This document shows, piece after piece, positions 1-61,049 of a stretch of DNA of 61,049 nt; the first letter of the stretch is position 1, and each line of letters starts with the position of its first letter. The notes beneath the pieces were generated by a model. It did no database searches and was not told where the DNA came from. It worked only from the letters and a program-made list of their open reading frames with translations. This DNA comes from an uncultured Anaerolineales bacterium (GTDB taxonomy: Bacteria; Chloroflexota; Anaerolineae; Anaerolineales; Villigracilaceae). The position numbers were made by a program, and so were the translations under genes. The stretch is taken from NCBI GenBank assembly GCA_903873975.1, contig CAIQQN010000294.1, positions 1 to 61,049 on the forward strand, in the 5' to 3' direction.

Positions 1-801
1 CACATTGCGGCTTGCATGGCAGATAACGGACTGGATGGCAACCACCCGGTCATTGGCGTGGCGTTCGACGGGACTGGTTATGGCAAAGATGGGGCCATCT
101 GGGGTGGAGAGTTCTTAGTGGCAGATTACTCCAAATACGAGCGCAAATCCCATTTGGCTTATTTTCCTCTCCCAGGTGGCGATACAGCGATCAGACATCC
201 GGCACGCACGGCGCTTGCATTGCTTTGGTCACTGGGGTTGGATTGGGATGAAGAACTTGCCCCTGTGCGTGAACTTTGTTACGAGGAACGTATGGCGCTT
301 CGCATCCAGTTGGAACGCGGTCTAAATACTCAGCAGACCTCCAGCATGGGTCGTCTTTTCGATGTGGCCGCGGCTTTGGCGGGAGTAAGGCAAGAAGTCA
401 ACTACGAGGCGCAGGCGGCGATTGAATTCGAGTCAGCCTTGGATAAAACTGAATTGGGCGCGTACCGTTTCGAGGTCAAGAATGAAACGGTGGATGCCCG
501 ACCGGCCATAATCGCCATGCTGACAGACATTCGCGCTGGAGTCTCTATCCCTATCCTGTCGGCGCGTTTCCATAATGGAGTAGCAGAGATGGTTTCCGAG
601 GTGTGCGGTCAAATCAGGCGTGAAACTGGCTTGAAAGAAATCGCGTTAAGTGGAGGAGTCTGGCAGAATATGGCACTACTTGAAAGAGCAGTGCGAGGTC
701 TGAGTAAGGATGGTTTCGCGGTCTATGTTCATCATCAAGTCCCGGCGAATGATGGAGGCCTCTCATTTGGTCAGGCTCTGGTGGGAACTGCCAGTTTATG
801 A
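1..801 (+). CDS. hypF: [NiFe]-hydrogenase maturation carbamoyltransferase HypF, C-terminal part (5' end outside the window)
   Basis: Frame 1 is open from nt 1. It reads HIAACMADNGL..VIGVAFDGTGYGKDGAIWGGEFL..NDGGLSFGQA, typical of the C-terminal Kae1-like half of HypF. Confidence 0.85.
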   Translation, partial: HIAACMADNGLDGNHPVIGVAFDGTGYGKDGAIWGGEFLVADYSKYERKSHLAYFPLPGGDTAIRHPARTALALLWSLGLDWDEELAPVRELCYEERMALRIQLERGLNTQQTSSMGRLFDVAAALAGVRQEVNYEAQAAIEFESALDKTELGAYRFEVKNETVDARPAIIAMLTDIRAGVSIPILSARFHNGVAEMVSEVCGQIRRETGLKEIALSGGVWQNMALLERAVRGLSKDGFAVYVHHQVPANDGGLSFGQALVGTASL

Positions 802-847
802 AGTTGATGGTATGATATTGATACATTGGGTAAGGTAAAGGAACTGG

Positions 848-1795
848 ATGAGTAAAATACTGCTGGTGGAAGACGACGCGCTGCTGCTGGAGGTCATGCG
901 TAACATCCTGGAGATAGAGGGTTATGAAATCCACCCGGCAAGTAATGGGAAGAAGGCTCTTGATCTCTTTGTGAATATTATACCTGACCTCATCATCTCG
1001 GATATTATGATGCCTGTGATGGATGGTTATGAACTATTAGAGTCAGTTCGCGTCCTGCCAAATGGCGTGACAGTTCCGTTTTTATTCCTTAGTGCCCGAA
1101 CAGAACGAGCAGATGTCAGCCGGGCGCGTTTGTTGGGTGTGGACGATTACCTGTTCAAGCCATTCGATGCACCAGAGCTCATTAATGCTGTGCGATCCCG
1201 CCTTGATAGGCGGCGTAGGGTCGAACTGTTTGATACCCGCGCTGCCCACTTGCAGACGGTGATCATGCTGGCAAATGTCATTGAAGCCCGCGACCCCTAT
1301 ACAGCAGGACATCTTGAACGTGTTCGCCGCCTGGCTCTCAACCTGGCCTTTGCGCTCGATTGGGCGAATGAGGAAATTGTTATTCTGGAATTTGGGGCAA
1401 TTTTACATGATATCGGCAAAATCATTGTTCCAAGCCGGGTATTGAAAAAAACCGGGCCTCTCGACGAGGATGAATGGAAACTAATGCGTCAGCACCCGGA
1501 AGCAGGGGCGAAGATGCTAGAAGGCGTGGATCATTTGAAAGCAGCCATCCCTTATGTTCTCTGTCACCATGAATGGTGGAACGGCAGCGGTTACCCGATG
1601 GGATTAAGCGGTGAAAAGATTCCGCGCGAAGGACGTTTGCTGGCAATCGTAGACGCCTTCGACGCCATGACAACAAACCGTCCCTATCATATCAGCATGA
1701 TGGCCAAGGACGCTATAGAAGAGATACGTCAAAACAAGGGCATCTATTTCGACCCGGAAATAGTGGATGTTTTCATTCGTTCGTATAAAACATAA
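848..1795 (+). CDS. Response regulator with HD-GYP output domain
   Basis: Receiver motifs (LLVEDD, DLIISDIMMPVMDG) are followed by HD-GYP motifs (HDIGK, HHEWWNGSGYP). Confidence 0.85.
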   Translation: MSKILLVEDDALLLEVMRNILEIEGYEIHPASNGKKALDLFVNIIPDLIISDIMMPVMDGYELLESVRVLPNGVTVPFLFLSARTERADVSRARLLGVDDYLFKPFDAPELINAVRSRLDRRRRVELFDTRAAHLQTVIMLANVIEARDPYTAGHLERVRRLALNLAFALDWANEEIVILEFGAILHDIGKIIVPSRVLKKTGPLDEDEWKLMRQHPEAGAKMLEGVDHLKAAIPYVLCHHEWWNGSGYPMGLSGEKIPREGRLLAIVDAFDAMTTNRPYHISMMAKDAIEEIRQNKGIYFDPEIVDVFIRSYKT

Positions 1796-1864
1796 GTAAT
1801 AGCGATGTGAACAGAAAACATCGTTTGGACTGAAATAGAGAGGGTGGGGTGAAAGTAGTCTGTG

Positions 1865-2317
1865 TTAGCGCGCTTCCCGATCCAATTCGCGTTCAGCGTC
1901 CCGCTTAGCAATGGCTTCGCGTTTATCATGCAATTTTTTGCCCTTAGCGATGGCGATTTCAATCTTGGCGCGGCCATCTTTAAGATAGACGCGTAATGGG
2001 ACGATCGTTACACCTTTCTGACGAATAGCATCCCATAATTCGCGAATCTCCCTCTTATGGAGCAGCAAGCGGCGAGCCCGTTTCGGGTCATGGTTGAAGC
2101 GGTTGGCTTGTTCATATGGGGCAATGTGTGCTTCCATTAGAAATGCACCACGGGTGTCATCTACGCGAACATAGGCTTCTGCCAAACTTATCTGACCAGC
2201 GCGAATGGATTTAATTTCACTCCCCTTTAGTGAGAGCCCGGCCTCAAAACGCTCGAATAGGAAATATTCAAAACCAGCTTTGCGGTTTGTGGCGACAGAT
2301 TTGACATGTTCAGGCAT
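1865..2317 (-). CDS. smpB: SsrA-binding protein SmpB
   Basis: 150-aa ORF with KAGFEYFLFERFEAGLSLKGSEIKS..LLLHKREI, a full-length SmpB pattern. Confidence 0.95.
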   Translation of the reverse strand: MPEHVKSVATNRKAGFEYFLFERFEAGLSLKGSEIKSIRAGQISLAEAYVRVDDTRGAFLMEAHIAPYEQANRFNHDPKRARRLLLHKREIRELWDAIRQKGVTIVPLRVYLKDGRAKIEIAIAKGKKLHDKREAIAKRDAERELDREAR

Positions 2318-2369
2318 AATTAACCAATTCCAGAAGATTGTAACATGGTAATCAGCCAGAGCAAACCAT

Positions 2370-3731
2370 TTACCCCCATTTCAAAATGGCAATCCCGGCC
2401 AGTAAACGCAGCGTTCCAAAGGCGATCAAGGCCATACCTATTCCTATGAACCCAGCCAGGAACGGGCCTGCCAGTGAACCGAAGAGCACTGCCGAGTTCA
2501 GAATAATGTTGTACCATGCCAGATGTGAGGGGCGGTCGTCTTCCGGGATTCGCTCGAGCAGATAGTTGGCATAGGCTCCAGCGACCAGCGCCCAAACAAA
2601 CCCACCGACAATCGAGAGCAGATAATAATGGAAAGCGTTATGCGAGAGAGCCATGGCAATCGGGTAAATACTCATCCCGACCACGCCCCAGCCGGTCAGC
2701 TTGTGATGCCCGACTTTATGTTCCAGTCGGCTGAGCTGGGTTGAACCGAGCAAGACAGTCAGGTAGAAGAGCGACGTGCCGATCCCGATATTAGCATCTG
2801 TTAGATGCAATTCGTTGACGGTGTAGAGTGCAAAAAGCGGAAGGGCAAGGTACTGAGCCAGGTGGAAGCCCAGAAGCACAAGCAGGACTTTCCGGTAAGG
2901 TGTGCGCCAAATGTCGAGACGAAGGATAGCGTGCCAGTCATGGCGGCGATTCTTTTCCTCTATGCTCGGATAGTTTTTTAAGTCCGGGAATGCTGCGATA
3001 ACGGTCTCTTTGGGAGGGCGGACAAAAAACAGGTGGAAGGTACTCAATGCTGCGCTTAGAAACCCAATTCCAAAGACAACCTGATATCCGACCGGAAAGC
3101 GCAAGTGGTAGAGGATATAGCCGGTTCCGAGCGACGCTATTATGTAAGTAAGCGACTGCACCACGTTCCGAACGCCTACCACGGAAGCGCGCCATTCCAC
3201 AGGCACAGATGCCGCAAATAAGGCATTAAAACCTACACTCAATCCGCACATCGGTATACCCATCGCCAGCGTGATAACTGTAAGTGCCCATATTTGACCT
3301 TGATTTCCAAACAACCAAGGCAGAGGAATCCATAGAAAATAACCAAGACGGGAAAGCACAGCCGTCCAGAAGACCGACTGGCCCACCGGTCGCTTTTGCA
3401 ACCAGTTCCCAGCTGGTATGGATAGAAGCAGGCTAACCACAGCTGGCATTGCCCCGAGAAGGCCAATTTGGAAGCTGCTGGCTCCCAACCGGGCAGCATA
3501 TATATTCAAGAAATTGATAGCACTGCCGCTCAGAATGCCAAACCAGGCGATTTCGATATACAGATGGATGAAATTTCGCCGATATTCCTGAGGAATCGCC
3601 GGATTGTAAAAGAAACGACGGATGGTAAGCACAGGTTTGATTATAATCAACACCATCAAATAATATATGGAGGTACGGATGTTTGGTCTTCGACGCCACT
3701 TTCTTCTCAATCCCTCTGTTACCTTCCTCAA
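2370..3731 (-). CDS. MFS-type transporter
   Basis: 453-aa ORF with about 12 hydrophobic helices and an MFS-like loop (AGNWLQKRPVGQ). The first ATG (3731) overlaps the divergent aminotransferase gene; ATG 3656 is an alternative start. Confidence 0.7.
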   Translation of the reverse strand: MRKVTEGLRRKWRRRPNIRTSIYYLMVLIIIKPVLTIRRFFYNPAIPQEYRRNFIHLYIEIAWFGILSGSAINFLNIYAARLGASSFQIGLLGAMPAVVSLLLSIPAGNWLQKRPVGQSVFWTAVLSRLGYFLWIPLPWLFGNQGQIWALTVITLAMGIPMCGLSVGFNALFAASVPVEWRASVVGVRNVVQSLTYIIASLGTGYILYHLRFPVGYQVVFGIGFLSAALSTFHLFFVRPPKETVIAAFPDLKNYPSIEEKNRRHDWHAILRLDIWRTPYRKVLLVLLGFHLAQYLALPLFALYTVNELHLTDANIGIGTSLFYLTVLLGSTQLSRLEHKVGHHKLTGWGVVGMSIYPIAMALSHNAFHYYLLSIVGGFVWALVAGAYANYLLERIPEDDRPSHLAWYNIILNSAVLFGSLAGPFLAGFIGIGMALIAFGTLRLLAGIAILKWG

Positions 3732-4839
3732 TCATGGTTCCTTCGGGGCAACGACGCGTACGGTCTTTCATGCTTATCAGAATTGGCAACGTGAACTGGA
3801 ACGCCAGCCAGTCGAATTTCTGGGACGGCGTTTTACGAACCTTTTGCGGGTCGCGCGCATTTCTCTTGCAGACTACGTTGGGACGGATGCTGAAAACTTG
3901 GTCTACACCAGGAATATAACCATGTCTCTTAACATCGTTGCTCACTCCCTAAGCCTCGGACCGGGCGATGAAGTCCTGGGCACCGACCACGAGTATGGTG
4001 CGCTCGACCGGACCTGGCGATTTCTGGAGAAAGAACGCGGCTTCAAATATATTAATCAACCAATCCCTGTACCAATCGTGGGGAGAAACGATCTAGCCAG
4101 GCAATCGTTCGTGGACTAATTATGGAAAGGTGTAACACCCCGCACGCGCGTTATTTTTATCAGTCACATCACCAGCCCAACTGCGCTCATCTTTCCGATT
4201 GAGGCGGTCATCCAGCAGGCGCGACAGGCTGGAATATTGACTGTCGTGGATGGGGCGCATGCCCCCGGCCATATACCGTTGCGCTTGGATAATCTCGGTG
4301 CGGATTTCTATGGAGGAAACCTGCATAAGTGGTTGTGTGCGCCCAAAGGTGCTGGATTCCTATTCGCAAGGAAGGATGTCCAACATTTGCTCAAACCACT
4401 GGTAGTATCTTGGGGCTACGAAGCGGAAGCTCCAAGCCCATCAAAGTTCGTTGACCATCAAGAATGGACTGGCACGCGCGACATTGCTGCATTTCTTTCC
4501 GTCCCGGCAGCGATTGAATTCCAAAGAGAATATGATTGGGAGAAAGTCCGTCATACCTGTCACGAATTGGTGCGTGAGGCGCAGGAACGCATCTGTGCGC
4601 TGAGCGGCTTATCACCCCTGTCAGACGACTCATGGTTCATTCAAATGGCCTCCATACCATTGCCGGAAACCACTGACCTGGCAGTGTTAAGAACACGCCT
4701 TTATAACGAATACCGTATCGAAGTTCCGCTTATTTTGTGGAATGGGCGTATGTTTATGCGGGTGAGTGTGCAGGGCGATAACACCCATGGGGATGTAAAG
4801 CAATTAATTTCCATTCTTCCTGATTTAATCAACCAGTGA
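3667..4839 (+). pseudogene. Class-V PLP aminotransferase / cysteine-desulfurase-like (isopenicillin-N-epimerase type) gene interrupted by one in-frame TAA
   Basis: ORFs 3667-4119 and 4237-4839 share a frame and read as one protein ([28 protein letters not shown], PLP-Lys context GNLHKWLCAPKG). The TAA at 4117-4119 sits between SFVD and [13 protein letters not shown]. The likely start is ATG 3679 (MFGLRRHF). Confidence 0.7.
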
Positions 4840-4922
4840 GTTGTTTAACGGGCACCAAACGGGAAAAGGGTTTGATCCTTGCGTTGCGTCTGGTAGAAAC
4901 CTTCATAAAACGTCTTTCCCAA

Positions 4923-7553
4923 TTATTGAAAAGGAACAACCGAATCTATGATCGGAAGGTATACAGTTTGATACAAAGCGTCAAGTTCGTCTTTGTGGCA
5001 GAATAATAGTACGATCAAAGCGTCTCCTTGAGCACTATCCGACATGGCGAGTTCCACTGGACGACCATAAGAGGTGGTTTCGTATAACGACCAGTCAAGG
5101 CCGTTTGCTTTCCGCGTACCAACCAAGATGGGGGCGGCGTCGAAGCCGTGATACCCATAAAGTTTGGAAGACAGGGAATCGAGCAGCGCACTCGAGTCAA
5201 AAAAGTATGCTCGGGCAATGGCGAGTTGGGTGATGTCTAGGGGAGAGTTATCCCGGCGGTAAAAGCCGTCGGAGTATTTATCCCACTCGACTGGCATTTT
5301 TGCCGTCAAGCCGTACCCTTCTTCGACCGCCAGTTGGACGGGCGGGTTTCCGGTGTAGGGAGTGATGAAATTGATAGAAGGAAGGTTTCCCATGCAAGCG
5401 CGGTCCGGTTCGCGGCCTGGGTTGTCGAAGAATGCCAAGATCATGCCGGAAGCACATCCTGTGGTGTCGCCAAACAGTGGCACGTGACCCTGGTTGGGGA
5501 ATTCCACGTAGTAACTATGACTCAGGTTCTGGGAAACCTGTTTGCCGTACATGGGCGGCGTGGCAGGATCGTATGTGCCTTCGATGATTAGAGTCGGGAT
5601 ATCACTAACGACCGGATCTTTTTCGCCGGCTGCCGGGGGTTTGGACCCCCATACCTTGCAAGTGTTGAACATGTCTGTGGCGTCACCGAAAAATGGCAGA
5701 CGCATATATTTCCCGATATCGTGATTGACATCCATGATAGCCTGGAGTTCCTCGGATGTCCCTGAGAGAATATGCTCGTGGCATATTACAGAGATATAAA
5801 CGCCGATATTGATACCTTTGAATTCAATGGGTAGAGAGGATTGCATGGCAACAAATGTAGAATAGTCGCCTGCCTTGATTTCGTCGAGTGACATGGGCGC
5901 TGTTGGGATCATCCAAGCCCATTTAAGCAATCCATATGTGGTGACCCCCAAAAGATCGGAGCCGGTGATAGTCTCGGTAATCTTTCCGCCGGTTAGGATA
6001 GGAGCCGTCACGGATACGGGGTGTGCATCAAGTTGCGCGACCATATTCCAGAAATCCGTCTTTAGGTCCGGATAGGCAGCCGCACATTTTGGGTCAGCAG
6101 CGCACCCAGCGAAGAGGGCCTGCAGGGACGAACTGATCCTGGTAGGATCTTCGAACAAAAGTCTTGCTTCCACAGGAACCACCGAATCGAGCACCACGCT
6201 CTTCAGGATCTCTGGATGGCTGCGCATCGTAACCAGGGCCAAGCGAGTACCGTAGGAGGCTCCATACAGGTCGACCTGGCTGTATCCAAGTGTGGTCACC
6301 AGATCTTTCAGATCGTCCGCGTTGGAAATTGTGTTAAAGTCGCTCAGATTAATCCCACTAACCGTCATCATGCCGTGGCAAGAGCGAAAGGCGTTTGTGT
6401 AGATCATATTACGGCTGGATGTGGGAATTTGTCCGAACACATCCTGTTTGTAAACGGTCTCCAGTTCCTGGCAGTTGATGGCAGGTTTTGTCAGACCAGT
6501 GCCGCGCTGATCGAAGGCGATATAGTCGCGTTTATCCAGGAAGGGTGCAATCAGGATGTTATAGTCAGCCACACTTGTCATGATTGCTTCGCCGCCCGGA
6601 CCACCCTGCAAGAAGATGACCGGGTCGGGCGCGGGGTTGATACTCGTGCTGTGGAAGACTGCCACAGCAATCTGGATGTTGGGAGAGGCGGGGTTCGTGC
6701 GATCTTCGGGAACGGTCAGATAGCCGCAGCTTACTGTAATCCCCGTCGGTGGGACGAATGTACACTGATCGCTCTTGAAAGTGGGCGTGTAGGCTAGAGT
6801 GGGAACAACGATGGGGGTGTATGTCGGTTCAGAGGCCATGGAGGTGACGGTTGGGAGATGCGATATGGTCTGCGTAACCATCGGCGGGAGCAGCACGGTC
6901 TCTGACGTGGCGGTGGGTATGGATAACGGGAGCAGGTTGGCGGGTATAAATTTCATCCAAGTGCCGGAAACGATAAGATAGAGAATGGCCATCAGGCAAA
7001 CCAGCGACACCGGGATGGACCACAGGAAGCCTGCCAATACCGGGTTAATCTTCTTCCTCAGCGTAGGGGTGGGTTTATTCCCCTGAGGGATTGCCCCAGC
7101 TTGTTTTTCCTGCCAGCCCGGCGCGACCGAAAGCTGAGGAAGAGGCGGTAGGTCCGTGGCCGATGACTTGACCAATTCTTCATTATTCTCAAAAACAAAC
7201 GGAGTATCGGCAAGCTTCGGTTGCGGGGCAATGACCAGCCTGCTATTGGGAGTTGGGGACGAAACCGCCGGTTCACCGGCCGATGGGACAGATCCCTGTG
7301 GGGCAGAGGCATGGAGCCAGATAGTGTCCTTCAGGTCTTGCAAGGCCTCCAGGTTGTTGGGGTTGAGCGCCAGCACGCGCTTGAAACAATACTCCCGCTG
7401 GTTTGGATTTGGGACGCATTTCCCCAACCAGAGCCAACCTTGCTCGGAATTGGGGTCAGACTTGACTGCACGGGCGAAGAGCTTCGCAGCCTCTTCGAGG
7501 TCACCGGTCCTGGCGGCAGTCATCCCTGCTCGAATAAGATCGTCAATGGTCAT
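4923..7553 (-). CDS. Membrane-anchored TPR protein fused to an S33/TAP-like alpha/beta-hydrolase (peptidase)
   Basis: N-terminal TPR repeats, one TM helix (FLWSIPVSLVCLMAILYLIV) and a Pro/Thr linker. Hydrolase motifs follow: FLQGGPGG, nucleophile elbow GASYGT and the TAP C-terminal motif EGTYDPATP..QGH. A further ~170-aa C-terminal domain is unassigned. Confidence 0.75.
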   Translation of the reverse strand: MTIDDLIRAGMTAARTGDLEEAAKLFARAVKSDPNSEQGWLWLGKCVPNPNQREYCFKRVLALNPNNLEALQDLKDTIWLHASAPQGSVPSAGEPAVSSPTPNSRLVIAPQPKLADTPFVFENNEELVKSSATDLPPLPQLSVAPGWQEKQAGAIPQGNKPTPTLRKKINPVLAGFLWSIPVSLVCLMAILYLIVSGTWMKFIPANLLPLSIPTATSETVLLPPMVTQTISHLPTVTSMASEPTYTPIVVPTLAYTPTFKSDQCTFVPPTGITVSCGYLTVPEDRTNPASPNIQIAVAVFHSTSINPAPDPVIFLQGGPGGEAIMTSVADYNILIAPFLDKRDYIAFDQRGTGLTKPAINCQELETVYKQDVFGQIPTSSRNMIYTNAFRSCHGMMTVSGINLSDFNTISNADDLKDLVTTLGYSQVDLYGASYGTRLALVTMRSHPEILKSVVLDSVVPVEARLLFEDPTRISSSLQALFAGCAADPKCAAAYPDLKTDFWNMVAQLDAHPVSVTAPILTGGKITETITGSDLLGVTTYGLLKWAWMIPTAPMSLDEIKAGDYSTFVAMQSSLPIEFKGINIGVYISVICHEHILSGTSEELQAIMDVNHDIGKYMRLPFFGDATDMFNTCKVWGSKPPAAGEKDPVVSDIPTLIIEGTYDPATPPMYGKQVSQNLSHSYYVEFPNQGHVPLFGDTTGCASGMILAFFDNPGREPDRACMGNLPSINFITPYTGNPPVQLAVEEGYGLTAKMPVEWDKYSDGFYRRDNSPLDITQLAIARAYFFDSSALLDSLSSKLYGYHGFDAAPILVGTRKANGLDWSLYETTSYGRPVELAMSDSAQGDALIVLLFCHKDELDALYQTVYLPIIDSVVPFQ

Positions 7554-8949
7554 TCCGTTTATCCTTGGTTTGAAGGAGGACGCTTTGGTGGGTATACAAA
7601 GAAATTTCGAGGTTTGCCAGTTCTTCAGCCTCCAACCTCGCCGTGACCGGGTTCCGGTTCTTGGCTACCCATTTCCGAAGTGGCTCAGCCCACTTTACCA
7701 GTGCCTGCGCGTCAGCGGGATAGTGACTGCGGCGCGTACCAATGTTGATCCATTTGAATCTGTCCAGCGCGGCGGTCCATTCGTCAAACGGTACACGGTC
7801 CGGGGGGAGGGAGAAGGTTGCCAGCGGTGAGAAAAAAACCGGTTTCCCGCCTGGGAAGTGCATCCGCATTTCCTTAAGGTAGTCCAGGCTGTCATCAGTG
7901 TTGAAGATCAACCACAGCGGGAGGAGTCCGCTTTGCATGGCAGCACTGGAATCAAACTGACTGAACATTTCCACCAGCACACCTGATGGTGGGCGGCCTT
8001 CTTTTTCGAGTAGTCTCTGCGCTGCGGAAAAAGCCAGGCGGGAGAAGTCGTTCGGCTGGCGCAGTGGAATATGCACATAACGGAAACCCTCACGTTTACA
8101 GAAAGCCTCCAGCGCCGTGTCCATACCTGGCTCTGAGCCCCATTCAGATTCGGGACCGCGTTCCAGCGGATAGCCTTTCAACTTCCAATCGGTCAAGGTT
8201 ATCCCGGCTGAACGTGCATATACCCGCAACCGGTCACTGCTTTCGAGGAATTCTTCTGCTGAAATACCGCCCCAGCCGCCCACCTGGAACACACTGCGCG
8301 GTCCTACTCGATAGCGAAGCCACGAAGCCCCACCTTCCAGGTAGGCTACCGCACCGCCTGGTTCAAGTCTGGACTTGATAAATTCGGCATAAGCCCGCGG
8401 CAGGTTGAGCAGTTTGAAGCGCAGGTGGTTGACGAAGCGTGTCAGCCAACCATCGTGGACCGGGTCGTAATGCTGGATGGTCATCAACCCCGGGTTTTCG
8501 TCCGCGAGGCGCAGGGCAATATCCAGAGAACGATGCAGGTACTCGTTCACGTTTCCAGTCCGGGCCCCTTGCTTGAGTGTGGTGACAAAAGTCTGAGGCA
8601 GAAACGGACCTCCCAGAGCCAAGGACAGGTAGGTGGTCGCTCCACCGAGCGCCGCCCCAACCGTGACAGCCGGGAAATTTCCGGGTAGTTGCGCATAGTC
8701 ATTAAGTCGTTGGCGTACAAGTTCTTCAATCGAGAAATCGTCCAGCACTTTGGGAGGCAGGCCGGATATGGACTGGAAATGGCTAATGGAAAAACGTGCT
8801 GCACCCTGCGGTAGCGAGCCCAATACAGACAAGAACGTTTTTTGCCAGCCGGGAAATTCATAATTGTTGCAGAATTCGCCTTGTAAGCCGGCGGCAACCG
8901 CGCGCGTCACAATGGGGGAGGAACTTTCAGTGGATTCGAGTGCGGACAT
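7543..8949 (-). CDS. Hypothetical soluble protein (468 aa), function unknown
   Basis: Long uninterrupted ORF with no TM segments and no motif I recognise. Its 3' end overlaps the start of the TPR-hydrolase gene by 11 nt. Confidence 0.65.
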   Translation of the reverse strand: MSALESTESSSPIVTRAVAAGLQGEFCNNYEFPGWQKTFLSVLGSLPQGAARFSISHFQSISGLPPKVLDDFSIEELVRQRLNDYAQLPGNFPAVTVGAALGGATTYLSLALGGPFLPQTFVTTLKQGARTGNVNEYLHRSLDIALRLADENPGLMTIQHYDPVHDGWLTRFVNHLRFKLLNLPRAYAEFIKSRLEPGGAVAYLEGGASWLRYRVGPRSVFQVGGWGGISAEEFLESSDRLRVYARSAGITLTDWKLKGYPLERGPESEWGSEPGMDTALEAFCKREGFRYVHIPLRQPNDFSRLAFSAAQRLLEKEGRPPSGVLVEMFSQFDSSAAMQSGLLPLWLIFNTDDSLDYLKEMRMHFPGGKPVFFSPLATFSLPPDRVPFDEWTAALDRFKWINIGTRRSHYPADAQALVKWAEPLRKWVAKNRNPVTARLEAEELANLEISLYTHQSVLLQTKDKRNDH

Positions 8950-9004
8950 AGTGCCTCGTGAGAAGAGTATAATAATTCTACTTCAAGAATCAAAGAAGGT
9001 GACT

Positions 9005-9904
9005 ATGGATATTGCACTGGCACTCGGCGGTGGTGGATCGCGCGGTTTTGCTCACATTGGCGTGCTGCGTCGTCTGGAAGAAGAGGGCTACCGGGTGCGG
9101 GCGGTGGCTGGCACCAGCGCAGGCGGTATCGTCGGAACGTTGTATGCTGCCGGATACACACCGGACGAAATGGAAGCGAGGCTTTCCAAACTGGACCAGA
9201 CCAAATTATTCGGCCGCTCCAGTGGAGAGGGGCCGTCCATCTTGGGCTTAGGGGGCGCCACCAGGGTGCTGGAGGAATTCTTCGGCGACCTTACGTTTGA
9301 GAAATTAAGACTGCCTTGTGCGGTGGTGGCTGTGGATATTAAATCTGCGCAGGAAGTTATTTTAAGCGAAGGATGCGTAGTGGATGCTGTCTTGGCGACA
9401 TGCGCAATCCCGGCCATTTTCCCGCCCCGGCTAATAGGGGAGCACCAATTGGTGGATGGTGCCACCCTTGACCCAGTACCCGTTTCCGTTGCCCGATCGC
9501 TAGCGCCCACGCTACCAACGGTTGCCGTTGTTCTGACACCGCTGTTGGGGCGGAAAAGGAATCTGTTATCCCTGGGTTTCCCTTTACGAATCCCTACGCC
9601 AATTGTGGAGCGACTTTATCGTCTGCGCCTTGCCCAGGCGCTCAACATCTATATCCAAGCCACGGACGCAGGAGCGCGAATGCTGACCGAACTACGTCTA
9701 AAACTGGATGCTCCCGACGTGATCGTCAGACCTGACGTGGAGGGGGTTGGTTTGCTCGAAAAGGTGGATGTGCATAAAATCATCCGGCTGGGTGAGCAAG
9801 CCATGGATGCCGCCCTCACTGACCTCGAGCATGCCACAGCGTGGCCGAACCGCCTGCGTAGAAAATACTTTTCACCAGGCAGGAGAATATTAAGTGACCC
9901 GTGA
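9005..9904 (+). CDS. Patatin-like phospholipase
   Basis: MDIALALGGGGSRGFAHIGVL (oxyanion GGxR), nucleophile GTSAG and a catalytic DGA. The start is set to ATG 9005, which follows GAAGGTG; the upstream in-frame extension lacks homology. Confidence 0.85.
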   Translation: MDIALALGGGGSRGFAHIGVLRRLEEEGYRVRAVAGTSAGGIVGTLYAAGYTPDEMEARLSKLDQTKLFGRSSGEGPSILGLGGATRVLEEFFGDLTFEKLRLPCAVVAVDIKSAQEVILSEGCVVDAVLATCAIPAIFPPRLIGEHQLVDGATLDPVPVSVARSLAPTLPTVAVVLTPLLGRKRNLLSLGFPLRIPTPIVERLYRLRLAQALNIYIQATDAGARMLTELRLKLDAPDVIVRPDVEGVGLLEKVDVHKIIRLGEQAMDAALTDLEHATAWPNRLRRKYFSPGRRILSDP

Positions 9905-10121
9905 CCTGCGAAAATACGTCCGTCAGACCAATCTTCGCCTGATCGCCGGGGCTCTGATTTTGCTCTTCGTTGTTGGTGACGGGCTGATCTATTTACTTTA
10001 TGGCTCCAGTGCTGCGGTGATGGGTTTGCTGTGTCTTCTGGCGGGAATGACGCCGGTGGTGCTGGTGGTGCTGATCATCCTGCTCCTGGACTGGATTACC
10101 AAGCGTGCCAACCGTGATTGA
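9894..10121 (+). CDS. Small two-TM membrane protein
   Basis: GTG start 8 nt after AGGAG. Two hydrophobic helices. It overlaps the patatin stop and the following esterase start. Confidence 0.5.
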   Translation: MTRDLRKYVRQTNLRLIAGALILLFVVGDGLIYLLYGSSAAVMGLLCLLAGMTPVVLVVLIILLLDWITKRANRD

Positions 10122-10761
10122 AGCCGAACTCCATGAATTTCGCGATTGGATTTTTCGATTCCGCCCGGCAACTGCTGTGCCATCCCGGCTATTGGTGCTG
10201 CTCCATGGTTGGACCGGCAACGAAAACTCCATGTGGGTATTTGCCAGCAAGCTCCCCTCACAAGTAGCTGTCCTGGCTCCGCGGGCACCTTATGCTACTC
10301 CCGAAGGCGGCTATACGTGGCGGGAGTTCCAAACAGGATTGGTGGGTTTGCTGACAATGGATAATCTACGTCCGTCTGCTGAAGCGCTGATCGGTTTTAT
10401 TGACGAATGGTCTCGCTCGGTGGGAATGAGCGCCAATCAATTTGAATTGGTCGGATTTAGCGAAGGTGCAGCCCTTTCTTTTACGCTGGCATTGATTCAT
10501 CCGGAGCGGATCCGGACACTTGCTACGCTCTCCGGCTTTATGCCTAGTGGCACAGAGGAACTACTTGCGAAACGTCCCTTGGCAGGAAAAGCAGTTTATG
10601 TTGCTCACGGGAGGCAGGATAATATGATCCCGGTGGAACAAGCCCGCAGATCCGTTGCGCTACTGGAGGGTGCAGGAGCGCAGGTTACATATTGCGAATC
10701 CGATGGCGGTCACAAAGTCAGTGCAGCCTGCCTTAAAGAACTTTCAAATACATTTAGATAA
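10105..10761 (+). CDS. Phospholipase/carboxylesterase-family alpha/beta hydrolase
   Basis: GTG start, with LLVLLHGWTGNENS, nucleophile GFSEGAA, HGRQDNMIP and GGH. Confidence 0.8.
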   Translation: MPTVIEAELHEFRDWIFRFRPATAVPSRLLVLLHGWTGNENSMWVFASKLPSQVAVLAPRAPYATPEGGYTWREFQTGLVGLLTMDNLRPSAEALIGFIDEWSRSVGMSANQFELVGFSEGAALSFTLALIHPERIRTLATLSGFMPSGTEELLAKRPLAGKAVYVAHGRQDNMIPVEQARRSVALLEGAGAQVTYCESDGGHKVSAACLKELSNTFR

Positions 10762-10847
10762 TTAGATCGCCATTGGGGTATTGGCCCAACTCTGAGCTGT
10801 GCTAAAATAGGATCCTCAATCAGATTCCAAATATAAGGGAGAAGAAA

Positions 10848-12209
10848 ATGAAACATAAAATTACTCAGTATGCAGTTGTGGTAGTGCTTGTCCTTTCTTT
10901 GCTGGGCTGCGGGAAATCAACGGTTACGACATCAACACCAACATCTCAACCTCCGGTCATCAACACGCCGGTGGCACCGGCTAATGACCTGGTCATCTCA
11001 AGCACCAATGCTTTCGTTGATTCGTATGGCACCTATCGCGTGGTTGGCGAGGTTGTCAATTATAGTAGTACGATTCTTACCTCGATTGAATTAACCCTGG
11101 AGATCAAAGACGCCTCTGGTAACTCTTTGATTACAGATGATAATGGAAACATCACGCCAAATACTACTATCTCCCCGATGCTCTATACTCTCTCTCCGGG
11201 GGAAGCCTCCCCATTCGAATATTCCTACGATACCACTAAGGGAACGCCAGCATCATATACTGTGACGATATCCGGTAAACAAACCGGTGATGCCAACCGC
11301 GCCACCCTGAAATCAGAAAACGTCCAACTCGTGGATGATGGTTCCGGTTGGTATTACCTGACCGGAGAACTGGTCAACACAGGCAGTCAGTGGGCTCACA
11401 TCAACAGCCTGGCAGGCGCCGTTCTCGATGATTCCAATAACGTGCTTTCGGCGGATTGGACCGGCACTTACACCACCGAATTGGCTCCAACAGGCGATGC
11501 GTCTGGCCGCGACCGGACTCCTTTTGAAATCAACTTCCCCAACCCGACCAACGCAACCCAGTGGTCGCTTTACTGGGATGCGGACGTGGCTGACAATGTG
11601 ACCGATTATCCGTTGGTTGTTAAAGTCACCAATTCATATTTCGATCAAAACGGTTCTGCCCACCTGGTTGGCTGGGTGACCAATAATTTCGACCAGCCGC
11701 TTGATTCCCTGGTGATTGGTGGTATTTATAGTGCGGACGGGACGGTTTTGGATGCCAGTTATTCCTTTCTTTCAATCCCAATGAAACCAGGGGAGGCAGT
11801 ACCCTTCAGCATTTCATCGTTTGGGAGTGTAGACTATAGCAAGGAACAGGCCACTCTGGTGAGTTCTTACACAGCGCAGGTTGATACTTATTTCACATCC
11901 ACACCTTCAAGTGAATTTGTTGACCTTTCTGCTACTGGAGAAACAATCCAGAAAGACGGCGCAACCTGGACTTTAAGCGGCAATGTCACCAATACTAGCG
12001 ATAAGAGTCTGAGCAGTGCCACGGTGGTAGTTATGGTTATGGATGCCCAGAGCAACCTGATTGCAATGGAATATACAACTGTCTATCCAACAGGTGATGC
12101 CATTGCAGCAGGCGAAATGAATACTTATACAGTGTCTGTCTACCTAGATCCCGCGGTTGATGCAATCGGCTTCTCTACCACTACCATGGTTGTTGGTAAT
12201 GTAAAATAA
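10848..12209 (+). CDS. Lipoprotein built from four tandem ~100-aa beta-rich repeats
   Basis: Lipobox LSLLGCG and a Thr/Pro linker. Four copies of the pattern [YW]x[VL]xGx[VL]xN...D..GN.L...PGE..PF follow (YRVVGEVVNYS.., YYLTGELVNTG.., AHLVGWVTNNF.., WTLSGNVTNTS..). Confidence 0.7.
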   Translation: MKHKITQYAVVVVLVLSLLGCGKSTVTTSTPTSQPPVINTPVAPANDLVISSTNAFVDSYGTYRVVGEVVNYSSTILTSIELTLEIKDASGNSLITDDNGNITPNTTISPMLYTLSPGEASPFEYSYDTTKGTPASYTVTISGKQTGDANRATLKSENVQLVDDGSGWYYLTGELVNTGSQWAHINSLAGAVLDDSNNVLSADWTGTYTTELAPTGDASGRDRTPFEINFPNPTNATQWSLYWDADVADNVTDYPLVVKVTNSYFDQNGSAHLVGWVTNNFDQPLDSLVIGGIYSADGTVLDASYSFLSIPMKPGEAVPFSISSFGSVDYSKEQATLVSSYTAQVDTYFTSTPSSEFVDLSATGETIQKDGATWTLSGNVTNTSDKSLSSATVVVMVMDAQSNLIAMEYTTVYPTGDAIAAGEMNTYTVSVYLDPAVDAIGFSTTTMVVGNVK

Positions 12210-12224
12210 TATTTAACAACCGAA

Positions 12225-12270
12225 ATACAATCCCGCAGCCCGTGACCGGACCGCGGGATTGTATCGTTTT
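12225..12270 (+). terminator. Rho-independent terminator after the repeat lipoprotein gene
   Basis: Perfect 12-bp stem, atacaatcccgc (12225-12236) / gcgggattgtat (12253-12264), followed by cgtttt. Confidence 0.7.
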
Positions 12271-12327
12271 AAGGCGTGTTTAAGGTGCTGATTGACTTCC
12301 TTCCCGTTTACGGTTATCCTTGGTCGC

Positions 12328-13467
12328 ATGACTTCATTCAAACGGCCCGTTTCCCGGCGTGATTTTCTGAAGCTGGCTGGTCTCGGCGTGAGCGCCATAG
12401 TACTGCGGCCCGTGGCATACAGGCTGGGTATGCCACAAACAGGCCGCGCAATGCTTCAAGTTGATTTTCCTCAAGCCGATTTACTGGGACGCAATTGTAC
12501 AGCCGACACAAGCATGCAATGGGGCGGTACGATCCCAATCATGACACATCCCGATGTTGGTAGCACGAAGGTACGAGATGCTCATCGTGACGAAGTTTTC
12601 CCCTGGCTGAAAGAAGTCAGCGCTGAAAAAATTGACGTGAATCTACCCAACCAGCGTTGGGTGGAGACTCCTGAGGGGTACATCCATTCCCTTTATCTAC
12701 AGCCTTGCCATAACCTTCCCAATACGCCACTGTCTGCGCTGCCACAGGGCCAGGCGGGTTTCTGGGGTGAAGTATCGGTACCTTATGTTGATCTTTTAAT
12801 GGAAAACCCTACTCCGGTCTCCGGATGGATGCGCGACCACATGGCCTATGGTTTACAAGCGCGCCTGTACTATTCGCAAGTAATGTGGGTCGATCAAACC
12901 CGTACATCTGATACGGGGACCATCCAATACCATGTATTTGATCGTTACGGCAATCCAGGCGACTTCTTCTGGGCAGAAGGAGCGGCTTTTCGCCCTTTGA
13001 CAGAAGAGGATGTATCACCGATCAACCCGGATGTAGACCCCGCCTCAAAGAAAATTATTGTGAATCTTAGTTACCAAACCTTAACATGTAAAGAAGGAGA
13101 CCAAGAAGTCTATTTTTGCCGTGTTTCTACAGGTATGCTGGAAGGAATGACACCGCTTGGTGAACATCCTGTTTATTGGAAGTTGATTTCAATCCGAATG
13201 GCAGCCAATACAGTGGCATCCAGCTACGATTTACCGGGGATACCGTGGACAACATTTTTTGCGCAGGGTGGAGTTGCTATTCATGGCGCAACCTCCCATA
13301 ATGACTTCGGTACAGTGCGCTCGCATGGGTGTGTTAACTGCAAACCGGAGGATGCGAAATGGATCTTCCGCTGGTCACAACCTACTGTACTAATAGAACC
13401 AGGCGACCTGGAATGGCACGATTGGTCATCTGGCAGTACACACGTGATAGTAGAAGATACTCTTTAA
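12328..13467 (+). CDS. Tat-exported L,D-transpeptidase (YkuD family)
   Basis: Twin-arginine signal SRRDFLKLAGLG and the catalytic motif IHGATSHNDFGTVRSHGCVN. Confidence 0.85.
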   Translation: MTSFKRPVSRRDFLKLAGLGVSAIVLRPVAYRLGMPQTGRAMLQVDFPQADLLGRNCTADTSMQWGGTIPIMTHPDVGSTKVRDAHRDEVFPWLKEVSAEKIDVNLPNQRWVETPEGYIHSLYLQPCHNLPNTPLSALPQGQAGFWGEVSVPYVDLLMENPTPVSGWMRDHMAYGLQARLYYSQVMWVDQTRTSDTGTIQYHVFDRYGNPGDFFWAEGAAFRPLTEEDVSPINPDVDPASKKIIVNLSYQTLTCKEGDQEVYFCRVSTGMLEGMTPLGEHPVYWKLISIRMAANTVASSYDLPGIPWTTFFAQGGVAIHGATSHNDFGTVRSHGCVNCKPEDAKWIFRWSQPTVLIEPGDLEWHDWSSGSTHVIVEDTL

Positions 13468-13482
13468 TGGTGATGTGGTGAG

Positions 13483-14202
13483 ATGAACCATTTTAATGTG
13501 ACGATTGGCCTTGCATTTTTGGCAGGCCTCGCTTCCTTTCTTTCTCCATGTGTTTTATCACTCGTGCCTGCCTATATTGGATATTTAGGCGGGCGTGCCG
13601 CAGGAGGCGAATCGTCCAGCAAGAATCGCTGGGTGATTTTCACTCACGGCCTGGCATTTGTGCTCGGTTTCAGCCTGGTCTTTATTCTTTTTAATATCAT
13701 TGCCTCAGCGCTTGGATTGTTGCTCTATGATGCGCGCACATGGCTCGCGAAAATAGGCGGGTTGGTGATTATTATTTTTGGCCTGCACATGATTGGTGTT
13801 TTCCGAATCCCTTTCTTAGAATATGATGTACGTATCCACTCCCAGGTTGATCACCGCTGGGGATACATCTCATCGGTGTTGATGGGCATCTTCTTCTCGG
13901 CCGGCTGGTCGCCTTGTATTGGACCGGTTTTGGGTTGGATCATGACCTTCTCCATTAATAGCGGTTCAATTGTCAAGGGGACAACGCTGGGAATTGCTTA
14001 TTCCACCGGGTTGGCAATTCCATTCCTATTGGCTGCCCTGGGAATCGGTTGGGTAAGTACTCTCTTACGCCGCTACAGTAGAGTGATGCGCGTAGTCGAA
14101 ATTTTCATGGGAGTTCTCCTGATTGTGGTCGGGACCCTGCTCTTTTTAGGTTCGTTTAATGTTTTGGCTAATTACATCCCTCTCATAAATTTCGGCCTAT
14201 GA
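13483..14202 (+). CDS. ccdA: Cytochrome c biogenesis / thiol-disulfide transfer membrane protein CcdA (DsbD family)
   Basis: Six TM helices with the conserved Cys-Pro motifs LSPCVLSLVPAY and WSPCIGPVLG. Confidence 0.85.
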   Translation: MNHFNVTIGLAFLAGLASFLSPCVLSLVPAYIGYLGGRAAGGESSSKNRWVIFTHGLAFVLGFSLVFILFNIIASALGLLLYDARTWLAKIGGLVIIIFGLHMIGVFRIPFLEYDVRIHSQVDHRWGYISSVLMGIFFSAGWSPCIGPVLGWIMTFSINSGSIVKGTTLGIAYSTGLAIPFLLAALGIGWVSTLLRRYSRVMRVVEIFMGVLLIVVGTLLFLGSFNVLANYIPLINFGL

Positions 14203-14331
14203 GTGTGAATAAAAAAATGTATTATCCGACTTATTAGTTTATTAATGCGAGTGTGGTTAAGTGCACAATTATTAGTAACCCCATAAGGAAGATGTGGTCG
14301 ACAAAAACCTTTTCCGGACAGGCATAAACAA

Positions 14332-15324
14332 ATGATCACTGTTACGTTATATACCCGTGCTAGTTGTGAACTATGCAAGCAAGCCGAAGAAGATCTGAAA
14401 GCCTTGCAAGAAGTGACCCCGCATCAACTTGCGGTTCTCGATATTGATTCGGATCCTTCTATAAGGGACACCTTTGCCCTGGAAATCCCTGTCGTGGAAG
14501 CGGGACCGTTCCGGCTAAAAGCGCCTTTTACGCGACAGGAATTGCAGATGACTCTCGGCGCAGCTGCTGACCGTCTGGCGCAATTGGAGAAGATTAACGA
14601 TAAAACATTCCAGGTGAACACCTCGCGCATTCAGACGATCAGCAAAGCGGACAAAATCTCTTATTGGATCTCGAGACATTACCTAGCCATTTTCAATTTG
14701 TTTCTGATCCTATACATCGGTATCCCATTCCTGGCACCGATTTTCAAAAAGGTGGGCTGGAATACACCGGCCGAGGTGATATACAAAATTTACAGTCCAC
14801 TTTGCCACCAGTGGGCTTTCCGCTCATTTTTCTTATTTGGCGAACAGGCTTATTATCCGCATGCGGCGGCAAAAATACCCGGCGTGCTAACATTTGAACA
14901 GGTTAGTGGCTTCACTGACCTGAACGATCCCAGCCGGCTCCAGGCACGACTTTTCGAAGGCAAACCGTTGCTAGGTTATAAGGTTGCCTTATGTGAGCGG
15001 GATGTTGCCATCTGGGGCGCAATGGCTTTGTTTGGAGTGGTTTATGCCCTCACGGGGCGGAAACTACCAAAACTACACTGGCTCATCTGGGTGCTGGTCG
15101 GGTTGGGACCGATTGGCTTGGATGGCTTCTCGCAGTTATTCAGCCAGATCCCCAACACGTTCATCCAATCCATCCTACCATATCGTGAGAGCACCCCGCT
15201 CCTGCGCGTGCTGACCGGTTCCTTGTTTGGCCTTACCACTGCCTGGTTTATGTTCCCGCTTATCGAAGAAAGCATGGCTGATACACGCCGTTTGCTGGCC
15301 AAGAAGTTCGCCGTTCTTAAATAA
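14332..15324 (+). CDS. Glutaredoxin-like (CxxC) domain fused to a DUF2085-type membrane protein
   Basis: N-terminal thioredoxin fold (TLYTRASCELCKQA..IPVV), then a multi-TM body with SPLCHQWAFRSF and ALCERDVAIWG. Confidence 0.7.
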   Translation: MITVTLYTRASCELCKQAEEDLKALQEVTPHQLAVLDIDSDPSIRDTFALEIPVVEAGPFRLKAPFTRQELQMTLGAAADRLAQLEKINDKTFQVNTSRIQTISKADKISYWISRHYLAIFNLFLILYIGIPFLAPIFKKVGWNTPAEVIYKIYSPLCHQWAFRSFFLFGEQAYYPHAAAKIPGVLTFEQVSGFTDLNDPSRLQARLFEGKPLLGYKVALCERDVAIWGAMALFGVVYALTGRKLPKLHWLIWVLVGLGPIGLDGFSQLFSQIPNTFIQSILPYRESTPLLRVLTGSLFGLTTAWFMFPLIEESMADTRRLLAKKFAVLK

Positions 15325-15335
15325 TAGAATTTTGT

Positions 15336-16115
15336 ATGCCTTTTCAGTCGCACGATGAAATCCGATATTTTCAATTCGAGCAATTGGGCAGGGGTCTGAC
15401 CCATGCTATTTTTACCAGGCGGGGAGGTGTCAGCCCGGAACCGTGGGCTGAATTGAACCTCGGCAGCACGGTCGGTGATGACCTGGAGCGGGTGCGTGAA
15501 AACCGTCGACTCGCGCTGGAAACCCTGGAGCGCGACCCGGCTTCTGTTTATGATGTTTGGCAAGTACATGGGGTTGAGGTGGCTATTGCTGAAGCCCCGC
15601 GCGCGCCAGATGCGCCCCATTTGCAAGCAGATGCCATCCTGACGGACAAGCCGGGGCTTACTCTGATGATGCGCTTCGCGGATTGCGTTCCAATCCTGCT
15701 TCACGACACTGTCCACAAGGTCGTGGGCATTGCCCATGCCGGCTGGATGGGCACAGTGCGCGGCACGGTTCGTTTTGCGGTAGAAGCGATGCAAAAACGC
15801 TATCACTCAAATCCGGCCGATATCCGAGCAGCGATTGGCCCATCCATCGGCCCGGATCATTATGAGGTCGGTCCGGATGTAGCCATTCAGGTGCAGCAAG
15901 CTTTTGGGAGCGATGCTGCAAGTTTGCTCTCGGTGAGTTCTGATCACATAAAATTAGACCTATGGGCAGCCAATCGTCTGCTCCTTGAACAAGCCGGGGT
16001 GCGTCATATTGAAGTGGCTGGATTGTGTACAGCCTGTCATACCGAGGATTGGTATTCGCATCGCGCTGAAAAGGGGCGTACCGGCCGATTTGGAATAATC
16101 ATTGCATTGGTATAA
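15336..16115 (+). CDS. pgeF: Peptidoglycan editing factor PgeF / YfiH (DUF152)
   Basis: VHG, DAILTD, FADCVPILL, HAGWMGT and CTACH..WYSHR. Confidence 0.85.
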   Translation: MPFQSHDEIRYFQFEQLGRGLTHAIFTRRGGVSPEPWAELNLGSTVGDDLERVRENRRLALETLERDPASVYDVWQVHGVEVAIAEAPRAPDAPHLQADAILTDKPGLTLMMRFADCVPILLHDTVHKVVGIAHAGWMGTVRGTVRFAVEAMQKRYHSNPADIRAAIGPSIGPDHYEVGPDVAIQVQQAFGSDAASLLSVSSDHIKLDLWAANRLLLEQAGVRHIEVAGLCTACHTEDWYSHRAEKGRTGRFGIIIALV

Positions 16116-16122
16116 TCAAGCC

Positions 16123-16848
16123 ATGGATGAAACACTGATCTCTGCAATCCGTGAACGCTATCAGCGCGTGCTAGGTCAGATTGCCGAGGCTAAGGTCCGG
16201 TCCGGGCGCGAAGCGGAAGCAGTACGCCTGGTGGTCGTATCCAAATCTCAGCCGCTGGAAGTGGTCCGGGCTGCGATTGCGGCGGGGGTGTCCATCCTGG
16301 GCGAAAATTACGCCGAGGAAGCCGTCGACAAAATCGCGGCTCTCCCAGAAACTGCGGTAGAATGGCACATGATCGGCCACGTTCAAAGCCGCAAGGCCGA
16401 TTTGGTGGCAAGGCACTTTTCTTTACTGCATTCGCTTGACAGCATCAAACTTGCCGGGCGGCTGGACCAGTCCTGTGAAAAGTCAGGCAGGACGCTTCCG
16501 GTGTTGATGGAGGTTAATGTCAGCGGGGAGGAGAGCAAATTTGGCTTCCCAGCCTGGGATGAGCGCCGCTGGTCCAACCTGGTGCCTGCGATCGAACAAA
16601 TCATGACATTTCCACGTCTGCGGTTGGGTGGACTGATGACCATGCCACCCTTCTTCGATGATCCAGAGCAGACGCGCCCTTACTTTCAGCGTTTACGTCG
16701 GTTGCAGCATTTTCTGAAGGAGCGCTTTACTGGTTCCAATTTGACAGAGCTATCGATGGGAACCAGCGTGGACTTTATTGCTGCCGTTGAAGAAGGAGCA
16801 ACTTATGTACGAGTGGGCCAAGCCATTTTAGGATCGCGCCCGGTTTAG
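16123..16848 (+). CDS. yggS: YggS-family pyridoxal-phosphate homeostasis protein
   Basis: VRLVVVSKSQP, GENYAEE, WHMIGHVQSRK and LSMGTSVDF. ATG 16123 is preferred over the overlapping TTG at 16102. Confidence 0.85.
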   Translation: MDETLISAIRERYQRVLGQIAEAKVRSGREAEAVRLVVVSKSQPLEVVRAAIAAGVSILGENYAEEAVDKIAALPETAVEWHMIGHVQSRKADLVARHFSLLHSLDSIKLAGRLDQSCEKSGRTLPVLMEVNVSGEESKFGFPAWDERRWSNLVPAIEQIMTFPRLRLGGLMTMPPFFDDPEQTRPYFQRLRRLQHFLKERFTGSNLTELSMGTSVDFIAAVEEGATYVRVGQAILGSRPV

Positions 16849-16855
16849 AGGATTT

Positions 16856-17116
16856 ATGATTAATATTGTGGTAAAAATAATCAGTACACTTGCGAATCTT
16901 ATCGTTTTACTGGTGATCGTTGATTTGGTACTTTCTTTTTTTCTCAACCCATTCCACTTAGTACGCAGTGCACTGGACCGTGTTCTTCAGCCGTTGTTAG
17001 CGCCTATTCGGAGAGTCGTTCCACTGGTAGGGATGTTTGACTTGAGTCCGTTGATTTTAATCATCCTGGTTGAAATCTTATCCTATGCGCTGATCAGTTT
17101 TCTTTATGCTCTTTGA
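16856..17116 (+). CDS. yggT: YggT-family small membrane protein
   Basis: 86 aa, two TM helices, LAPIRRVVPLVGMFDLSPLI motif. It sits in the conserved yggS-yggT-yggU order. Confidence 0.75.
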   Translation: MINIVVKIISTLANLIVLLVIVDLVLSFFLNPFHLVRSALDRVLQPLLAPIRRVVPLVGMFDLSPLILIILVEILSYALISFLYAL

Positions 17117-17124
17117 GGTGCCTT

Positions 17125-17436
17125 ATGGGATCGAGGTCTTTTCATTTGCATGATGGCAAGAAGGGGGCAGCCCTGGCAGTGCGGGTTACACCGCGCGCCA
17201 GCAAGAATGAAATTGTTGATATTTTGAGCGATGGGACGGTCAAAGTTCATCTGACAGCACCACCATTGGAAGGGAAGGCCAACGCGGCGCTTCTCGAGTT
17301 TCTAGCAAAAGTACTGGATGTCCCGCTGAAACAGTTGGATATTGTGGCTGGAGCTGGCGGACGCGACAAGTTGATTTCAGTGATCGACATGGACGCGAAT
17401 ACACTCCATAAAAAGATAGTGGATCACATCGGCTAA
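17125..17436 (+). CDS. DUF167 (YggU) protein
   Basis: LAVRVTPRASKNEIV and APPLEGKANAALLEFLAKVL. ATG 17125 follows GAGGTG. Confidence 0.8.
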   Translation: MGSRSFHLHDGKKGAALAVRVTPRASKNEIVDILSDGTVKVHLTAPPLEGKANAALLEFLAKVLDVPLKQLDIVAGAGGRDKLISVIDMDANTLHKKIVDHIG

Positions 17437-17485
17437 AAACTATCTCCCCCAGAAAATCTGCGGGAGATATACTTTGTAGAGGAGT

Positions 17486-19918
17486 CTATGGAACCGTCGG
17501 GTAAAGCGACCGGTACATCGAATATATTTCGTAGATGCTGATGATATAAGTACGCGTTTCATCTGAACGGATGACTTCCACAAACAAGTCGGAGTCCGGG
17601 CCAGAAAGATCGCGCCAGATGGCAGCGGCTTCAGGGCCGGCATTGTAGGAGGCCAAGGTTATGAAAAGGTCTCCATTGAAGCGGATGCGTTGAGTCATCA
17701 GATAGGACAAGCCCAGACCAATACTGACCATTGGCCGATACAGATCATCTGATGTGTAATTTGGGGGCCAGCCCAGGTTATTTACAATGAATTGCCCTGT
17801 GTCGGGCAATATTTGCATCAGACCAAGTGCTCCTTTCCCTGAACCAGCAAACTTGTTATAAAGACTTTCCTGACGCATGATGGAAAACAGGAAGATGGGA
17901 ACGAATCCAGTTTGTTGAGCAGCAGGAAGGATGAGGTCCTGATAATATAAACCGTAGCGGACATGGTTGAAGTAAACGGGTGCGGCCAATGATTGTGACT
18001 GGGTGTTCATCCCAGCTAGTGTGAGCACCTGACGGAACGTATGAATAGCCGGGTAGTAGAGTCCCAGGTCGAGCAAATAATTAGCTAGGCGATAGCAATC
18101 AGCAGCGTTTTGTTCAACAGCGGCGCGCAGGGCATCAAATTCTAGACGGGCTTGGGCATCCAGACCAAGCGTTAAAAACTCGGTGCCGCGGACGAGACGC
18201 GGGTCGGCGAGAAGCCCGCCAGGATTGCTGAGATCGGTATCCGTTGGCAGATTGAAGATCACGCGCAGCCAAGCCTCGGCTTCGGAGCGTTCGGTGGTCA
18301 GGTTTACGGTCAGGTTGACAGAAGGCGACTCGTCGAAGGCAGGTCGGTTAAATAGCATATCCTGGGCGTGCAGGCTGTAATAATCAGTTAGATCGAGAGC
18401 TGCGGTCTGCTGCCAGGTGGCCTGCGCGGAAGCAGTATCACCCAGGGCTTGTTGCGCCTTGCCAATCCAGAAATGGGCACGTGTTTGGTCTTCCAAAATC
18501 GTGGACAGGAGGGAGTCGCGCTGGAAGGCAACCAGGGCATCGTTATATTTTCCAAGGCGGTAACGGGCAATTCCAGCCCAGAAGAGAGCCTGCGGGACGA
18601 GTTCGCTGGAGGGATATTCGTTAGCTACTCTATCCCAGGTTTTAGCGGCCTCTTCCAGTTCCCCATTACGTTCCTGGATGCGGCCAGCCTCCAACAGGTA
18701 GCTTGGGGCTTCTGCAACTGCGGGTGCTTGTTGAACAAAGCTGAGCAGAGTCTGCGCGGCAGCATCATACTGGCTTAAGAAATACCATTGGGTAAAGGCG
18801 AGCCCCGGGAGAGCGTTATTTCCATTCCAGGCGGCTGCCCAATGTGGATTATCCGGGTAGTCCTGGATAAACACTTCCCATGACTGGACTGCATCTTCAT
18901 ATTGACCCAAAGCGAATAACGTGAGCGCTTTGTAATAGACTGCTGTGCCATCATTTTGGGGGTTGGCATCCATACAACGCTGGAATGCATCCAGGGCATA
19001 ACTATTTTGGCCAGCGAAATAATCCACTAGACCTCGATTCATATCATCGGTTGGAATGCCGGCATTCACCAGCGCCACCAATGCTGAATACGAATCGTAA
19101 GCAAGGGGATAATTAGCCACTGCATGAAGAAAGCGCTGATAGGCCTGGTCGGTTTCTCCGAGAGACAGGTAGATTTGACCAATGAGTAAATCCATCTGGG
19201 CTTTTACATAATCATTCGAGCTTGCTGTGAAAATTGTGTCATACATAGCCAAAGCCGAGCTGGTATCCCCTTGACGGATATAGGCTTGGGCTATATTAAT
19301 CTGCAAGGCAGTATCGTCCTCGATGTGGGGAGCGGCCAATGCAGCCTGGTAGGCAGCAATGGCCTCGGTATTATTACCATTGGAAACATAGGCGTCACCG
19401 CGGAGATGCTGTACATAAGCATCAATCACACCGGGACGGAGCGACAGATAAACGGTATAAGCTTGGGCAGCTTCTAGAAACCTTTCGAGCGCCATGAAAA
19501 TCTCACCCATCAAGAAATACGCGCGGATTGCATTTGGAGAAGTCGGAAACTGACTGGTCAACTGCTGAAGGGTTATCAACGCCCGGCCATAGTTCTTAAC
19601 GGCATATTCATCGCGTGCCACTCCCCATAATGCAGCTGCTCGTATATCTGGGTCAGTGGATGAATCAAAAGCGGTTTGATATTCGTTGAGCGCCTGATCA
19701 TAGTCACCGTTAAAGAGAGCCTGGTCACCGGCCTTGATACGGACTTCAGGGGTAGGTGTCGGTGAGGGTGTGAAGGTGGGCAGAGGTGTATCTGATGGAG
19801 TGACACCCAGCGGGAGGGTTGGGCTGGTGGTCCCGGTGGGGACGAGTGGTCCGGGGCTTGCACAGCTTGCAAGAAGGACAGCAATACACAGGCCAAGATT
19901 CATGCGTCTGATCTTCAT
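17486..19918 (-). CDS. Lipoprotein with a long TPR-like region and a C-terminal lytic transglycosylase (SLT) domain
   Basis: Signal and lipobox (MNLGLCIAVLLASC) and a Pro/Thr linker. The SLT motifs are IMRQESLYN..GALGLMQI..YNAG. The start is trimmed to ATG 19918. Confidence 0.8.
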   Translation of the reverse strand: MKIRRMNLGLCIAVLLASCASPGPLVPTGTTSPTLPLGVTPSDTPLPTFTPSPTPTPEVRIKAGDQALFNGDYDQALNEYQTAFDSSTDPDIRAAALWGVARDEYAVKNYGRALITLQQLTSQFPTSPNAIRAYFLMGEIFMALERFLEAAQAYTVYLSLRPGVIDAYVQHLRGDAYVSNGNNTEAIAAYQAALAAPHIEDDTALQINIAQAYIRQGDTSSALAMYDTIFTASSNDYVKAQMDLLIGQIYLSLGETDQAYQRFLHAVANYPLAYDSYSALVALVNAGIPTDDMNRGLVDYFAGQNSYALDAFQRCMDANPQNDGTAVYYKALTLFALGQYEDAVQSWEVFIQDYPDNPHWAAAWNGNNALPGLAFTQWYFLSQYDAAAQTLLSFVQQAPAVAEAPSYLLEAGRIQERNGELEEAAKTWDRVANEYPSSELVPQALFWAGIARYRLGKYNDALVAFQRDSLLSTILEDQTRAHFWIGKAQQALGDTASAQATWQQTAALDLTDYYSLHAQDMLFNRPAFDESPSVNLTVNLTTERSEAEAWLRVIFNLPTDTDLSNPGGLLADPRLVRGTEFLTLGLDAQARLEFDALRAAVEQNAADCYRLANYLLDLGLYYPAIHTFRQVLTLAGMNTQSQSLAAPVYFNHVRYGLYYQDLILPAAQQTGFVPIFLFSIMRQESLYNKFAGSGKGALGLMQILPDTGQFIVNNLGWPPNYTSDDLYRPMVSIGLGLSYLMTQRIRFNGDLFITLASYNAGPEAAAIWRDLSGPDSDLFVEVIRSDETRTYIISIYEIYSMYRSLYPTVP

Positions 19919-20009
19919 GGAAATGCTTATAACGCGAGATGGAAGGGGTGTCAATGCGTTTAGTTCTGTAAAGAAATATCCTGAATATGGGATTGTGAAA
20001 TATTTCATA

Positions 20010-20038
20010 TTGTAATTATATTAATAGCGTGCTATATT
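20010..20038 (+). promoter_or_regulatory. Putative sigma-70-type promoter for the 20101 lipoprotein gene
   Basis: TTGTAA (20010-20015), a 17-nt spacer, then TATATT (20033-20038). The start codon downstream has a strong AAGGAGG. Confidence 0.35.
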
Positions 20039-20100
20039 AATTAGACTCTGGAACGCGGAACGCTCGTTAGACCTTTTTCTTCTTATTTAAGGAGGAATAC

Positions 20101-21204
20101 ATGAAGAATTCGTTTCTACTCATTGTTGGAATTTTGTTTTTGTTCTTGGCGGCCTGCGGTCCTTCACCGGAGCAGGTGGCCACCATGACCGCCTCAGCCT
20201 GGACACCAACGCCCAAGCCAACTGCCACAGCCACGGCAACATTTACGCCCACTCCCATACCATACGACCTAACCATGTCCATTGTGGATGAAGCCGGCGC
20301 AGCGATCGGGGGTGCGAGCATCATTTTCCCTGAATCGGGCAAGAGTGAAGCTGTGGTGGCGGACGCGATGGGAAAATACACTTGGACAAACCTGCCCGGC
20401 GCAGAGATCACGCTCAATGTAACTGCGCAGGGATACTTGCCAACCCAACAGACTGCGACCTTGGAGCGCGGCCCGTCAGATATTTCTGTGGCGATGAAAC
20501 GCGACCCATACGGTCTCTTAGCTACGACAGCCTGTGCACCCGCAGAGAAATTGCTGTACATGGAAGATTTCCAGGATGGACAAACCGACATGAAACACTG
20601 GGGAAGTGCAGGTCGTAGTCCAGTACCGCTTGGTCCTGCACCGGACGAAGTCGGAAATACGATTCTCATCCACGACATGACAACCCCCAACAACGATATG
20701 TCCACAGCCTATAAAAGTGACCCAGCAAATGCACCTATTAAGTTTGGTGATTCAGTATGGCGTATGCACTTTATGCTAACTACGGAGACGGATTGGGGTC
20801 TGGGATGGAACGATTCGGGCCCCAATGAGTTCGGCGGGATCACAACCAGTCAGTCGGATTATGGGATTATGTTTAACACCGGTCGTCATATCATTGTCCT
20901 GCGTGACATTTACGATGCAAATGGTCAACCGGTCCATAACTTGGGGAAGCCTGGCCTTGTGGACAAAGTTTTGATTCTCAAAACCAATGTCTGGCACTAC
21001 CTGGAAATCTCTACCTACCAGGGCCGGCTGCAAGTTTGGCTAGACGGGGTGAGTGTCGTAGATGTTCAGGATGAGATGCCTCTTCCATCCGGCGGATTTA
21101 ATATAGGGGGTGGACAAAGCGGGATTCTCTACTATGATGCCATCGCCGTCTGCGGACTGAGCGCACCGTTCACGTCCATGCCCGCACCTATACCGGTACC
21201 ATAA
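20101..21204 (+). CDS. Lipoprotein: carboxypeptidase-regulatory-like domain plus concanavalin/DUF1080-like beta-sandwich
   Basis: Lipobox LFLAACG and a Thr/Pro linker. A CarboxypepD_reg-like segment (SIVDEAG..GKYTWTNLPGAEITLNVTAQGY) is followed by a C-terminal LamG/DUF1080-like pattern (RLQVWLDGVSVVD..GGFNIGGGQSGILYYDAIAV). Confidence 0.6.
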   Translation: MKNSFLLIVGILFLFLAACGPSPEQVATMTASAWTPTPKPTATATATFTPTPIPYDLTMSIVDEAGAAIGGASIIFPESGKSEAVVADAMGKYTWTNLPGAEITLNVTAQGYLPTQQTATLERGPSDISVAMKRDPYGLLATTACAPAEKLLYMEDFQDGQTDMKHWGSAGRSPVPLGPAPDEVGNTILIHDMTTPNNDMSTAYKSDPANAPIKFGDSVWRMHFMLTTETDWGLGWNDSGPNEFGGITTSQSDYGIMFNTGRHIIVLRDIYDANGQPVHNLGKPGLVDKVLILKTNVWHYLEISTYQGRLQVWLDGVSVVDVQDEMPLPSGGFNIGGGQSGILYYDAIAVCGLSAPFTSMPAPIPVP

Positions 21205-21209
21205 AGTCT

Positions 21210-21238
21210 TTGACATTCTTGCATTCCCGTGCTAAACT
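21210..21238 (+). promoter_or_regulatory. Putative promoter TTGACA-N17-TAAACT upstream of mtnA
   Basis: Perfect -35 TTGACA at 21210-21215, a 17-nt spacer, then TAAACT at 21233-21238. Confidence 0.4.
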
Positions 21239-21253
21239 TTGCCCGTTTCCACT

Positions 21254-21279
21254 GGCGCTCTCGGAGGAGAGCGCCTTTT
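21254..21279 (+). terminator. GC-rich hairpin plus T4 (terminator of the lipoprotein gene and/or a 5' stem-loop of the mtnA mRNA)
   Basis: 9-bp perfect stem ggcgctctc / gagagcgcc, loop ggag, then tttt. It lies 12 nt before the mtnA ATG. Confidence 0.55.
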
Positions 21280-21291
21280 CCTGCGAGTCAA

Positions 21292-22368
21292 ATGCGAACC
21301 GTTTACTGGGAATCCGACTCTGTAAGAATGATCGATCAGCGCCGCCTACCGGCAGCGTTGGAAGTTATCACTTTACATACTCATATGGAAGTGGCTGAAG
21401 CTATCCTAAATATGATCGTACGCGGAGCGCCAGCCATTGGCGCGGCAGCCGGTTTCGGGTTGGCGCTTGCTGCCAACGAATCGCGCGCTCAATCCAGCTC
21501 ACGATTCTTTTCAGATCTGGAAAGTGCTGCAAAAATCCTGAAAGCCTCGCGTCCGACGGCGGTCAACCTAGCCTGGGCATTGGATCGAGTCCTGCGGGTT
21601 GCCCACGCTGCAACCGGTTCTGTGGAAGATTTACGTGTTCTCGTTCTTGATGAAGCACAACGGATTGCCGACGAAGATGTGGCTGTCAATAAGCGTATGG
21701 GCGAGCACGGAGCGGCGCTGATTGACGATGGAGACACCATTATCCATCATTGCAACACCGGCGCGCTGGCCGTGGTGGACTGGGGCACGGCCCTGGGTGT
21801 CATCCGAACGGCGCACGAACAGGGTAAGCGAGTCCATGTTCTGGTAGATGAGACACGTCCGCGTTTACAGGGGTCACGGCTGACAGCCTGGGAGTTGGGC
21901 CAGTATGGCATTCCTTATGAGATCATTTCTGATAATATGGCCGGTTATTTCCTGCGGACCGGCCAGGTGCAAAAAGTCCTTTTCGGCGCGGACCGGATTG
22001 CTGCCAACGGCGACGTAGCGAACAAAATCGGCACATACATGTTGGCGCTGGCAGCCCACGATAACGGAGTCCCGGTATACTCAGTGGCTCCCACGTCTTC
22101 AATTGATCTGACACTCTCGGAGGGCAGTCTTATTTTCATCGAAGAGCGCGATCCGGATGAGGTTTTAGCGATACAATTCCACGGCGAGAGAGTTGCTCCG
22201 GAAGGAGCGAAAGCGCGCAACCCGGCTTTCGATGTGACACCCAACCGATTGATCACTGCGATTGTGACAGAGAATGGGATTGTGAAACCGCCTTTTGATG
22301 TAAATCTATCGAAAATAAAGCGCATAACCATAAAGCAACAATACCAAAAAAAAACTAAAACTTTATGA
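21292..22368 (+). CDS. mtnA: S-methyl-5-thioribose-1-phosphate isomerase
   Basis: VRGAPAIGAAAGFGLALAA, RPTAVNLAWAL, HCNTGALA, VDETRPRLQGSRLTAWEL and GADRIAANGDVANKIGTY. Confidence 0.9.
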   Translation: MRTVYWESDSVRMIDQRRLPAALEVITLHTHMEVAEAILNMIVRGAPAIGAAAGFGLALAANESRAQSSSRFFSDLESAAKILKASRPTAVNLAWALDRVLRVAHAATGSVEDLRVLVLDEAQRIADEDVAVNKRMGEHGAALIDDGDTIIHHCNTGALAVVDWGTALGVIRTAHEQGKRVHVLVDETRPRLQGSRLTAWELGQYGIPYEIISDNMAGYFLRTGQVQKVLFGADRIAANGDVANKIGTYMLALAAHDNGVPVYSVAPTSSIDLTLSEGSLIFIEERDPDEVLAIQFHGERVAPEGAKARNPAFDVTPNRLITAIVTENGIVKPPFDVNLSKIKRITIKQQYQKKTKTL

Positions 22369-22413
22369 CTCAGAGCTTTGTGGTAGAAATTATTGCCAGA
22401 AGGATTCTCTACA

Positions 22414-23370
22414 ATGGATATACTATTAACCGGCTCTGTTGCTTACGATTACCTGATGACCTTCCCTGGTCTGTTCAAGGAGCAAATCCTCCCCGAACGA
22501 TTAGAGAAGATCAGCTTGTCTTTTTTAGTCGATTCCATGTCCCGCCACCGAGGCGGTGTGGCACCAAACATCGCGTACACGCTGGCATTGCTTGGTGAAC
22601 ACCCGCGTGTGATGGCGACGGTAGGTGAAGACTTCAGCGAGTACCGCAAGGGACTTGAAAGTGTTGGGGTGGACACTGCCTTGATGGAGGTTGTGGCGGG
22701 GGAGTTCACCGCATCATTCTTCGCCACGACAGACCGGTCCAATGCGCAACTGGCTTCATTTTACCAGGGGGCAATGGGAGTCGCCTCCAGTCAGAGCATC
22801 CTCCAAGCGAAGCCCCGCCCAGATCTGGTTATTGTCTCACCGAATGCTCCGGACGCAATGACCAAATTTGCTGCTGAGTGCCGCCAAGATAGCATTCCCT
22901 ACCTTTACGACCCGTCGCAGCAAATCCTGCGTCTTGGAGGCCCGGAGTTGGCACGCGACATGGAAGGAGCGCATTTCCTTTTTGTCAACGATTACGAGTT
23001 TGGGTTGATCTCCAAAAAGACAGGCTGGGACCTGGCACAGATGCTCCAGCACATCAAGGTGGTGGTGGTGACACGCGGCAAGGATGGCGCAGACCTGTAC
23101 ACTGGCAGCGAGCAGGTCTTCATCCCAACCGTCCCTGAACGACAAATTGTGGATCCGACTGGTGTGGGCGACGCTTTCCGCGGCGGGTTCCTGGCAGGCT
23201 ACTCGCATGGCTGGGACTGGAAGCTATGTGGACAGGTTGGGTCGCTGGCAGCGGTCTATTGCCTGGAGCAAAAAGGCTCTCAGAATCATATTTATACCCG
23301 TGCTGAGTTCGTGGAACGCTTCCGGGAACAATTTGATGATGGTGGTAAACTAAATGAGCTGCTCAAGTGA
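22414..23370 (+). CDS. PfkB-family carbohydrate/nucleoside kinase (adenosine-kinase-like by context)
   Basis: GGVAPNIAY, TRGKDGA and DPTGVGDAFRGGFLAG. The gene sits between mtnA and ahcY. Confidence 0.8.
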   Translation: MDILLTGSVAYDYLMTFPGLFKEQILPERLEKISLSFLVDSMSRHRGGVAPNIAYTLALLGEHPRVMATVGEDFSEYRKGLESVGVDTALMEVVAGEFTASFFATTDRSNAQLASFYQGAMGVASSQSILQAKPRPDLVIVSPNAPDAMTKFAAECRQDSIPYLYDPSQQILRLGGPELARDMEGAHFLFVNDYEFGLISKKTGWDLAQMLQHIKVVVVTRGKDGADLYTGSEQVFIPTVPERQIVDPTGVGDAFRGGFLAGYSHGWDWKLCGQVGSLAAVYCLEQKGSQNHIYTRAEFVERFREQFDDGGKLNELLK

Positions 23371-23409
23371 TTTGGTAATCAGGGAATATTCCAAATCATT
23401 TTTACCTGA

Positions 23410-24702
<1,293 letters not shown>

Positions 24703-24709
24703 AAGTATT

Positions 24710-24744
24710 TGACCGTCTCCTTTCAGGAAACGGTCACTATTTTC
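24710..24744 (+). terminator. Probable terminator after ahcY
   Basis: 7-bp stem tgaccgt / acggtca followed by ctatttt. Confidence 0.5.
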
Positions 24745-24927
24745 ATTGGATATAGTCTTGCAGGCGACAGTTCTCAAGTCCTTTGAACTCGGAAATTGGT
24801 TTACTGCGGATAGCCAATTATTATTCAATTAATGTACCTCTTTTATAAGAGATATATATATAATAATTTCATGATCGGTGAAGTGATTGATTCAGTCATA
24901 CTTCAACCTAACCAAGGAATACTTGCA

Positions 24928-25596
24928 ATGAAACAAAAAAAGATTTCCCTGTTCTCCAAAATGCGAGAACCAGTCAATGGGTTGACACACCTCGGTGGGG
25001 CAATCGCTGCCTTCTTCGGGCAATTTGCCCTACTTATTATTGGCTGGGCTGGTACGGCAAAGATCATTTCTCTTTTGGTATACGGTCTCAGCTTAATCGC
25101 GTTATTCTCTGCCAGCGCCACCTATCACCTGGCGAAAGCTAAGCCAGCCATCCTTCAAACCTTACGGAAACTCGATCATTCGGCCATCTATTTGCTCATT
25201 GCTGGGACGTATACGCCTTTTTGCATCATTGCATTTACTGGGTTTTTTCGCTGGGGCCTATTGGCAATAACCTGGTCCTTCGCTTTAGCCGGGATCGTGG
25301 TCAAGATATTCTATGTGAAGGCGCCACGCTGGTTGAATGCGGTTGTGTACGTGGTGTTGGGATGGCTCTGCTTATCTGCGGTAGGACAGATGACAACAAC
25401 GCTACCGATTGGCAGCATAGTTTGGTTGATAGCCGGCGGCGTTGTGTATACACTGGGAGCTATCGTCTATGCCACGAAAATCTTCAACTTTGTACCAGGG
25501 AAATTTGGTTTCCACGAAGTCTGGCACATCTTTGTCCTGCTTGGCGCGCTGGCTCATTTTATCTCGGTATTCATGCTACTGACCAGGCCGATCTGA
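24928..25596 (+). CDS. Hemolysin III / PAQR-family channel protein
   Basis: Seven TM helices with NGLTHLGGAI, SATYH, LDHSAIYLLIAGTYTPF and HEVWHIFVLLGALAHF. The start is trimmed to ATG 24928. Confidence 0.85.
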   Translation: MKQKKISLFSKMREPVNGLTHLGGAIAAFFGQFALLIIGWAGTAKIISLLVYGLSLIALFSASATYHLAKAKPAILQTLRKLDHSAIYLLIAGTYTPFCIIAFTGFFRWGLLAITWSFALAGIVVKIFYVKAPRWLNAVVYVVLGWLCLSAVGQMTTTLPIGSIVWLIAGGVVYTLGAIVYATKIFNFVPGKFGFHEVWHIFVLLGALAHFISVFMLLTRPI

Positions 25597-25622
25597 GTCG
25601 AAAACCATTGATCCTCTAAATT

Positions 25623-25655
25623 AAACGCCTCGTAATTAATGATTGCGAGGCGTTT
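25623..25655. terminator. Bidirectional terminator between convergent genes
   Basis: 10-bp perfect stem aaacgcctcg / cgaggcgttt. It is T-rich on the + side and has ttt-aattt on the - side. Confidence 0.65.
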
Positions 25656-25674
25656 TCTTAATCCATTTTGTATT

Positions 25675-27297
25675 TCATTCTCCCTTTTTCTTTTCATAAT
25701 CACTATACCCACCGATATATTCCTTCACATGTCCTTCCTCCAGAGCTAGGATGCGCTTCACCGTACGATCCAGGAAGTAACGGTCATGGGAGATAACCAG
25801 TACCGTACCGACGAAGTCATCCAATTCGTTTTCCAACACTTCGGCGGAAGGGATATCGAGGTTGTTAGTAGGCTCGTCGAGCAGTAGGAAATTGGCATTT
25901 GAAAGGACCAGCAAGGCCAATTGCAGGCGCGACCGTTCGCCGCCGGAGAGGGTGCGAATATTTTCGCTGGCTTGTTTGTATGTGAACAGATAGCGTAGCA
26001 GGAACGCCACCGCATTAGACTCGCTCATCTCCCCAGCCCGGCGGATGGCGTCAAGCAACGTACTATTGAGATCGAGCGTTTCGTGTTCCTGAGCATAATA
26101 ACCCATCTTGATGCTGGGGCCGATCTTTACCTCGCCTGCGTCGGGGGCTTCTATCCCAAGGATGATCCGCAGAAGGACCGATTTTCCACTCCCATTTGGA
26201 CCAATCAGCCCGACCCGATCACCGTGACGGATGTGCAGACGGATACCTGAAAGAATTGGGCGGGAATAGGATTTCTGCACGTCCACCACTTCCAATACCT
26301 GGTTCGAACCGCGCCAACCGTTGAGTTCAAGCCCCATCTTGCGGCGTTCCAGTGTCGGGCGTTCGATCCGCTCCACGCGTTCCATACGGGCTTCCATTGC
26401 GTGGACACGGCTGGAGAATTTGTCACTAACCTGCACCCAGAGTTGGTACCGTTTGAGGGCCATTTCCATGCGGGCGATAGCGCGCTGTTGAATATGGAAC
26501 AATTCATCGGCGCGCGCCAAACGTTCCTGTTTATCGAGGATGTAATCTGTGTAATTGCCAAGAAAAGTCTTCAGGCAGCCGTCTTCGATTTCGGTAATGT
26601 GTGTCACAACTGCATCGAGTAAATATCGATCATGCGAAACCAGTACCACCGCGCCCGGGTAGTCGCGGATGAGTTCTTCAAGAAAGGCTTTTCCGGGCAG
26701 GTCAAGATGGTTATCGGGCTCATCGAGTAAAAGAACGTTGGGACGGATCAGTAAGAGGCGCGCCAGACCGATGAGCTTTTTCTGCCCACCCGAAAGTACT
26801 GCTACGGGTTTATTGAAGTCCGCTTCGGGCAATCCGAGTCCAAGAAGGAGATTACGAACTTGATCGGGGTAGGAGGCGCCTCCCAAGGATTCATATGCGT
26901 CCAAGGTCTTCTCGTGCAGTCCCAGGGTACGGGTGAGTGTTTTTGAGTCCTGATAAACGGAAGGATCGTACAACCGGCTCTCGATTTCTGCGAGTTCCAT
27001 TTCAAGTTCGGCGAAGCGCGGGTTGCCGTCCAATGCCAGTTGGAAAGCCATTGAGGATGGATCGAACTCCGATTGCTGTGGCAGGTAGCCAACCGTCAGG
27101 CCTTTGGCGCGGACCACCATTCCACCTGGTTCAGTAGCATAATCACCCACGATGAGCTTTAACAGGGACGATTTCCCGGCACCGTTGGGGCCGACTAAGC
27201 CGATCTTCTGGTCGTGCTGGATCTCCCAAGCCAGGTTGCTGAAGATTGCTTTTGCCCCCAGGATCAGGGTGGCGTGTTCGAGGCTGATGGATATCAT
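25675..27297 (-). CDS. ABC-F family ATPase (soluble, two cassettes; ribosome-associated class)
   Basis: Cassette 1: GPNGAGKSSLLK / LSGGQKKLIGLARLL / LLLDEPDNHLD. Cassette 2: GPNGSGKSVLLR / LSGGERSRLQLALL / LLLDEPTNNLD. The two are joined by an Arg/Glu-rich helical linker and there are no TM segments. ATG 27297 has GGAG 5 nt upstream. Confidence 0.9.
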   Translation of the reverse strand: MISISLEHATLILGAKAIFSNLAWEIQHDQKIGLVGPNGAGKSSLLKLIVGDYATEPGGMVVRAKGLTVGYLPQQSEFDPSSMAFQLALDGNPRFAELEMELAEIESRLYDPSVYQDSKTLTRTLGLHEKTLDAYESLGGASYPDQVRNLLLGLGLPEADFNKPVAVLSGGQKKLIGLARLLLIRPNVLLLDEPDNHLDLPGKAFLEELIRDYPGAVVLVSHDRYLLDAVVTHITEIEDGCLKTFLGNYTDYILDKQERLARADELFHIQQRAIARMEMALKRYQLWVQVSDKFSSRVHAMEARMERVERIERPTLERRKMGLELNGWRGSNQVLEVVDVQKSYSRPILSGIRLHIRHGDRVGLIGPNGSGKSVLLRIILGIEAPDAGEVKIGPSIKMGYYAQEHETLDLNSTLLDAIRRAGEMSESNAVAFLLRYLFTYKQASENIRTLSGGERSRLQLALLVLSNANFLLLDEPTNNLDIPSAEVLENELDDFVGTVLVISHDRYFLDRTVKRILALEEGHVKEYIGGYSDYEKKKGE

Positions 27298-27315
27298 GGT
27301 TACTCCGATTGTATC

Positions 27316-27350
27316 AAAAATAAAAACTGCTGCAGGGATACCTGCAGCAG
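27316..27350 (-). terminator. Intrinsic terminator inside the 5' leader of the ABC-F gene
   Basis: On the - strand: 10-bp perfect stem ctgctgcagg / cctgcagcag, loop tatc, then tttttatttttg. It ends 18 nt before the ABC-F ATG. No same-strand gene lies upstream, because typA diverges. Confidence 0.7.
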
Positions 27351-27445
27351 TTGGGGGAGTAGAACAAGAATAAAGATCTACTTTGGCGAACTCTCCGTTG
27401 TGCAGGCGCGATTCGATAAAGTCAGCACAGCGGTAAAATCGCAAA

Positions 27446-27508
27446 CTACCACGAACAAAATCCGGGACTTGCCTGGGTCGCTAAAAACATAGTGGGCGGA
27501 TTATATCA
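27446..27508 (-). promoter_or_regulatory. Extended -10 promoter (TGaTATAAT) plus a 14-codon upstream ORF at the head of the ABC-F leader
   Basis: On the - strand, TG at 27508-27507 and TATAAT at 27505-27500. An ATG at 27490 opens MFLATQASPGFCSW, ending at TAG 27448-27446. This ATG is only about 10 nt from the -10 box, so the uORF would be near-leaderless. Confidence 0.4.
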
Positions 27509-27598
27509 CGGGAAATAGAATTGATGCATTCCTCTACCCAAAACTCCTACAATCTGATAAGATACAGCCCGCACGCCGGAATCATAGTTTATCAAGTC

Positions 27599-27626
27599 AG
27601 GCCCCGGTCTCTACTCCGGGGTTTTT
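27599..27626 (+). terminator. Terminator-like hairpin in the typA 5' leader
   Basis: Stem ccccgg (27602-27607) / ccgggg (27616-27621), extendable by G-U and A-U pairs, followed by ttttt. It lies 64 nt upstream of the typA ATG, and no + strand gene sits upstream of it. Confidence 0.4.
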
Positions 27627-27690
27627 GTATGGAATATCGCAGCTGTGCACCTGGGTGGAAACCGTCCACCCCTACAAAGGTAAATGATAT

Positions 27691-29547
27691 ATGTTCAAAG
27701 AAAGAACCGACCTCCGAAATATCGCTATCATCGCCCATGTAGACCATGGCAAAACAACCCTGGTGGACGGCCTCCTGCGCCAGTCGCACACCTTCCGGGA
27801 TAATCAGCAGGTGGCAGAGCGCGTAATGGACTCCAATGATCTTGAACGTGAGCGAGGAATCACCATCCTGGCAAAAAATACCGCCATTACCATACCCGAC
27901 CCAGAAACGGGTCAGGTGGTTAAAATCAACATCGTGGATACCCCCGGGCATGCCGATTTCGGCGGCGAGGTGGAACGCGTCATGAATATGGTGGATGGCG
28001 TCCTACTCCTGGTGGATGCCGCCGAAGGCCCGATGCCGCAAACCCGTTTTGTGCTCAAGAAAGCCCTCGAGATGGGTCACAAAGCTGTGGTGGTCATCAA
28101 CAAAGTGGACCGTAAGGATGCCGAACCCGAACGTGTCGTCAACCAGACATTTGATCTTTTCATCGAATTAGGAGCCACTGACGAGCAGGCGGATTTCCCC
28201 ATTATCTACACCCAGGCGACCAGCGCCCAGGCCGGTTTCTCACCGGACCTCGGACCGGACCTCCAGCCGTTGTTCCAGACCATCCTGCGGCACATCCCTG
28301 CTCCCAGGGTAGACGCGGATGCGCCGTTACAGTTACTTGTCACTACCCTCGGTTACGATGATTACCGCGGCGTGACCGCCGTGGGCCGGATACATGCCGG
28401 TAAAATCAAAGTTGGGCAACCACTTGCGCGCCTGAAGATTGACGGTACAATCACGCCGGAGCGTGCTCGATATTTGTATGTGCACCAAGGATTAAACAAA
28501 GTCGAAGTGGAACAAGCCGAAGCCGGTGAGATTATTGCCCTGGCTGGGCTGGAAGGAATCGCAATTGGAGAGACCCTGGCTGATTCGGAAAACCCAGTTG
28601 CCCTGCCAACAATTAAAGTAGAAGAACCAACCGTTCGCATGACATTTGGGGTCAATACCTCACCGTTCTCAGGTATGGAAGGCCGGTGGAGCACCTCCCG
28701 CAAGTTGCGCGAGCGCCTGTTCGACGAATTGCGAACTAATGTTTCCCTGCGCGTACAGGAGACCGGCACTTCCGAAACGTTCCTCGTTTCCGGGCGCGGT
28801 GAGCTGCATCTGGCCATTCTGGTCGAGACCATGCGCCGGGAAGGGTATGAATTCCAGGTGTCCCGGCCGGAAGTGATTCTACGCAAAGCCGAAGATGGAA
28901 CCCTGCTTGAACCGTTCGAGGAAGTACACATCGAAACCAGCCCCGAGACGGTAGGGGTAGTTGTGGAAATGCTCGGGGGGAGGCGCGGTAAAATGATGGA
29001 TATGCAGGATACGGGTCAAGGGAGTGTGCGGCTGGTGTATATTGTCCCAACGCGCGGTCTGCTTGGTTTTCGTTACCAGTTCCTGACTGCCACGCGCGGC
29101 ATGGGTGTGATGAATACACTTTTCCACGGGTACGAGGAAATGGCTGGGCCAATGGCGACACGTTCCACAGGTTCACTGGTGGCTTGGGAAATGGGTGATA
29201 CCACTGCCTATGCCCTGAAGAGTGCAGAGGACCGGGGAACCCTTTTCTACGGTCCGGGTGTATCCGTCTATGAAGGGATGGTCATCGGAGAGAACGCCCG
29301 TCCTGGTGACATTCCAATAAATGTCTGCCGCAAGAAGCATTTGACCAACATGCGCTCGTCGCATGGCGACATGGAAATCCGCCTGACCACGCCGCGCCAG
29401 ATGAGTATTGACGAAGCGATTGAGTACCTGGCTGATGACGAATTGCTAGAAGTGACGCCACTTTCTTACCGCATTCGAAAACGCATCATGAATACCGATG
29501 AACGCGGTAAACAGGATAAGAAGGCCAAAGAAGCATTAGAAGAATAA
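27691..29547 (+). CDS. typA: Translational GTPase TypA/BipA
   Basis: [33 protein letters not shown] and NKVDR, with the full five-domain length (618 aa). Confidence 0.95.
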
Positions 29548-29603
29548 AAATAGTGGGCAAGATAATTTATTGCGCCACGTGTGTTCGATATTTCTTTGCC
29601 TGG

Positions 29604-30098
29604 TCATATCTTTACTCTGACAACCTTACCTTTGGTCATCTTTAATAATATGGCAGGGGTCAATTCAAAAATAGCATTAGGTGTTCCAGCCGCGGCCCAG
29701 ATTTTACCGTATTGCAGAAGATCCTCGTCGAGATAAGTCTCCAGGGATTGAACGTGCCCAACCGGTGGTATACCGCCAATAGCGAAACCAGTTGTGGCGC
29801 GGACGAACTCTGCATCCGCGCGCCCGATAAATTCTCCAGCGTATCGGCTAATGTTACTCTCGTCCACGCGGTTGGCGCCGCTGGTCAGGACGAGTACAGG
29901 CTTAGCGGAAGCCAGTCCGCGGAAGATAAGCGACTTTACGATCTGCCCGATCTGGCAACCGACGCGCGCGGCGGCCTCGGCAGATGTACGCGTGCTGTCC
30001 TGAAATTCAATGACTTTGCAGTCAAATCCCAAGGCGAGCAGAGCGTTCTGTACTTTTCGAGCGGAAGGGTTGAGGATATTATCTTTATCGTTATCCAT
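29604..30098 (-). CDS. YbaK/EbsC-family aminoacyl-tRNA deacylase
   Basis: TRTSAEAAARVGC..IVKSLIF..GFAIGGIPPVGH. Confidence 0.85.
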   Translation of the reverse strand: MDNDKDNILNPSARKVQNALLALGFDCKVIEFQDSTRTSAEAAARVGCQIGQIVKSLIFRGLASAKPVLVLTSGANRVDESNISRYAGEFIGRADAEFVRATTGFAIGGIPPVGHVQSLETYLDEDLLQYGKIWAAAGTPNAIFELTPAILLKMTKGKVVRVKI

Positions 30099-30132
30099 GT
30101 TTCCTCACTGTGATAATCGAGAGCAGAATGGT

Positions 30133-30600
30133 TCATCGAATAAAAGCTGCTTCCTTTCCTGCCAGGGCATCGCGGACGCGTTCGGCGTGGCCATGGAACA
30201 AGTCCATCTCCAATGCCGCGTTAATGGGAAACCAGTCCACGCCAGTGGTCTCGTTGCTTAGACCGGGTTCTCCACTGAGGAGTTCCACTTCAAAATTCAA
30301 TGCCACGATGTGGGTTTGGTTTCCGTCAGGATAGACAATTACATGATGAGGGTTAGAATAGACGCCCGTCAGCCGGGCTACGCGCACACACAGCCCGGTT
30401 TCCTCCCATACTTCACGCTGACAGCCTTCGGACACCGATTCACCCGCCTCAATCATTCCACCAGGCAGGCACCACATCCCGTTGTCGGACCGGCGGGTGA
30501 GCAGAACTTTCGAGTGTTCTTTATTGAACAGAACTGCTGAGCAACCCAAGCGAAGTGTGCCCTGTTTGCCGATGCGCTCTCCATGAAGAATATGAGTCAT
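30133..30600 (-). CDS. NUDIX hydrolase
   Basis: Nudix box GGMIEAGESVSEGCQREVWEETGL. Confidence 0.85.
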   Translation of the reverse strand: MTHILHGERIGKQGTLRLGCSAVLFNKEHSKVLLTRRSDNGMWCLPGGMIEAGESVSEGCQREVWEETGLCVRVARLTGVYSNPHHVIVYPDGNQTHIVALNFEVELLSGEPGLSNETTGVDWFPINAALEMDLFHGHAERVRDALAGKEAAFIR

Positions 30601-30642
30601 GCACCCATTATACAGGAAGGTTACAAAAAAGCACCCTTCCTG

Positions 30643-31503
30643 TTATTTTCGGACGAACGTACCGTCCCTTAAATCAGCCAGCGCCTGCTGGATTTCTTCT
30701 TGTGTATTCATAACAAACGGTCCATAAGGGACGATTGGCTCCCCAAAAGTTGCACCGGCCATCAGTATGAAACGTACCTGGGAGTCATTGGCCCGGACTT
30801 CAACCTGGTTACCATCACCAAAGACGGCCATCCTGACAGAGGAAACTTCGGTATTCCCAAATAATCCCTGCCCATCGAATACATAGGCCAGGACGGTGTG
30901 TGCCTCGGAAACCGGCAGGCTGAATCTGGCTCTGGCCTCGAGCCTCACGTCCAGGTATACCGGATTGGCAGTGATCTCCGTTACCGGACCGTGGAGGCCG
31001 GCCACCGTGCCTGCAACCACGCGCACTCGGCAGCCGTTCTTATCGAACACCGGTATAGTTTCGGTGCCTACTTCCTGGTAACGTGGACGGGACATTTTTT
31101 GCGCGGCAGGCAGGTTGACCCATAACTGAAAACCATCAATGATCCCATCTGGTCCGCGGCGAGGCATCTCCTCGTGCAAAATACCGCCTCCGGCGGTCAT
31201 CCATTGCACATCGCCCGGACCAATGAGACCGGCGTTGCCCAGGCTGTCGCGGTGATTAACGCTCCCTTTGAGAATATAGGTGACCGTCTCGATGCCACGG
31301 TGAGGATGCATCGGAAACCCGCGGATAGGGTCATCCGCTGGGTCGTTGAAGGCGAAGTGATCAAATAAGAGGAAAGGGTCAAACCGGTTGGAAAGCATTG
31401 GTGCGATGGAACGGCGCAGGAGCACGCCGGCGCCTTCCAAGACATATTGCGGTTCGATGATTTCTTTAATAGTGCGATTGTTAAGCATACTAAGATACTC
31501 CAA
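30643..31503 (-). CDS. Pirin-family protein
   Basis: FPMHPHRGIETVTYILKG and GDVQWMTAGGGILHEE, a bicupin of the expected length. Confidence 0.9.
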   Translation of the reverse strand: MEYLSMLNNRTIKEIIEPQYVLEGAGVLLRRSIAPMLSNRFDPFLLFDHFAFNDPADDPIRGFPMHPHRGIETVTYILKGSVNHRDSLGNAGLIGPGDVQWMTAGGGILHEEMPRRGPDGIIDGFQLWVNLPAAQKMSRPRYQEVGTETIPVFDKNGCRVRVVAGTVAGLHGPVTEITANPVYLDVRLEARARFSLPVSEAHTVLAYVFDGQGLFGNTEVSSVRMAVFGDGNQVEVRANDSQVRFILMAGATFGEPIVPYGPFVMNTQEEIQQALADLRDGTFVRK

Positions 31504-31519
31504 ATTATTATTTTTACAA

Positions 31520-32287
31520 CTACTTCAGGCTGAAACCTTGTTTTTCCAATGCAGCGCGTAGTCCTATCCGTAAAACCTGTGAGACGCGCCGGGCAGAATG
31601 TTCCATCCAACTGTAATCTTCCACCTCATCTCGCTTGCCCGGGACTGGAACCTGGCGCCCCTTGTAAATACCGGTGGCGATCATGGTCGCATCGTAAGCG
31701 TACAAGGCGTCGTCTTCATTGGTGCGATTGTAGGTTTCCCAGTGAAGCACGGACTGGAGTGGCAAGCGCGGCTTGATGTTCATTTGTTTATCAGGCCAGC
31801 CGAGAGTCATCCCAATGAGGGGGAAGGTCAGCCGTGGCAGGCCGAGCAGTTCGATGACTTCAGCCGGGTTGTTGCGAATGGTTCCGATGTAGCAGGTACC
31901 TAATCCGAGCGACTCGGCAGCCAAGGCGGCATTCTGAGCCGCGATAGCCACATCTACAGCGGCGATGAGAAAATTTTCGACATATTCAGTTACCTGGGTA
32001 TAGCCGCGTAATTGGCAGACGCGCTCGAGGCGCGCCAAGTCCGCACACCAAACCAGAAAGGCTGGGGCTTCGCGGATATGGGCCTGGTTGCCGCACAACT
32101 CCGAGAGCTGGACGCGCATTCCTATGTCTGTCACTGCGACGACGCTGTAGGATTGCAGGTTGGACGAGGTGGATGCACACTGTGCGGCGGTGATAATGGT
32201 CTCGATCACGGAAGCAGGCAACGGGTCCGGTTTGTAGCGGCGGACGGAGGTGTGTTTATAAATGAGGTCAAGTGTGGGATTGTTCAT
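31520..32287 (-). CDS. NfsA-like NAD(P)H nitroreductase
   Basis: HTSVRRYKPDPLP, SSNLQSYSVV and GLGTCYIG. The start is trimmed to ATG 32287. Confidence 0.85.
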   Translation of the reverse strand: MNNPTLDLIYKHTSVRRYKPDPLPASVIETIITAAQCASTSSNLQSYSVVAVTDIGMRVQLSELCGNQAHIREAPAFLVWCADLARLERVCQLRGYTQVTEYVENFLIAAVDVAIAAQNAALAAESLGLGTCYIGTIRNNPAEVIELLGLPRLTFPLIGMTLGWPDKQMNIKPRLPLQSVLHWETYNRTNEDDALYAYDATMIATGIYKGRQVPVPGKRDEVEDYSWMEHSARRVSQVLRIGLRAALEKQGFSLK

Positions 32288-32581
32288 ACAATCTTGTTTT
32301 CCTAAAAGCAAAAGATGGAAAATGAGAGAATGGAATTATTGTAAACTAAACAGAGTTATCGAACAACCTCTGTAACAAGGGTGTTCGTCACATCATCAGT
32401 GGGCGAGTTTGAGAAAAAAGTATGATATTGGAGCCATTATTGATCCAGGAGATGGCCGGATCGGCGTAGAGGCACAAACCTTTTTTGGGTCACTGTAGGG
32501 GATGTTCGTCCCGTTGGAAGGTGACATTATTCCTGATTTCGCAACGGCATGAGAAAGTACAATAAACACCAGGAGACTCTT

Positions 32582-34054
32582 ATGCCCATTTTTACTCCCG
32601 GCCGTCGTTGGCAACCACCCTTTATGCCTTTCAAACGTGAACCTCCAACCCGCCGTCTGTTGGTTTCTGCAGAGATTATTATTAAAGGACCATTATGGGG
32701 TTGCCGGATGTGCGGAAACTGCCTGCTGCAGGAGACGGCCTTCATCTGCCCGATGGAATGTCCCAAAGGCCTGCGCAATGGGCCATGTGGTGGGTCCACA
32801 CCGGAGAGTTGTTATGTGGATAAGACCCGACCCTGCATCTGGTACAAAGTCTATGAACGTTCGTTCAACATGGGTCGCCAGGAGAAACTTATGGAAGTCC
32901 TGCCGCCACTGGACTGGGAGAAAGTCGGTTCCGAGACTTGGGGGGATGTGGCCGGGCAGGTCAAGAAGATGGGAACCGGAAATGTTGTAAAAGGACTGGT
33001 TTCACCCAAAAAACGTTACCAGACTTGGGAAGGGATTTTCCGACCCGTCCGCCAACCGGATTGGTGGCAGGGGGATAGCGAATACCATGAGCCGAAATAT
33101 AAAGAACCGGTCTCGGAACTGGAACGCCGCCTTAAGGCAGGAGAATTTGTGGTGGCTTGCGAGATCACCCCACCTTTATCTGTCTCGACCAATAAACTGA
33201 CCAGCAATATTGACCTTGTAAAACAATATGTTACAGCCATCAATTTTACCGACAACGCCTCGGCTACCCCGCGCATGACCTCCTGGGCGTGCAGTAAATT
33301 TGCCATCGAACGGGGCGCTGAACCCGTTATGCAGATCGCCGCCCGCGACCGAACGCGCGCCGGGTTGCAGGGCGAAATCCTGGGTGCATCGGCTCTGGGC
33401 GTACGAAACGTGCTGTGTGTAACCGGCGATAGTGCAGTTTTGGCACCCCAGCCGCGCGGTCGAATGGATATCAATGACCTGGATGCCGTCCAGATGCTCT
33501 GGATCCTTCGACGCATGCGGGATGATGGCCGCTACCTGGATGGACGCGAGATCAAGTTTCCACCCAGGTATTTCCTGGGTGCGGCTGCATCACCGTTCGC
33601 TTCCGATCCAAAATTCCAGGCTATGCGCGAACACAAGAAGGTAAACGCGGGAGCCCAGTTCTTCCAGACCAACCTGGTCTACGATATCGAGCGCATGGAA
33701 ATCTGGCTCAACGAACTTGCCAAGAGAAACATCCTGGGAAAAGTCTATATCATGATAGGCATTACGCCTCTCAAGAGCCTGAAAATGGCCCGCTACATGA
33801 CCGAAGTACCGGGTGTATGGGTGCCGGAACCGATATTGAAGCGCATGGAAGATGCAGACGGAGCCGGTAACGCCCAGGAAGAAGGTGTGCAAATCGCCCT
33901 GGAACTAGCCAGGAAGATCAAGAAATACGAAAAGCAGGGCATCCACGGCTTGCATATCATGCCGGTCGGATGGGAAGATATCGTACCGCGTATCGTCACT
34001 GAATCTGGTCTGCTGCCGGAGAGCTTTGTACCCTCGCAACAGCTCAAAAAATAA
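32582..34054 (+). CDS. metF: Fusion of a MetV-type Cys-rich (MTHFR_C) module to methylenetetrahydrofolate reductase MetF
   Basis: N-terminal CRMCGNCLLQETAFICPMECPKGLRNGPCGG. The MetF TIM barrel follows (VVACEITPP, INFTDNASA, VLCVTGD, AGAQFFQTNLVYD, GLHIMPVG). ATG 32582 has AGGAG 6 nt upstream. Confidence 0.8.
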   Translation: MPIFTPGRRWQPPFMPFKREPPTRRLLVSAEIIIKGPLWGCRMCGNCLLQETAFICPMECPKGLRNGPCGGSTPESCYVDKTRPCIWYKVYERSFNMGRQEKLMEVLPPLDWEKVGSETWGDVAGQVKKMGTGNVVKGLVSPKKRYQTWEGIFRPVRQPDWWQGDSEYHEPKYKEPVSELERRLKAGEFVVACEITPPLSVSTNKLTSNIDLVKQYVTAINFTDNASATPRMTSWACSKFAIERGAEPVMQIAARDRTRAGLQGEILGASALGVRNVLCVTGDSAVLAPQPRGRMDINDLDAVQMLWILRRMRDDGRYLDGREIKFPPRYFLGAAASPFASDPKFQAMREHKKVNAGAQFFQTNLVYDIERMEIWLNELAKRNILGKVYIMIGITPLKSLKMARYMTEVPGVWVPEPILKRMEDADGAGNAQEEGVQIALELARKIKKYEKQGIHGLHIMPVGWEDIVPRIVTESGLLPESFVPSQQLKK

Positions 34055-34076
34055 TTCCCCATTGATTGGAGAACCT

Positions 34077-34919
34077 ATGTCATTGGAAAACCGTATAGAC
34101 GCTTTGTTACCACAAGAAATGGCTGAAAAAGCTGAAACAGCAGGGGTCCGCAAGGCTGCATTATCCTTTCTGCCTTTGTTTGCTCTGGCTATACTCGCTG
34201 GGGCATTCATCGGATTGGGCGCCATGTTTGCCACCACCACTGCTGCTGCTTCCTCGACTCTACCTTACGGCGTGGCACGTCTGCTGATCGGCCTGGCGTT
34301 CTGCCTTGGCTTGATCCTGGTCGTAGTCGGAGGGGCGGAACTGTTCACCGGGAACAATCTGATCGTGATGGCTTGGGCAAGCCGCAAGATCAGCACATGG
34401 GCGCTTCTGCGCAACTGGCTAGTTGTTTACGTGGGGAATTTTGTTGGATCATTGGGGACCGCCCTGTTGGTCTTCTTTGGGAAACAGTATGCAGCTGGTG
34501 GAGGTTCGGTGGGGGAAGCCGCCCTCAAGATCGCTGTTGGGAAGGTTAACCTGGGATTTGTCCAAGCGCTGGCGCTGGGTATCCTGTGCAACTGCCTCGT
34601 CTGTCTGGCGGTCTGGTTGACCTTTAGCGCCCGCAGCGTAGCGGATAAGATCCTGGCCATCATTTTCCCGATTTCGGGCTTTGTGGCAGCCGGTTTTGAG
34701 CACTCAGTCGCCAATATGTATTTCATCCCTTATACCCTTCTAATCAAGGCTTTTGACCCAGGCTTCGTTACGGCGAAGGCGATCGATTTATCCAGTCTGA
34801 CCTGGGGTGCGTTCTTCTTGAAGAATCTGCTCCCGGTCACTCTTGGAAATATCATCGGGGGTGCCATGCTTGTTGCCGCCATGTATTGGTTCATCTATCT
34901 GCGAAAAAGGAATAACTAA
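34077..34919 (+). CDS. Formate/nitrite transporter (FNT) family channel
   Basis: GGAELFTGNN, LGILCNCLVCLAVW and FEHSVANMYF. ATG 34077 follows GGAG. Confidence 0.9.
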   Translation: MSLENRIDALLPQEMAEKAETAGVRKAALSFLPLFALAILAGAFIGLGAMFATTTAAASSTLPYGVARLLIGLAFCLGLILVVVGGAELFTGNNLIVMAWASRKISTWALLRNWLVVYVGNFVGSLGTALLVFFGKQYAAGGGSVGEAALKIAVGKVNLGFVQALALGILCNCLVCLAVWLTFSARSVADKILAIIFPISGFVAAGFEHSVANMYFIPYTLLIKAFDPGFVTAKAIDLSSLTWGAFFLKNLLPVTLGNIIGGAMLVAAMYWFIYLRKRNN

Positions 34920-35087
34920 ATACTGGTTGGCTTGGCAGAATGTGTGTTTTGCAGTGTCATAAAAACCAATTTGCTGGAATTAGGGCGAGAATACGGAATT
35001 ATAAAATATGGTTTGGAATATTTCGTTACATAATGGCATCTCGTATGCAATGACACAATCGGTAAAACATCCCAGCAGGAAAATCCT

Positions 35088-35957
35088 TTGAATATTCTCA
35101 GTGTAACTTACTTCTTAAACGGCTTCTTAATGATCGCTTTACCTATTGGCTTGACGATCTATTTGACGCGCAGATTCAAACAAGGATGGCGCTTGTTCTG
35201 GATCGGCGCATTGATATTCCTCTTTTCGCAAGTATTGCATATTCCATTCAATGCACTGGTGACCCCCTTCTTTAACCAATATGGTTTTATATCCCTACCA
35301 GTGGATTTACAGAATGTAATCCTCTCTGTATTTCTTGGTTTGAGTGCCGGATTGTTCGAAGAATTTTCACGCTATGCCATGTACCGTTGGTGGGCAAAAG
35401 AAGCCCGTTCCTGGGGACAGGGATTACTGGCAGGGGCGGGTCACGGAGGAATTGAAGCAATCGTTCTCGGTCTCCTGGTACTATATGGATATGTTCAAAT
35501 GCAGATTGTACGAGGAATGGATGTATCAACGCTGGTAACACCTGATAAGGTTGAATTGGCTAATGCCCAAATCCAAGCATATTGGTCGGCTCCCTGGTAT
35601 ATGACCTTGCTTGGGGCGCTGGAGCGTTTATTTACCATTCCACTTCACCTGGCATGCTCGATAATTGTTTTGCAGGCATTCACACGCAAGAAATTCTGGT
35701 GGGTGGGTCTGGCGATTTTATTCCACGCTCTTGCGGATGGCGTAGGTGTTTTTATTTCGAAAATTGGATTTTCCGCTTTGGCCATCGAGGGGATAATTGG
35801 CATCTTTGCGATCGCGAGCGTGATAATTGTTTTTGTATTGCGCCAGCCTGAACTTCCTGCGGAAGCGGTCCTTGCTCCAGTATTAACACCGGAATTCAAA
35901 CCTGAACCGATCGATGAGACCAAAGAAAATCTGAACCAGACGCGTTACCATTCATAA
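35088..35957 (+). CDS. YhfC/DUF2324-family intramembrane metalloprotease
   Basis: TTG start after AGGA. Polytopic, with an EExxR motif (GLFEEFSRY), GHGGIEA and HALADG. Confidence 0.7.
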   Translation: MNILSVTYFLNGFLMIALPIGLTIYLTRRFKQGWRLFWIGALIFLFSQVLHIPFNALVTPFFNQYGFISLPVDLQNVILSVFLGLSAGLFEEFSRYAMYRWWAKEARSWGQGLLAGAGHGGIEAIVLGLLVLYGYVQMQIVRGMDVSTLVTPDKVELANAQIQAYWSAPWYMTLLGALERLFTIPLHLACSIIVLQAFTRKKFWWVGLAILFHALADGVGVFISKIGFSALAIEGIIGIFAIASVIIVFVLRQPELPAEAVLAPVLTPEFKPEPIDETKENLNQTRYHS

Positions 35958-35964
35958 AAGAGGC

Positions 35965-36876
35965 ATGATGATTCATACGGATAATTTGGCAAAAAAATTT
36001 GGGGCGATCCAGGCAGTGGAAAGCCTCAGCCTGGAGGTGGCTGAGGGCGAGGTGTTTGGTTTTCTCGGTCCAAATGGAGCCGGAAAGACGACCACTGTGC
36101 GCATGTTGACCAGCCTGATTGGTCCAACCAGCGGCTCGGCAACGGTGGCCGGATTCACGGTTGGCCGGCAGGATACCGAAATCCGACGCACCGTCGGTGT
36201 GCTGACCGAAACGCCCGGCATGTATGACAACCTTTCGGCTGAGTACAACCTGCGTATTTTTGCCGAGTTGCAGGAAGTCCGCGATGTGACCGGCCAGGTC
36301 GAGAAATATCTAAAGATGCTAGGCCTGTGGGAGCGACGTTTCGATGCTGCTGGTACATTCTCGAAGGGTATGAAGCAGAAGCTGGCAATTGCACGGGCTC
36401 TGCTGCACGAGCCGCGCATCCTGTTCCTTGATGAGCCAACAGCGGCGCTAGACCCGGAAGCTGCACACCTCGTCCGTGATTTTATCGCCGAATTAAAGAA
36501 AGAAGGACGCACGATCTTCCTCTGCACACACAACCTTGACGAAGCTGACCGCCTGTGTGACCGCATCGGAGTCTTCAAGACTCGGCTGTTGGTGGTGGAT
36601 TCTCCGACCAACCTACGTACATCGGTCTTCGGGCGGAAGGTGGTTTTTCATCTACGCCTCGCAGATGAGCTGATGGCTCGATCTGTTCAGGAATTGCCGT
36701 TTGTGCGCGAAGTTAAGGTCGTTGAGAATAAACTCATCGTTACTCTGGATGACCCCGAGACCCATAATCCCGACATCCTCCGTTTGCTGGTCAAAGCCGG
36801 TGCGGACATACAGTTTGTTGGCGAATTGCGCCATTCGTTGGAAGATGTCTATTTGCAGTTGGTGCAGAAAGCGTAG
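35965..36876 (+). CDS. ABC transporter ATP-binding protein (ABC-2 subtype)
   Basis: GPNGAGKTTTVRML, a signature-like FSKGMKQKLAIARAL, and ILFLDEPTAALD. Confidence 0.9.
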   Translation: MMIHTDNLAKKFGAIQAVESLSLEVAEGEVFGFLGPNGAGKTTTVRMLTSLIGPTSGSATVAGFTVGRQDTEIRRTVGVLTETPGMYDNLSAEYNLRIFAELQEVRDVTGQVEKYLKMLGLWERRFDAAGTFSKGMKQKLAIARALLHEPRILFLDEPTAALDPEAAHLVRDFIAELKKEGRTIFLCTHNLDEADRLCDRIGVFKTRLLVVDSPTNLRTSVFGRKVVFHLRLADELMARSVQELPFVREVKVVENKLIVTLDDPETHNPDILRLLVKAGADIQFVGELRHSLEDVYLQLVQKA

Positions 36877-36882
36877 GCGATT

Positions 36883-37677
36883 ATGAAGAAGATAAAAACC
36901 ATCATTCGTAAGGAATGGGCAGAAGTTTTCAAGAACCGCATGGTGATCTTCACTGTTGCCTTCTTGCCATTGTTATTGATCGCCATACCGCTTGGGGTCT
37001 TGTATGGCATGCATGCCACCATACCGGCGTCATCTTCGACGAGTGCGTTGCCAGACGAAATGACCCAATCCATGTGTCCGAGTGGATTAAACGCTTCAGA
37101 TTGTATGCAGGTATTCCTGATCAGTGAGTTCATGATGCTGTTCATGCTGGTGCCGGTGGCAATCCCAGTCACAATTGCAGCCTATTCGATCGTCGGCGAG
37201 AAGACCACCCGCAGCCTGGAACCACTCCTGGCTACGCCTATTACAACGGCAGAGTTGTTGATAGGCAAGTGCCTGGCAGCGATCATCCCGGCGGTGCTGG
37301 CAACCTATGCCGCCTTCGGGATTTTTGCACTCGGTTCTTGGATAATCCTGGCGAATAAGGTCCTGCTTACCGCCCTGTTGGATCTGCGCTGGCTAATTGC
37401 CATTTTCATTGTAGGACCATTGATCGCCACTCTTGCGGTGACCTTCTCGCTGATGGTTTCGTCGCGTGTAAACGATCCGCGCGCAGCAGAACAAATTTCG
37501 ATGGTGGTGATCCTGCCGGTACTAGCCGGGTTCTTTGGCCAGGTAGCAGGCATTTTTGTACTGAATGCCCGTTTGATCAGTATTGTGGCAGTGATCATGC
37601 TGGCGCTGGATGTGGTGATGTTATTCCTGACCACCCGCATCTTCCAGCGGGAACAGATTCTTACCCGATGGAAATAA
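36883..37677 (+). CDS. ABC-2 family permease
   Basis: 264 aa with six hydrophobic helices, lying immediately after the ATPase gene. Confidence 0.75.
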   Translation: MKKIKTIIRKEWAEVFKNRMVIFTVAFLPLLLIAIPLGVLYGMHATIPASSSTSALPDEMTQSMCPSGLNASDCMQVFLISEFMMLFMLVPVAIPVTIAAYSIVGEKTTRSLEPLLATPITTAELLIGKCLAAIIPAVLATYAAFGIFALGSWIILANKVLLTALLDLRWLIAIFIVGPLIATLAVTFSLMVSSRVNDPRAAEQISMVVILPVLAGFFGQVAGIFVLNARLISIVAVIMLALDVVMLFLTTRIFQREQILTRWK

Positions 37678-37688
37678 AGAGGTGTGAC

Positions 37689-38441
37689 ATGAAAATTAAA
37701 CGGATTGCCCTAATCCTGCTGGCTTTTTTCAGCCTGTTGTTCGTCAATACGGTATTTGCCCAGACAGGACAATTGACTCTCAGGATGTCGCGCGATTGGG
37801 GATACGGTGGTTTCAATGGGGATATTGAAGGCTTATTCTCGATGCGTGTAACTGGACCAGCAGACCTGGCGCGGGTAGAGTTCTACATTGATAGTGCAAA
37901 AATCGGAGAAGTAACCCAGCCGCCATTCAACCTTCAGTTCAATACTGACGATTATCCACTCGGCAACCACCAATTATATGCTGTCGGGTATTCCACCAGC
38001 GAGCAGGAATACCATTCGAACATAATCCCAGCAAATTTTGTTCCGAAACAATCAACGTTGAAGTTTATCCTCCCTGTTTTAGGTGTGATCTTGGTAGCAG
38101 TCCTGCTGTCGACTCTTGTGCCTTTGCTTGCCCAACGCGGCAAGCACCTCAATTTACCGCTGGGAGCTGAACGGAAATACGGTGCAGGCGGTGGGGGGAT
38201 CTGCCCAAAGTGCCATCGCCCATTTGCCCTGCCTCTGTTCAGCGCCAACCTGGGGTTGTCCAAACTAGCATCTTGTCCATTCTGCGGTAAATGGAGTCTG
38301 GTGCGGGTCGAGTCAATAAGCAAATTGCGCGAAGCTGAAAAGGCGGAATTGGAACAGGCGAAACCTGGGGAGCAAATTGCCAGCGAAACGGAAGAGGAGA
38401 AATTAAGAAGAGAGTTGGATGCTTCAAAATATAAGGAGTAG
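37689..38441 (+). CDS. Type-I membrane protein: signal peptide, Ig-like ectodomain, TM helix, cytoplasmic CxxC..CxxC zinc ribbon
   Basis: Signal peptide ..NTVFA/Q and an Ig-like VEFYIDSAKIGEVTQPPFNLQFNT. The TM helix is FILPVLGVILVAVLLSTLVPLLA and the zinc ribbon is CPKCHRPF..CPFCGKW. The charged tail follows. The long form of the ORF overlaps the end of the permease gene. Confidence 0.6.
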   Translation: MKIKRIALILLAFFSLLFVNTVFAQTGQLTLRMSRDWGYGGFNGDIEGLFSMRVTGPADLARVEFYIDSAKIGEVTQPPFNLQFNTDDYPLGNHQLYAVGYSTSEQEYHSNIIPANFVPKQSTLKFILPVLGVILVAVLLSTLVPLLAQRGKHLNLPLGAERKYGAGGGGICPKCHRPFALPLFSANLGLSKLASCPFCGKWSLVRVESISKLREAEKAELEQAKPGEQIASETEEEKLRRELDASKYKE

Positions 38442-38444
38442 GGA

Positions 38445-38475
38445 ATTAGGGCGGAATCATAGACTCCGCCCTAAT
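38445..38475. terminator. Bidirectional terminator hairpin between convergent genes
   Basis: 11-bp perfect stem attagggcgga / tccgccctaat. Confidence 0.65.
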
Positions 38476-38477
38476 AT

Positions 38478-39629
38478 TTATAGTGCTTTTTCAAGTATTT
38501 CAGTCAATTCCTCTTTCTTTAGCTCAACCGGGTTGCCTTTCATGCTGCTGGCCATTCTGGCCTGATCTACAATTGCTGGGAAGTCTGCTGTAGATACCCC
38601 ATACGAGGCCAGCGGAGGAATGTTCAGGCTCTGCACTAGCTTCTGCACCCAGCGAGTTCCATCTTCAGCTTTGGCCAAAGCATTACCGGTCATAAGTGAC
38701 GCAACCTCACCATAACGATCCAGCACGAGTGAGTTTTTATTACGTATACGGAGGTCATGGATATTAGCTTCCATTACAAATGGAAGCAGCCGGGCGCAGA
38801 TCGCGCCATGTGGGGCGTTGAACATTCCTCCTAGGGGACCGGCGAATCCGTGCACGGCGCCAAGCTTGGCGTTTGCCAGTGCCATACCCCCAAATAGACT
38901 GGCCAGACACATGTCCTCCCGCGCCTCTGCATCCCTTCCATTCTCGAATGCTCTTTGTAAAGAGCGAACAGTCCGCCTGATCCCCTCGCGGCATATTGCA
39001 TCCGTCATCGGATTGGGAGAGTTACAGACAAATGGCTCGATACATTGTGTCAGTGCGTCGATTCCTGTGCTCGCAGTAATTTCCCGTGGCAAGGAATAGG
39101 TCAATTCCGAATCAACGACTGCCAACCTCGGCAGTAAATGTGGACTGCGTAAACTGACCTTGACGCGTTTCTCCCGGACCGAAATCACTGCATTACGTGT
39201 CACCTCCGACCCGGTGCCGGCAGTGGTAGGGATGGCAATATATGGTATGGATGCTATTTCCAGCGGTCGCCCCATCCCGACTACTTCCAGGTAGTCGAGT
39301 AAAACCCCGGGATTGGTCAGCAGCGCGGCGACGGCTTTACCCATATCCAGGGTGGATCCACCACCTATGCCAACGACCAGATCACAAGTGCCTTCGCGGG
39401 CGAGACGGACAGTCTCGAGTACACTTTGTTCTGTCGGTTCTCCCCGGACAGGGCAGGGGAGAGGAGTCAGACCTATAGCCTCCAGTTGCTCAATAAGTGG
39501 ATTCGCTAGACTGAACAGGTCGTACAAAACAAACGCATGGCAGCCGAAAGTCTTTGCCACAACAGGGACTTCTGAAACGGTTCCTGACCCAAACAGGATA
39601 CGATTGGAAGTAGAAAATTCGAAGCGCAC
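38478..39629 (-). CDS. Iron-containing (group III) alcohol dehydrogenase
   Basis: VVGIGGGSTLDMGKA plus the His-rich metal site region (..AVHGFAGPLGG..APHGAICA). Confidence 0.9.
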   Translation of the reverse strand: MRFEFSTSNRILFGSGTVSEVPVVAKTFGCHAFVLYDLFSLANPLIEQLEAIGLTPLPCPVRGEPTEQSVLETVRLAREGTCDLVVGIGGGSTLDMGKAVAALLTNPGVLLDYLEVVGMGRPLEIASIPYIAIPTTAGTGSEVTRNAVISVREKRVKVSLRSPHLLPRLAVVDSELTYSLPREITASTGIDALTQCIEPFVCNSPNPMTDAICREGIRRTVRSLQRAFENGRDAEAREDMCLASLFGGMALANAKLGAVHGFAGPLGGMFNAPHGAICARLLPFVMEANIHDLRIRNKNSLVLDRYGEVASLMTGNALAKAEDGTRWVQKLVQSLNIPPLASYGVSTADFPAIVDQARMASSMKGNPVELKKEELTEILEKAL

Positions 39630-39630
39630 G

Positions 39631-39954
39631 CTAATCCCCTAATTGACTTGAGTAACCAATATCACCGGGAAAAATATTTTTATAAACAACCCGTGTGCGC
39701 GGTTCCGTCATCATTGGCTCAGCAATATCCCGCCAATGGTTATAGTGCTCAGTTTCCTTATGCAGGCCGGCGTCTTCTGGCGATAGGTATACCTCGAGCA
39801 AAACAAAACGGGTGGGGTCGTCAGCCTGCTGTATGACATCAAAACGGGCGATGCCTGGTTCGCCAGTACTTTTCCCAGCGTTCTCTCTTGTAGCAGCGAT
39901 GAAAGAATCAATCAGATTGGGCTTTACGTGAACATGGACGTGAACGATATACAT
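39631..39954 (-). CDS. ABM (antibiotic-biosynthesis-monooxygenase-like) domain protein
   Basis: 107 aa with a ferredoxin-like ABM pattern ([25 protein letters not shown]...DP..F.L.EVY). Only 1 nt separates it from the ADH gene. Confidence 0.8.
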
Positions 39955-40046
39955 AGATCTTCTCCAGCTTGAATTTTATCAAAATGCGCATAGCCAATGA
40001 CATATAAAATAACAACAAATACACCACATCTCATAATAAAAATACA

Positions 40047-41312
40047 TTATTTATGCAAATTCTGCGCGGCAATGAACGACAGCCCTTTCTCCGTCAACGC
40101 CCAGGCAGACTTGTTGCAGGCATCCACTTTGTCCATGAAGTTCAATCTTAGATTTTCCCAGTCACCAGACTCGATGACTTCCTTCTTATCGCGGAAGTAA
40201 TCCAAGATGTCGGAAGGGTAGGCACGGGTCTGTTCAACAGCAACATCTCCTCCTTCATGCTTGGCAGCGATGTTGGCCACGTGATCGGCAATTTCGACCA
40301 GCTCGAGACGCCGGTCATAGGGCTGGATGACGATGTTCTTCCAAGTCTCGACGATGTGATGCTCAAAACGAATCACTTTTTCAAAACCTAGCGCTTCTCG
40401 AAACTGGGCGGTCAGTTCCATGGTCTGATTGTTAATCGAGTTGGACCAGTTAAAACCGATAAGAGGGGAGGTTCCATCGTCACGGCTGAAGAGTTTGGCA
40501 GCCAGCATGATCCATAGAGCATGGTAGGGGTTATCCGAGCCGAAGAAAACCGAGATCTTAAACTGGATATCAACACCCAAACGATAGAGAAGGAAGCCAA
40601 GCAAGATGGTACCAGCGTTGAAATTGAGGACGTGCTGGACCCCGTAATTGGTGTAATAATAGAGGAACTCGTCCAGCCACATCAGGGCATGTTCGTTTGG
40701 CTGCCCAATGCCACCAAAGTAACCGGTGATTGTGGCGGGTCCACCCAGGTGCGGGTTGGAACCGTCGGTACCTTTTGTGTCGAGGGTTTCAACAAATGAC
40801 GAACCGATGATATCCAGAGCAGCCACTATGGCGGGCAGGTCTCCATCCTCCTCAGATTCCTTCATTTTACGAACAGCAATGAAGCGACCAGGGACTAGGC
40901 TACGGTCCGTGATGGCACGTTCGCACATCGGGCGGATCCATGGGAAGTATTGCAGCGCCGAGACTTCGAGCGTAACAGCGAAATCGTCAGCAAAATTCAT
41001 GGCTTTCGCCCGATCACCCAGGACTCGAGTCCGATATTCAACCACGGAGGCGAATGCGGCGCTATCACGTTGCTCCATCAGCCACTTCAAATCCTTGACA
41101 TGGCCGGGGGCGCGATCCTGGACTATCTTCATAAGATGGTCGAGTTTGCGGGATTCGCGATGCTTGCGGTTGATCTCCTCTGGTGAGCCATACTTGGCAA
41201 CGATGGCTAGAAAATCATTCATCACTTTTTCACCAGGATCGAGCAGGACAGCGTTGATGGCATCCAAGCGATCGGTGGGAATGGCGAGCAGTTTGCGCAG
41301 GTCTTTATCCAT
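40047..41312 (-). CDS. Hypothetical soluble protein (421 aa), function unknown
   Basis: Uninterrupted ORF with GGAG before the ATG and no motif I recognise. It lies between panB and the ABM/ADH pair. Confidence 0.65.
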   Translation of the reverse strand: MDKDLRKLLAIPTDRLDAINAVLLDPGEKVMNDFLAIVAKYGSPEEINRKHRESRKLDHLMKIVQDRAPGHVKDLKWLMEQRDSAAFASVVEYRTRVLGDRAKAMNFADDFAVTLEVSALQYFPWIRPMCERAITDRSLVPGRFIAVRKMKESEEDGDLPAIVAALDIIGSSFVETLDTKGTDGSNPHLGGPATITGYFGGIGQPNEHALMWLDEFLYYYTNYGVQHVLNFNAGTILLGFLLYRLGVDIQFKISVFFGSDNPYHALWIMLAAKLFSRDDGTSPLIGFNWSNSINNQTMELTAQFREALGFEKVIRFEHHIVETWKNIVIQPYDRRLELVEIADHVANIAAKHEGGDVAVEQTRAYPSDILDYFRDKKEVIESGDWENLRLNFMDKVDACNKSAWALTEKGLSFIAAQNLHK

Positions 41313-41351
41313 GATTCTCCTCGTGGGGGTAGTACAACCCAGTGGGTCCCA

Positions 41352-41376
41352 AGGTGCGGGTCATGGACCCGCACCT
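41352..41376 (-). other. Stable intercistronic hairpin between panB and the 421-aa gene
   Basis: 11-bp perfect GC-rich stem aggtgcgggtc / gacccgcacct with a 3-nt loop. No T-tract follows on the coding (-) strand. Confidence 0.5.
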
Positions 41377-41382
41377 GCAAGA

Positions 41383-42252
41383 TTAATCCAACATCTTCTT
41401 GAGTTCTTCGAACTCTTCATCCGGCATCCCAAACCAGTTTTCAGGTTGAGGGAACTGCTTGCTAATGACTTCGTCGTGATAGTTCTTCAGCCCGTTGAGG
41501 ATGACCTCCCCGGCATTGCCGTAGACCTTGGCCATCTTAGGCTTGAACTTGGGGTATAGACCGAACATGTCGTGGTAAATGAGCAGCTGTCCGTGTGCAT
41601 CCGGTCCTGAGCCGAGCGACATGATGATACAGCCTTCAGCGCGCCCGGTTATGAGTTTACACAGCCGATCGGGGACCATTTCGAGCAAGATGGCAAACGC
41701 ACCAGCCTTTTCGAGTGCTTTGGCATCATCAAGGATCTTCTTGGCCAAGAGAGCGGACTTCCCCTGAACGCGGAAACCACCCAAAGCGCTGACAGACTGC
41801 GGTGTCAGGCCAAGGTGGCCAATAGCCGGGATACCTGCCTCGACAATACCCTTGATGCGGTCAGCCATTGCTGCGCCGCCTTCCAGCTTTATAGCATCAC
41901 AACCACATTCAGCCATAAAACGACCAGCGTTGCGTATAGCCGTCTCTATCGATGGCTGGTAGGTCATATAAGGCATATCGCCAACCACGAAGGCTGTGGG
42001 AGCCCCACGCCGGACAGCCTGGGCATGGCGAACCATGTCATCCATCGTGACCGGCAATGTGCTATCGTAGCCGAGCATGGTCATGCCCAGGCTGTCGCCG
42101 ACCAAGATCATCTCGATCCCAGCCTGTTCCTGTAAATAGGCGGTCGGGTAGTCGTAACAGGTAAGCCAGGTGATGGGCTGGTTATCAGCGACTTTTTTGA
42201 AGAGATAAGGCAGTGTGATCTTCTTACGGGGTGTTGTTATTGCTTCGGGCAT
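41383..42252 (-). CDS. panB: 3-methyl-2-oxobutanoate hydroxymethyltransferase
   Basis: LTCYDYPTA, VGDSLGM, GDMPYMTY, IKLEGG and HLGLTPQS. Confidence 0.95.
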   Translation of the reverse strand: MPEAITTPRKKITLPYLFKKVADNQPITWLTCYDYPTAYLQEQAGIEMILVGDSLGMTMLGYDSTLPVTMDDMVRHAQAVRRGAPTAFVVGDMPYMTYQPSIETAIRNAGRFMAECGCDAIKLEGGAAMADRIKGIVEAGIPAIGHLGLTPQSVSALGGFRVQGKSALLAKKILDDAKALEKAGAFAILLEMVPDRLCKLITGRAEGCIIMSLGSGPDAHGQLLIYHDMFGLYPKFKPKMAKVYGNAGEVILNGLKNYHDEVISKQFPQPENWFGMPDEEFEELKKMLD

Positions 42253-42394
42253 TCTTTACTCCTTTTAGAATATGAGAAGAAAAGTATTTGTAGTATAGGA
42301 TAAAACGGATAGAGTGGCAAGTTACAAGTGACAGGTTTTTGATGATCGGTCATCAGGTAAGTGGTAAAGCGTCCTAAAGAAAATTGTGAAGTAT

Positions 42395-42417
42395 AATAGT
42401 TTCGTCAATTAACTATT
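42395..42417. promoter_or_regulatory. Inverted repeat overlapping a TATAAT box upstream of marR (candidate MarR operator)
   Basis: aatagtt (42395-42401), a 9-nt spacer, then aactatt (42411-42417). TATAAT is at 42392-42397. A second palindrome, tgatga-tcgg-tcatca, is at 42340-42355. Confidence 0.35.
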
Positions 42418-42422
42418 CACCC

Positions 42423-42890
42423 GTGCAACTATATCGAGGTAGAATGCCAAACCAAACTCTGAACCCCATCCTGATCGAAAAATTTTGGGAAAGCATCCCG
42501 CCTGTTTGGCGGCAGACGCGCAACCAGATCCGCCGTATCGCGGTGGAGAAGTTCCAGATGACCGAGGAACAGTTTCAAGTCCTGCGCCGCATCCGCAAGG
42601 GCAGCACCTCGGTCAGCGCCCTAGCAGAAGCCAGCCAGACCAGCCGCTCCGCGGTCAGCAAGACAGTGGAAGCGCTTGTACGCAGGGATCTGGTCGCCCG
42701 TGGCGAGGACCCGGATGACCGGCGCAATATCCCATTGGCGCTCACGGAAGAGGGCCAGCGTGTAATGAATACCATTTTCATCGAAGCAGAAGCATGGCTG
42801 TCTGCCCGTTTCGAGCATCTAAGCCCAGTCGAACTGGAAACCCTCCAGCAAGGCATGGAAACTCTCCGCAAAGCATTTATAAACCCTTAA
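42423..42890 (+). CDS. MarR-family transcriptional regulator
   Basis: Winged-helix pattern (FQVLRRIRKGSTSVSALAEASQTSRSAVSKTVEALVRRDLV.R..DPDDRR). GTG start at 42423, with ATG 42444 as an alternative. Confidence 0.85.
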   Translation: MQLYRGRMPNQTLNPILIEKFWESIPPVWRQTRNQIRRIAVEKFQMTEEQFQVLRRIRKGSTSVSALAEASQTSRSAVSKTVEALVRRDLVARGEDPDDRRNIPLALTEEGQRVMNTIFIEAEAWLSARFEHLSPVELETLQQGMETLRKAFINP

Positions 42891-42909
42891 TCAATTTTCA
42901 TCCCGTCGC

Positions 42910-44739
42910 ATGAAACATCTCTTCAAACTACGCGCATATCTCAAACCATACCTCTTGCAACTCATGCTCGATATGTTCCTATTATTGAGCATGACCGGTC
43001 TCTCGCTGGTAGTACCGCAAATCATACAGGGTGTGATCGACCAGGGCTTAAAAGCCGGATCAACCGCATTCCTGATCCGCTCAGCGCTGATCCTGGTTGG
43101 CATCGGAGCAGCCACGGCTGCCCTGAACCTCGGCCAGCGTTATCTGACTGAATGGATTGGAGCATACGTGGGTTATGACCTGCGCAATGCCATGTACGAC
43201 CGCATCCAGTACCTGCCATTCACCTATCACGACCATAGCACCACCGGCCAATTGATCAACCGTTGTATCGAAGACGTACGCGCCGTCCAGTCCTTCGCGG
43301 GGGATAGTCTGGTCCAAATCGTACAATTAGGCGTCCTTTCGGTTGGAGTAGTAACTATTCTGGTCGCCCGCAACCACTGGTTGGCAGTTATCGTCCTCTT
43401 GCCACTCATCCCGATGGTCATGATGACGACCGACTTTGGACAACGCATCACCCATCTATTTTACGATGTGGACAATACCCTCGGCGACCTCTCTGCCCAG
43501 TTACAGGAAAATATTTCTGGGGCTCAAGTGGTCCGTGCCTTCGCCCGCGAGTCGCACGAGGTTGACCGTTTCGACCGAATCAACCGCTCCTATTTCAAGG
43601 CGCGCATCAAAGTGCTTGGCGAATGGTCAAAGGTCATGCCCACCACCAACTTGCTCATCACCATGGGGACCATCTTGATCCTGATGGTCGGCGGTCCTTT
43701 GGTATTGCAAGGGAAGATGACTGTTGGCGAACTGGTTGCGTTCAATGCCTACCTTCTTATGCTTTCGGGTCCGGTGCAGCAGTTGGCGTGGCTGGTTAAC
43801 GCCTTGGGAGAGTCTGAAGCCGGGGCACAACGAGTTCTGGAAATCCTGGAACACGAGCCGGAGATCCAATCACCGACGAATGCCGTAGTGCTCGGGGTTC
43901 TAAGCGGCCGTGTGGAATTCCAAGGCGTTTCCCTTCGTTACCAGGATGAAAAGATCGATGCACTTTCCTGCATTGACTTGTTCGTTAAGCCGAATCAGCT
44001 CATTGCACTCATCGGTCAGACTGGCTCCGGCAAAACATCCCTTGTCAACCTGATCCCGCGCTTTTATGATGTGAGCGAGGGTGTTGTTTTGGTGGATGAT
44101 TTAGATGTACGCCAGGTCGATCTTGGATCCCTGAGGCGGCAAATTGGCATTGTACTCCAAACATCGCTGCTCTTTTCCGATACCATCCGCGAGAACATCC
44201 GTTACGGCCGATCTGAGGCCACCGACGCGGAGATTTTCACTGCAGCGAAAGCAGCCCAGGCACACGATTTCATAGTCAAGTTTGCTGAAGGTTACGAGAC
44301 AATGGTCGGCGAGCGCGGTGTGACGCTTTCCGGCGGCCAGAGACAACGAATAGCCATCGCCCGTGCCCTCCTGATGAATCCCCGCATCCTTATCTTGGAC
44401 GACTCGACCTCAAGTGTGGATACACAGACCGAAAAACTTATCCAGGAGGCACTCGACCGACTCATGGAGGGCCGCACGACGTTCGTAATCGCACACCGAC
44501 TGGCTACCATCAGGCGAGCAGATCTGATCCTGGTCATGGACAATGGACAAATTGTCCAACGCGGCCGGCATGATGAATTGCTCAAGGAAGGCGGCCTATA
44601 TAAGGAAATCTATGACCTGCAATTAAGCCAGCAAAACCGATTCTTCGAAGAGGTCGAGGAGGAAGAGGAACTCTTCGTTCGCGAACGAGAACACGAGACC
44701 ATCAAAGGCCGCCGCACATCAGACCGGTCGTTATCATAA
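42910..44739 (+). CDS. Heterodimeric ABC exporter, subunit with degenerate catalytic site (TMD-NBD half transporter)
   Basis: Six-TM exporter domain, GQTGSGKTSLVN and LSGGQRQRIAIARAL. The Walker B is ILILDDSTS, with Asp in place of the catalytic Glu. Confidence 0.9.
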   Translation: MKHLFKLRAYLKPYLLQLMLDMFLLLSMTGLSLVVPQIIQGVIDQGLKAGSTAFLIRSALILVGIGAATAALNLGQRYLTEWIGAYVGYDLRNAMYDRIQYLPFTYHDHSTTGQLINRCIEDVRAVQSFAGDSLVQIVQLGVLSVGVVTILVARNHWLAVIVLLPLIPMVMMTTDFGQRITHLFYDVDNTLGDLSAQLQENISGAQVVRAFARESHEVDRFDRINRSYFKARIKVLGEWSKVMPTTNLLITMGTILILMVGGPLVLQGKMTVGELVAFNAYLLMLSGPVQQLAWLVNALGESEAGAQRVLEILEHEPEIQSPTNAVVLGVLSGRVEFQGVSLRYQDEKIDALSCIDLFVKPNQLIALIGQTGSGKTSLVNLIPRFYDVSEGVVLVDDLDVRQVDLGSLRRQIGIVLQTSLLFSDTIRENIRYGRSEATDAEIFTAAKAAQAHDFIVKFAEGYETMVGERGVTLSGGQRQRIAIARALLMNPRILILDDSTSSVDTQTEKLIQEALDRLMEGRTTFVIAHRLATIRRADLILVMDNGQIVQRGRHDELLKEGGLYKEIYDLQLSQQNRFFEEVEEEEELFVREREHETIKGRRTSDRSLS

Positions 44740-44755
44740 TTCGAGTTAACCAACC

Positions 44756-46561
44756 ATGACTACAACTACTATCATCCCACCCGCCTTCGTTACTGAGTCC
44801 GAAGAGCTTTATGACAAGGGTGTTAACCCTCATACAGCAAAGCGGCTGATTGAATTCACCCGCCCCTATATGTGGCGGATGATCCTCTCCGCTTTGCTTA
44901 TGCTGATCGCCTCCGCTGCATCAGTTGCAGGACCGTACTTTGTAAAAATCGCCATAGACAGTGGTATCAACGGAGGTAACGCCACTATCTTGCGCTACAC
45001 TACCCTGGCCTATTTGATCGTTTCTGTAATCCAATGGGTCGGTACTTATTTCCGGGTCAATATCATGGCCTGGATCGGGCAATCCATCATCTATGACGTG
45101 CGCAAAAGACTTTTCGCACATCTACAGGAACTTTCACTCAGCTTTTACAGCCGTTACTCAGTTGGACGTGTAATCACACGAGCCATCAACGATGTGGAAA
45201 CACTGAGAGATTTTCTGACCTGGGCTGTGCTGGCCATTGCCCGGGATGTCTTTACCCTGGCTATGATCATTCTTGTAATGCTGGATATGGATGTGCGCCT
45301 GGCGCTGCTCACTTTTAGTGTTCTACCTATCATGGTGCTTATTACTATTCTCTTCCGGCGCGCTTCACGTGCTGCCTATCGTAAAGTGCGCGCTGCCGTC
45401 TCTTGGGTAAACTCTGTCCTGGCTGAAAACGTGAATGGCGTACGAGTCATCCAGGCCTTCTCCAGGCAAAAGCAGAACTATGAAAACTTCCGGGATTATG
45501 TGAACCGCTATCACCTCGGACGGGCGATTGCAACGGCCCGCATCTCGTCCGTGTTCAGCCCAAGCGTGGATTTACTTGGAGCAATTGCAACTGGCCTTAT
45601 TGTCTGGCTAGGTGGAGCTGCAGTACTTGGCGAAACCATCACTGCAGGTGTGCTGGTGGCTTTCATCCTGTATATCGAACGATTCTTCGAGCCCATCCGC
45701 GACCTGAGCCGCCGTTATGACGCACTTCAGTCCACAATGATCGGCTGGGAACGGATCATGGGGCTTATGGATACACCGGTCGAGGTCCAGGACGCTGTAC
45801 AAGCAATTGACCTGCCTGCCATCCGAGGCGAGGTGACCTTTGAACATGTTTCGTTCCATTATTCAGATGACCCAGCGCCAATTCTAATTGACATTGACCT
45901 GCATATCCACCCAGGCGAAACAGTTGCCCTTGTCGGCGAAACCGGCGCAGGGAAGACCACCATGGTCAAACTGCTCTCCCGATTCCACGACCCGACGGAT
46001 GGCCGCATCCTGGTAGACAACCATGATCTGCGAATGGTGACACAGGCTTCCCTGCGACGACAGATGGGAGTGGTATTGCAGGATCCGTTCCTGTTCAATG
46101 GGACGGTGGCGGAGAATATCCGTTTTGGGAGGCTGACTGCGACAGATACCGAGGTTGAAGTCGCAGCAAAAGCAGTTGGAGCGCACAACTTCATCGTCAA
46201 TTTGCGTAAAGGTTACGAGACATCAGTCGAGGAGGGAGGCGTGATGCTATCGGTGGGCCAGCGGCAACTACTTTCTTTTGCGCGCGCGCTCCTGGCTGAC
46301 CCGCGCATTCTCATCCTCGACGAAGCCACTTCGTCGGTGGATACACAGACCGAGCAGGTTATTCAAAAAGCCCTGGCGCGGCTACTGAAAGGACGGACCT
46401 CCTTTGTCATCGCGCACCGCCTGTCAACCATCATGCACTCGGACCGGATCGTGGTAATTCATGATGGGAAAATCGTGGAGCAAGGTACTCATACCGAGCT
46501 GCTTGTGAAGCAGGGGATGTATTACGAACTTTATCGAACAGGATTTCAGGAAAAAGAATAG
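44756..46561 (+). CDS. Heterodimeric ABC exporter, consensus-site subunit
   Basis: GETGAGKTTMVK, a degenerate signature LSVGQRQLLSFARAL, and Walker B ILILDEATS with the catalytic Glu present. Confidence 0.9.
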   Translation: MTTTTIIPPAFVTESEELYDKGVNPHTAKRLIEFTRPYMWRMILSALLMLIASAASVAGPYFVKIAIDSGINGGNATILRYTTLAYLIVSVIQWVGTYFRVNIMAWIGQSIIYDVRKRLFAHLQELSLSFYSRYSVGRVITRAINDVETLRDFLTWAVLAIARDVFTLAMIILVMLDMDVRLALLTFSVLPIMVLITILFRRASRAAYRKVRAAVSWVNSVLAENVNGVRVIQAFSRQKQNYENFRDYVNRYHLGRAIATARISSVFSPSVDLLGAIATGLIVWLGGAAVLGETITAGVLVAFILYIERFFEPIRDLSRRYDALQSTMIGWERIMGLMDTPVEVQDAVQAIDLPAIRGEVTFEHVSFHYSDDPAPILIDIDLHIHPGETVALVGETGAGKTTMVKLLSRFHDPTDGRILVDNHDLRMVTQASLRRQMGVVLQDPFLFNGTVAENIRFGRLTATDTEVEVAAKAVGAHNFIVNLRKGYETSVEEGGVMLSVGQRQLLSFARALLADPRILILDEATSSVDTQTEQVIQKALARLLKGRTSFVIAHRLSTIMHSDRIVVIHDGKIVEQGTHTELLVKQGMYYELYRTGFQEKE

Positions 46562-46717
46562 AGCGGTCGCTTTGACCACTCGATCAGCAGCTGACCTATT
46601 CCCAGAAAAGTCAACTCAATATATACTATCCGCGCTATGTTCTGGCGGCTGCATCAGCCCGGTTTATAAGATGGTCTTTTCTTTTCATTGTGTATGTTCT
46701 CTGAAAAAGGAGAGATT

Positions 46718-46933
46718 ATGGCACAAACCTTTAATTGTACAGGTTGCGGCGCAATACTGGAATATCATGGGGAGCCTGAGCACACAATGCTCTGCCAATA
46801 TTGCAGCACCAACTTGCATGTTCCTGAAGAATACTTGCAGGAGGCTGAATTAAAACAAACGATGAACAAATGGGGGAAGTATTTGATTATTTTCTGGTTA
46901 TCACCGTTGGGATCCCCACCTGCCTTGGACTAA
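46718..46933 (+). CDS. Small zinc-ribbon protein (possibly the N-terminal part of a frameshifted gene)
   Basis: AGGAG 5 nt before the ATG. It reads MAQTFNCTGCGAILEYHG..MLCQYCSTNLHVP (CxxC..CxxC), but the tail after NKW looks non-native. Confidence 0.5.
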   Translation: MAQTFNCTGCGAILEYHGEPEHTMLCQYCSTNLHVPEEYLQEAELKQTMNKWGKYLIIFWLSPLGSPPALD

Positions 46934-47028
46934 TTGGTACGATTTTAGGTACCTGGATTGGATTGCTTGGTGCGCTTCTCGGTATCGGCGGGCCATTTTT
47001 CGGGATCATTGCTAGGTTCCTGACCTAG
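46870..47028 (+). CDS. 52-aa two-TM ORF overlapping the zinc-ribbon ORF in another frame
   Basis: MGEVFDYFLVITVGIPTCLGLIGTILGTWIGLLGALLGIGGPFFGIIARFLT. It is below the ORF-track cutoff and begins at the G5 run (46872-46876). Confidence 0.4.
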   Translation: MGEVFDYFLVITVGIPTCLGLIGTILGTWIGLLGALLGIGGPFFGIIARFLT

Positions 47029-47070
47029 ATCTTTGCTCACTAACTCAGATACAGGACTGAAAACTCAAGG

Positions 47071-47760
47071 TTGAAGAATAGAATGGAGAATAACCACAAA
47101 CTTTGGAATGAACAACAGCGAGCATTACGCATTGCGCTTGGTCGAACGGAGCAGTCTAATAAATCGATTGAGTTGTTTCTAACCCAACATGCAATGGTCC
47201 ATGCAGCGGATATGTCGGGCATGGAACAATGGTCATTTGAAGGTGAAATTTGGGAAAACCTGGACAATGAAACTGCACGCCATATCCCCCCTAAGTTCGA
47301 TCATTCCATTGTATGGTGCTTCTGGCACGCAACCCGTTGCGAAGATATCACAATGAACATGCTCATCGCTGGAGCCTCGCAACTTTTACTTCGGGACAAT
47401 TGGCAGAAGCAGTTGAATGTCGCCGCGCGTGATACCGGCAATGCCATGGATGCAGGTGAAATGGTTGATTTCAACGCCTGGATTGACATCCCGGCGCTAA
47501 GGGCTTATCGCCTGTCGGTTGGCCAATGTACACGCGAGATTGTCAAGACTTTACAACCGGGTGAATTCAAGTGCAAGGTCGACCCGGTTCGCCTGCAACA
47601 AGTGCTGGCTGAGGAGGCAGTACTCGCCTCGCAGCAATGGCTGATTGATTACTAGGGCAGGTTGACGGTAGCTGGCCTGCTGCTAATGCCCCTTACACGG
47701 CACAGCCTCGTCCATTTGAACGAGGCGATGAAAATCAAACTAAGGTACTTTCGGAATTGA
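47071..47760 (+). pseudogene. DinB_2-like metal-dependent protein with an in-frame TAG
   Basis: SIVWCFWHATRCEDITMN matches the DinB_2 helix. A TAG at 47653-47655 follows LIDY. The same frame then continues as GRLTVAGLLLMPLTRHSLVHLNEAMKIK, carrying the C-terminal HxxxH, to TGA 47758-47760. Confidence 0.6.
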
Positions 47761-47884
47761 TTCATGTGCATGAAATTGGTTTTTGTTGTACACTTAAGAA
47801 GAGACAGAAAAGTATACGATTTGGCAGTACTGCACTAACACAGGATAACCATTCTTTTGGCAGATCCTAAATAGGAGAATTTAT

Positions 47885-50800
47885 ATGACAGATTCCTCAC
47901 CTTCCGCCAAATTAACGATAAGAACCGGCCCTGGCGCGGGTCAAGTAATTATTCTTACAGATAAGGAACTGGTCATTGGGCGAGGGGCATCAGCCGGTCT
48001 CATCATCAGACAACTAGAGGTATCCCAACGGCATGCACATATTATTCTTCAAGGGAATAATTTCTGCCTGGAAGACCTGGGCAGCAGTAATGGGACTTTC
48101 ATCAATGGGAAACGAATCCAGGGGCTTCAAACACTTACCAATGGTGATGAGATTTCTCTGGGGCCTAATGTAATTCTGATGTTTAGCCAACAACGGATTC
48201 CTGCCCAATCCTTTGAAGATATTCTGGCATCTGGCACTTCTACATCCCAAGGCCCCAAGATCGCCAAGACCATGCTGGATATCGATTCTGATCTGGCAAG
48301 CACTCGCCCTTCCAAACCCGCCATTCCGCCAAGTCTACTTGTTACAGTTGCAGGGCAGGAATCACAAAAATTTTCTCTAACGAAGAACAAGATTACATTG
48401 GGCCGCGCAGAGGACAATGACATTATCGTGCCGTCCATGATCGTGTCCCGTCATCATGCCATTCTTGAATTGACAACCAGTGGATATGAAATCGAAGTTC
48501 TGCCTGGCGCAACCAACACGCTTACCTGTCAGGGTCGTCCGGTAACTGAACGGAAACTACTTGCGCATGACGATGTGATCCGCATCGATAGTGAAATTGC
48601 AGGCATGATGGTAAGCATGACGTACCAGTCACCCTTGCAGGCGGCCGCGAGACTCCCGTACGTTGTTCAGTTTGGTGAAAAGGAGAAGCTTACCTTCGGA
48701 CGCGACCCTCTTAACGATGTTGTATTGGATATGCCCAATGTCTCACGCTTCCATACCCAGGTGACGCGTGTGGGAAGGCGATATTATGTCACCGACCTTC
48801 ACAGTGTGAATGGCACTTTTGTCAATGACAAGCGCGTGACAGGCGATGTATGGCTCAACCCACAAGATACTATCCGCATCAGTACTTTCAGGTTGGTGAT
48901 GGGCGAGGATCAATTCACCCGTTACGATGAGACGGAGGGGCTGCGGGTGGAAGCCTACCAACTAAATAAATGGGTGCGCAAGAATCTGAACCTACTCCAG
49001 GATATCTCGTTGGTTTATCAGCCGCGTGAGTTCATTGTTGTGGTGGGACAAAGCGGTGGAGGAAAATCCACGCTGCTCGATGCCATCGCCGGCTACCGTC
49101 CAGCCACGCACGGAAATGTGCTTGTCAACGATATTGATATATATCGCAATTTCGATACCATCCGAAACGAAATTGGCTACGTTCCTCAAAGAGACATTAT
49201 CCATATGGAACTAACGGTATACCAGGCACTGGATTTCGCAGCCCAGTTGCGCATGCCCAAAGACACCAGCAAGGAAGAGCGCCACAAGCGTATCATGGAA
49301 GTGTTGGATGATCTTGACCTGACACACCGCAAGGATGTGAAAGTCAGCGGCCTGAGCGGAGGGCAGCAGAAACGTGTTTCGATTGGTGTGGAATTGCTCA
49401 CCCGCCCGGGTTTGTTCTTCCTGGATGAACCTACTTCGGGTCTTGATCCCGGTACCGAGACGGCTTTCATGCACCTGATGCGCCGTCTAGCCGACCAGGG
49501 TCGCACCATTATCATGGTCACTCATGCTACTAAAAATGTTATCCTGGCGGACAAGGTGGTTTTCCTGGCGCGCGGCGGTTATCTGACCTGGTTCGGACCT
49601 CCGGATGAGGCTCTGGCGTATTTCGACCAGTACCGTAGCGAGCAAGAACGGCGAATACGTCCGATGGAATTTGATCAAATCTATGCCATCCTTGATGATC
49701 CCAAGCAGGGAAAGGCTAAAGATTGGGCAGAACGCTTCAAGGCCAGCCCAGCATATTCCAAATACATCATCGAAACATTGAAGGGGCATGAAAAAACACT
49801 TAAAACAGCGCCAGCCCAGCCGGTTAAGAAAAAGGCGCGGGTGGGTTCACGCATTTCATCGCTGCAACAGTTTATTGTGCTTTCCAAACGGAATCTCACT
49901 ATTTTGACGCGCGACCGAACGAGTCTGGTCTTAATGTTAGCCGCTGCGCCTGCGATGGGGGCTTTATCTCTGTTCCTTGCACCTGCGATGGGAAAGACGC
50001 CATTCGCCTTCGTGGGAGGGAATGCTGCAAGTGGCGGAACTTCCCTGTTCCTGCTGACCATTTTTTCTTTGCTGATTAGTGGCATGTCTCAAATGCGCGA
50101 ATTTGTAAAGGAAGCAGATATTTACAAGCGCGAACGGTTGGTCAATATACGCATAATCCCTTATGTTGCATCGAAAGTTTGGGTGGCGTTGTTGCTGGCA
50201 TTCTGGCACGCACTGGCCTATACCGTCCTGAACTATCTTTCTTTCAAGATGCCGGGTGGATTATTGGAGTTTGTCGAATTTTATGTAACCGTCTTGCTGG
50301 CTGTGATGACCGGTATGATGCTTGGCCTTTTTGCTTCTGCCATCGCGCCTAACGCTGCATCAGCTCCGCTACTTATCATTATGTTGATGGTGCCGTTAAT
50401 CGTGTTGAGCGGCGCGCTGGCTCCAATACCGCCTGCCATCAGCCAAATCGCATCCACTCGTTGGGCTTACCAAGGATTGCTGGGAATTGTGGGGATGGGC
50501 TCAGACATAGCTGCTGACCCATGTTGGCATCTTGATAAAGACCTGCAGGATGCCATGGATCTGGATGACAAGGCCTACCAGCAATGCCGCTGTATGGGCG
50601 TACAGATGCTAACCGAAGGTAACTGTAATTTTCCGGGGACAGGGGATTTTATGGTGGCTGCGATTGTTGAACAAGCCCCCACCGAGCCCCCACCCTTGGC
50701 AGAACCTCCCGCGGAACCGGTTATTCCTCCGGCTCCCAGCTTACCTGAGGATAAATATGACCAGGTGAAAATGGTGGAGTACCTGAATGCTTTGAGTGAC

Positions 50801-51124
50801 TACCAGAACAATGTGAAAGCCATTCAGGAAAATTACCGAAACGAGATGGAGCTCTACCAGGTTATGGGAGATGTCTACCAGGCCGAGATGACCAAGTACC
50901 TTGAAGAACTGGCGACCTATAATATTTCCCGAGTTTCAGCGGTCAAAGGCGCCGAAGGAGTCATCGAACTTTTTAATGAAAAATATGGCTGGGCCTGGGT
51001 CAATAAAGATGATCCGAAAATTTTCTTTCCCTGGTTATTTAAGACCTGGTTTGCCCAGATCGAGATTGTGATGGTGTATCTTGTCATCATCCTGATTATG
51101 ATCAAAAGGAAGGATGTTAAATGA
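47885..51124 (+). CDS. Three FHA domains + ABC ATPase + ABC-2 membrane domain (ABCG/Rv1747-like) with a ~185-aa extracytoplasmic insert
   Basis: FHA signatures GR..SxxH..NG at aa ~32-70, ~173-212 (NG missing) and ~272-310. Walker A is GQSGGGKST, the signature is LSGGQQKR and Walker B is LFFLDEPTSGLD. The ABC-2 helices span aa ~680-870. The Cys/Pro/coiled-coil insert spans aa ~872-1055, and a final TM helix follows. AGGAG precedes the ATG. Confidence 0.9.
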   Translation: MTDSSPSAKLTIRTGPGAGQVIILTDKELVIGRGASAGLIIRQLEVSQRHAHIILQGNNFCLEDLGSSNGTFINGKRIQGLQTLTNGDEISLGPNVILMFSQQRIPAQSFEDILASGTSTSQGPKIAKTMLDIDSDLASTRPSKPAIPPSLLVTVAGQESQKFSLTKNKITLGRAEDNDIIVPSMIVSRHHAILELTTSGYEIEVLPGATNTLTCQGRPVTERKLLAHDDVIRIDSEIAGMMVSMTYQSPLQAAARLPYVVQFGEKEKLTFGRDPLNDVVLDMPNVSRFHTQVTRVGRRYYVTDLHSVNGTFVNDKRVTGDVWLNPQDTIRISTFRLVMGEDQFTRYDETEGLRVEAYQLNKWVRKNLNLLQDISLVYQPREFIVVVGQSGGGKSTLLDAIAGYRPATHGNVLVNDIDIYRNFDTIRNEIGYVPQRDIIHMELTVYQALDFAAQLRMPKDTSKEERHKRIMEVLDDLDLTHRKDVKVSGLSGGQQKRVSIGVELLTRPGLFFLDEPTSGLDPGTETAFMHLMRRLADQGRTIIMVTHATKNVILADKVVFLARGGYLTWFGPPDEALAYFDQYRSEQERRIRPMEFDQIYAILDDPKQGKAKDWAERFKASPAYSKYIIETLKGHEKTLKTAPAQPVKKKARVGSRISSLQQFIVLSKRNLTILTRDRTSLVLMLAAAPAMGALSLFLAPAMGKTPFAFVGGNAASGGTSLFLLTIFSLLISGMSQMREFVKEADIYKRERLVNIRIIPYVASKVWVALLLAFWHALAYTVLNYLSFKMPGGLLEFVEFYVTVLLAVMTGMMLGLFASAIAPNAASAPLLIIMLMVPLIVLSGALAPIPPAISQIASTRWAYQGLLGIVGMGSDIAADPCWHLDKDLQDAMDLDDKAYQQCRCMGVQMLTEGNCNFPGTGDFMVAAIVEQAPTEPPPLAEPPAEPVIPPAPSLPEDKYDQVKMVEYLNALSDYQNNVKAIQENYRNEMELYQVMGDVYQAEMTKYLEELATYNISRVSAVKGAEGVIELFNEKYGWAWVNKDDPKIFFPWLFKTWFAQIEIVMVYLVIILIMIKRKDVK

Positions 51125-52146
51125 CCCGCAAACCAAAACCCTTTCTTCCAATGATTATTCTGACAATTACCCTGCTGCCCATTATGGCTTGTGTTGTTGG
51201 CACGAAAGTACTGGATCCCATGTTGCTGACACTTACACCGATGAGTGCATCAGTCAAAGGGACCGCCACTGCCCGGGCTGGGAATGCCGGCTCAAGCGAT
51301 GAACTGGCGACCGCTATTGCAAAGGCCACCGAGCAGGCCGGGTTCATCTATGGAACCCAAACTGCTGTTGGAGCGCTCAATGAACCGTCCCGGCTGGCAA
51401 CTGCAACCGCCATTGCTCCAGTGGTGGCAGAATTACCCCGCTATGGGATCGACCCGGCGGAGGGTTATGTAGCCTGGCTGCACGATCCAGCGACGATTGA
51501 ATTGCAGGGTCCCAATCAGACCGGATATGCCAGCGAATATCCACAAACAACGGCCATAGATTTTGTGATGGCAGCTGATATCACCTGGAATACCAAGAAC
51601 AGCATCTTCGGCTGCGGGTTCATGTTCCGCTCGGATGGCAATACCAACAAGCCAAATCAATACACCGTTATCATTACGCGCGTTGCCAGCGGCTATATAG
51701 CGTTCATGGCCATGGCAGATGGAAAGATCGCCAACTTCCAGACCTACTTCCCAAAAAACGAAGATCGATCCTTCAGTTGGTTCAACGATGCGACCAACCG
51801 GCTGGTGGTAGTGGCGCGCGGCAACCTGCTAGACCTGTACACGAACGGAGTTCTGATCGGCAAAGTGGACACCACAACACCACCCCCAAACTCGATCCCC
51901 AATCCGCCCACCTTTACGCTTCCTGACAATGCGAACGCACAGATGGTACAGGATTTCCAAGATCAAAGTTCCATTTTCGACGACAGTATCAACCAAATCA
52001 ACTCACAACTGGCGGAGGCCAGACACAACTACGGCAACCAGCCGGCCATTTTCACCGATGGCTTCCTGGGATTTATCGGCGTCAGCCAATCAGGGACAAT
52101 GTCATGTAAATTTGAAAACGCCTGGTTGTTTATCCTTGAGAAATAG
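51121..52146 (+). CDS. Lipoprotein with a DUF1080/concanavalin-like domain
   Basis: The start overlaps the transporter stop (ATGA). The signal is LTITLLPIMAC. DUF1080-like blocks: DFVMAADITWNTKNSIFGCGFMFRSDG, LLDLYTNGVLIGKV and GFLGFIGVSQSGTMSCKFENAWLFILE. Confidence 0.65.
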   Translation: MTRKPKPFLPMIILTITLLPIMACVVGTKVLDPMLLTLTPMSASVKGTATARAGNAGSSDELATAIAKATEQAGFIYGTQTAVGALNEPSRLATATAIAPVVAELPRYGIDPAEGYVAWLHDPATIELQGPNQTGYASEYPQTTAIDFVMAADITWNTKNSIFGCGFMFRSDGNTNKPNQYTVIITRVASGYIAFMAMADGKIANFQTYFPKNEDRSFSWFNDATNRLVVVARGNLLDLYTNGVLIGKVDTTTPPPNSIPNPPTFTLPDNANAQMVQDFQDQSSIFDDSINQINSQLAEARHNYGNQPAIFTDGFLGFIGVSQSGTMSCKFENAWLFILEK

Positions 52147-52209
52147 ATACTGGATTGAAAGAACCAGATTCTGAGGGTCTGTCATTCCCAACGTGCCTAT
52201 ATTTTAGAG

Positions 52210-52242
52210 ATATCTCCGAGGTCTTTGAGACCTCGGAGATAT
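52210..52242. terminator. Bidirectional terminator between convergent operons
   Basis: 14-bp perfect stem atatctccgaggtc / gacctcggagatat with a 5-nt loop. Confidence 0.75.
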
Positions 52243-52249
52243 AGATTTC

Positions 52250-54079
52250 CTACTTGATTACCGGTACTGCGTTCGGTACCGCCACCCCATAAGCCTGTTC
52301 CTTCTCGACCTTGAACTGCTGAGTGTACAGGCGGTAGTAGTGGCCGTGCAAACTGAGCAGTTCGGCGTGCGTACCCATCTCAGCGATGCGACCCTCTTCA
52401 ATTACCACAATACGGTCCGCCCGGCGGATGGTGCTCAGGCGATGGGCAATGATGAAGGAGGTACGTCCTGCCATCAAAGCCTCCATGCCGCGCTGGATGA
52501 GGGCCTCGGTCAGCGTGTCCACGCTGGAGGTGGCCTCGTCCATGATGAAGATCTCGGGTCTTGACAGCACCGCCCTTGCCAGGCTGATGAGTTGTTTCTG
52601 TCCAACCGAGAGCAGATTGCCGCCCTCACCAACTTCCTGTTCATAACCTTTCTCGAAGGTGGTGATGAAATCGTGCGCCCCAGCGATCTTTGCTGCGGCT
52701 TCGACATCGTCGTTCGAGGCATCCAGCCGGCCGTAGCGGATGTTCTCACAGATCGAACCGGAGAACAAGTGCGGGGTCTGAAGCACGATGCCCACCCGGC
52801 TGTGGATGGACTGCAGAGTATAGTTGGTGTAGTCGCGACCATTGATGGAGATGAATCCTTCTTTTGGCTCGTAGAAGCGGCACAGCAGATTGACGATGGT
52901 CGTCTTCCCACCACCAGTCGGCCCGACCAGGGCGATGGTTTCGCCTGGCTTAACTTTCAATGAGAAATCGGTCAGGATCGGCTTACGGTCCTCGTAGTAA
53001 AAATGGACATGGTCAAACTCAATTGCTCCCTGGATTGTCTCAGCCACGATTGCTTCGGGGCGGTTCTGGACCTCAGGGACAGTATCGAGTAATTTGAAGA
53101 TACGCTCAGCTGAAGCAATGGAGTTCTGCATGTCGGCATAAACGCGCGCCAAGTCCTGTATTGGCCAAATTATGAAGGTCAGGTACGAGACAAAAGCGTG
53201 GATATCGCCTACCGAGAACTTGGCGGTAACACTCTGCATCCCGCCATACCAGACGATGGCGCCCAGTGCAAATGCTGCCACAACCTGCACGGTCGGCAGG
53301 AAGAGCGCCGAGAGCCAGGCGGCACGGTAGGAGGCTTTGAACATGTCGTCGGTCAGGACTGAGAACTCTTCCAGGTTTTCGTCCTCGCGGCCAAGCGCCT
53401 TGACCACCCGCACGCCTTGAATGTTCTGGTTATACTCGCCGGTGATCTTCGAGTTGGCACGCCGCGACTTGCGGAACTCAACCAGGATCTTCTTGCGGAA
53501 GTTGATGGCGATGATAAGCAGAATGGGAATGATCGCAAAAACGATCAACGCCAGTTTCCAGTTGATGTACAGCATGAAGATCACCGACATTGTCACACTG
53601 ACGATGGCCCAGGTCACATCAAGCATACCCCAGGTCATCAAGCTGGAAATGCGGCCCGAATCCGAGGTTACGCGCGCCATCAGGCGTCCCACCGCGTTCT
53701 GGCTGTAGTACGAGAGGGACAGATCCTGCAGGTGGTTAAAGATGGACCGGCGAATGTCATACTGGATGCGTTCGCCCATGATGCCGACCAGGAAAATAAA
53801 GATGAAAACCGAGACGGCCTGCACCAATTGCAACCCACCATAGTATGAGGCATACCTCAAAAGGGTGGGAATGCTCTTCTGGGCGATGCCCTGGTCGATC
53901 ATATCCTTGTTGATGTATGTAAAGATGGCATCCAGGCTGGCGGTAAAGACGATGGCGATCAGGAATCCAGCCATCCAGCGCCAGTGAGGTTTCACCAGTC
54001 CCATTATGCGTTTGAGGGTGGGAGTGGTCAACAGGCTGGTATGTTCTTCTTCTTCGAGTTCAATCAATTCGTCAGGCAT
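52250..54079 (-). CDS. Heterodimeric ABC exporter, consensus-site subunit (pair 2)
   Basis: GPTGGGKTTIVN, a degenerate signature LSVGQKQLISLARAV, and Walker B IFIMDEATS. Confidence 0.9.
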   Translation of the reverse strand: MPDELIELEEEEHTSLLTTPTLKRIMGLVKPHWRWMAGFLIAIVFTASLDAIFTYINKDMIDQGIAQKSIPTLLRYASYYGGLQLVQAVSVFIFIFLVGIMGERIQYDIRRSIFNHLQDLSLSYYSQNAVGRLMARVTSDSGRISSLMTWGMLDVTWAIVSVTMSVIFMLYINWKLALIVFAIIPILLIIAINFRKKILVEFRKSRRANSKITGEYNQNIQGVRVVKALGREDENLEEFSVLTDDMFKASYRAAWLSALFLPTVQVVAAFALGAIVWYGGMQSVTAKFSVGDIHAFVSYLTFIIWPIQDLARVYADMQNSIASAERIFKLLDTVPEVQNRPEAIVAETIQGAIEFDHVHFYYEDRKPILTDFSLKVKPGETIALVGPTGGGKTTIVNLLCRFYEPKEGFISINGRDYTNYTLQSIHSRVGIVLQTPHLFSGSICENIRYGRLDASNDDVEAAAKIAGAHDFITTFEKGYEQEVGEGGNLLSVGQKQLISLARAVLSRPEIFIMDEATSSVDTLTEALIQRGMEALMAGRTSFIIAHRLSTIRRADRIVVIEEGRIAEMGTHAELLSLHGHYYRLYTQQFKVEKEQAYGVAVPNAVPVIK

Positions 54080-54124
54080 AGTTCAATTCTCCGCCAGGGG
54101 TACATTGTTGCTACCCCCTGTACA

Positions 54125-55954
54125 TTAAACAGAGGCAATCTCTTCTTCCAACTCCTCGTCAATTCGAGTCTGGATATCGTAAATCTTTCTATACATCCCG
54201 TCCTGCGAAACCAGTTCCGCGTGATTGCCCATCTGGACGATTTCGCCTTTGTCCATTACCAGGATCAAATCGGCGTTCATCACAGACTGGATACGGTGGG
54301 CAATGATGAACGTGGTCCGGTTTTTCATCAACCCGTTCAACGCCGAGCGGATCTCTGCTTCTGTTTCGGTGTCCACGCTGGATGTGGAATCGTCCAAAAT
54401 CAGGATGCGTGGGTTCTTCAGAAGAGTACGGGCTACAGCCACGCGTTGCTTCTGCCCGCCGGAGAGCGTCACGCCCTTCTCGCCGACAAGCGTGTTATAC
54501 CCGTCCGGGAAGGACAGGATCACGTCATGAACGGCGGCAGCTTGAGCAGCTTTCTCGATCTCTTTCTGCGGCACATCGCGACCCACGCCGTAATTGATGT
54601 TCTCGCGGATTGAACGGCTGAACAGGAATGGTTCCTGCTCAACGATGCCAATTTGCTGGCGCAGAGTTTCGCGTGAATAATCCTTCAATTCCGCTCCATC
54701 AAGAAGGATATGCCCGCCGGTATATTCATGAAAACGAGGCAGCAAATTGACGAGGGTGGTCTTACCCGAACCGGTCGAACCGAGCAGGGCAACGGATTGT
54801 CCTGGCTGGACAGCGAACGAGATACCCTTCAGGATATCAGTATTCCCATCGCTGTACTGGAACGAGACGTTCTCGAAGACAAGTTCGCCCCGTACCGGGC
54901 CTCGCACCTGCACCTTGCCATCGGTCAGAGGTTCACGTTCTTGTTTGACGATTTCCATCAGGCGGTCGTAGGAAACCAGACCAGTGGAGGTGTTAACAAT
55001 GATACGTCCCAGGTTGCGCATCGGCCAAATGAGCCAGACCACCAAGCCGACATATGCCGGGTATGTACCGATGGTGATCTCGCCATGGATCGCCAGGAGA
55101 CCGGCGTATATAAATCCAGCCAACATTTGAAAACCGCACAATAGGTCCGAGAGCGGCCAGAAGAGGGACTGCATTCGCATGAGTTTGCGACCGCGCAAGA
55201 ACTTCTCCCAGTTATCCTTTTCAAACTTGTCCATTTCGTAGCCTTGGCGGGCAAAGGCCTTGACCACGCGCACGCCGGTCAGATTCTCCTGGAGGGTTGT
55301 GGAGAGTTTCGCTTCCTGTTCCTGATATTTCTCGTAAGTCTTGGTCACCTTCTTAAAGAACCACATCGAAACAAGAACGATGACCGGGACAACCGCTATG
55401 GAGGCCAGTGCCAATTTCCAGGAAAGAATCCAAATGGCGATGAAATTGATTATAAATAACAGGACAATACGTCCTGCTCCAATAGCCTGGTCGTTGAAGA
55501 AGGCGCGTACCGAGTCCACGTCTGAGGTAACGCGCTCGATCAAGTCGCCGGTAGGGGTCTTGCTGTGGTAGGCGAACGACAGTCGCTGGATATGGTCAAA
55601 CAAAAAGTTGCGCACGCGGCGGGTGATATTTTCAGCTGAGTAAGAAGCCAGCCGGCTGGAGATGTAGGCGAACCCACCCTCAAATAAAGCCAAACCGATG
55701 AAGCCCAACGCAATCAGGATTAGGGTCCGTGAAAGAGTACCGGCGAACGGTGCAACATTGCCGACCACCGTGTCTGCAAAATTCCGCAACAGGAGATAGG
55801 TCAATGTTTTCGCCAGCGCCGATACAGCCAACGTCAGGTTGGCGGCCAGGTAGGGCAGCCGGTAGCCGGTCATCATGCGCAGCATACCGGCCAATTTCTT
55901 TTTGCTCAGGGCTTTGCGGAAATCAAAATAGGTTGAGGGTGCGATGGTTGCCAT
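54125..55954 (-). CDS. Heterodimeric ABC exporter, degenerate-site subunit (pair 2)
   Basis: GSTGSGKTTLVN, LSGGQKQRVAVARTL, and Walker B ILILDDSTS. Start uncertain: ATG 55954, or the internal Met at 55885. Confidence 0.9.
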   Translation of the reverse strand: MATIAPSTYFDFRKALSKKKLAGMLRMMTGYRLPYLAANLTLAVSALAKTLTYLLLRNFADTVVGNVAPFAGTLSRTLILIALGFIGLALFEGGFAYISSRLASYSAENITRRVRNFLFDHIQRLSFAYHSKTPTGDLIERVTSDVDSVRAFFNDQAIGAGRIVLLFIINFIAIWILSWKLALASIAVVPVIVLVSMWFFKKVTKTYEKYQEQEAKLSTTLQENLTGVRVVKAFARQGYEMDKFEKDNWEKFLRGRKLMRMQSLFWPLSDLLCGFQMLAGFIYAGLLAIHGEITIGTYPAYVGLVVWLIWPMRNLGRIIVNTSTGLVSYDRLMEIVKQEREPLTDGKVQVRGPVRGELVFENVSFQYSDGNTDILKGISFAVQPGQSVALLGSTGSGKTTLVNLLPRFHEYTGGHILLDGAELKDYSRETLRQQIGIVEQEPFLFSRSIRENINYGVGRDVPQKEIEKAAQAAAVHDVILSFPDGYNTLVGEKGVTLSGGQKQRVAVARTLLKNPRILILDDSTSSVDTETEAEIRSALNGLMKNRTTFIIAHRIQSVMNADLILVMDKGEIVQMGNHAELVSQDGMYRKIYDIQTRIDEELEEEIASV

Positions 55955-55969
55955 AGTTTAGTTCTTTCC

Positions 55970-55992
55970 TCCCTTTCCTTATTGGAAAGGGA
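55970..55992 (-). promoter_or_regulatory. Hairpin overlapping the Shine-Dalgarno region of the pair-2 ABC operon
   Basis: On the - strand: tccctttcc-aataa-ggaaaggga, followed by ggaaagaactaaactATG. The 3' arm contains part of the GGGAGG. Confidence 0.4.
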
Positions 55993-56012
55993 TAGGAAGT
56001 GAGATTCTGAAT

Positions 56013-56046
56013 AAAAAAAAGCCACGGTGCTGGAGCGCACCGTGGC
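56013..56046 (-). terminator. Strong intrinsic terminator between the sORF and the pair-2 ABC operon
   Basis: On the - strand: 10-bp perfect stem gccacggtgc / gcaccgtggc, a 6-nt loop, then T8. Confidence 0.75.
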
Positions 56047-56069
56047 AAAAGACCAGGGAGAGTTGATTT

Positions 56070-56159
56070 TCAGTCAACAGGCGCACTCCAAGAAGGTAGA
56101 ATCATACCCTTTACATCAGAAATAAGGTCACAAAGGGTATTGAATGGGGTGTTGCTCAT
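56070..56159 (-). CDS. 29-codon small ORF (candidate leader peptide): MSNTPFNTLCDLISDVKGMILPSWSAPVD
   Basis: Found by hand translation, since it is below the ORF-track cutoff. AAGGAAAGGAG ends 9 nt before the ATG (56159), and the TGA is at 56072-56070. The terminator begins 23 nt after the stop. Confidence 0.45.
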   Translation of the reverse strand: MSNTPFNTLCDLISDVKGMILPSWSAPVD

Positions 56160-56200
56160 GAAGTACGACTCCTTTCCTTAGAATTATATTAACGAGGAAG

Positions 56201-56230
56201 AGTTTATCATTGGAGTGGGGGGTTTGTCAA
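56201..56230 (-). promoter_or_regulatory. Putative promoter TTGACA-N18-TAAACT for the sORF / ABC leader
   Basis: On the - strand, a perfect TTGACA at 56230-56225 and TAAACT at 56206-56201. A TATAAT also lies at 56188-56183. Confidence 0.45.
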
Positions 56231-56350
56231 GAAGATTTTGCAAGCAATTGGGTTAGATCGTTCGGTCACAAATTCAAACCATAAAATCGACCGATATCAG
56301 GAATTGATCTTTAGGATTCAGGTTTCAACCGGTAATAGTCAATTCTTACA

Positions 56351-57531
56351 TTAAACTCCTACAGCATGGTCAAACCAGGCCAGAACTCCCAGGCCAGCAG
56401 CCCGGCCGCTTGCAAAGCAAGCTGTGAGCAGATACCCGCCGGTCGGCGCTTCCCAATCCAGCATTTCCCCCGCACAGAAGACACCCGGCATGGAGCGAAT
56501 CATCAGGCGCTCGTCGAGCTCTTCAAAGAGAACACCGCCCGCACTGCTGATGGCTTCATCCAAAGGCCGGACTGCAATTAGGGGAATGGTCAATTCTTTG
56601 ATGCCGGAAGCCAGGCATTCTGGATCAGTAAAATTCTGTTTTGGTGAAATTTCCCGCAGCAAACCAGCTTTTACACCTTTGATATTGACTTCTTTTTCAA
56701 GATGGCCGGAAAGTGTCCGCGAACCCCGAGGCCTGGTTTCAATCTCATCCCGCAATTGTGCCGAGACGGCATATATCAAACTGCCTTCAACGCCGGTCGC
56801 GGTAACAATAAATTTACCCTGCCTGTTAAATAAATACCCTTTGGAATCGGTGAAGGCAACAGTGACTGATTTTATGGGAGATCCTTCAAAACGATTTCGG
56901 AAATGTTCACTCCAGGCAACATTAAAGCCGCAGTTGGATGGTTTTAGCGCTGCAACTGCTACTCCACGCTCAGCAAGATGCGCAACCCACTCGATTGTGG
57001 AACTAAGCCGCGCACAACTCCCACCGCCCAGTGCTAGTACCACAGCACTGGGACTCACGCTTGTTTCGCCATGCGGTATTTCGAAATCCAGAGAACCGTT
57101 ATCGCTCCAACCGCGCCACTTATGGTACATATGGAAAGTTACTCCAGCTTTATGCAAACGGTCAAGCCAGAGAAGCAAAATTGGAGCTGTTTTCATACCA
57201 ACTGGAAACACGCGCCCGGATGAACCTACGAAGGTATCGATCCCAAATTCATGTACCCACCTACGCAAATCCTCAGGACCGAATGCATCCAGAAGCGGTT
57301 CAAGTTAGGCTCGGCGTGTTCCAAAATGAGAGAGGAATTGTCATGCGATGCTGTGTGCGTCAGGTTTAAACCCCCTTTGCCTGCCATTAAGAACTTGCAT
57401 CCCACCGAAGGTATGCTGTCATAAAGATCAACCTGAACATCACCCCGGGTTTAAACTTCGGCAACAATTAGTTCGGCTGGACCACCACCGACGACTGCGA
57501 CCGAGCAGGATTGGATGGTGTCTGACCTCAA
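56351..57531 (-). pseudogene. Decayed BaiN/HI0933-like (TIGR03862-type) flavoprotein gene
   Basis: The N-terminus reads [49 protein letters not shown]. After a frame change it reads QFLSHFGTRRA*LEPLLDAFGPEDLRRWVHEFGIDTFVGSSGRVFP... In-frame stops: TAA 57453-57451, TGA 57343-57341 and TAA 57307-57305. The frame change is at the cacaca run (57358-57353). The 305-codon 3' part is still open. Confidence 0.75.
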
Positions 57532-57536
57532 TGCTG

Positions 57537-58373
57537 TTACAGGAATGTCTCCATCAATCCACCCACCTCTTCCATGTTGAAGACCGGTCCATCCACGCAG
57601 ATTAGTTTCTCGCCCATGTTGCAGCGCCCGCACTTGCCCATCCCGCAATGCATGCGCGCCTCAAGGGTAACGTAATTGTTTTTTGGAGCAAAGCCCATCT
57701 TCTCCTGGAGCATCTTCGTTACGAAATGGATCATAATCGGTGGGCCGCAGGTAATTGTAACGGTATTCTCCGGCGAGGGAGAGACCTTTTCGAGTAGTTG
57801 GGTGATCAGTCCCACATTGTGGTCCCACTTTTCATCCGGGCTGTCCACCGTCAGGTGCAGAGCCGTATCCGGCGCAGCACGCCACTCATCATATTCGTCG
57901 GTGAAGACAAGCAAGGATGGATGACGTGCAGCCCATAAGATGGTCAGGGTTCCATAATCAGATCGGTTGTCCAGCACGTGCTGGATGACCGGGCGCAGGG
58001 GTGCGCCACCTATGCCACCTCCAAGGACAATCAGGTTTTTTCCCTGAAACTTCTTCATCGGGAACCAGTTTCCCAGAGGACCGCGCACGCCGATGACATC
58101 ACCTTCGCCGAGTTCATGCAGTCCGGTCGTCACAGACCCGAGGCGGGCTACCGCGAAATCAACCGCCGGGCCGCGACCCGCGGCGTTGGCAATACCGAAG
58201 GGCGCTTCGCCCAGGCCGAACGCCGAGACGAAGGCGAACTGCCCAGGCTGGAAGGTACGGAATGCTTCGCCCCCACCATTCAACATTTCGACCCGGAAGA
58301 GTTTAATGTCGGCTGCCAGGTCACGTACTTCGACCAATTTTCCCAGGTAAGGAAGCATGGGGTTCTCGTTCAT
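57537..58373 (-). CDS. FAD/NAD(P)-binding oxidoreductase with C-terminal [2Fe-2S] (FlxA / AsrB / sulfhydrogenase-gamma-like)
   Basis: Ferredoxin-reductase fold (RTFQPGQFAFVS, GPLGNWF, LIVLGGGIGGAPL) and the cluster motif CGMGKCGRCN. The ATG overlaps the upstream stop (ATGA). Confidence 0.85.
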   Translation of the reverse strand: MNENPMLPYLGKLVEVRDLAADIKLFRVEMLNGGGEAFRTFQPGQFAFVSAFGLGEAPFGIANAAGRGPAVDFAVARLGSVTTGLHELGEGDVIGVRGPLGNWFPMKKFQGKNLIVLGGGIGGAPLRPVIQHVLDNRSDYGTLTILWAARHPSLLVFTDEYDEWRAAPDTALHLTVDSPDEKWDHNVGLITQLLEKVSPSPENTVTITCGPPIMIHFVTKMLQEKMGFAPKNNYVTLEARMHCGMGKCGRCNMGEKLICVDGPVFNMEEVGGLMETFL

Positions 58374-59413
58374 GCTGATTTCTCCAGGTCCATCAACACT
58401 TCGGTGATATCTACTCCGACAGGGCAGACTTCGATGCAGCGTCCGCAACCGGTGCAGGCTGAGACAGTACCCAGTCCGTATTGTTCGGGGTAGTAATAGT
58501 ACTTGCAGAAGAAACGATTGCGCAGACGTTCACCTTTTTCGGCCCGTGGTTTGTGCCCGCCAGCCACGCGGCGGTAGTTCTCCCCGGCACAACTATCCCA
58601 ACAGCGGATGCGCTCGAACTCGCCAGGAGCAAGCACCTCATCACGGACGGCGAAACAACGGCAGGTCGGGCAAACGTAGGCGCAGGCACGGCAGGAAAGG
58701 CAGCGTTCCGACATCCGCATCCAGTACTCGTCGTTGAAATGCTCCGGCCATTTTCCTTTTTTCGGAACTGGGAACTGGCCACTATCCATTGCCTGTTTAG
58801 GGCTGGCGGTGGTTTCCTTCCACTCGCCACTGGGGATAAGGAAGCGGCCTTTCTCGGTCACCGCCTCGGCCAGGTAACCTCCATCCGTTTCATAGAGCAT
58901 GATGTCCACATCGTGGGAGTCGTCGGGTGCGCCGCCGACCGATGTACAGAAACAGGTGGGACCAAGTTCCTTGCAAGCCAGACCGATGAGAGTGGTATTC
59001 TCACGGCGGCGGGCGTAGAAAGCATCAACCGGATTGGTGTCGAGGAAGAGGGCGTCGAGCAATTTAACCCCGCGCGCGTCGCACGGACGGACGTCGAAAA
59101 CAACAGTTTCCCAATCTGGGAATGCTTCTTTCAGGTGGATTTCTTGTCCGGTTTTTTGTATGGTGAACAGGCGTTCGGTCTGCGGGAAGAAGATTTCCTT
59201 GACCGACAATAACGGCCGGAAGGCATTTGAGGATCCTGGTGCCTGTCCATGCCAGGCAATTTCCTTGCTTTTCGCCACTTGGCGGTAGAGCATTATTCCG
59301 GATACGTGGCGTGGGGCGATGAGCGTCCGCGCGTTGGCAATGCCGTCCAGCCATGTCTCCAGTTCTATTTGCGAGATGAGCCAGCGTTTTTTATCACCTT
59401 TGGGTTTGCTCAT
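58370..59413 (-). CDS. 4Fe-4S subunit (FlxB / AsrA / sulfhydrogenase-beta-like)
   Basis: CLSCRACAYVCPTCRCF and CTGCGRCIEVCPVG. AAGGAGGG lies upstream of ATG 59413. Confidence 0.8.
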   Translation of the reverse strand: MSKPKGDKKRWLISQIELETWLDGIANARTLIAPRHVSGIMLYRQVAKSKEIAWHGQAPGSSNAFRPLLSVKEIFFPQTERLFTIQKTGQEIHLKEAFPDWETVVFDVRPCDARGVKLLDALFLDTNPVDAFYARRRENTTLIGLACKELGPTCFCTSVGGAPDDSHDVDIMLYETDGGYLAEAVTEKGRFLIPSGEWKETTASPKQAMDSGQFPVPKKGKWPEHFNDEYWMRMSERCLSCRACAYVCPTCRCFAVRDEVLAPGEFERIRCWDSCAGENYRRVAGGHKPRAEKGERLRNRFFCKYYYYPEQYGLGTVSACTGCGRCIEVCPVGVDITEVLMDLEKSA

Positions 59414-59414
59414 C

Positions 59415-60749
59415 TCAGCCCTCCTTGTATTCGCCCGACAGGACGGTAACAATCGGGGACGGGGTAACAGTAAGGCCAGCTCGGAAATTAAAGACTGTTT
59501 CAATTTCCTCAGCCAGTTTCTGGTTCAACAGGCCGATGGGAATTTCCATCGGACAGGCGCGTTCACATTCGTTACAACCCACACAGCGGCCAGCCAGGTG
59601 GTAGGCGCGTCCCAGGTGGAAGGTGCGCTTCTCGTTCAGTCTGATGCCCATGCCGACAAAAGTCGAGTCATCGCGCTCATACAGGCATACTGGACAGTTG
59701 CACATCGGGCAGGCCTGGCGACAGGCGTAACAGCGGATGCAGCGGTCAAATTGGGAAAGCCAGAATTCCATCCTCTCTCGGGGCGGGAGTGTTTCCAGCC
59801 AATCGGACCCGGCAACTGCCCCGGCGTGACCCTTGGCCGGCGGCTCGCCGACGAGTGTGTCGTAGACAACCGGGACGCGCTCGGAACAGGTTTGGCAGCG
59901 GGATTGCAGGCTGCTGCCTCCGTCGCGCACACCTTCGCACGTCACGCCGATGACGTGGACCTGGTCGCGGGTAAACTGGTTTTCCGCCAGCAGGACGTTG
60001 ACCGCCCGGCTGTCGCACGGCTTGACGACCACCGCCACTTTTCTGGGAGGCTCCTTGCCTTTAGGCTTTAACTTGACCGGCAGGTAAGAGGCCAGGTTAT
60101 TGCTTACGTCCGGGTTCCAGACGAGGCGCTCGGTTTCCTCCGCGGAGTAAACAAATATCGGACGCGTCCGTCCGCGCGGCCCGACTTCGTACCCGATCAC
60201 GCACCCGACCTCACCGCTGGTGAGTAGTTCCTTCGCTTTGGCGCGGATGGTGTCCGTTTTGCCGGCGCAGTCCAGCGCGGGCATGGGGACTTCCTCTTTG
60301 AGCGGTAGCAGGGATTCCGCCACAGTCTGCCACTGGCCCGGGGTGACGCGCCAGGCTACCGGCCCGAGCGCCCGCACCGTTTCGGTAAATTCGGTGGCGA
60401 TTCGGGAGAAACGTTCGCCTTCCGAGGCTGACACCCAGTCCAGGTGTAAGCGTTCAGGCTCCAACCCGGCGAAGGTCATCAAGCTCCGCAGTATTGGTAT
60501 ACGTTTGGCAGCGCGGTGGTTGCCGGTGTCGTAGTGGCATTCACCGATGTGACAGCCGAGAACCAGCACGCCGTCGGCACCCTGGTCGAAGGTGCGCATG
60601 ACCAGTTCAGGCGAGACACGCCCCGAGCAGGGTACGCGCACCGCACGGATGTTGGCCGGGGATTTTATGCGCGCAATCCCGGCGGTATCCGCACCGGTGT
60701 ACGAACACCATGTGCAAAGGAAGGCGATAATTCTTGGCTCGTAGTTCAT
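59415..60749 (-). CDS. MvhD-domain protein fused to a 2x[4Fe-4S] module (FlxD/FlxC-like)
   Basis: MvhD/FlpD signature IIAFLCTWCSYTGADTAG..VPCSGRV..GADGVLVLGCHIGECHY. The C-terminal motifs are CIRCYACRQACPMCNC and CVGCNECERACP. GGAGG precedes the ATG, which overlaps the upstream stop (ATGA). Confidence 0.8.
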   Translation of the reverse strand: MNYEPRIIAFLCTWCSYTGADTAGIARIKSPANIRAVRVPCSGRVSPELVMRTFDQGADGVLVLGCHIGECHYDTGNHRAAKRIPILRSLMTFAGLEPERLHLDWVSASEGERFSRIATEFTETVRALGPVAWRVTPGQWQTVAESLLPLKEEVPMPALDCAGKTDTIRAKAKELLTSGEVGCVIGYEVGPRGRTRPIFVYSAEETERLVWNPDVSNNLASYLPVKLKPKGKEPPRKVAVVVKPCDSRAVNVLLAENQFTRDQVHVIGVTCEGVRDGGSSLQSRCQTCSERVPVVYDTLVGEPPAKGHAGAVAGSDWLETLPPRERMEFWLSQFDRCIRCYACRQACPMCNCPVCLYERDDSTFVGMGIRLNEKRTFHLGRAYHLAGRCVGCNECERACPMEIPIGLLNQKLAEEIETVFNFRAGLTVTPSPIVTVLSGEYKEG

Positions 60750-61049
60750 ACTACCTCCGCAGGTTCCACCGCTAAAACTCCGATGATTTCCGCGACCAAC
60801 TCGCGGTCGTCGTAATGGATGAGGGACATGGCCTTGTTGGGGCAGGCTGCCGCACACGTGCCGCAGCCCTTACACAGGTAGCCGTTGATCCTGGCAACGT
60901 TCTTCTCCAACTCGATGGCTTTGTATGGACAGGCGGCCACACACTGTCCGCACCCGGCACACAACTGGAGGTTCACCTCGGCAATGGACGGGTCGAGGGC
61001 AATCGTGCCCTGGTCCATCAGAGACAGCGCCGCAGCAGCAGCCGCTCCC
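60746..61049 (-). CDS. hdrA: HdrA-like heterodisulfide-reductase subunit, C-terminal ferredoxin domain (5' part outside the window)
   Basis: The frame is open to the window edge (..GAAAAAALSLMDQG..), with two CxxCxxCxxxCP motifs (CAGCGQCVAACP, CKGCGTCAAACP). Confidence 0.7.
   Translation of the reverse strand, partial: GAAAAAALSLMDQGTIALDPSIAEVNLQLCAGCGQCVAACPYKAIELEKNVARINGYLCKGCGTCAAACPNKAMSLIHYDDRELVAEIIGVLAVEPAEVV

Follow-up and report, generated by a model that had tools for sequence, protein, structure and literature searches.

A conserved gene pair of Anaerolineae encodes a triple-FHA ABCG-type transporter and a lectin-like lipoprotein and may form a kinase-regulated envelope export module

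Architecture of the locus

The window (the whole stretch of 61,049 nucleotides that was analysed) contains a gene pair encoding a transporter and a lipoprotein (Table 1). The ATGA at 51121-51124 is common to both ORFs, as transporter stop and lipoprotein start, and a Shine-Dalgarno-like motif precedes both genes (for the transporter, AGGAG at 8-9 nt before the ATG). The ORF listing bears out the bounds and overlap given in the initial annotation almost to the base, and its domain list (three FHA domains, an ABC ATPase and an ABC-2 membrane domain in 1079 amino acids) is confirmed by Pfam, with ABC_tran spanning residues 371-518 and ABC2_membrane residues 661-849.

Table 1. Features of the transporter and lipoprotein genes (nucleotide positions refer to the window).
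Feature	Residues	Position	Strand	Evidence
Transporter gene, FHA x3 / ABC ATPase / ABC-2 membrane	1079 aa	47885..51124	+	ORF and Pfam
FHA1	8-102	47906..48190	+	PF00498, 68.1 bits scanned alone
Variable linker 1	103-148	48191..48328	+	Low conservation, low pLDDT
FHA2, divergent (T-N-T replaces N-G)	149-249	48329..48631	+	PF00498, 42.9 bits scanned alone
FHA3	260-346	48662..48922	+	PF00498, 67.6 bits scanned alone
ABC ATPase, ending in P-M-E-F-D segment	353-600	48941..49684	+	PF00005, E = 1.3e-26
Connecting helix and TM1-TM5	659-856	49859..50452	+	PF01061, 57 bits
Outer cap, four invariant Cys	857-928	50453..50668	+	Cys conservation, AF2 short helices
Pro-rich arm, proposed polyproline-II strand	929-959	50669..50761	+	Pro period 3
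Single long helix, Tyr ladder at 7-residue spacing	960-1037	50762..50995	+	AF2
TM6, basic tail KRKDVK, stop codon	1044-1078 (TM6)	51014..51124	+	Hydropathy, AF2 helix
Lipoprotein gene, concanavalin-like domain	341 aa	51121..52146	+	ORF; start overlaps transporter stop
Signal peptide and lipobox (...LLPIMA-C24)	1-24	51121..51192	+	Basic N-terminus, hydrophobic core, [A/G/S]-C
Ala/Thr-rich N-terminal region of mature lipoprotein, including T-L-T-P	25-110	51193..51450	+	Conservation
Concanavalin-like beta-sandwich	111-341	51451..52143	+	AF2, Foldseek
Pro-rich stretch and helix inserted in sandwich	253-313	51877..52059	+	

Transporter core and FHA domains

Motif, profile and structure comparisons show that the transporter is an ABCG-type half-transporter with NBD-then-TMD order and intact ATPase motifs. 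Walker A (GQSGGGKST), the signature (LSGGQQKR), Walker B (LFFLDEPTSGLD) and H547 show no variation except at S395, G509 and F512, three positions with at least 90% conservation. The profile matches ABCG2 (E = 9e-50, over residues 369-853), TIGR00955 scores E = 1.7e-66, and the alignment to ABCG2, ABCG8 and ABCG25 extends through TM5. The top Foldseek matches are ABCG2 (E = 9e-18), ABCG1, ABCG5/G8 and ABCG25, at E-values of about 1e-17 and 24-26% identity. Hydrophobic segments occur at residues 681-699, 714-732, 755-783, 803-821, 830-856 and 1055-1073, the last being the hydropathy peak of TM6. The TM1-TM5 region is modelled as helices (pLDDT 78-95) in AF2, whose whole-protein model has a pTM of 0.42 with a poorly modelled NBD. 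In the C-tail, three residues are invariant among the 54 homologues (K1074, K1076 and D1077), and R1075 reaches at least 90% conservation. By analogy with ABCG2, the transporter would work as a homodimer.

Scanned separately, all three FHA segments pass the Pfam cutoff of 20.7 bits. Across 54 homologues, they keep the residues that contact phosphothreonine: Arg, Ser and Asn are invariant throughout, as is the His of FHA2, and the His of FHA1 and of FHA3 shows at least 90% conservation (R33/S47/H50/N69, R174/S188/H191/N211 and R273/S287/H290/N309 for FHA1, FHA2 and FHA3, respectively). G32 and G70 of FHA1 and G310 of FHA3 are invariant as well. The earlier remark that FHA2 lacks the NG pair is half right, because the Asn (N211) is kept and the Gly alone has changed. 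FHA1, with a pLDDT of 76-87 in the AF2 model, has GarA, OdhI and FhaB as its nearest solved relatives.

Linker 1 has a mean conservation of 0.35, versus 0.62-0.92 in the domains, and a pLDDT below 30 (AF2). It contains a K-T-M-L-D motif, in which T129 (codon 48269-48271) is the same in all 54 homologues and D132 in at least 90% of them, the motif being invariant only in relatives of at least 58% identity and not universal among more distant ones. T129 is a candidate phospho-acceptor. Variants of 1203-1241 amino acids carry an extra FHA2-type domain inserted within this linker, and family members have between 0 and 4 FHA domains. One family member combines CHAT with FHA. An FHA-less paralogue still has the outer module as well as a lipoprotein partner; the core unit is therefore the pump plus the lipoprotein, with the FHA domains as a regulatory add-on.

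The outer insert

The segment between TM5 and TM6 measures 198 amino acids (loop 857-1054) and is the equivalent of EL3 of ABCG2, i.e., the canonical ABCG TM5-TM6 loop in enlarged form. In ABCG2, EL3 is an extracellular loop with functional Cys residues. Because the NBD is cytoplasmic, the loop acidic (31 D/E vs 15 K/R) and the C-tail basic, hydropathy and charge bias predict that the loop lies outside the cell, as initially proposed. Rather than low-complexity filler, the insert is a conserved element (mean conservation 0.67-0.75, without gaps). The four Cys residues pointed out before (880, 901, 903 and 914) are all present, with 100% conservation in both homologue sets (44 from genomes, 54 from databases). 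The outer cap is modelled as short helices (pLDDT 86-92, AF2) and, within the insert, gives the furthest-reaching matches in a search of 1.84 billion proteins.

Beyond the cap, the Pro-rich and Tyr-heptad segments of the initial annotation are likewise present and conserved. Pro 935, 942, 945, 948, 951 and 954 are 100% conserved with a spacing of mostly 3, and the Pro arm lacks regular secondary structure, yet is modelled at a pLDDT of about 85-90 (AF2). Residues 960-1037 are modelled as one helix of 78 residues (pLDDT 81-90), followed by TM6, and Tyr 966, 973, 984, 991, 998, 1005 and 1012 are 77-98% conserved. For the part labelled "coiled-coil", a polyproline-II/alpha-helix hairpin is the better description. 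The lengths of the Pro arm and the helix arm co-vary at about 1:2 across six classes, namely (28,62), (36,80), (40,91), (44,94), (47,101) and (54,105), and indels in the helix are accompanied by matching changes in the Pro arm. An arm-change ratio averaging about 2 is what would be expected from a rise of 3.1 Å per residue in polyproline-II versus 1.5 Å in a helix. Periodicity, co-varying arm lengths, and the modelled secondary structure with its confidence values together point to a hairpin in which an antiparallel polyproline-II strand would pack on the helix through Pro-helix contacts. The outer element is probably a rigid spike, roughly 9 nm long and present twice in each dimer, with a tip that bears nothing. 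The alpha/PPII stalk of streptococcal AgI/II, with its interlocking Tyr and Pro residues, offers a precedent for such a hairpin (PMC7732690).

The lipoprotein

The signal sequence has a hydrophobic core at residues 8-26 and ends in IMAC, with Cys24 at least 90% conserved, in agreement with the lipobox recognised earlier; processing and lipidation are predicted from these features. In the N-terminal region, which has a pLDDT below 55 in the monomer model, T37, T39, P40, T50, T94, T96 and A103-P106 are invariant, whereas T79 and T81 are listed as such within the 51-sequence set only. As a guess, this region might serve for docking. The beta-sandwich (pLDDT 85-95, AF2) is best matched by CBM66 4b1m (Foldseek, E = 2.6e-6, TM 0.66), followed by DUF1080 structures, galectins and GH16. 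No Pfam or NCBIfam match above threshold, DUF1080 included, was found for the window lipoprotein, and PF06439 yields sub-threshold matches in three orthologues. The description "DUF1080/concanavalin-like" therefore holds for the fold and not for Pfam or NCBIfam assignment. Neither a recognisable enzyme family (Pfam, NCBIfam) nor sugar-binding residues were identified in the lipoprotein. C165 and C329 are invariant, and the L061 orthologue lacks the Pro-plus-helix insertion.

Conservation of the pair and its neighbourhood

A total of 3210 transporter homologues were retrieved, the best 120 of which are nearly all full length with 58-86% identity. For the lipoprotein, none of the 438 homologues has a Pfam domain. 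Both genes are adjacent in 59 of the 62 testable genome loci, in a sample that was collected with two lipoprotein peptide patterns and is biased to closer relatives; one further locus has fragmentary matches only. In reverse checks from the transporter side, the lipoprotein gene was adjacent in all three cases. The intergenic distance in relatives varies from -11 to +164 nt, and several relatives share the start/stop codon overlap of the window. Flanks of the pair are unrelated between genomes. In Anaerolineae (Chloroflexota), these two genes are a genuine and conserved envelope module. Across the relatives' loci, where the flanks vary, the pair has no consistent link to a substrate, biosynthetic gene or glycosyltransferase. 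In the window, it is surrounded by four genes for ABCB-type exporters and one MarR gene; unlike the lipoprotein gene, these are not kept in relatives. At a single locus of one relative, a Peptidase_M23 gene immediately follows the lipoprotein gene. JGI names the homologues "ABC-type multidrug transport system", a name assigned automatically.

As noted initially, the window holds no kinase gene, at least as judged by the Hanks-kinase motif, which is absent from every ORF of at least 100 amino acids. A Hanks-like ORF is present at 26 of the 64 relatives' loci. In 24 of the 64, a Hanks Ser/Thr kinase gene directly adjoins the pair (downstream on the same strand in 21, upstream in 3), and two further loci have one within the 6-kb flank. 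Cultured Longilinea arvoryzae, for instance, carries it directly downstream on the same strand. The neighbouring kinases combine Pkinase with variable sensor domains (Pfam). Gene neighbourhood shows that the partner in relatives is a Hanks-type Ser/Thr kinase, which is bound to the membrane and has an outer sensor domain that varies. This arrangement resembles that of Mycobacterium, in which Rv1747 shares an operon with pknF and is positively regulated by phosphorylation of two linker Thr residues (PMC3138270); a link of Rv1747 to the glycolipid PIM has been proposed (PMC5549992). The analogy with Rv1747 drawn at the outset is stronger because of these adjoining kinase genes, and the module looks like a variant of this kinase-regulated pump.

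Proposed function and alternatives

The initial proposal of phospho-regulated envelope export or assembly is supported: the three tests set for it beforehand (outer placement and conservation of the insert, linkage of the pair, FHA domain-model thresholds) do not refute it, and "export or assembly" remains its conjectural part. On balance, we lean towards a kinase-gated envelope exporter with a spike and a lectin-like lipoprotein, acting on a putative glycan-bearing lipid or polymer. By analogy with PknF and Rv1747, a Hanks kinase would phosphorylate a linker Thr (candidate T129) or a partner protein, and the FHA domains would read the pThr, by which the pump is switched or clustered. The TM5-TM6 loop would place the four-Cys cap and the stiff spike on the outer face, where the co-transcribed lipoprotein, translationally coupled here, would present a lectin- or CBM-like sandwich at the membrane surface. 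Driven by ATP, the pump may extrude or flip a glycan-bearing lipid or wall polymer precursor, to be received or held next to the spike by the lipoprotein, so that Ser/Thr-kinase signalling would set the export output.

Rather unlikely, in our view, is a mechanotransmission device without transport, modelled on FtsEX or MacB/LolCDE, in which the ATP cycle moves the two spikes and thereby switches or positions the lipoprotein or a recruited wall enzyme. An outer element that is long, stiff and conserved and has a bare tip, an obligate outer partner protein, the lack of linked biosynthetic genes and the M23 neighbour would suit such a device, although that neighbour is confined to one locus and the lipoprotein lacks a recognisable enzyme family. 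Moreover, this membrane domain belongs to the ABCG/ABC-2 type, and the members of that type that have been characterised move substrates. FtsEX and MacB are of another fold class, in which the outer domain sits between TM1 and TM2.

A pump for general efflux or self-resistance, similar in type to ABCG2 or DrrAB and sitting amid drug-exporter genes with the lipoprotein as an unrelated neighbour, is very improbable. The surrounding ABCB-type and MarR genes and the JGI name are consistent with it, as are the nearest solved structures, which are multidrug or sterol ABCG pumps. Nonetheless, source names are automatic, relatives keep the lipoprotein and not the other neighbours, the start/stop overlap recurs in several of them, and neither a conserved outer spike nor a triple FHA input is known as a feature of drug pumps. 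We attach equally little probability to a signalling scaffold, in which multivalent FHA-pThr contacts gather kinases and pThr-proteins at the membrane and ATPase activity or flux is the sensed input. It would have a parallel in the Rv1747 regulatory module, for which clustering or phase separation has been reported; Rv1747 condensates are listed in reviews. Three to four FHA domains joined by a disordered linker, the varied sensor domains of the neighbouring kinases and the CHAT-FHA combination fit this idea. However, the core function does not need FHA, since the FHA-less paralogue retains pump, spike and lipoprotein, and the ATPase motifs are invariant.

Gene Pair and Its Relatives

The transporter and lipoprotein genes occupy the reading frames that the initial annotation had assigned to them, and the stop codon of the former does share bases with the start codon of the latter in an ATGA overlap. 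An AGGAG sequence is located 8-9 nt 5′ of the transporter ATG, and AAGGAAGGA lies within the 3′ end of the transporter gene, ahead of the lipoprotein ATG. The database holds 3210 relatives of the transporter (E ≤ 1e-10). The best 120 of these 3210 are nearly all full length, show 58-86% identity and are of metagenomic origin; the named ones among them belong to Anaerolineales or Chloroflexota. The lipoprotein has 438 relatives, all annotated as 'hypothetical' and none with a Pfam domain. Judged by sequence, both are genuine, conserved genes.

Location of the features discussed (aa, amino acid positions in the respective protein; L-numbered handles, loci of the pair in other genomes)
Sequence	Feature	Location	Remark
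Window	Transporter gene	47885-51124 (+)	1079 aa
Window	Lipoprotein gene	51121-52146 (+)	341 aa
Transporter	FHA1 contact set	R33/S47/H50/N69	invariant or at least 90% conserved, 54 homologues
Transporter	FHA2 contact set	R174/S188/H191/N211	invariant or at least 90% conserved, 54 homologues
Transporter	FHA3 contact set	R273/S287/H290/N309	invariant or at least 90% conserved, 54 homologues
Transporter	ABC_tran	aa 371-518	Pfam
Transporter	ABC2_membrane	aa 661-849	Pfam
Transporter	Hydrophobic segments	aa 681-699, 714-732, 755-783, 803-821, 830-856, 1055-1073	six
Transporter	Outer loop	aa 857-1054	between TM5 and TM6
Transporter	Cys cap	aa 857-928	
Transporter	Pro arm	aa 929-959	
Transporter	Helix arm	aa 960-1037	
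Lipoprotein	N-terminal region	aa 25-110	~85 aa
Lipoprotein	Beta-sandwich	aa 111-341	pLDDT 85-95
Lipoprotein	Pro-plus-helix insertion	aa 253-313	window 51877-52059
Window	MarR gene and two ABCB-type half-transporter genes	42444-46561 (+)	upstream of the pair
Window	81-aa ORF	46688-46933 (+)	
Window	DinB_2 superfamily ORF	47071-47655 (+)	directly upstream of the transporter
Window	Two more ABCB half-transporter genes	52250-55954 (-)	downstream of the pair
L025	FHA-less pair	3601-7359	
L028	Lipoprotein homologue and kinase	6001-8578	
L061	Row of four genes	3781-7764	
L067	Peptidase_M23 gene	8845-9408	

FHA Domains and Linker

A Pfam scan of the transporter finds FHA in three stretches (E = 9.8e-47), followed by ABC_tran and then ABC2_membrane. 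This bears out the proposed Rv1747-type design, in which FHA domains form the N-terminal part of an NBD-TMD ABC-2 exporter. Each FHA segment passes the PF00498 gathering score of 20.7 when scanned by itself, with 68.1, 42.9 and 67.6 bits for FHA1 to FHA3. Across 54 aligned full-length homologues, no domain varies in its pThr-contacting Arg, Ser or Asn; the His is likewise invariant in FHA2, and its conservation reaches at least 90% in FHA1 and FHA3. FHA2 had been described as lacking the NG signature, which is half right: the Gly is gone (N-T for N-G), but the Asn is retained as N211 in T-N-T. All three domains look competent for pThr binding.

Linker 1 shows the lowest conservation in the transporter (0.35) and is modelled as disordered. 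An invariant Thr129 nonetheless stands in it, within a K-T-M-L-D motif with an acidic residue at +3, and is a candidate phospho-site; Thr129 as a universal phospho-site was rejected, as it holds only among relatives of at least 58% identity. The number of FHA domains varies across the transporter family from zero to four, pattern counts of FHA domains and of the lipobox being used qualitatively only because the patterns were too strict or missed split ORFs. In four-FHA variants, the extra domain is a duplicated FHA2-type domain placed in linker 1.

An ABCG-Like Membrane Core

The Walker A, Q-loop, LSGGQ, Walker B with its Glu and H-loop motifs are either invariant or conserved to at least 90% among the 54 homologues. 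The family profile matches ABCG2 (E = 9e-50) over residues 369-853, i.e., the NBD and TM1-TM5, and its alignments to ABCG8 and ABCG25 extend to 868-874. A Foldseek search with the AlphaFold model (whole-chain pTM 0.42, NBD poorly modelled) returns ABCG2 (E = 9e-18), ABCG1, ABCG5/G8, ABCG16 and ABCG25 as the best solved neighbours, with E values around 1e-17. The top NCBIfam match is TIGR00955 (eye-pigment precursor/ABCG) at 225.2 bits, under the trusted cutoff of 736. By these comparisons, the core is ABCG-like (ABC-2, NBD first), related to but outside the eukaryote-centred TIGR00955 subfamily.

The eukaryotic ABCG half-transporters (ABCG2, ABCG1, ABCG5/G8 and plant ABCG25) likewise place the NBD before the TMD, agree with the transporter over the NBD and TM1-TM5 in both sequence profile and fold, and also have their biggest outer loop, with conserved Cys, between TM5 and TM6. 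In ABCG2 this is EL3, its largest and Cys-bearing outer loop. However, the loop of the transporter is about three times longer and has a different Cys pattern (C-x20-C-x-C-x10-C), only the transporter has N-terminal FHA domains, and the identity to the Foldseek neighbours is only 24-26%.

A Conserved Outer Loop with a Predicted Hairpin

The initial annotation had placed the insert outside the cytoplasm. Because the NBD lies inside, the hydropathy and charge pattern predicts the same location, at the position of ABCG2 EL3: the necessarily cytoplasmic loops are basic (9 and 5 K/R), the C-tail reads KRKDVK, and the 198-residue loop is acidic. Nor is the insert filler, as its mean conservation of 0.67-0.75 is FHA-like and it is gap-free in the 54 homologues. 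The four Cys noted earlier (880, 901, 903 and 914) are 100% conserved in 44 sequences from species-representative genomes. In the AlphaFold model, the cap consists of short helices, the Pro arm has no regular secondary structure yet reaches a pLDDT of ~85-90, and the helix arm is one unbroken 78-residue helix, which is followed by a turn and TM6.

Both arms show a marked periodicity. Pro 935, 942, 945, 948, 951 and 954 are 100% conserved and spaced by three from 942 onward, a period that would put them on one face of a polyproline-II (PPII) helix. Tyr 966, 973, 984, 991, 998, 1005 and 1012 are 77-98% conserved with a period of seven, Ile980 lying between. Moreover, the arms vary in length together. 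Drawn from all available members of the transporter family, six length classes (Pro arm, helix arm) occur: (28,62), (36,80), (40,91), (44,94), (47,101) and (54,105). The corresponding changes (-8/-18, +4/+11, +8/+14, +11/+21 and +18/+25 residues) stand at about 1:2, as expected for antiparallel packing of a PPII strand, with ~3.1 Å per residue, against an alpha-helix, with 1.5 Å per residue. Based on these periodicities, the co-varying arm lengths and the modelled secondary structure, residues 929-1037 may be read as an alpha/PPII hairpin ~9 nm long on a Cys-containing cap, with putative contacts between the arms. The initial annotation had suggested a coiled coil, which the hairpin reading refines. 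The Tyr-heptad segment may still be a plain dimeric coiled coil, which, however, leaves the invariant PxxP ladder and the 1:2 co-variation of the arms unexplained.

A precedent for the predicted hairpin is the stalk of streptococcal antigen I/II (SpaP), in which Tyr residues interlock a helix with a Pro-rich strand into a stiff stalk (PMC7732690). Like this stalk and the PP-fold of pancreatic polypeptide, the insert combines a Tyr-spaced helix with a PxxP-type strand, an analogy with no homology detected. The periodicities and 1:2 co-variation of the insert fit the SpaP-type geometry. The proposed spike differs from SpaP in its length (~9 nm versus >50 nm), in being an internal loop of a membrane transporter and in having no head domain at its tip.

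Pfam returns only noise for the insert alone. An insert-only search of 1.84 billion representative proteins yields just 159 clusters at E ≤ 1e-3, the Cys cap matching farther out than the helix. In full-length matches, the alignment stops ~25-40 residues from the C-terminus. Nine of the ten sampled matches are ABC-2 proteins, with none, one, two or three FHA domains. As nearly all sampled matches are ABC-2 proteins with a varying FHA number, the outer module is, by sequence search, specific to this transporter family and the FHA number is a variable add-on. One sampled match contains CHAT and two FHA domains; a family member of this make-up is P0349, a metagenomic protein of 1282 aa that matches the Cys cap and in which CHAT (a caspase-like protease) precedes both FHA domains and the ABC core.

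A Predicted Lectin-Like Lipoprotein Partner

The N-terminus of the downstream protein comprises a basic stretch and a hydrophobic core, then MTRKPKPFLPMIILTITLLPIMA-C24 (ending in IMA-C24). The [A/G/S]-C motif is conserved in all 51 homologues aligned (Cys at least 90% in that column). Since the lipobox is conserved throughout the family, the protein is likely a lipoprotein. The region that follows contains a conserved T-L-T-P and many invariant Thr and Ala, and is modelled with low confidence; the remainder is a confident beta-sandwich. Its best Foldseek match is CBM66 of a Bacillus levanase (4b1m_B; E = 2.6e-6, TM(target) 0.66, rmsd 3.4 Å). DUF1080/3-keto-glycoside hydrolase structures come next (3imm, 3nmb, 3u1x, 3osd, 3s5q, 8v31 and 9fbe; E 1e-5 to 9e-5), and galectins and GH16 enzymes are also among its solved neighbours.

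At the sequence level, neither the whole lipoprotein nor the sandwich alone matches Pfam or NCBIfam up to E 10. Three orthologues match PF06439 (DUF1080) in the same part of the model at 19.3, 15.8 and 12.5 bits (E = 0.0012, 0.015 and 0.15), all sub-threshold against the cutoff of 26.8; it is the best match in two of the three. The family profile matches PDB sequences weakly, with CBM66 at E ~0.9 over 33 residues. The proposed DUF1080/concanavalin-like assignment thus applies to the fold, as seen by Foldseek and a faint sequence signal, but not to family membership, which falls below the Pfam cutoff. Levan-binding CBM66 (Bacillus SacC) and DUF1080/PF06439 have the concanavalin-like beta-sandwich in common with the lipoprotein at 8-12% identity; in contrast to them, the lipoprotein has the extra conserved N-terminal region and a Pro-plus-helix insertion. 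Two lipoprotein homologues are named 'LptE/RlpB' by JGI, a label that was rejected, as the fold search gives concanavalin-like lectins/CBMs and not LptE.

The insertion lies inside the sandwich and consists of a Pro-rich stretch and then a 30-residue Gln-rich helix, a small-scale echo of the Pro-arm/helix layout of the transporter. Docking of this insertion on the spike was considered and is weakened by the orthologue at L061, a divergent relative of the pair, which has no insertion.

Linkage of the Pair across Genomes

A number of 64 lipoprotein-encoding loci were found in the species-representative genome collection, nearly all in Anaerolineales/Chloroflexota MAGs, in addition to the cultured Longilinea arvoryzae KOME-1. 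The transporter, including its insert, is encoded directly upstream on the same strand in 59 of the 62 testable loci (L015 and L040, cut by a contig end, were left out). The three exceptions are L064, which gives fragmentary matches, L028 and the distant L065. Conversely, three out of three transporter homologues picked without regard to the lipoprotein have a lipoprotein homologue downstream of them. The genes flanking the pair are wholly different between genomes, which indicates that the pair itself is the unit. The two genes are -11 to +164 nt apart and overlap in five of 19 measurable loci. Because only some loci overlap, operon linkage appears general and translational coupling would apply to some members, the window pair included.

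One genome contains a second copy of the pair, in which a 758-aa transporter without FHA domains retains the Cys cap, both ladders (Pro and Tyr) and a lipoprotein partner of its own. This retention suggests that pump, spike and lectin-like lipoprotein form the functional core and that the FHA domains serve as regulatory input. The FHA-less pair (L025) is located on the same 3.24-Mb contig as L024/L001, and its lipoprotein homologue (487 aa) has a long Pro/Thr-rich C-terminal tail. At L028, a Hanks kinase gene directly follows a lipoprotein homologue that has no transporter gene upstream of it; a complete pair occurs in that genome at L055. At L061, the row comprises a three-FHA transporter with a longer spike, a 300-aa lipoprotein (the one that lacks the Pro-plus-helix insertion), an additional putative lipoprotein of 334 aa that has no Pfam match, and a kinase whose outer domain is of the FGE-sulfatase type. 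L019, on a contig labelled as a Bacteroidota MAG, encodes both proteins of the pair, 56-77% identical to those of the window; as every other locus is from Chloroflexota, the contig is probably mis-binned rather than a case of transfer.

Adjoining Kinases and Comparison with Rv1747

No ORF in the window has the Hanks catalytic-loop motif, in agreement with the initial annotation. In the related loci, a Hanks-like ORF is present within the 6-kb flanks in 26 of 64 cases and directly adjoins the pair in 24 of 64. In 21 loci, including Longilinea, it begins 20-120 nt past the lipoprotein gene and on its strand; in three, it lies directly upstream of the transporter. Pfam confirms Pkinase in all seven sampled kinases, five of which carry a recognizable sensor domain on the outside (Peripla_BP_6, FGE-sulfatase, DUF4350 or a PD40 repeat).

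To our knowledge, FHA-regulated ABC exporters are known essentially from Rv1747 of Mycobacterium tuberculosis alone, whose substrate and gating are debated. The chain order of Rv1747 (FHA, ABC ATPase, ABC-2 membrane domain) is that of the transporter, both have a disordered Thr-containing linker between FHA domains, and the pknF-Rv1747 gene arrangement recurs in the 24 relatives with an adjoining Hanks kinase gene. The solved FHA-1 of Rv1747 (6cah) matches the FHA2 region of the transporter (E = 1.8e-9), a comparison that covers FHA-1 alone. PknF phosphorylates two linker Thr of Rv1747, both FHA domains bind those epitopes, and the transporter is activated by phosphorylation (PMC3138270); a link to PIM has been proposed (PMC5549992). 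In contrast to Rv1747 with its two FHA domains, the transporter has three (0-4 in the family), its outer loop bears a proposed spike of ~125 aa, it has an obligate lectin-like lipoprotein partner, it belongs to Chloroflexota and not Actinobacteria, and no kinase gene is present in the window. It may be described as Rv1747 logic on an ABCG-like chassis, the new elements being the FHA number (three to four), a proposed outer spike specific to the family and an obligate concanavalin-like lipoprotein. The family would represent a second, deeply diverged lineage with the logic of Hanks kinase, FHA and ABC-2 pump. Its higher FHA number, its naturally occurring paralogues that lack FHA and its fixed partner on the outside give comparative leverage on FHA control of an ABC pump. 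Our literature search, incomplete in coverage, returned nothing relevant on FHA-ABC transporters in Chloroflexota or on bacterial ABCG proteins with FHA domains.

Possible Function

In the main reading, which we consider somewhat more likely than not, the transporter would work as a homodimer with paired alpha/PPII spikes on its outer face, and a kinase of the neighbouring type would gate the pump through FHA-pThr contacts. The cargo would be a lipid or polymer that bears a glycan and that the lipoprotein receives or holds. Three points together prompt the glycolipid idea: the lectin/CBM-like partner, the PIM link proposed for Rv1747, and the lipids and sterols that many ABCG and ABC-2 pumps have as substrates. 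Among the flanks examined, no biosynthetic genes supporting such a cargo were found beside the pair. A more far-reaching proposal, which we regard as rather unlikely, is that the enlarged loop and the lectin-like lipoprotein constitute an undescribed envelope-spanning device of single-membrane Chloroflexota. The two ~9-nm spikes per dimer might then act as a rail or lever by which the ATPase, gated by a kinase, would pass a glycolipid or wall glycopolymer through the wall or govern its assembly mechanically. That the pair instead forms a general efflux pump we consider very improbable.

A possible working analogy for a coupled outer element comes from the type VII ABC mechanotransducers FtsEX, MacB and LolCDE, in which the ATPase is coupled to a big outer element and an outer partner. 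They differ from the transporter in that its membrane fold is of the ABC-2/ABCG type; in FtsEX, MacB and LolCDE, the outer domain lies between TM1 and TM2. A mechanotransducer without a transported substrate is an unlikely reading of the pair, on whose side stands a Peptidase_M23 (LytM-type) gene seen once, directly after the lipoprotein gene of a four-FHA relative (L067). A signalling scaffold, finally, seems hardly probable. Should the envelope-spanning device exist, it would be a third solution beside ABCA-type outer domains and MacB/FtsEX-type periplasmic domains. The proposed spike would be the first alpha/PPII stalk within a transporter loop and would give ABCG-type pumps a new means of extending into the wall. 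Within incomplete coverage, no literature was found on outer stalks of the alpha/PPII type in ABC transporters. Envelope assembly in Anaerolineae is little studied, and this conserved, near-universal pair, which cultured strains (e.g., Longilinea arvoryzae KOME-1) also possess, offers a concrete entry point.

Other Genes around the Pair in the Window

With the ABCB-type half-transporter genes on both sides of the pair, five ABC exporter genes occur in 13 kb of the window; the MarR and ABCB neighbours are not conserved beside the pair in relatives. The flanking ABCB pairs, MarR and DinB were considered as module parts and rejected, as the flanks are unrelated in the loci L001 and L066-L068; the four ABCB genes, MarR and DinB are, to all appearances, chance neighbours. 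The DinB_2 ORF (PF12867, E = 1.1e-5) matches the mycothiol transferase NF047843 weakly, with 39 bits far under the cutoff of 170. The 81-aa ORF contains two CxxC pairs and a hydrophobic C-terminus; its Pfam matches are weak and zinc-ribbon-like (E > 0.006), and ENA contigs call a 71-aa gene there.
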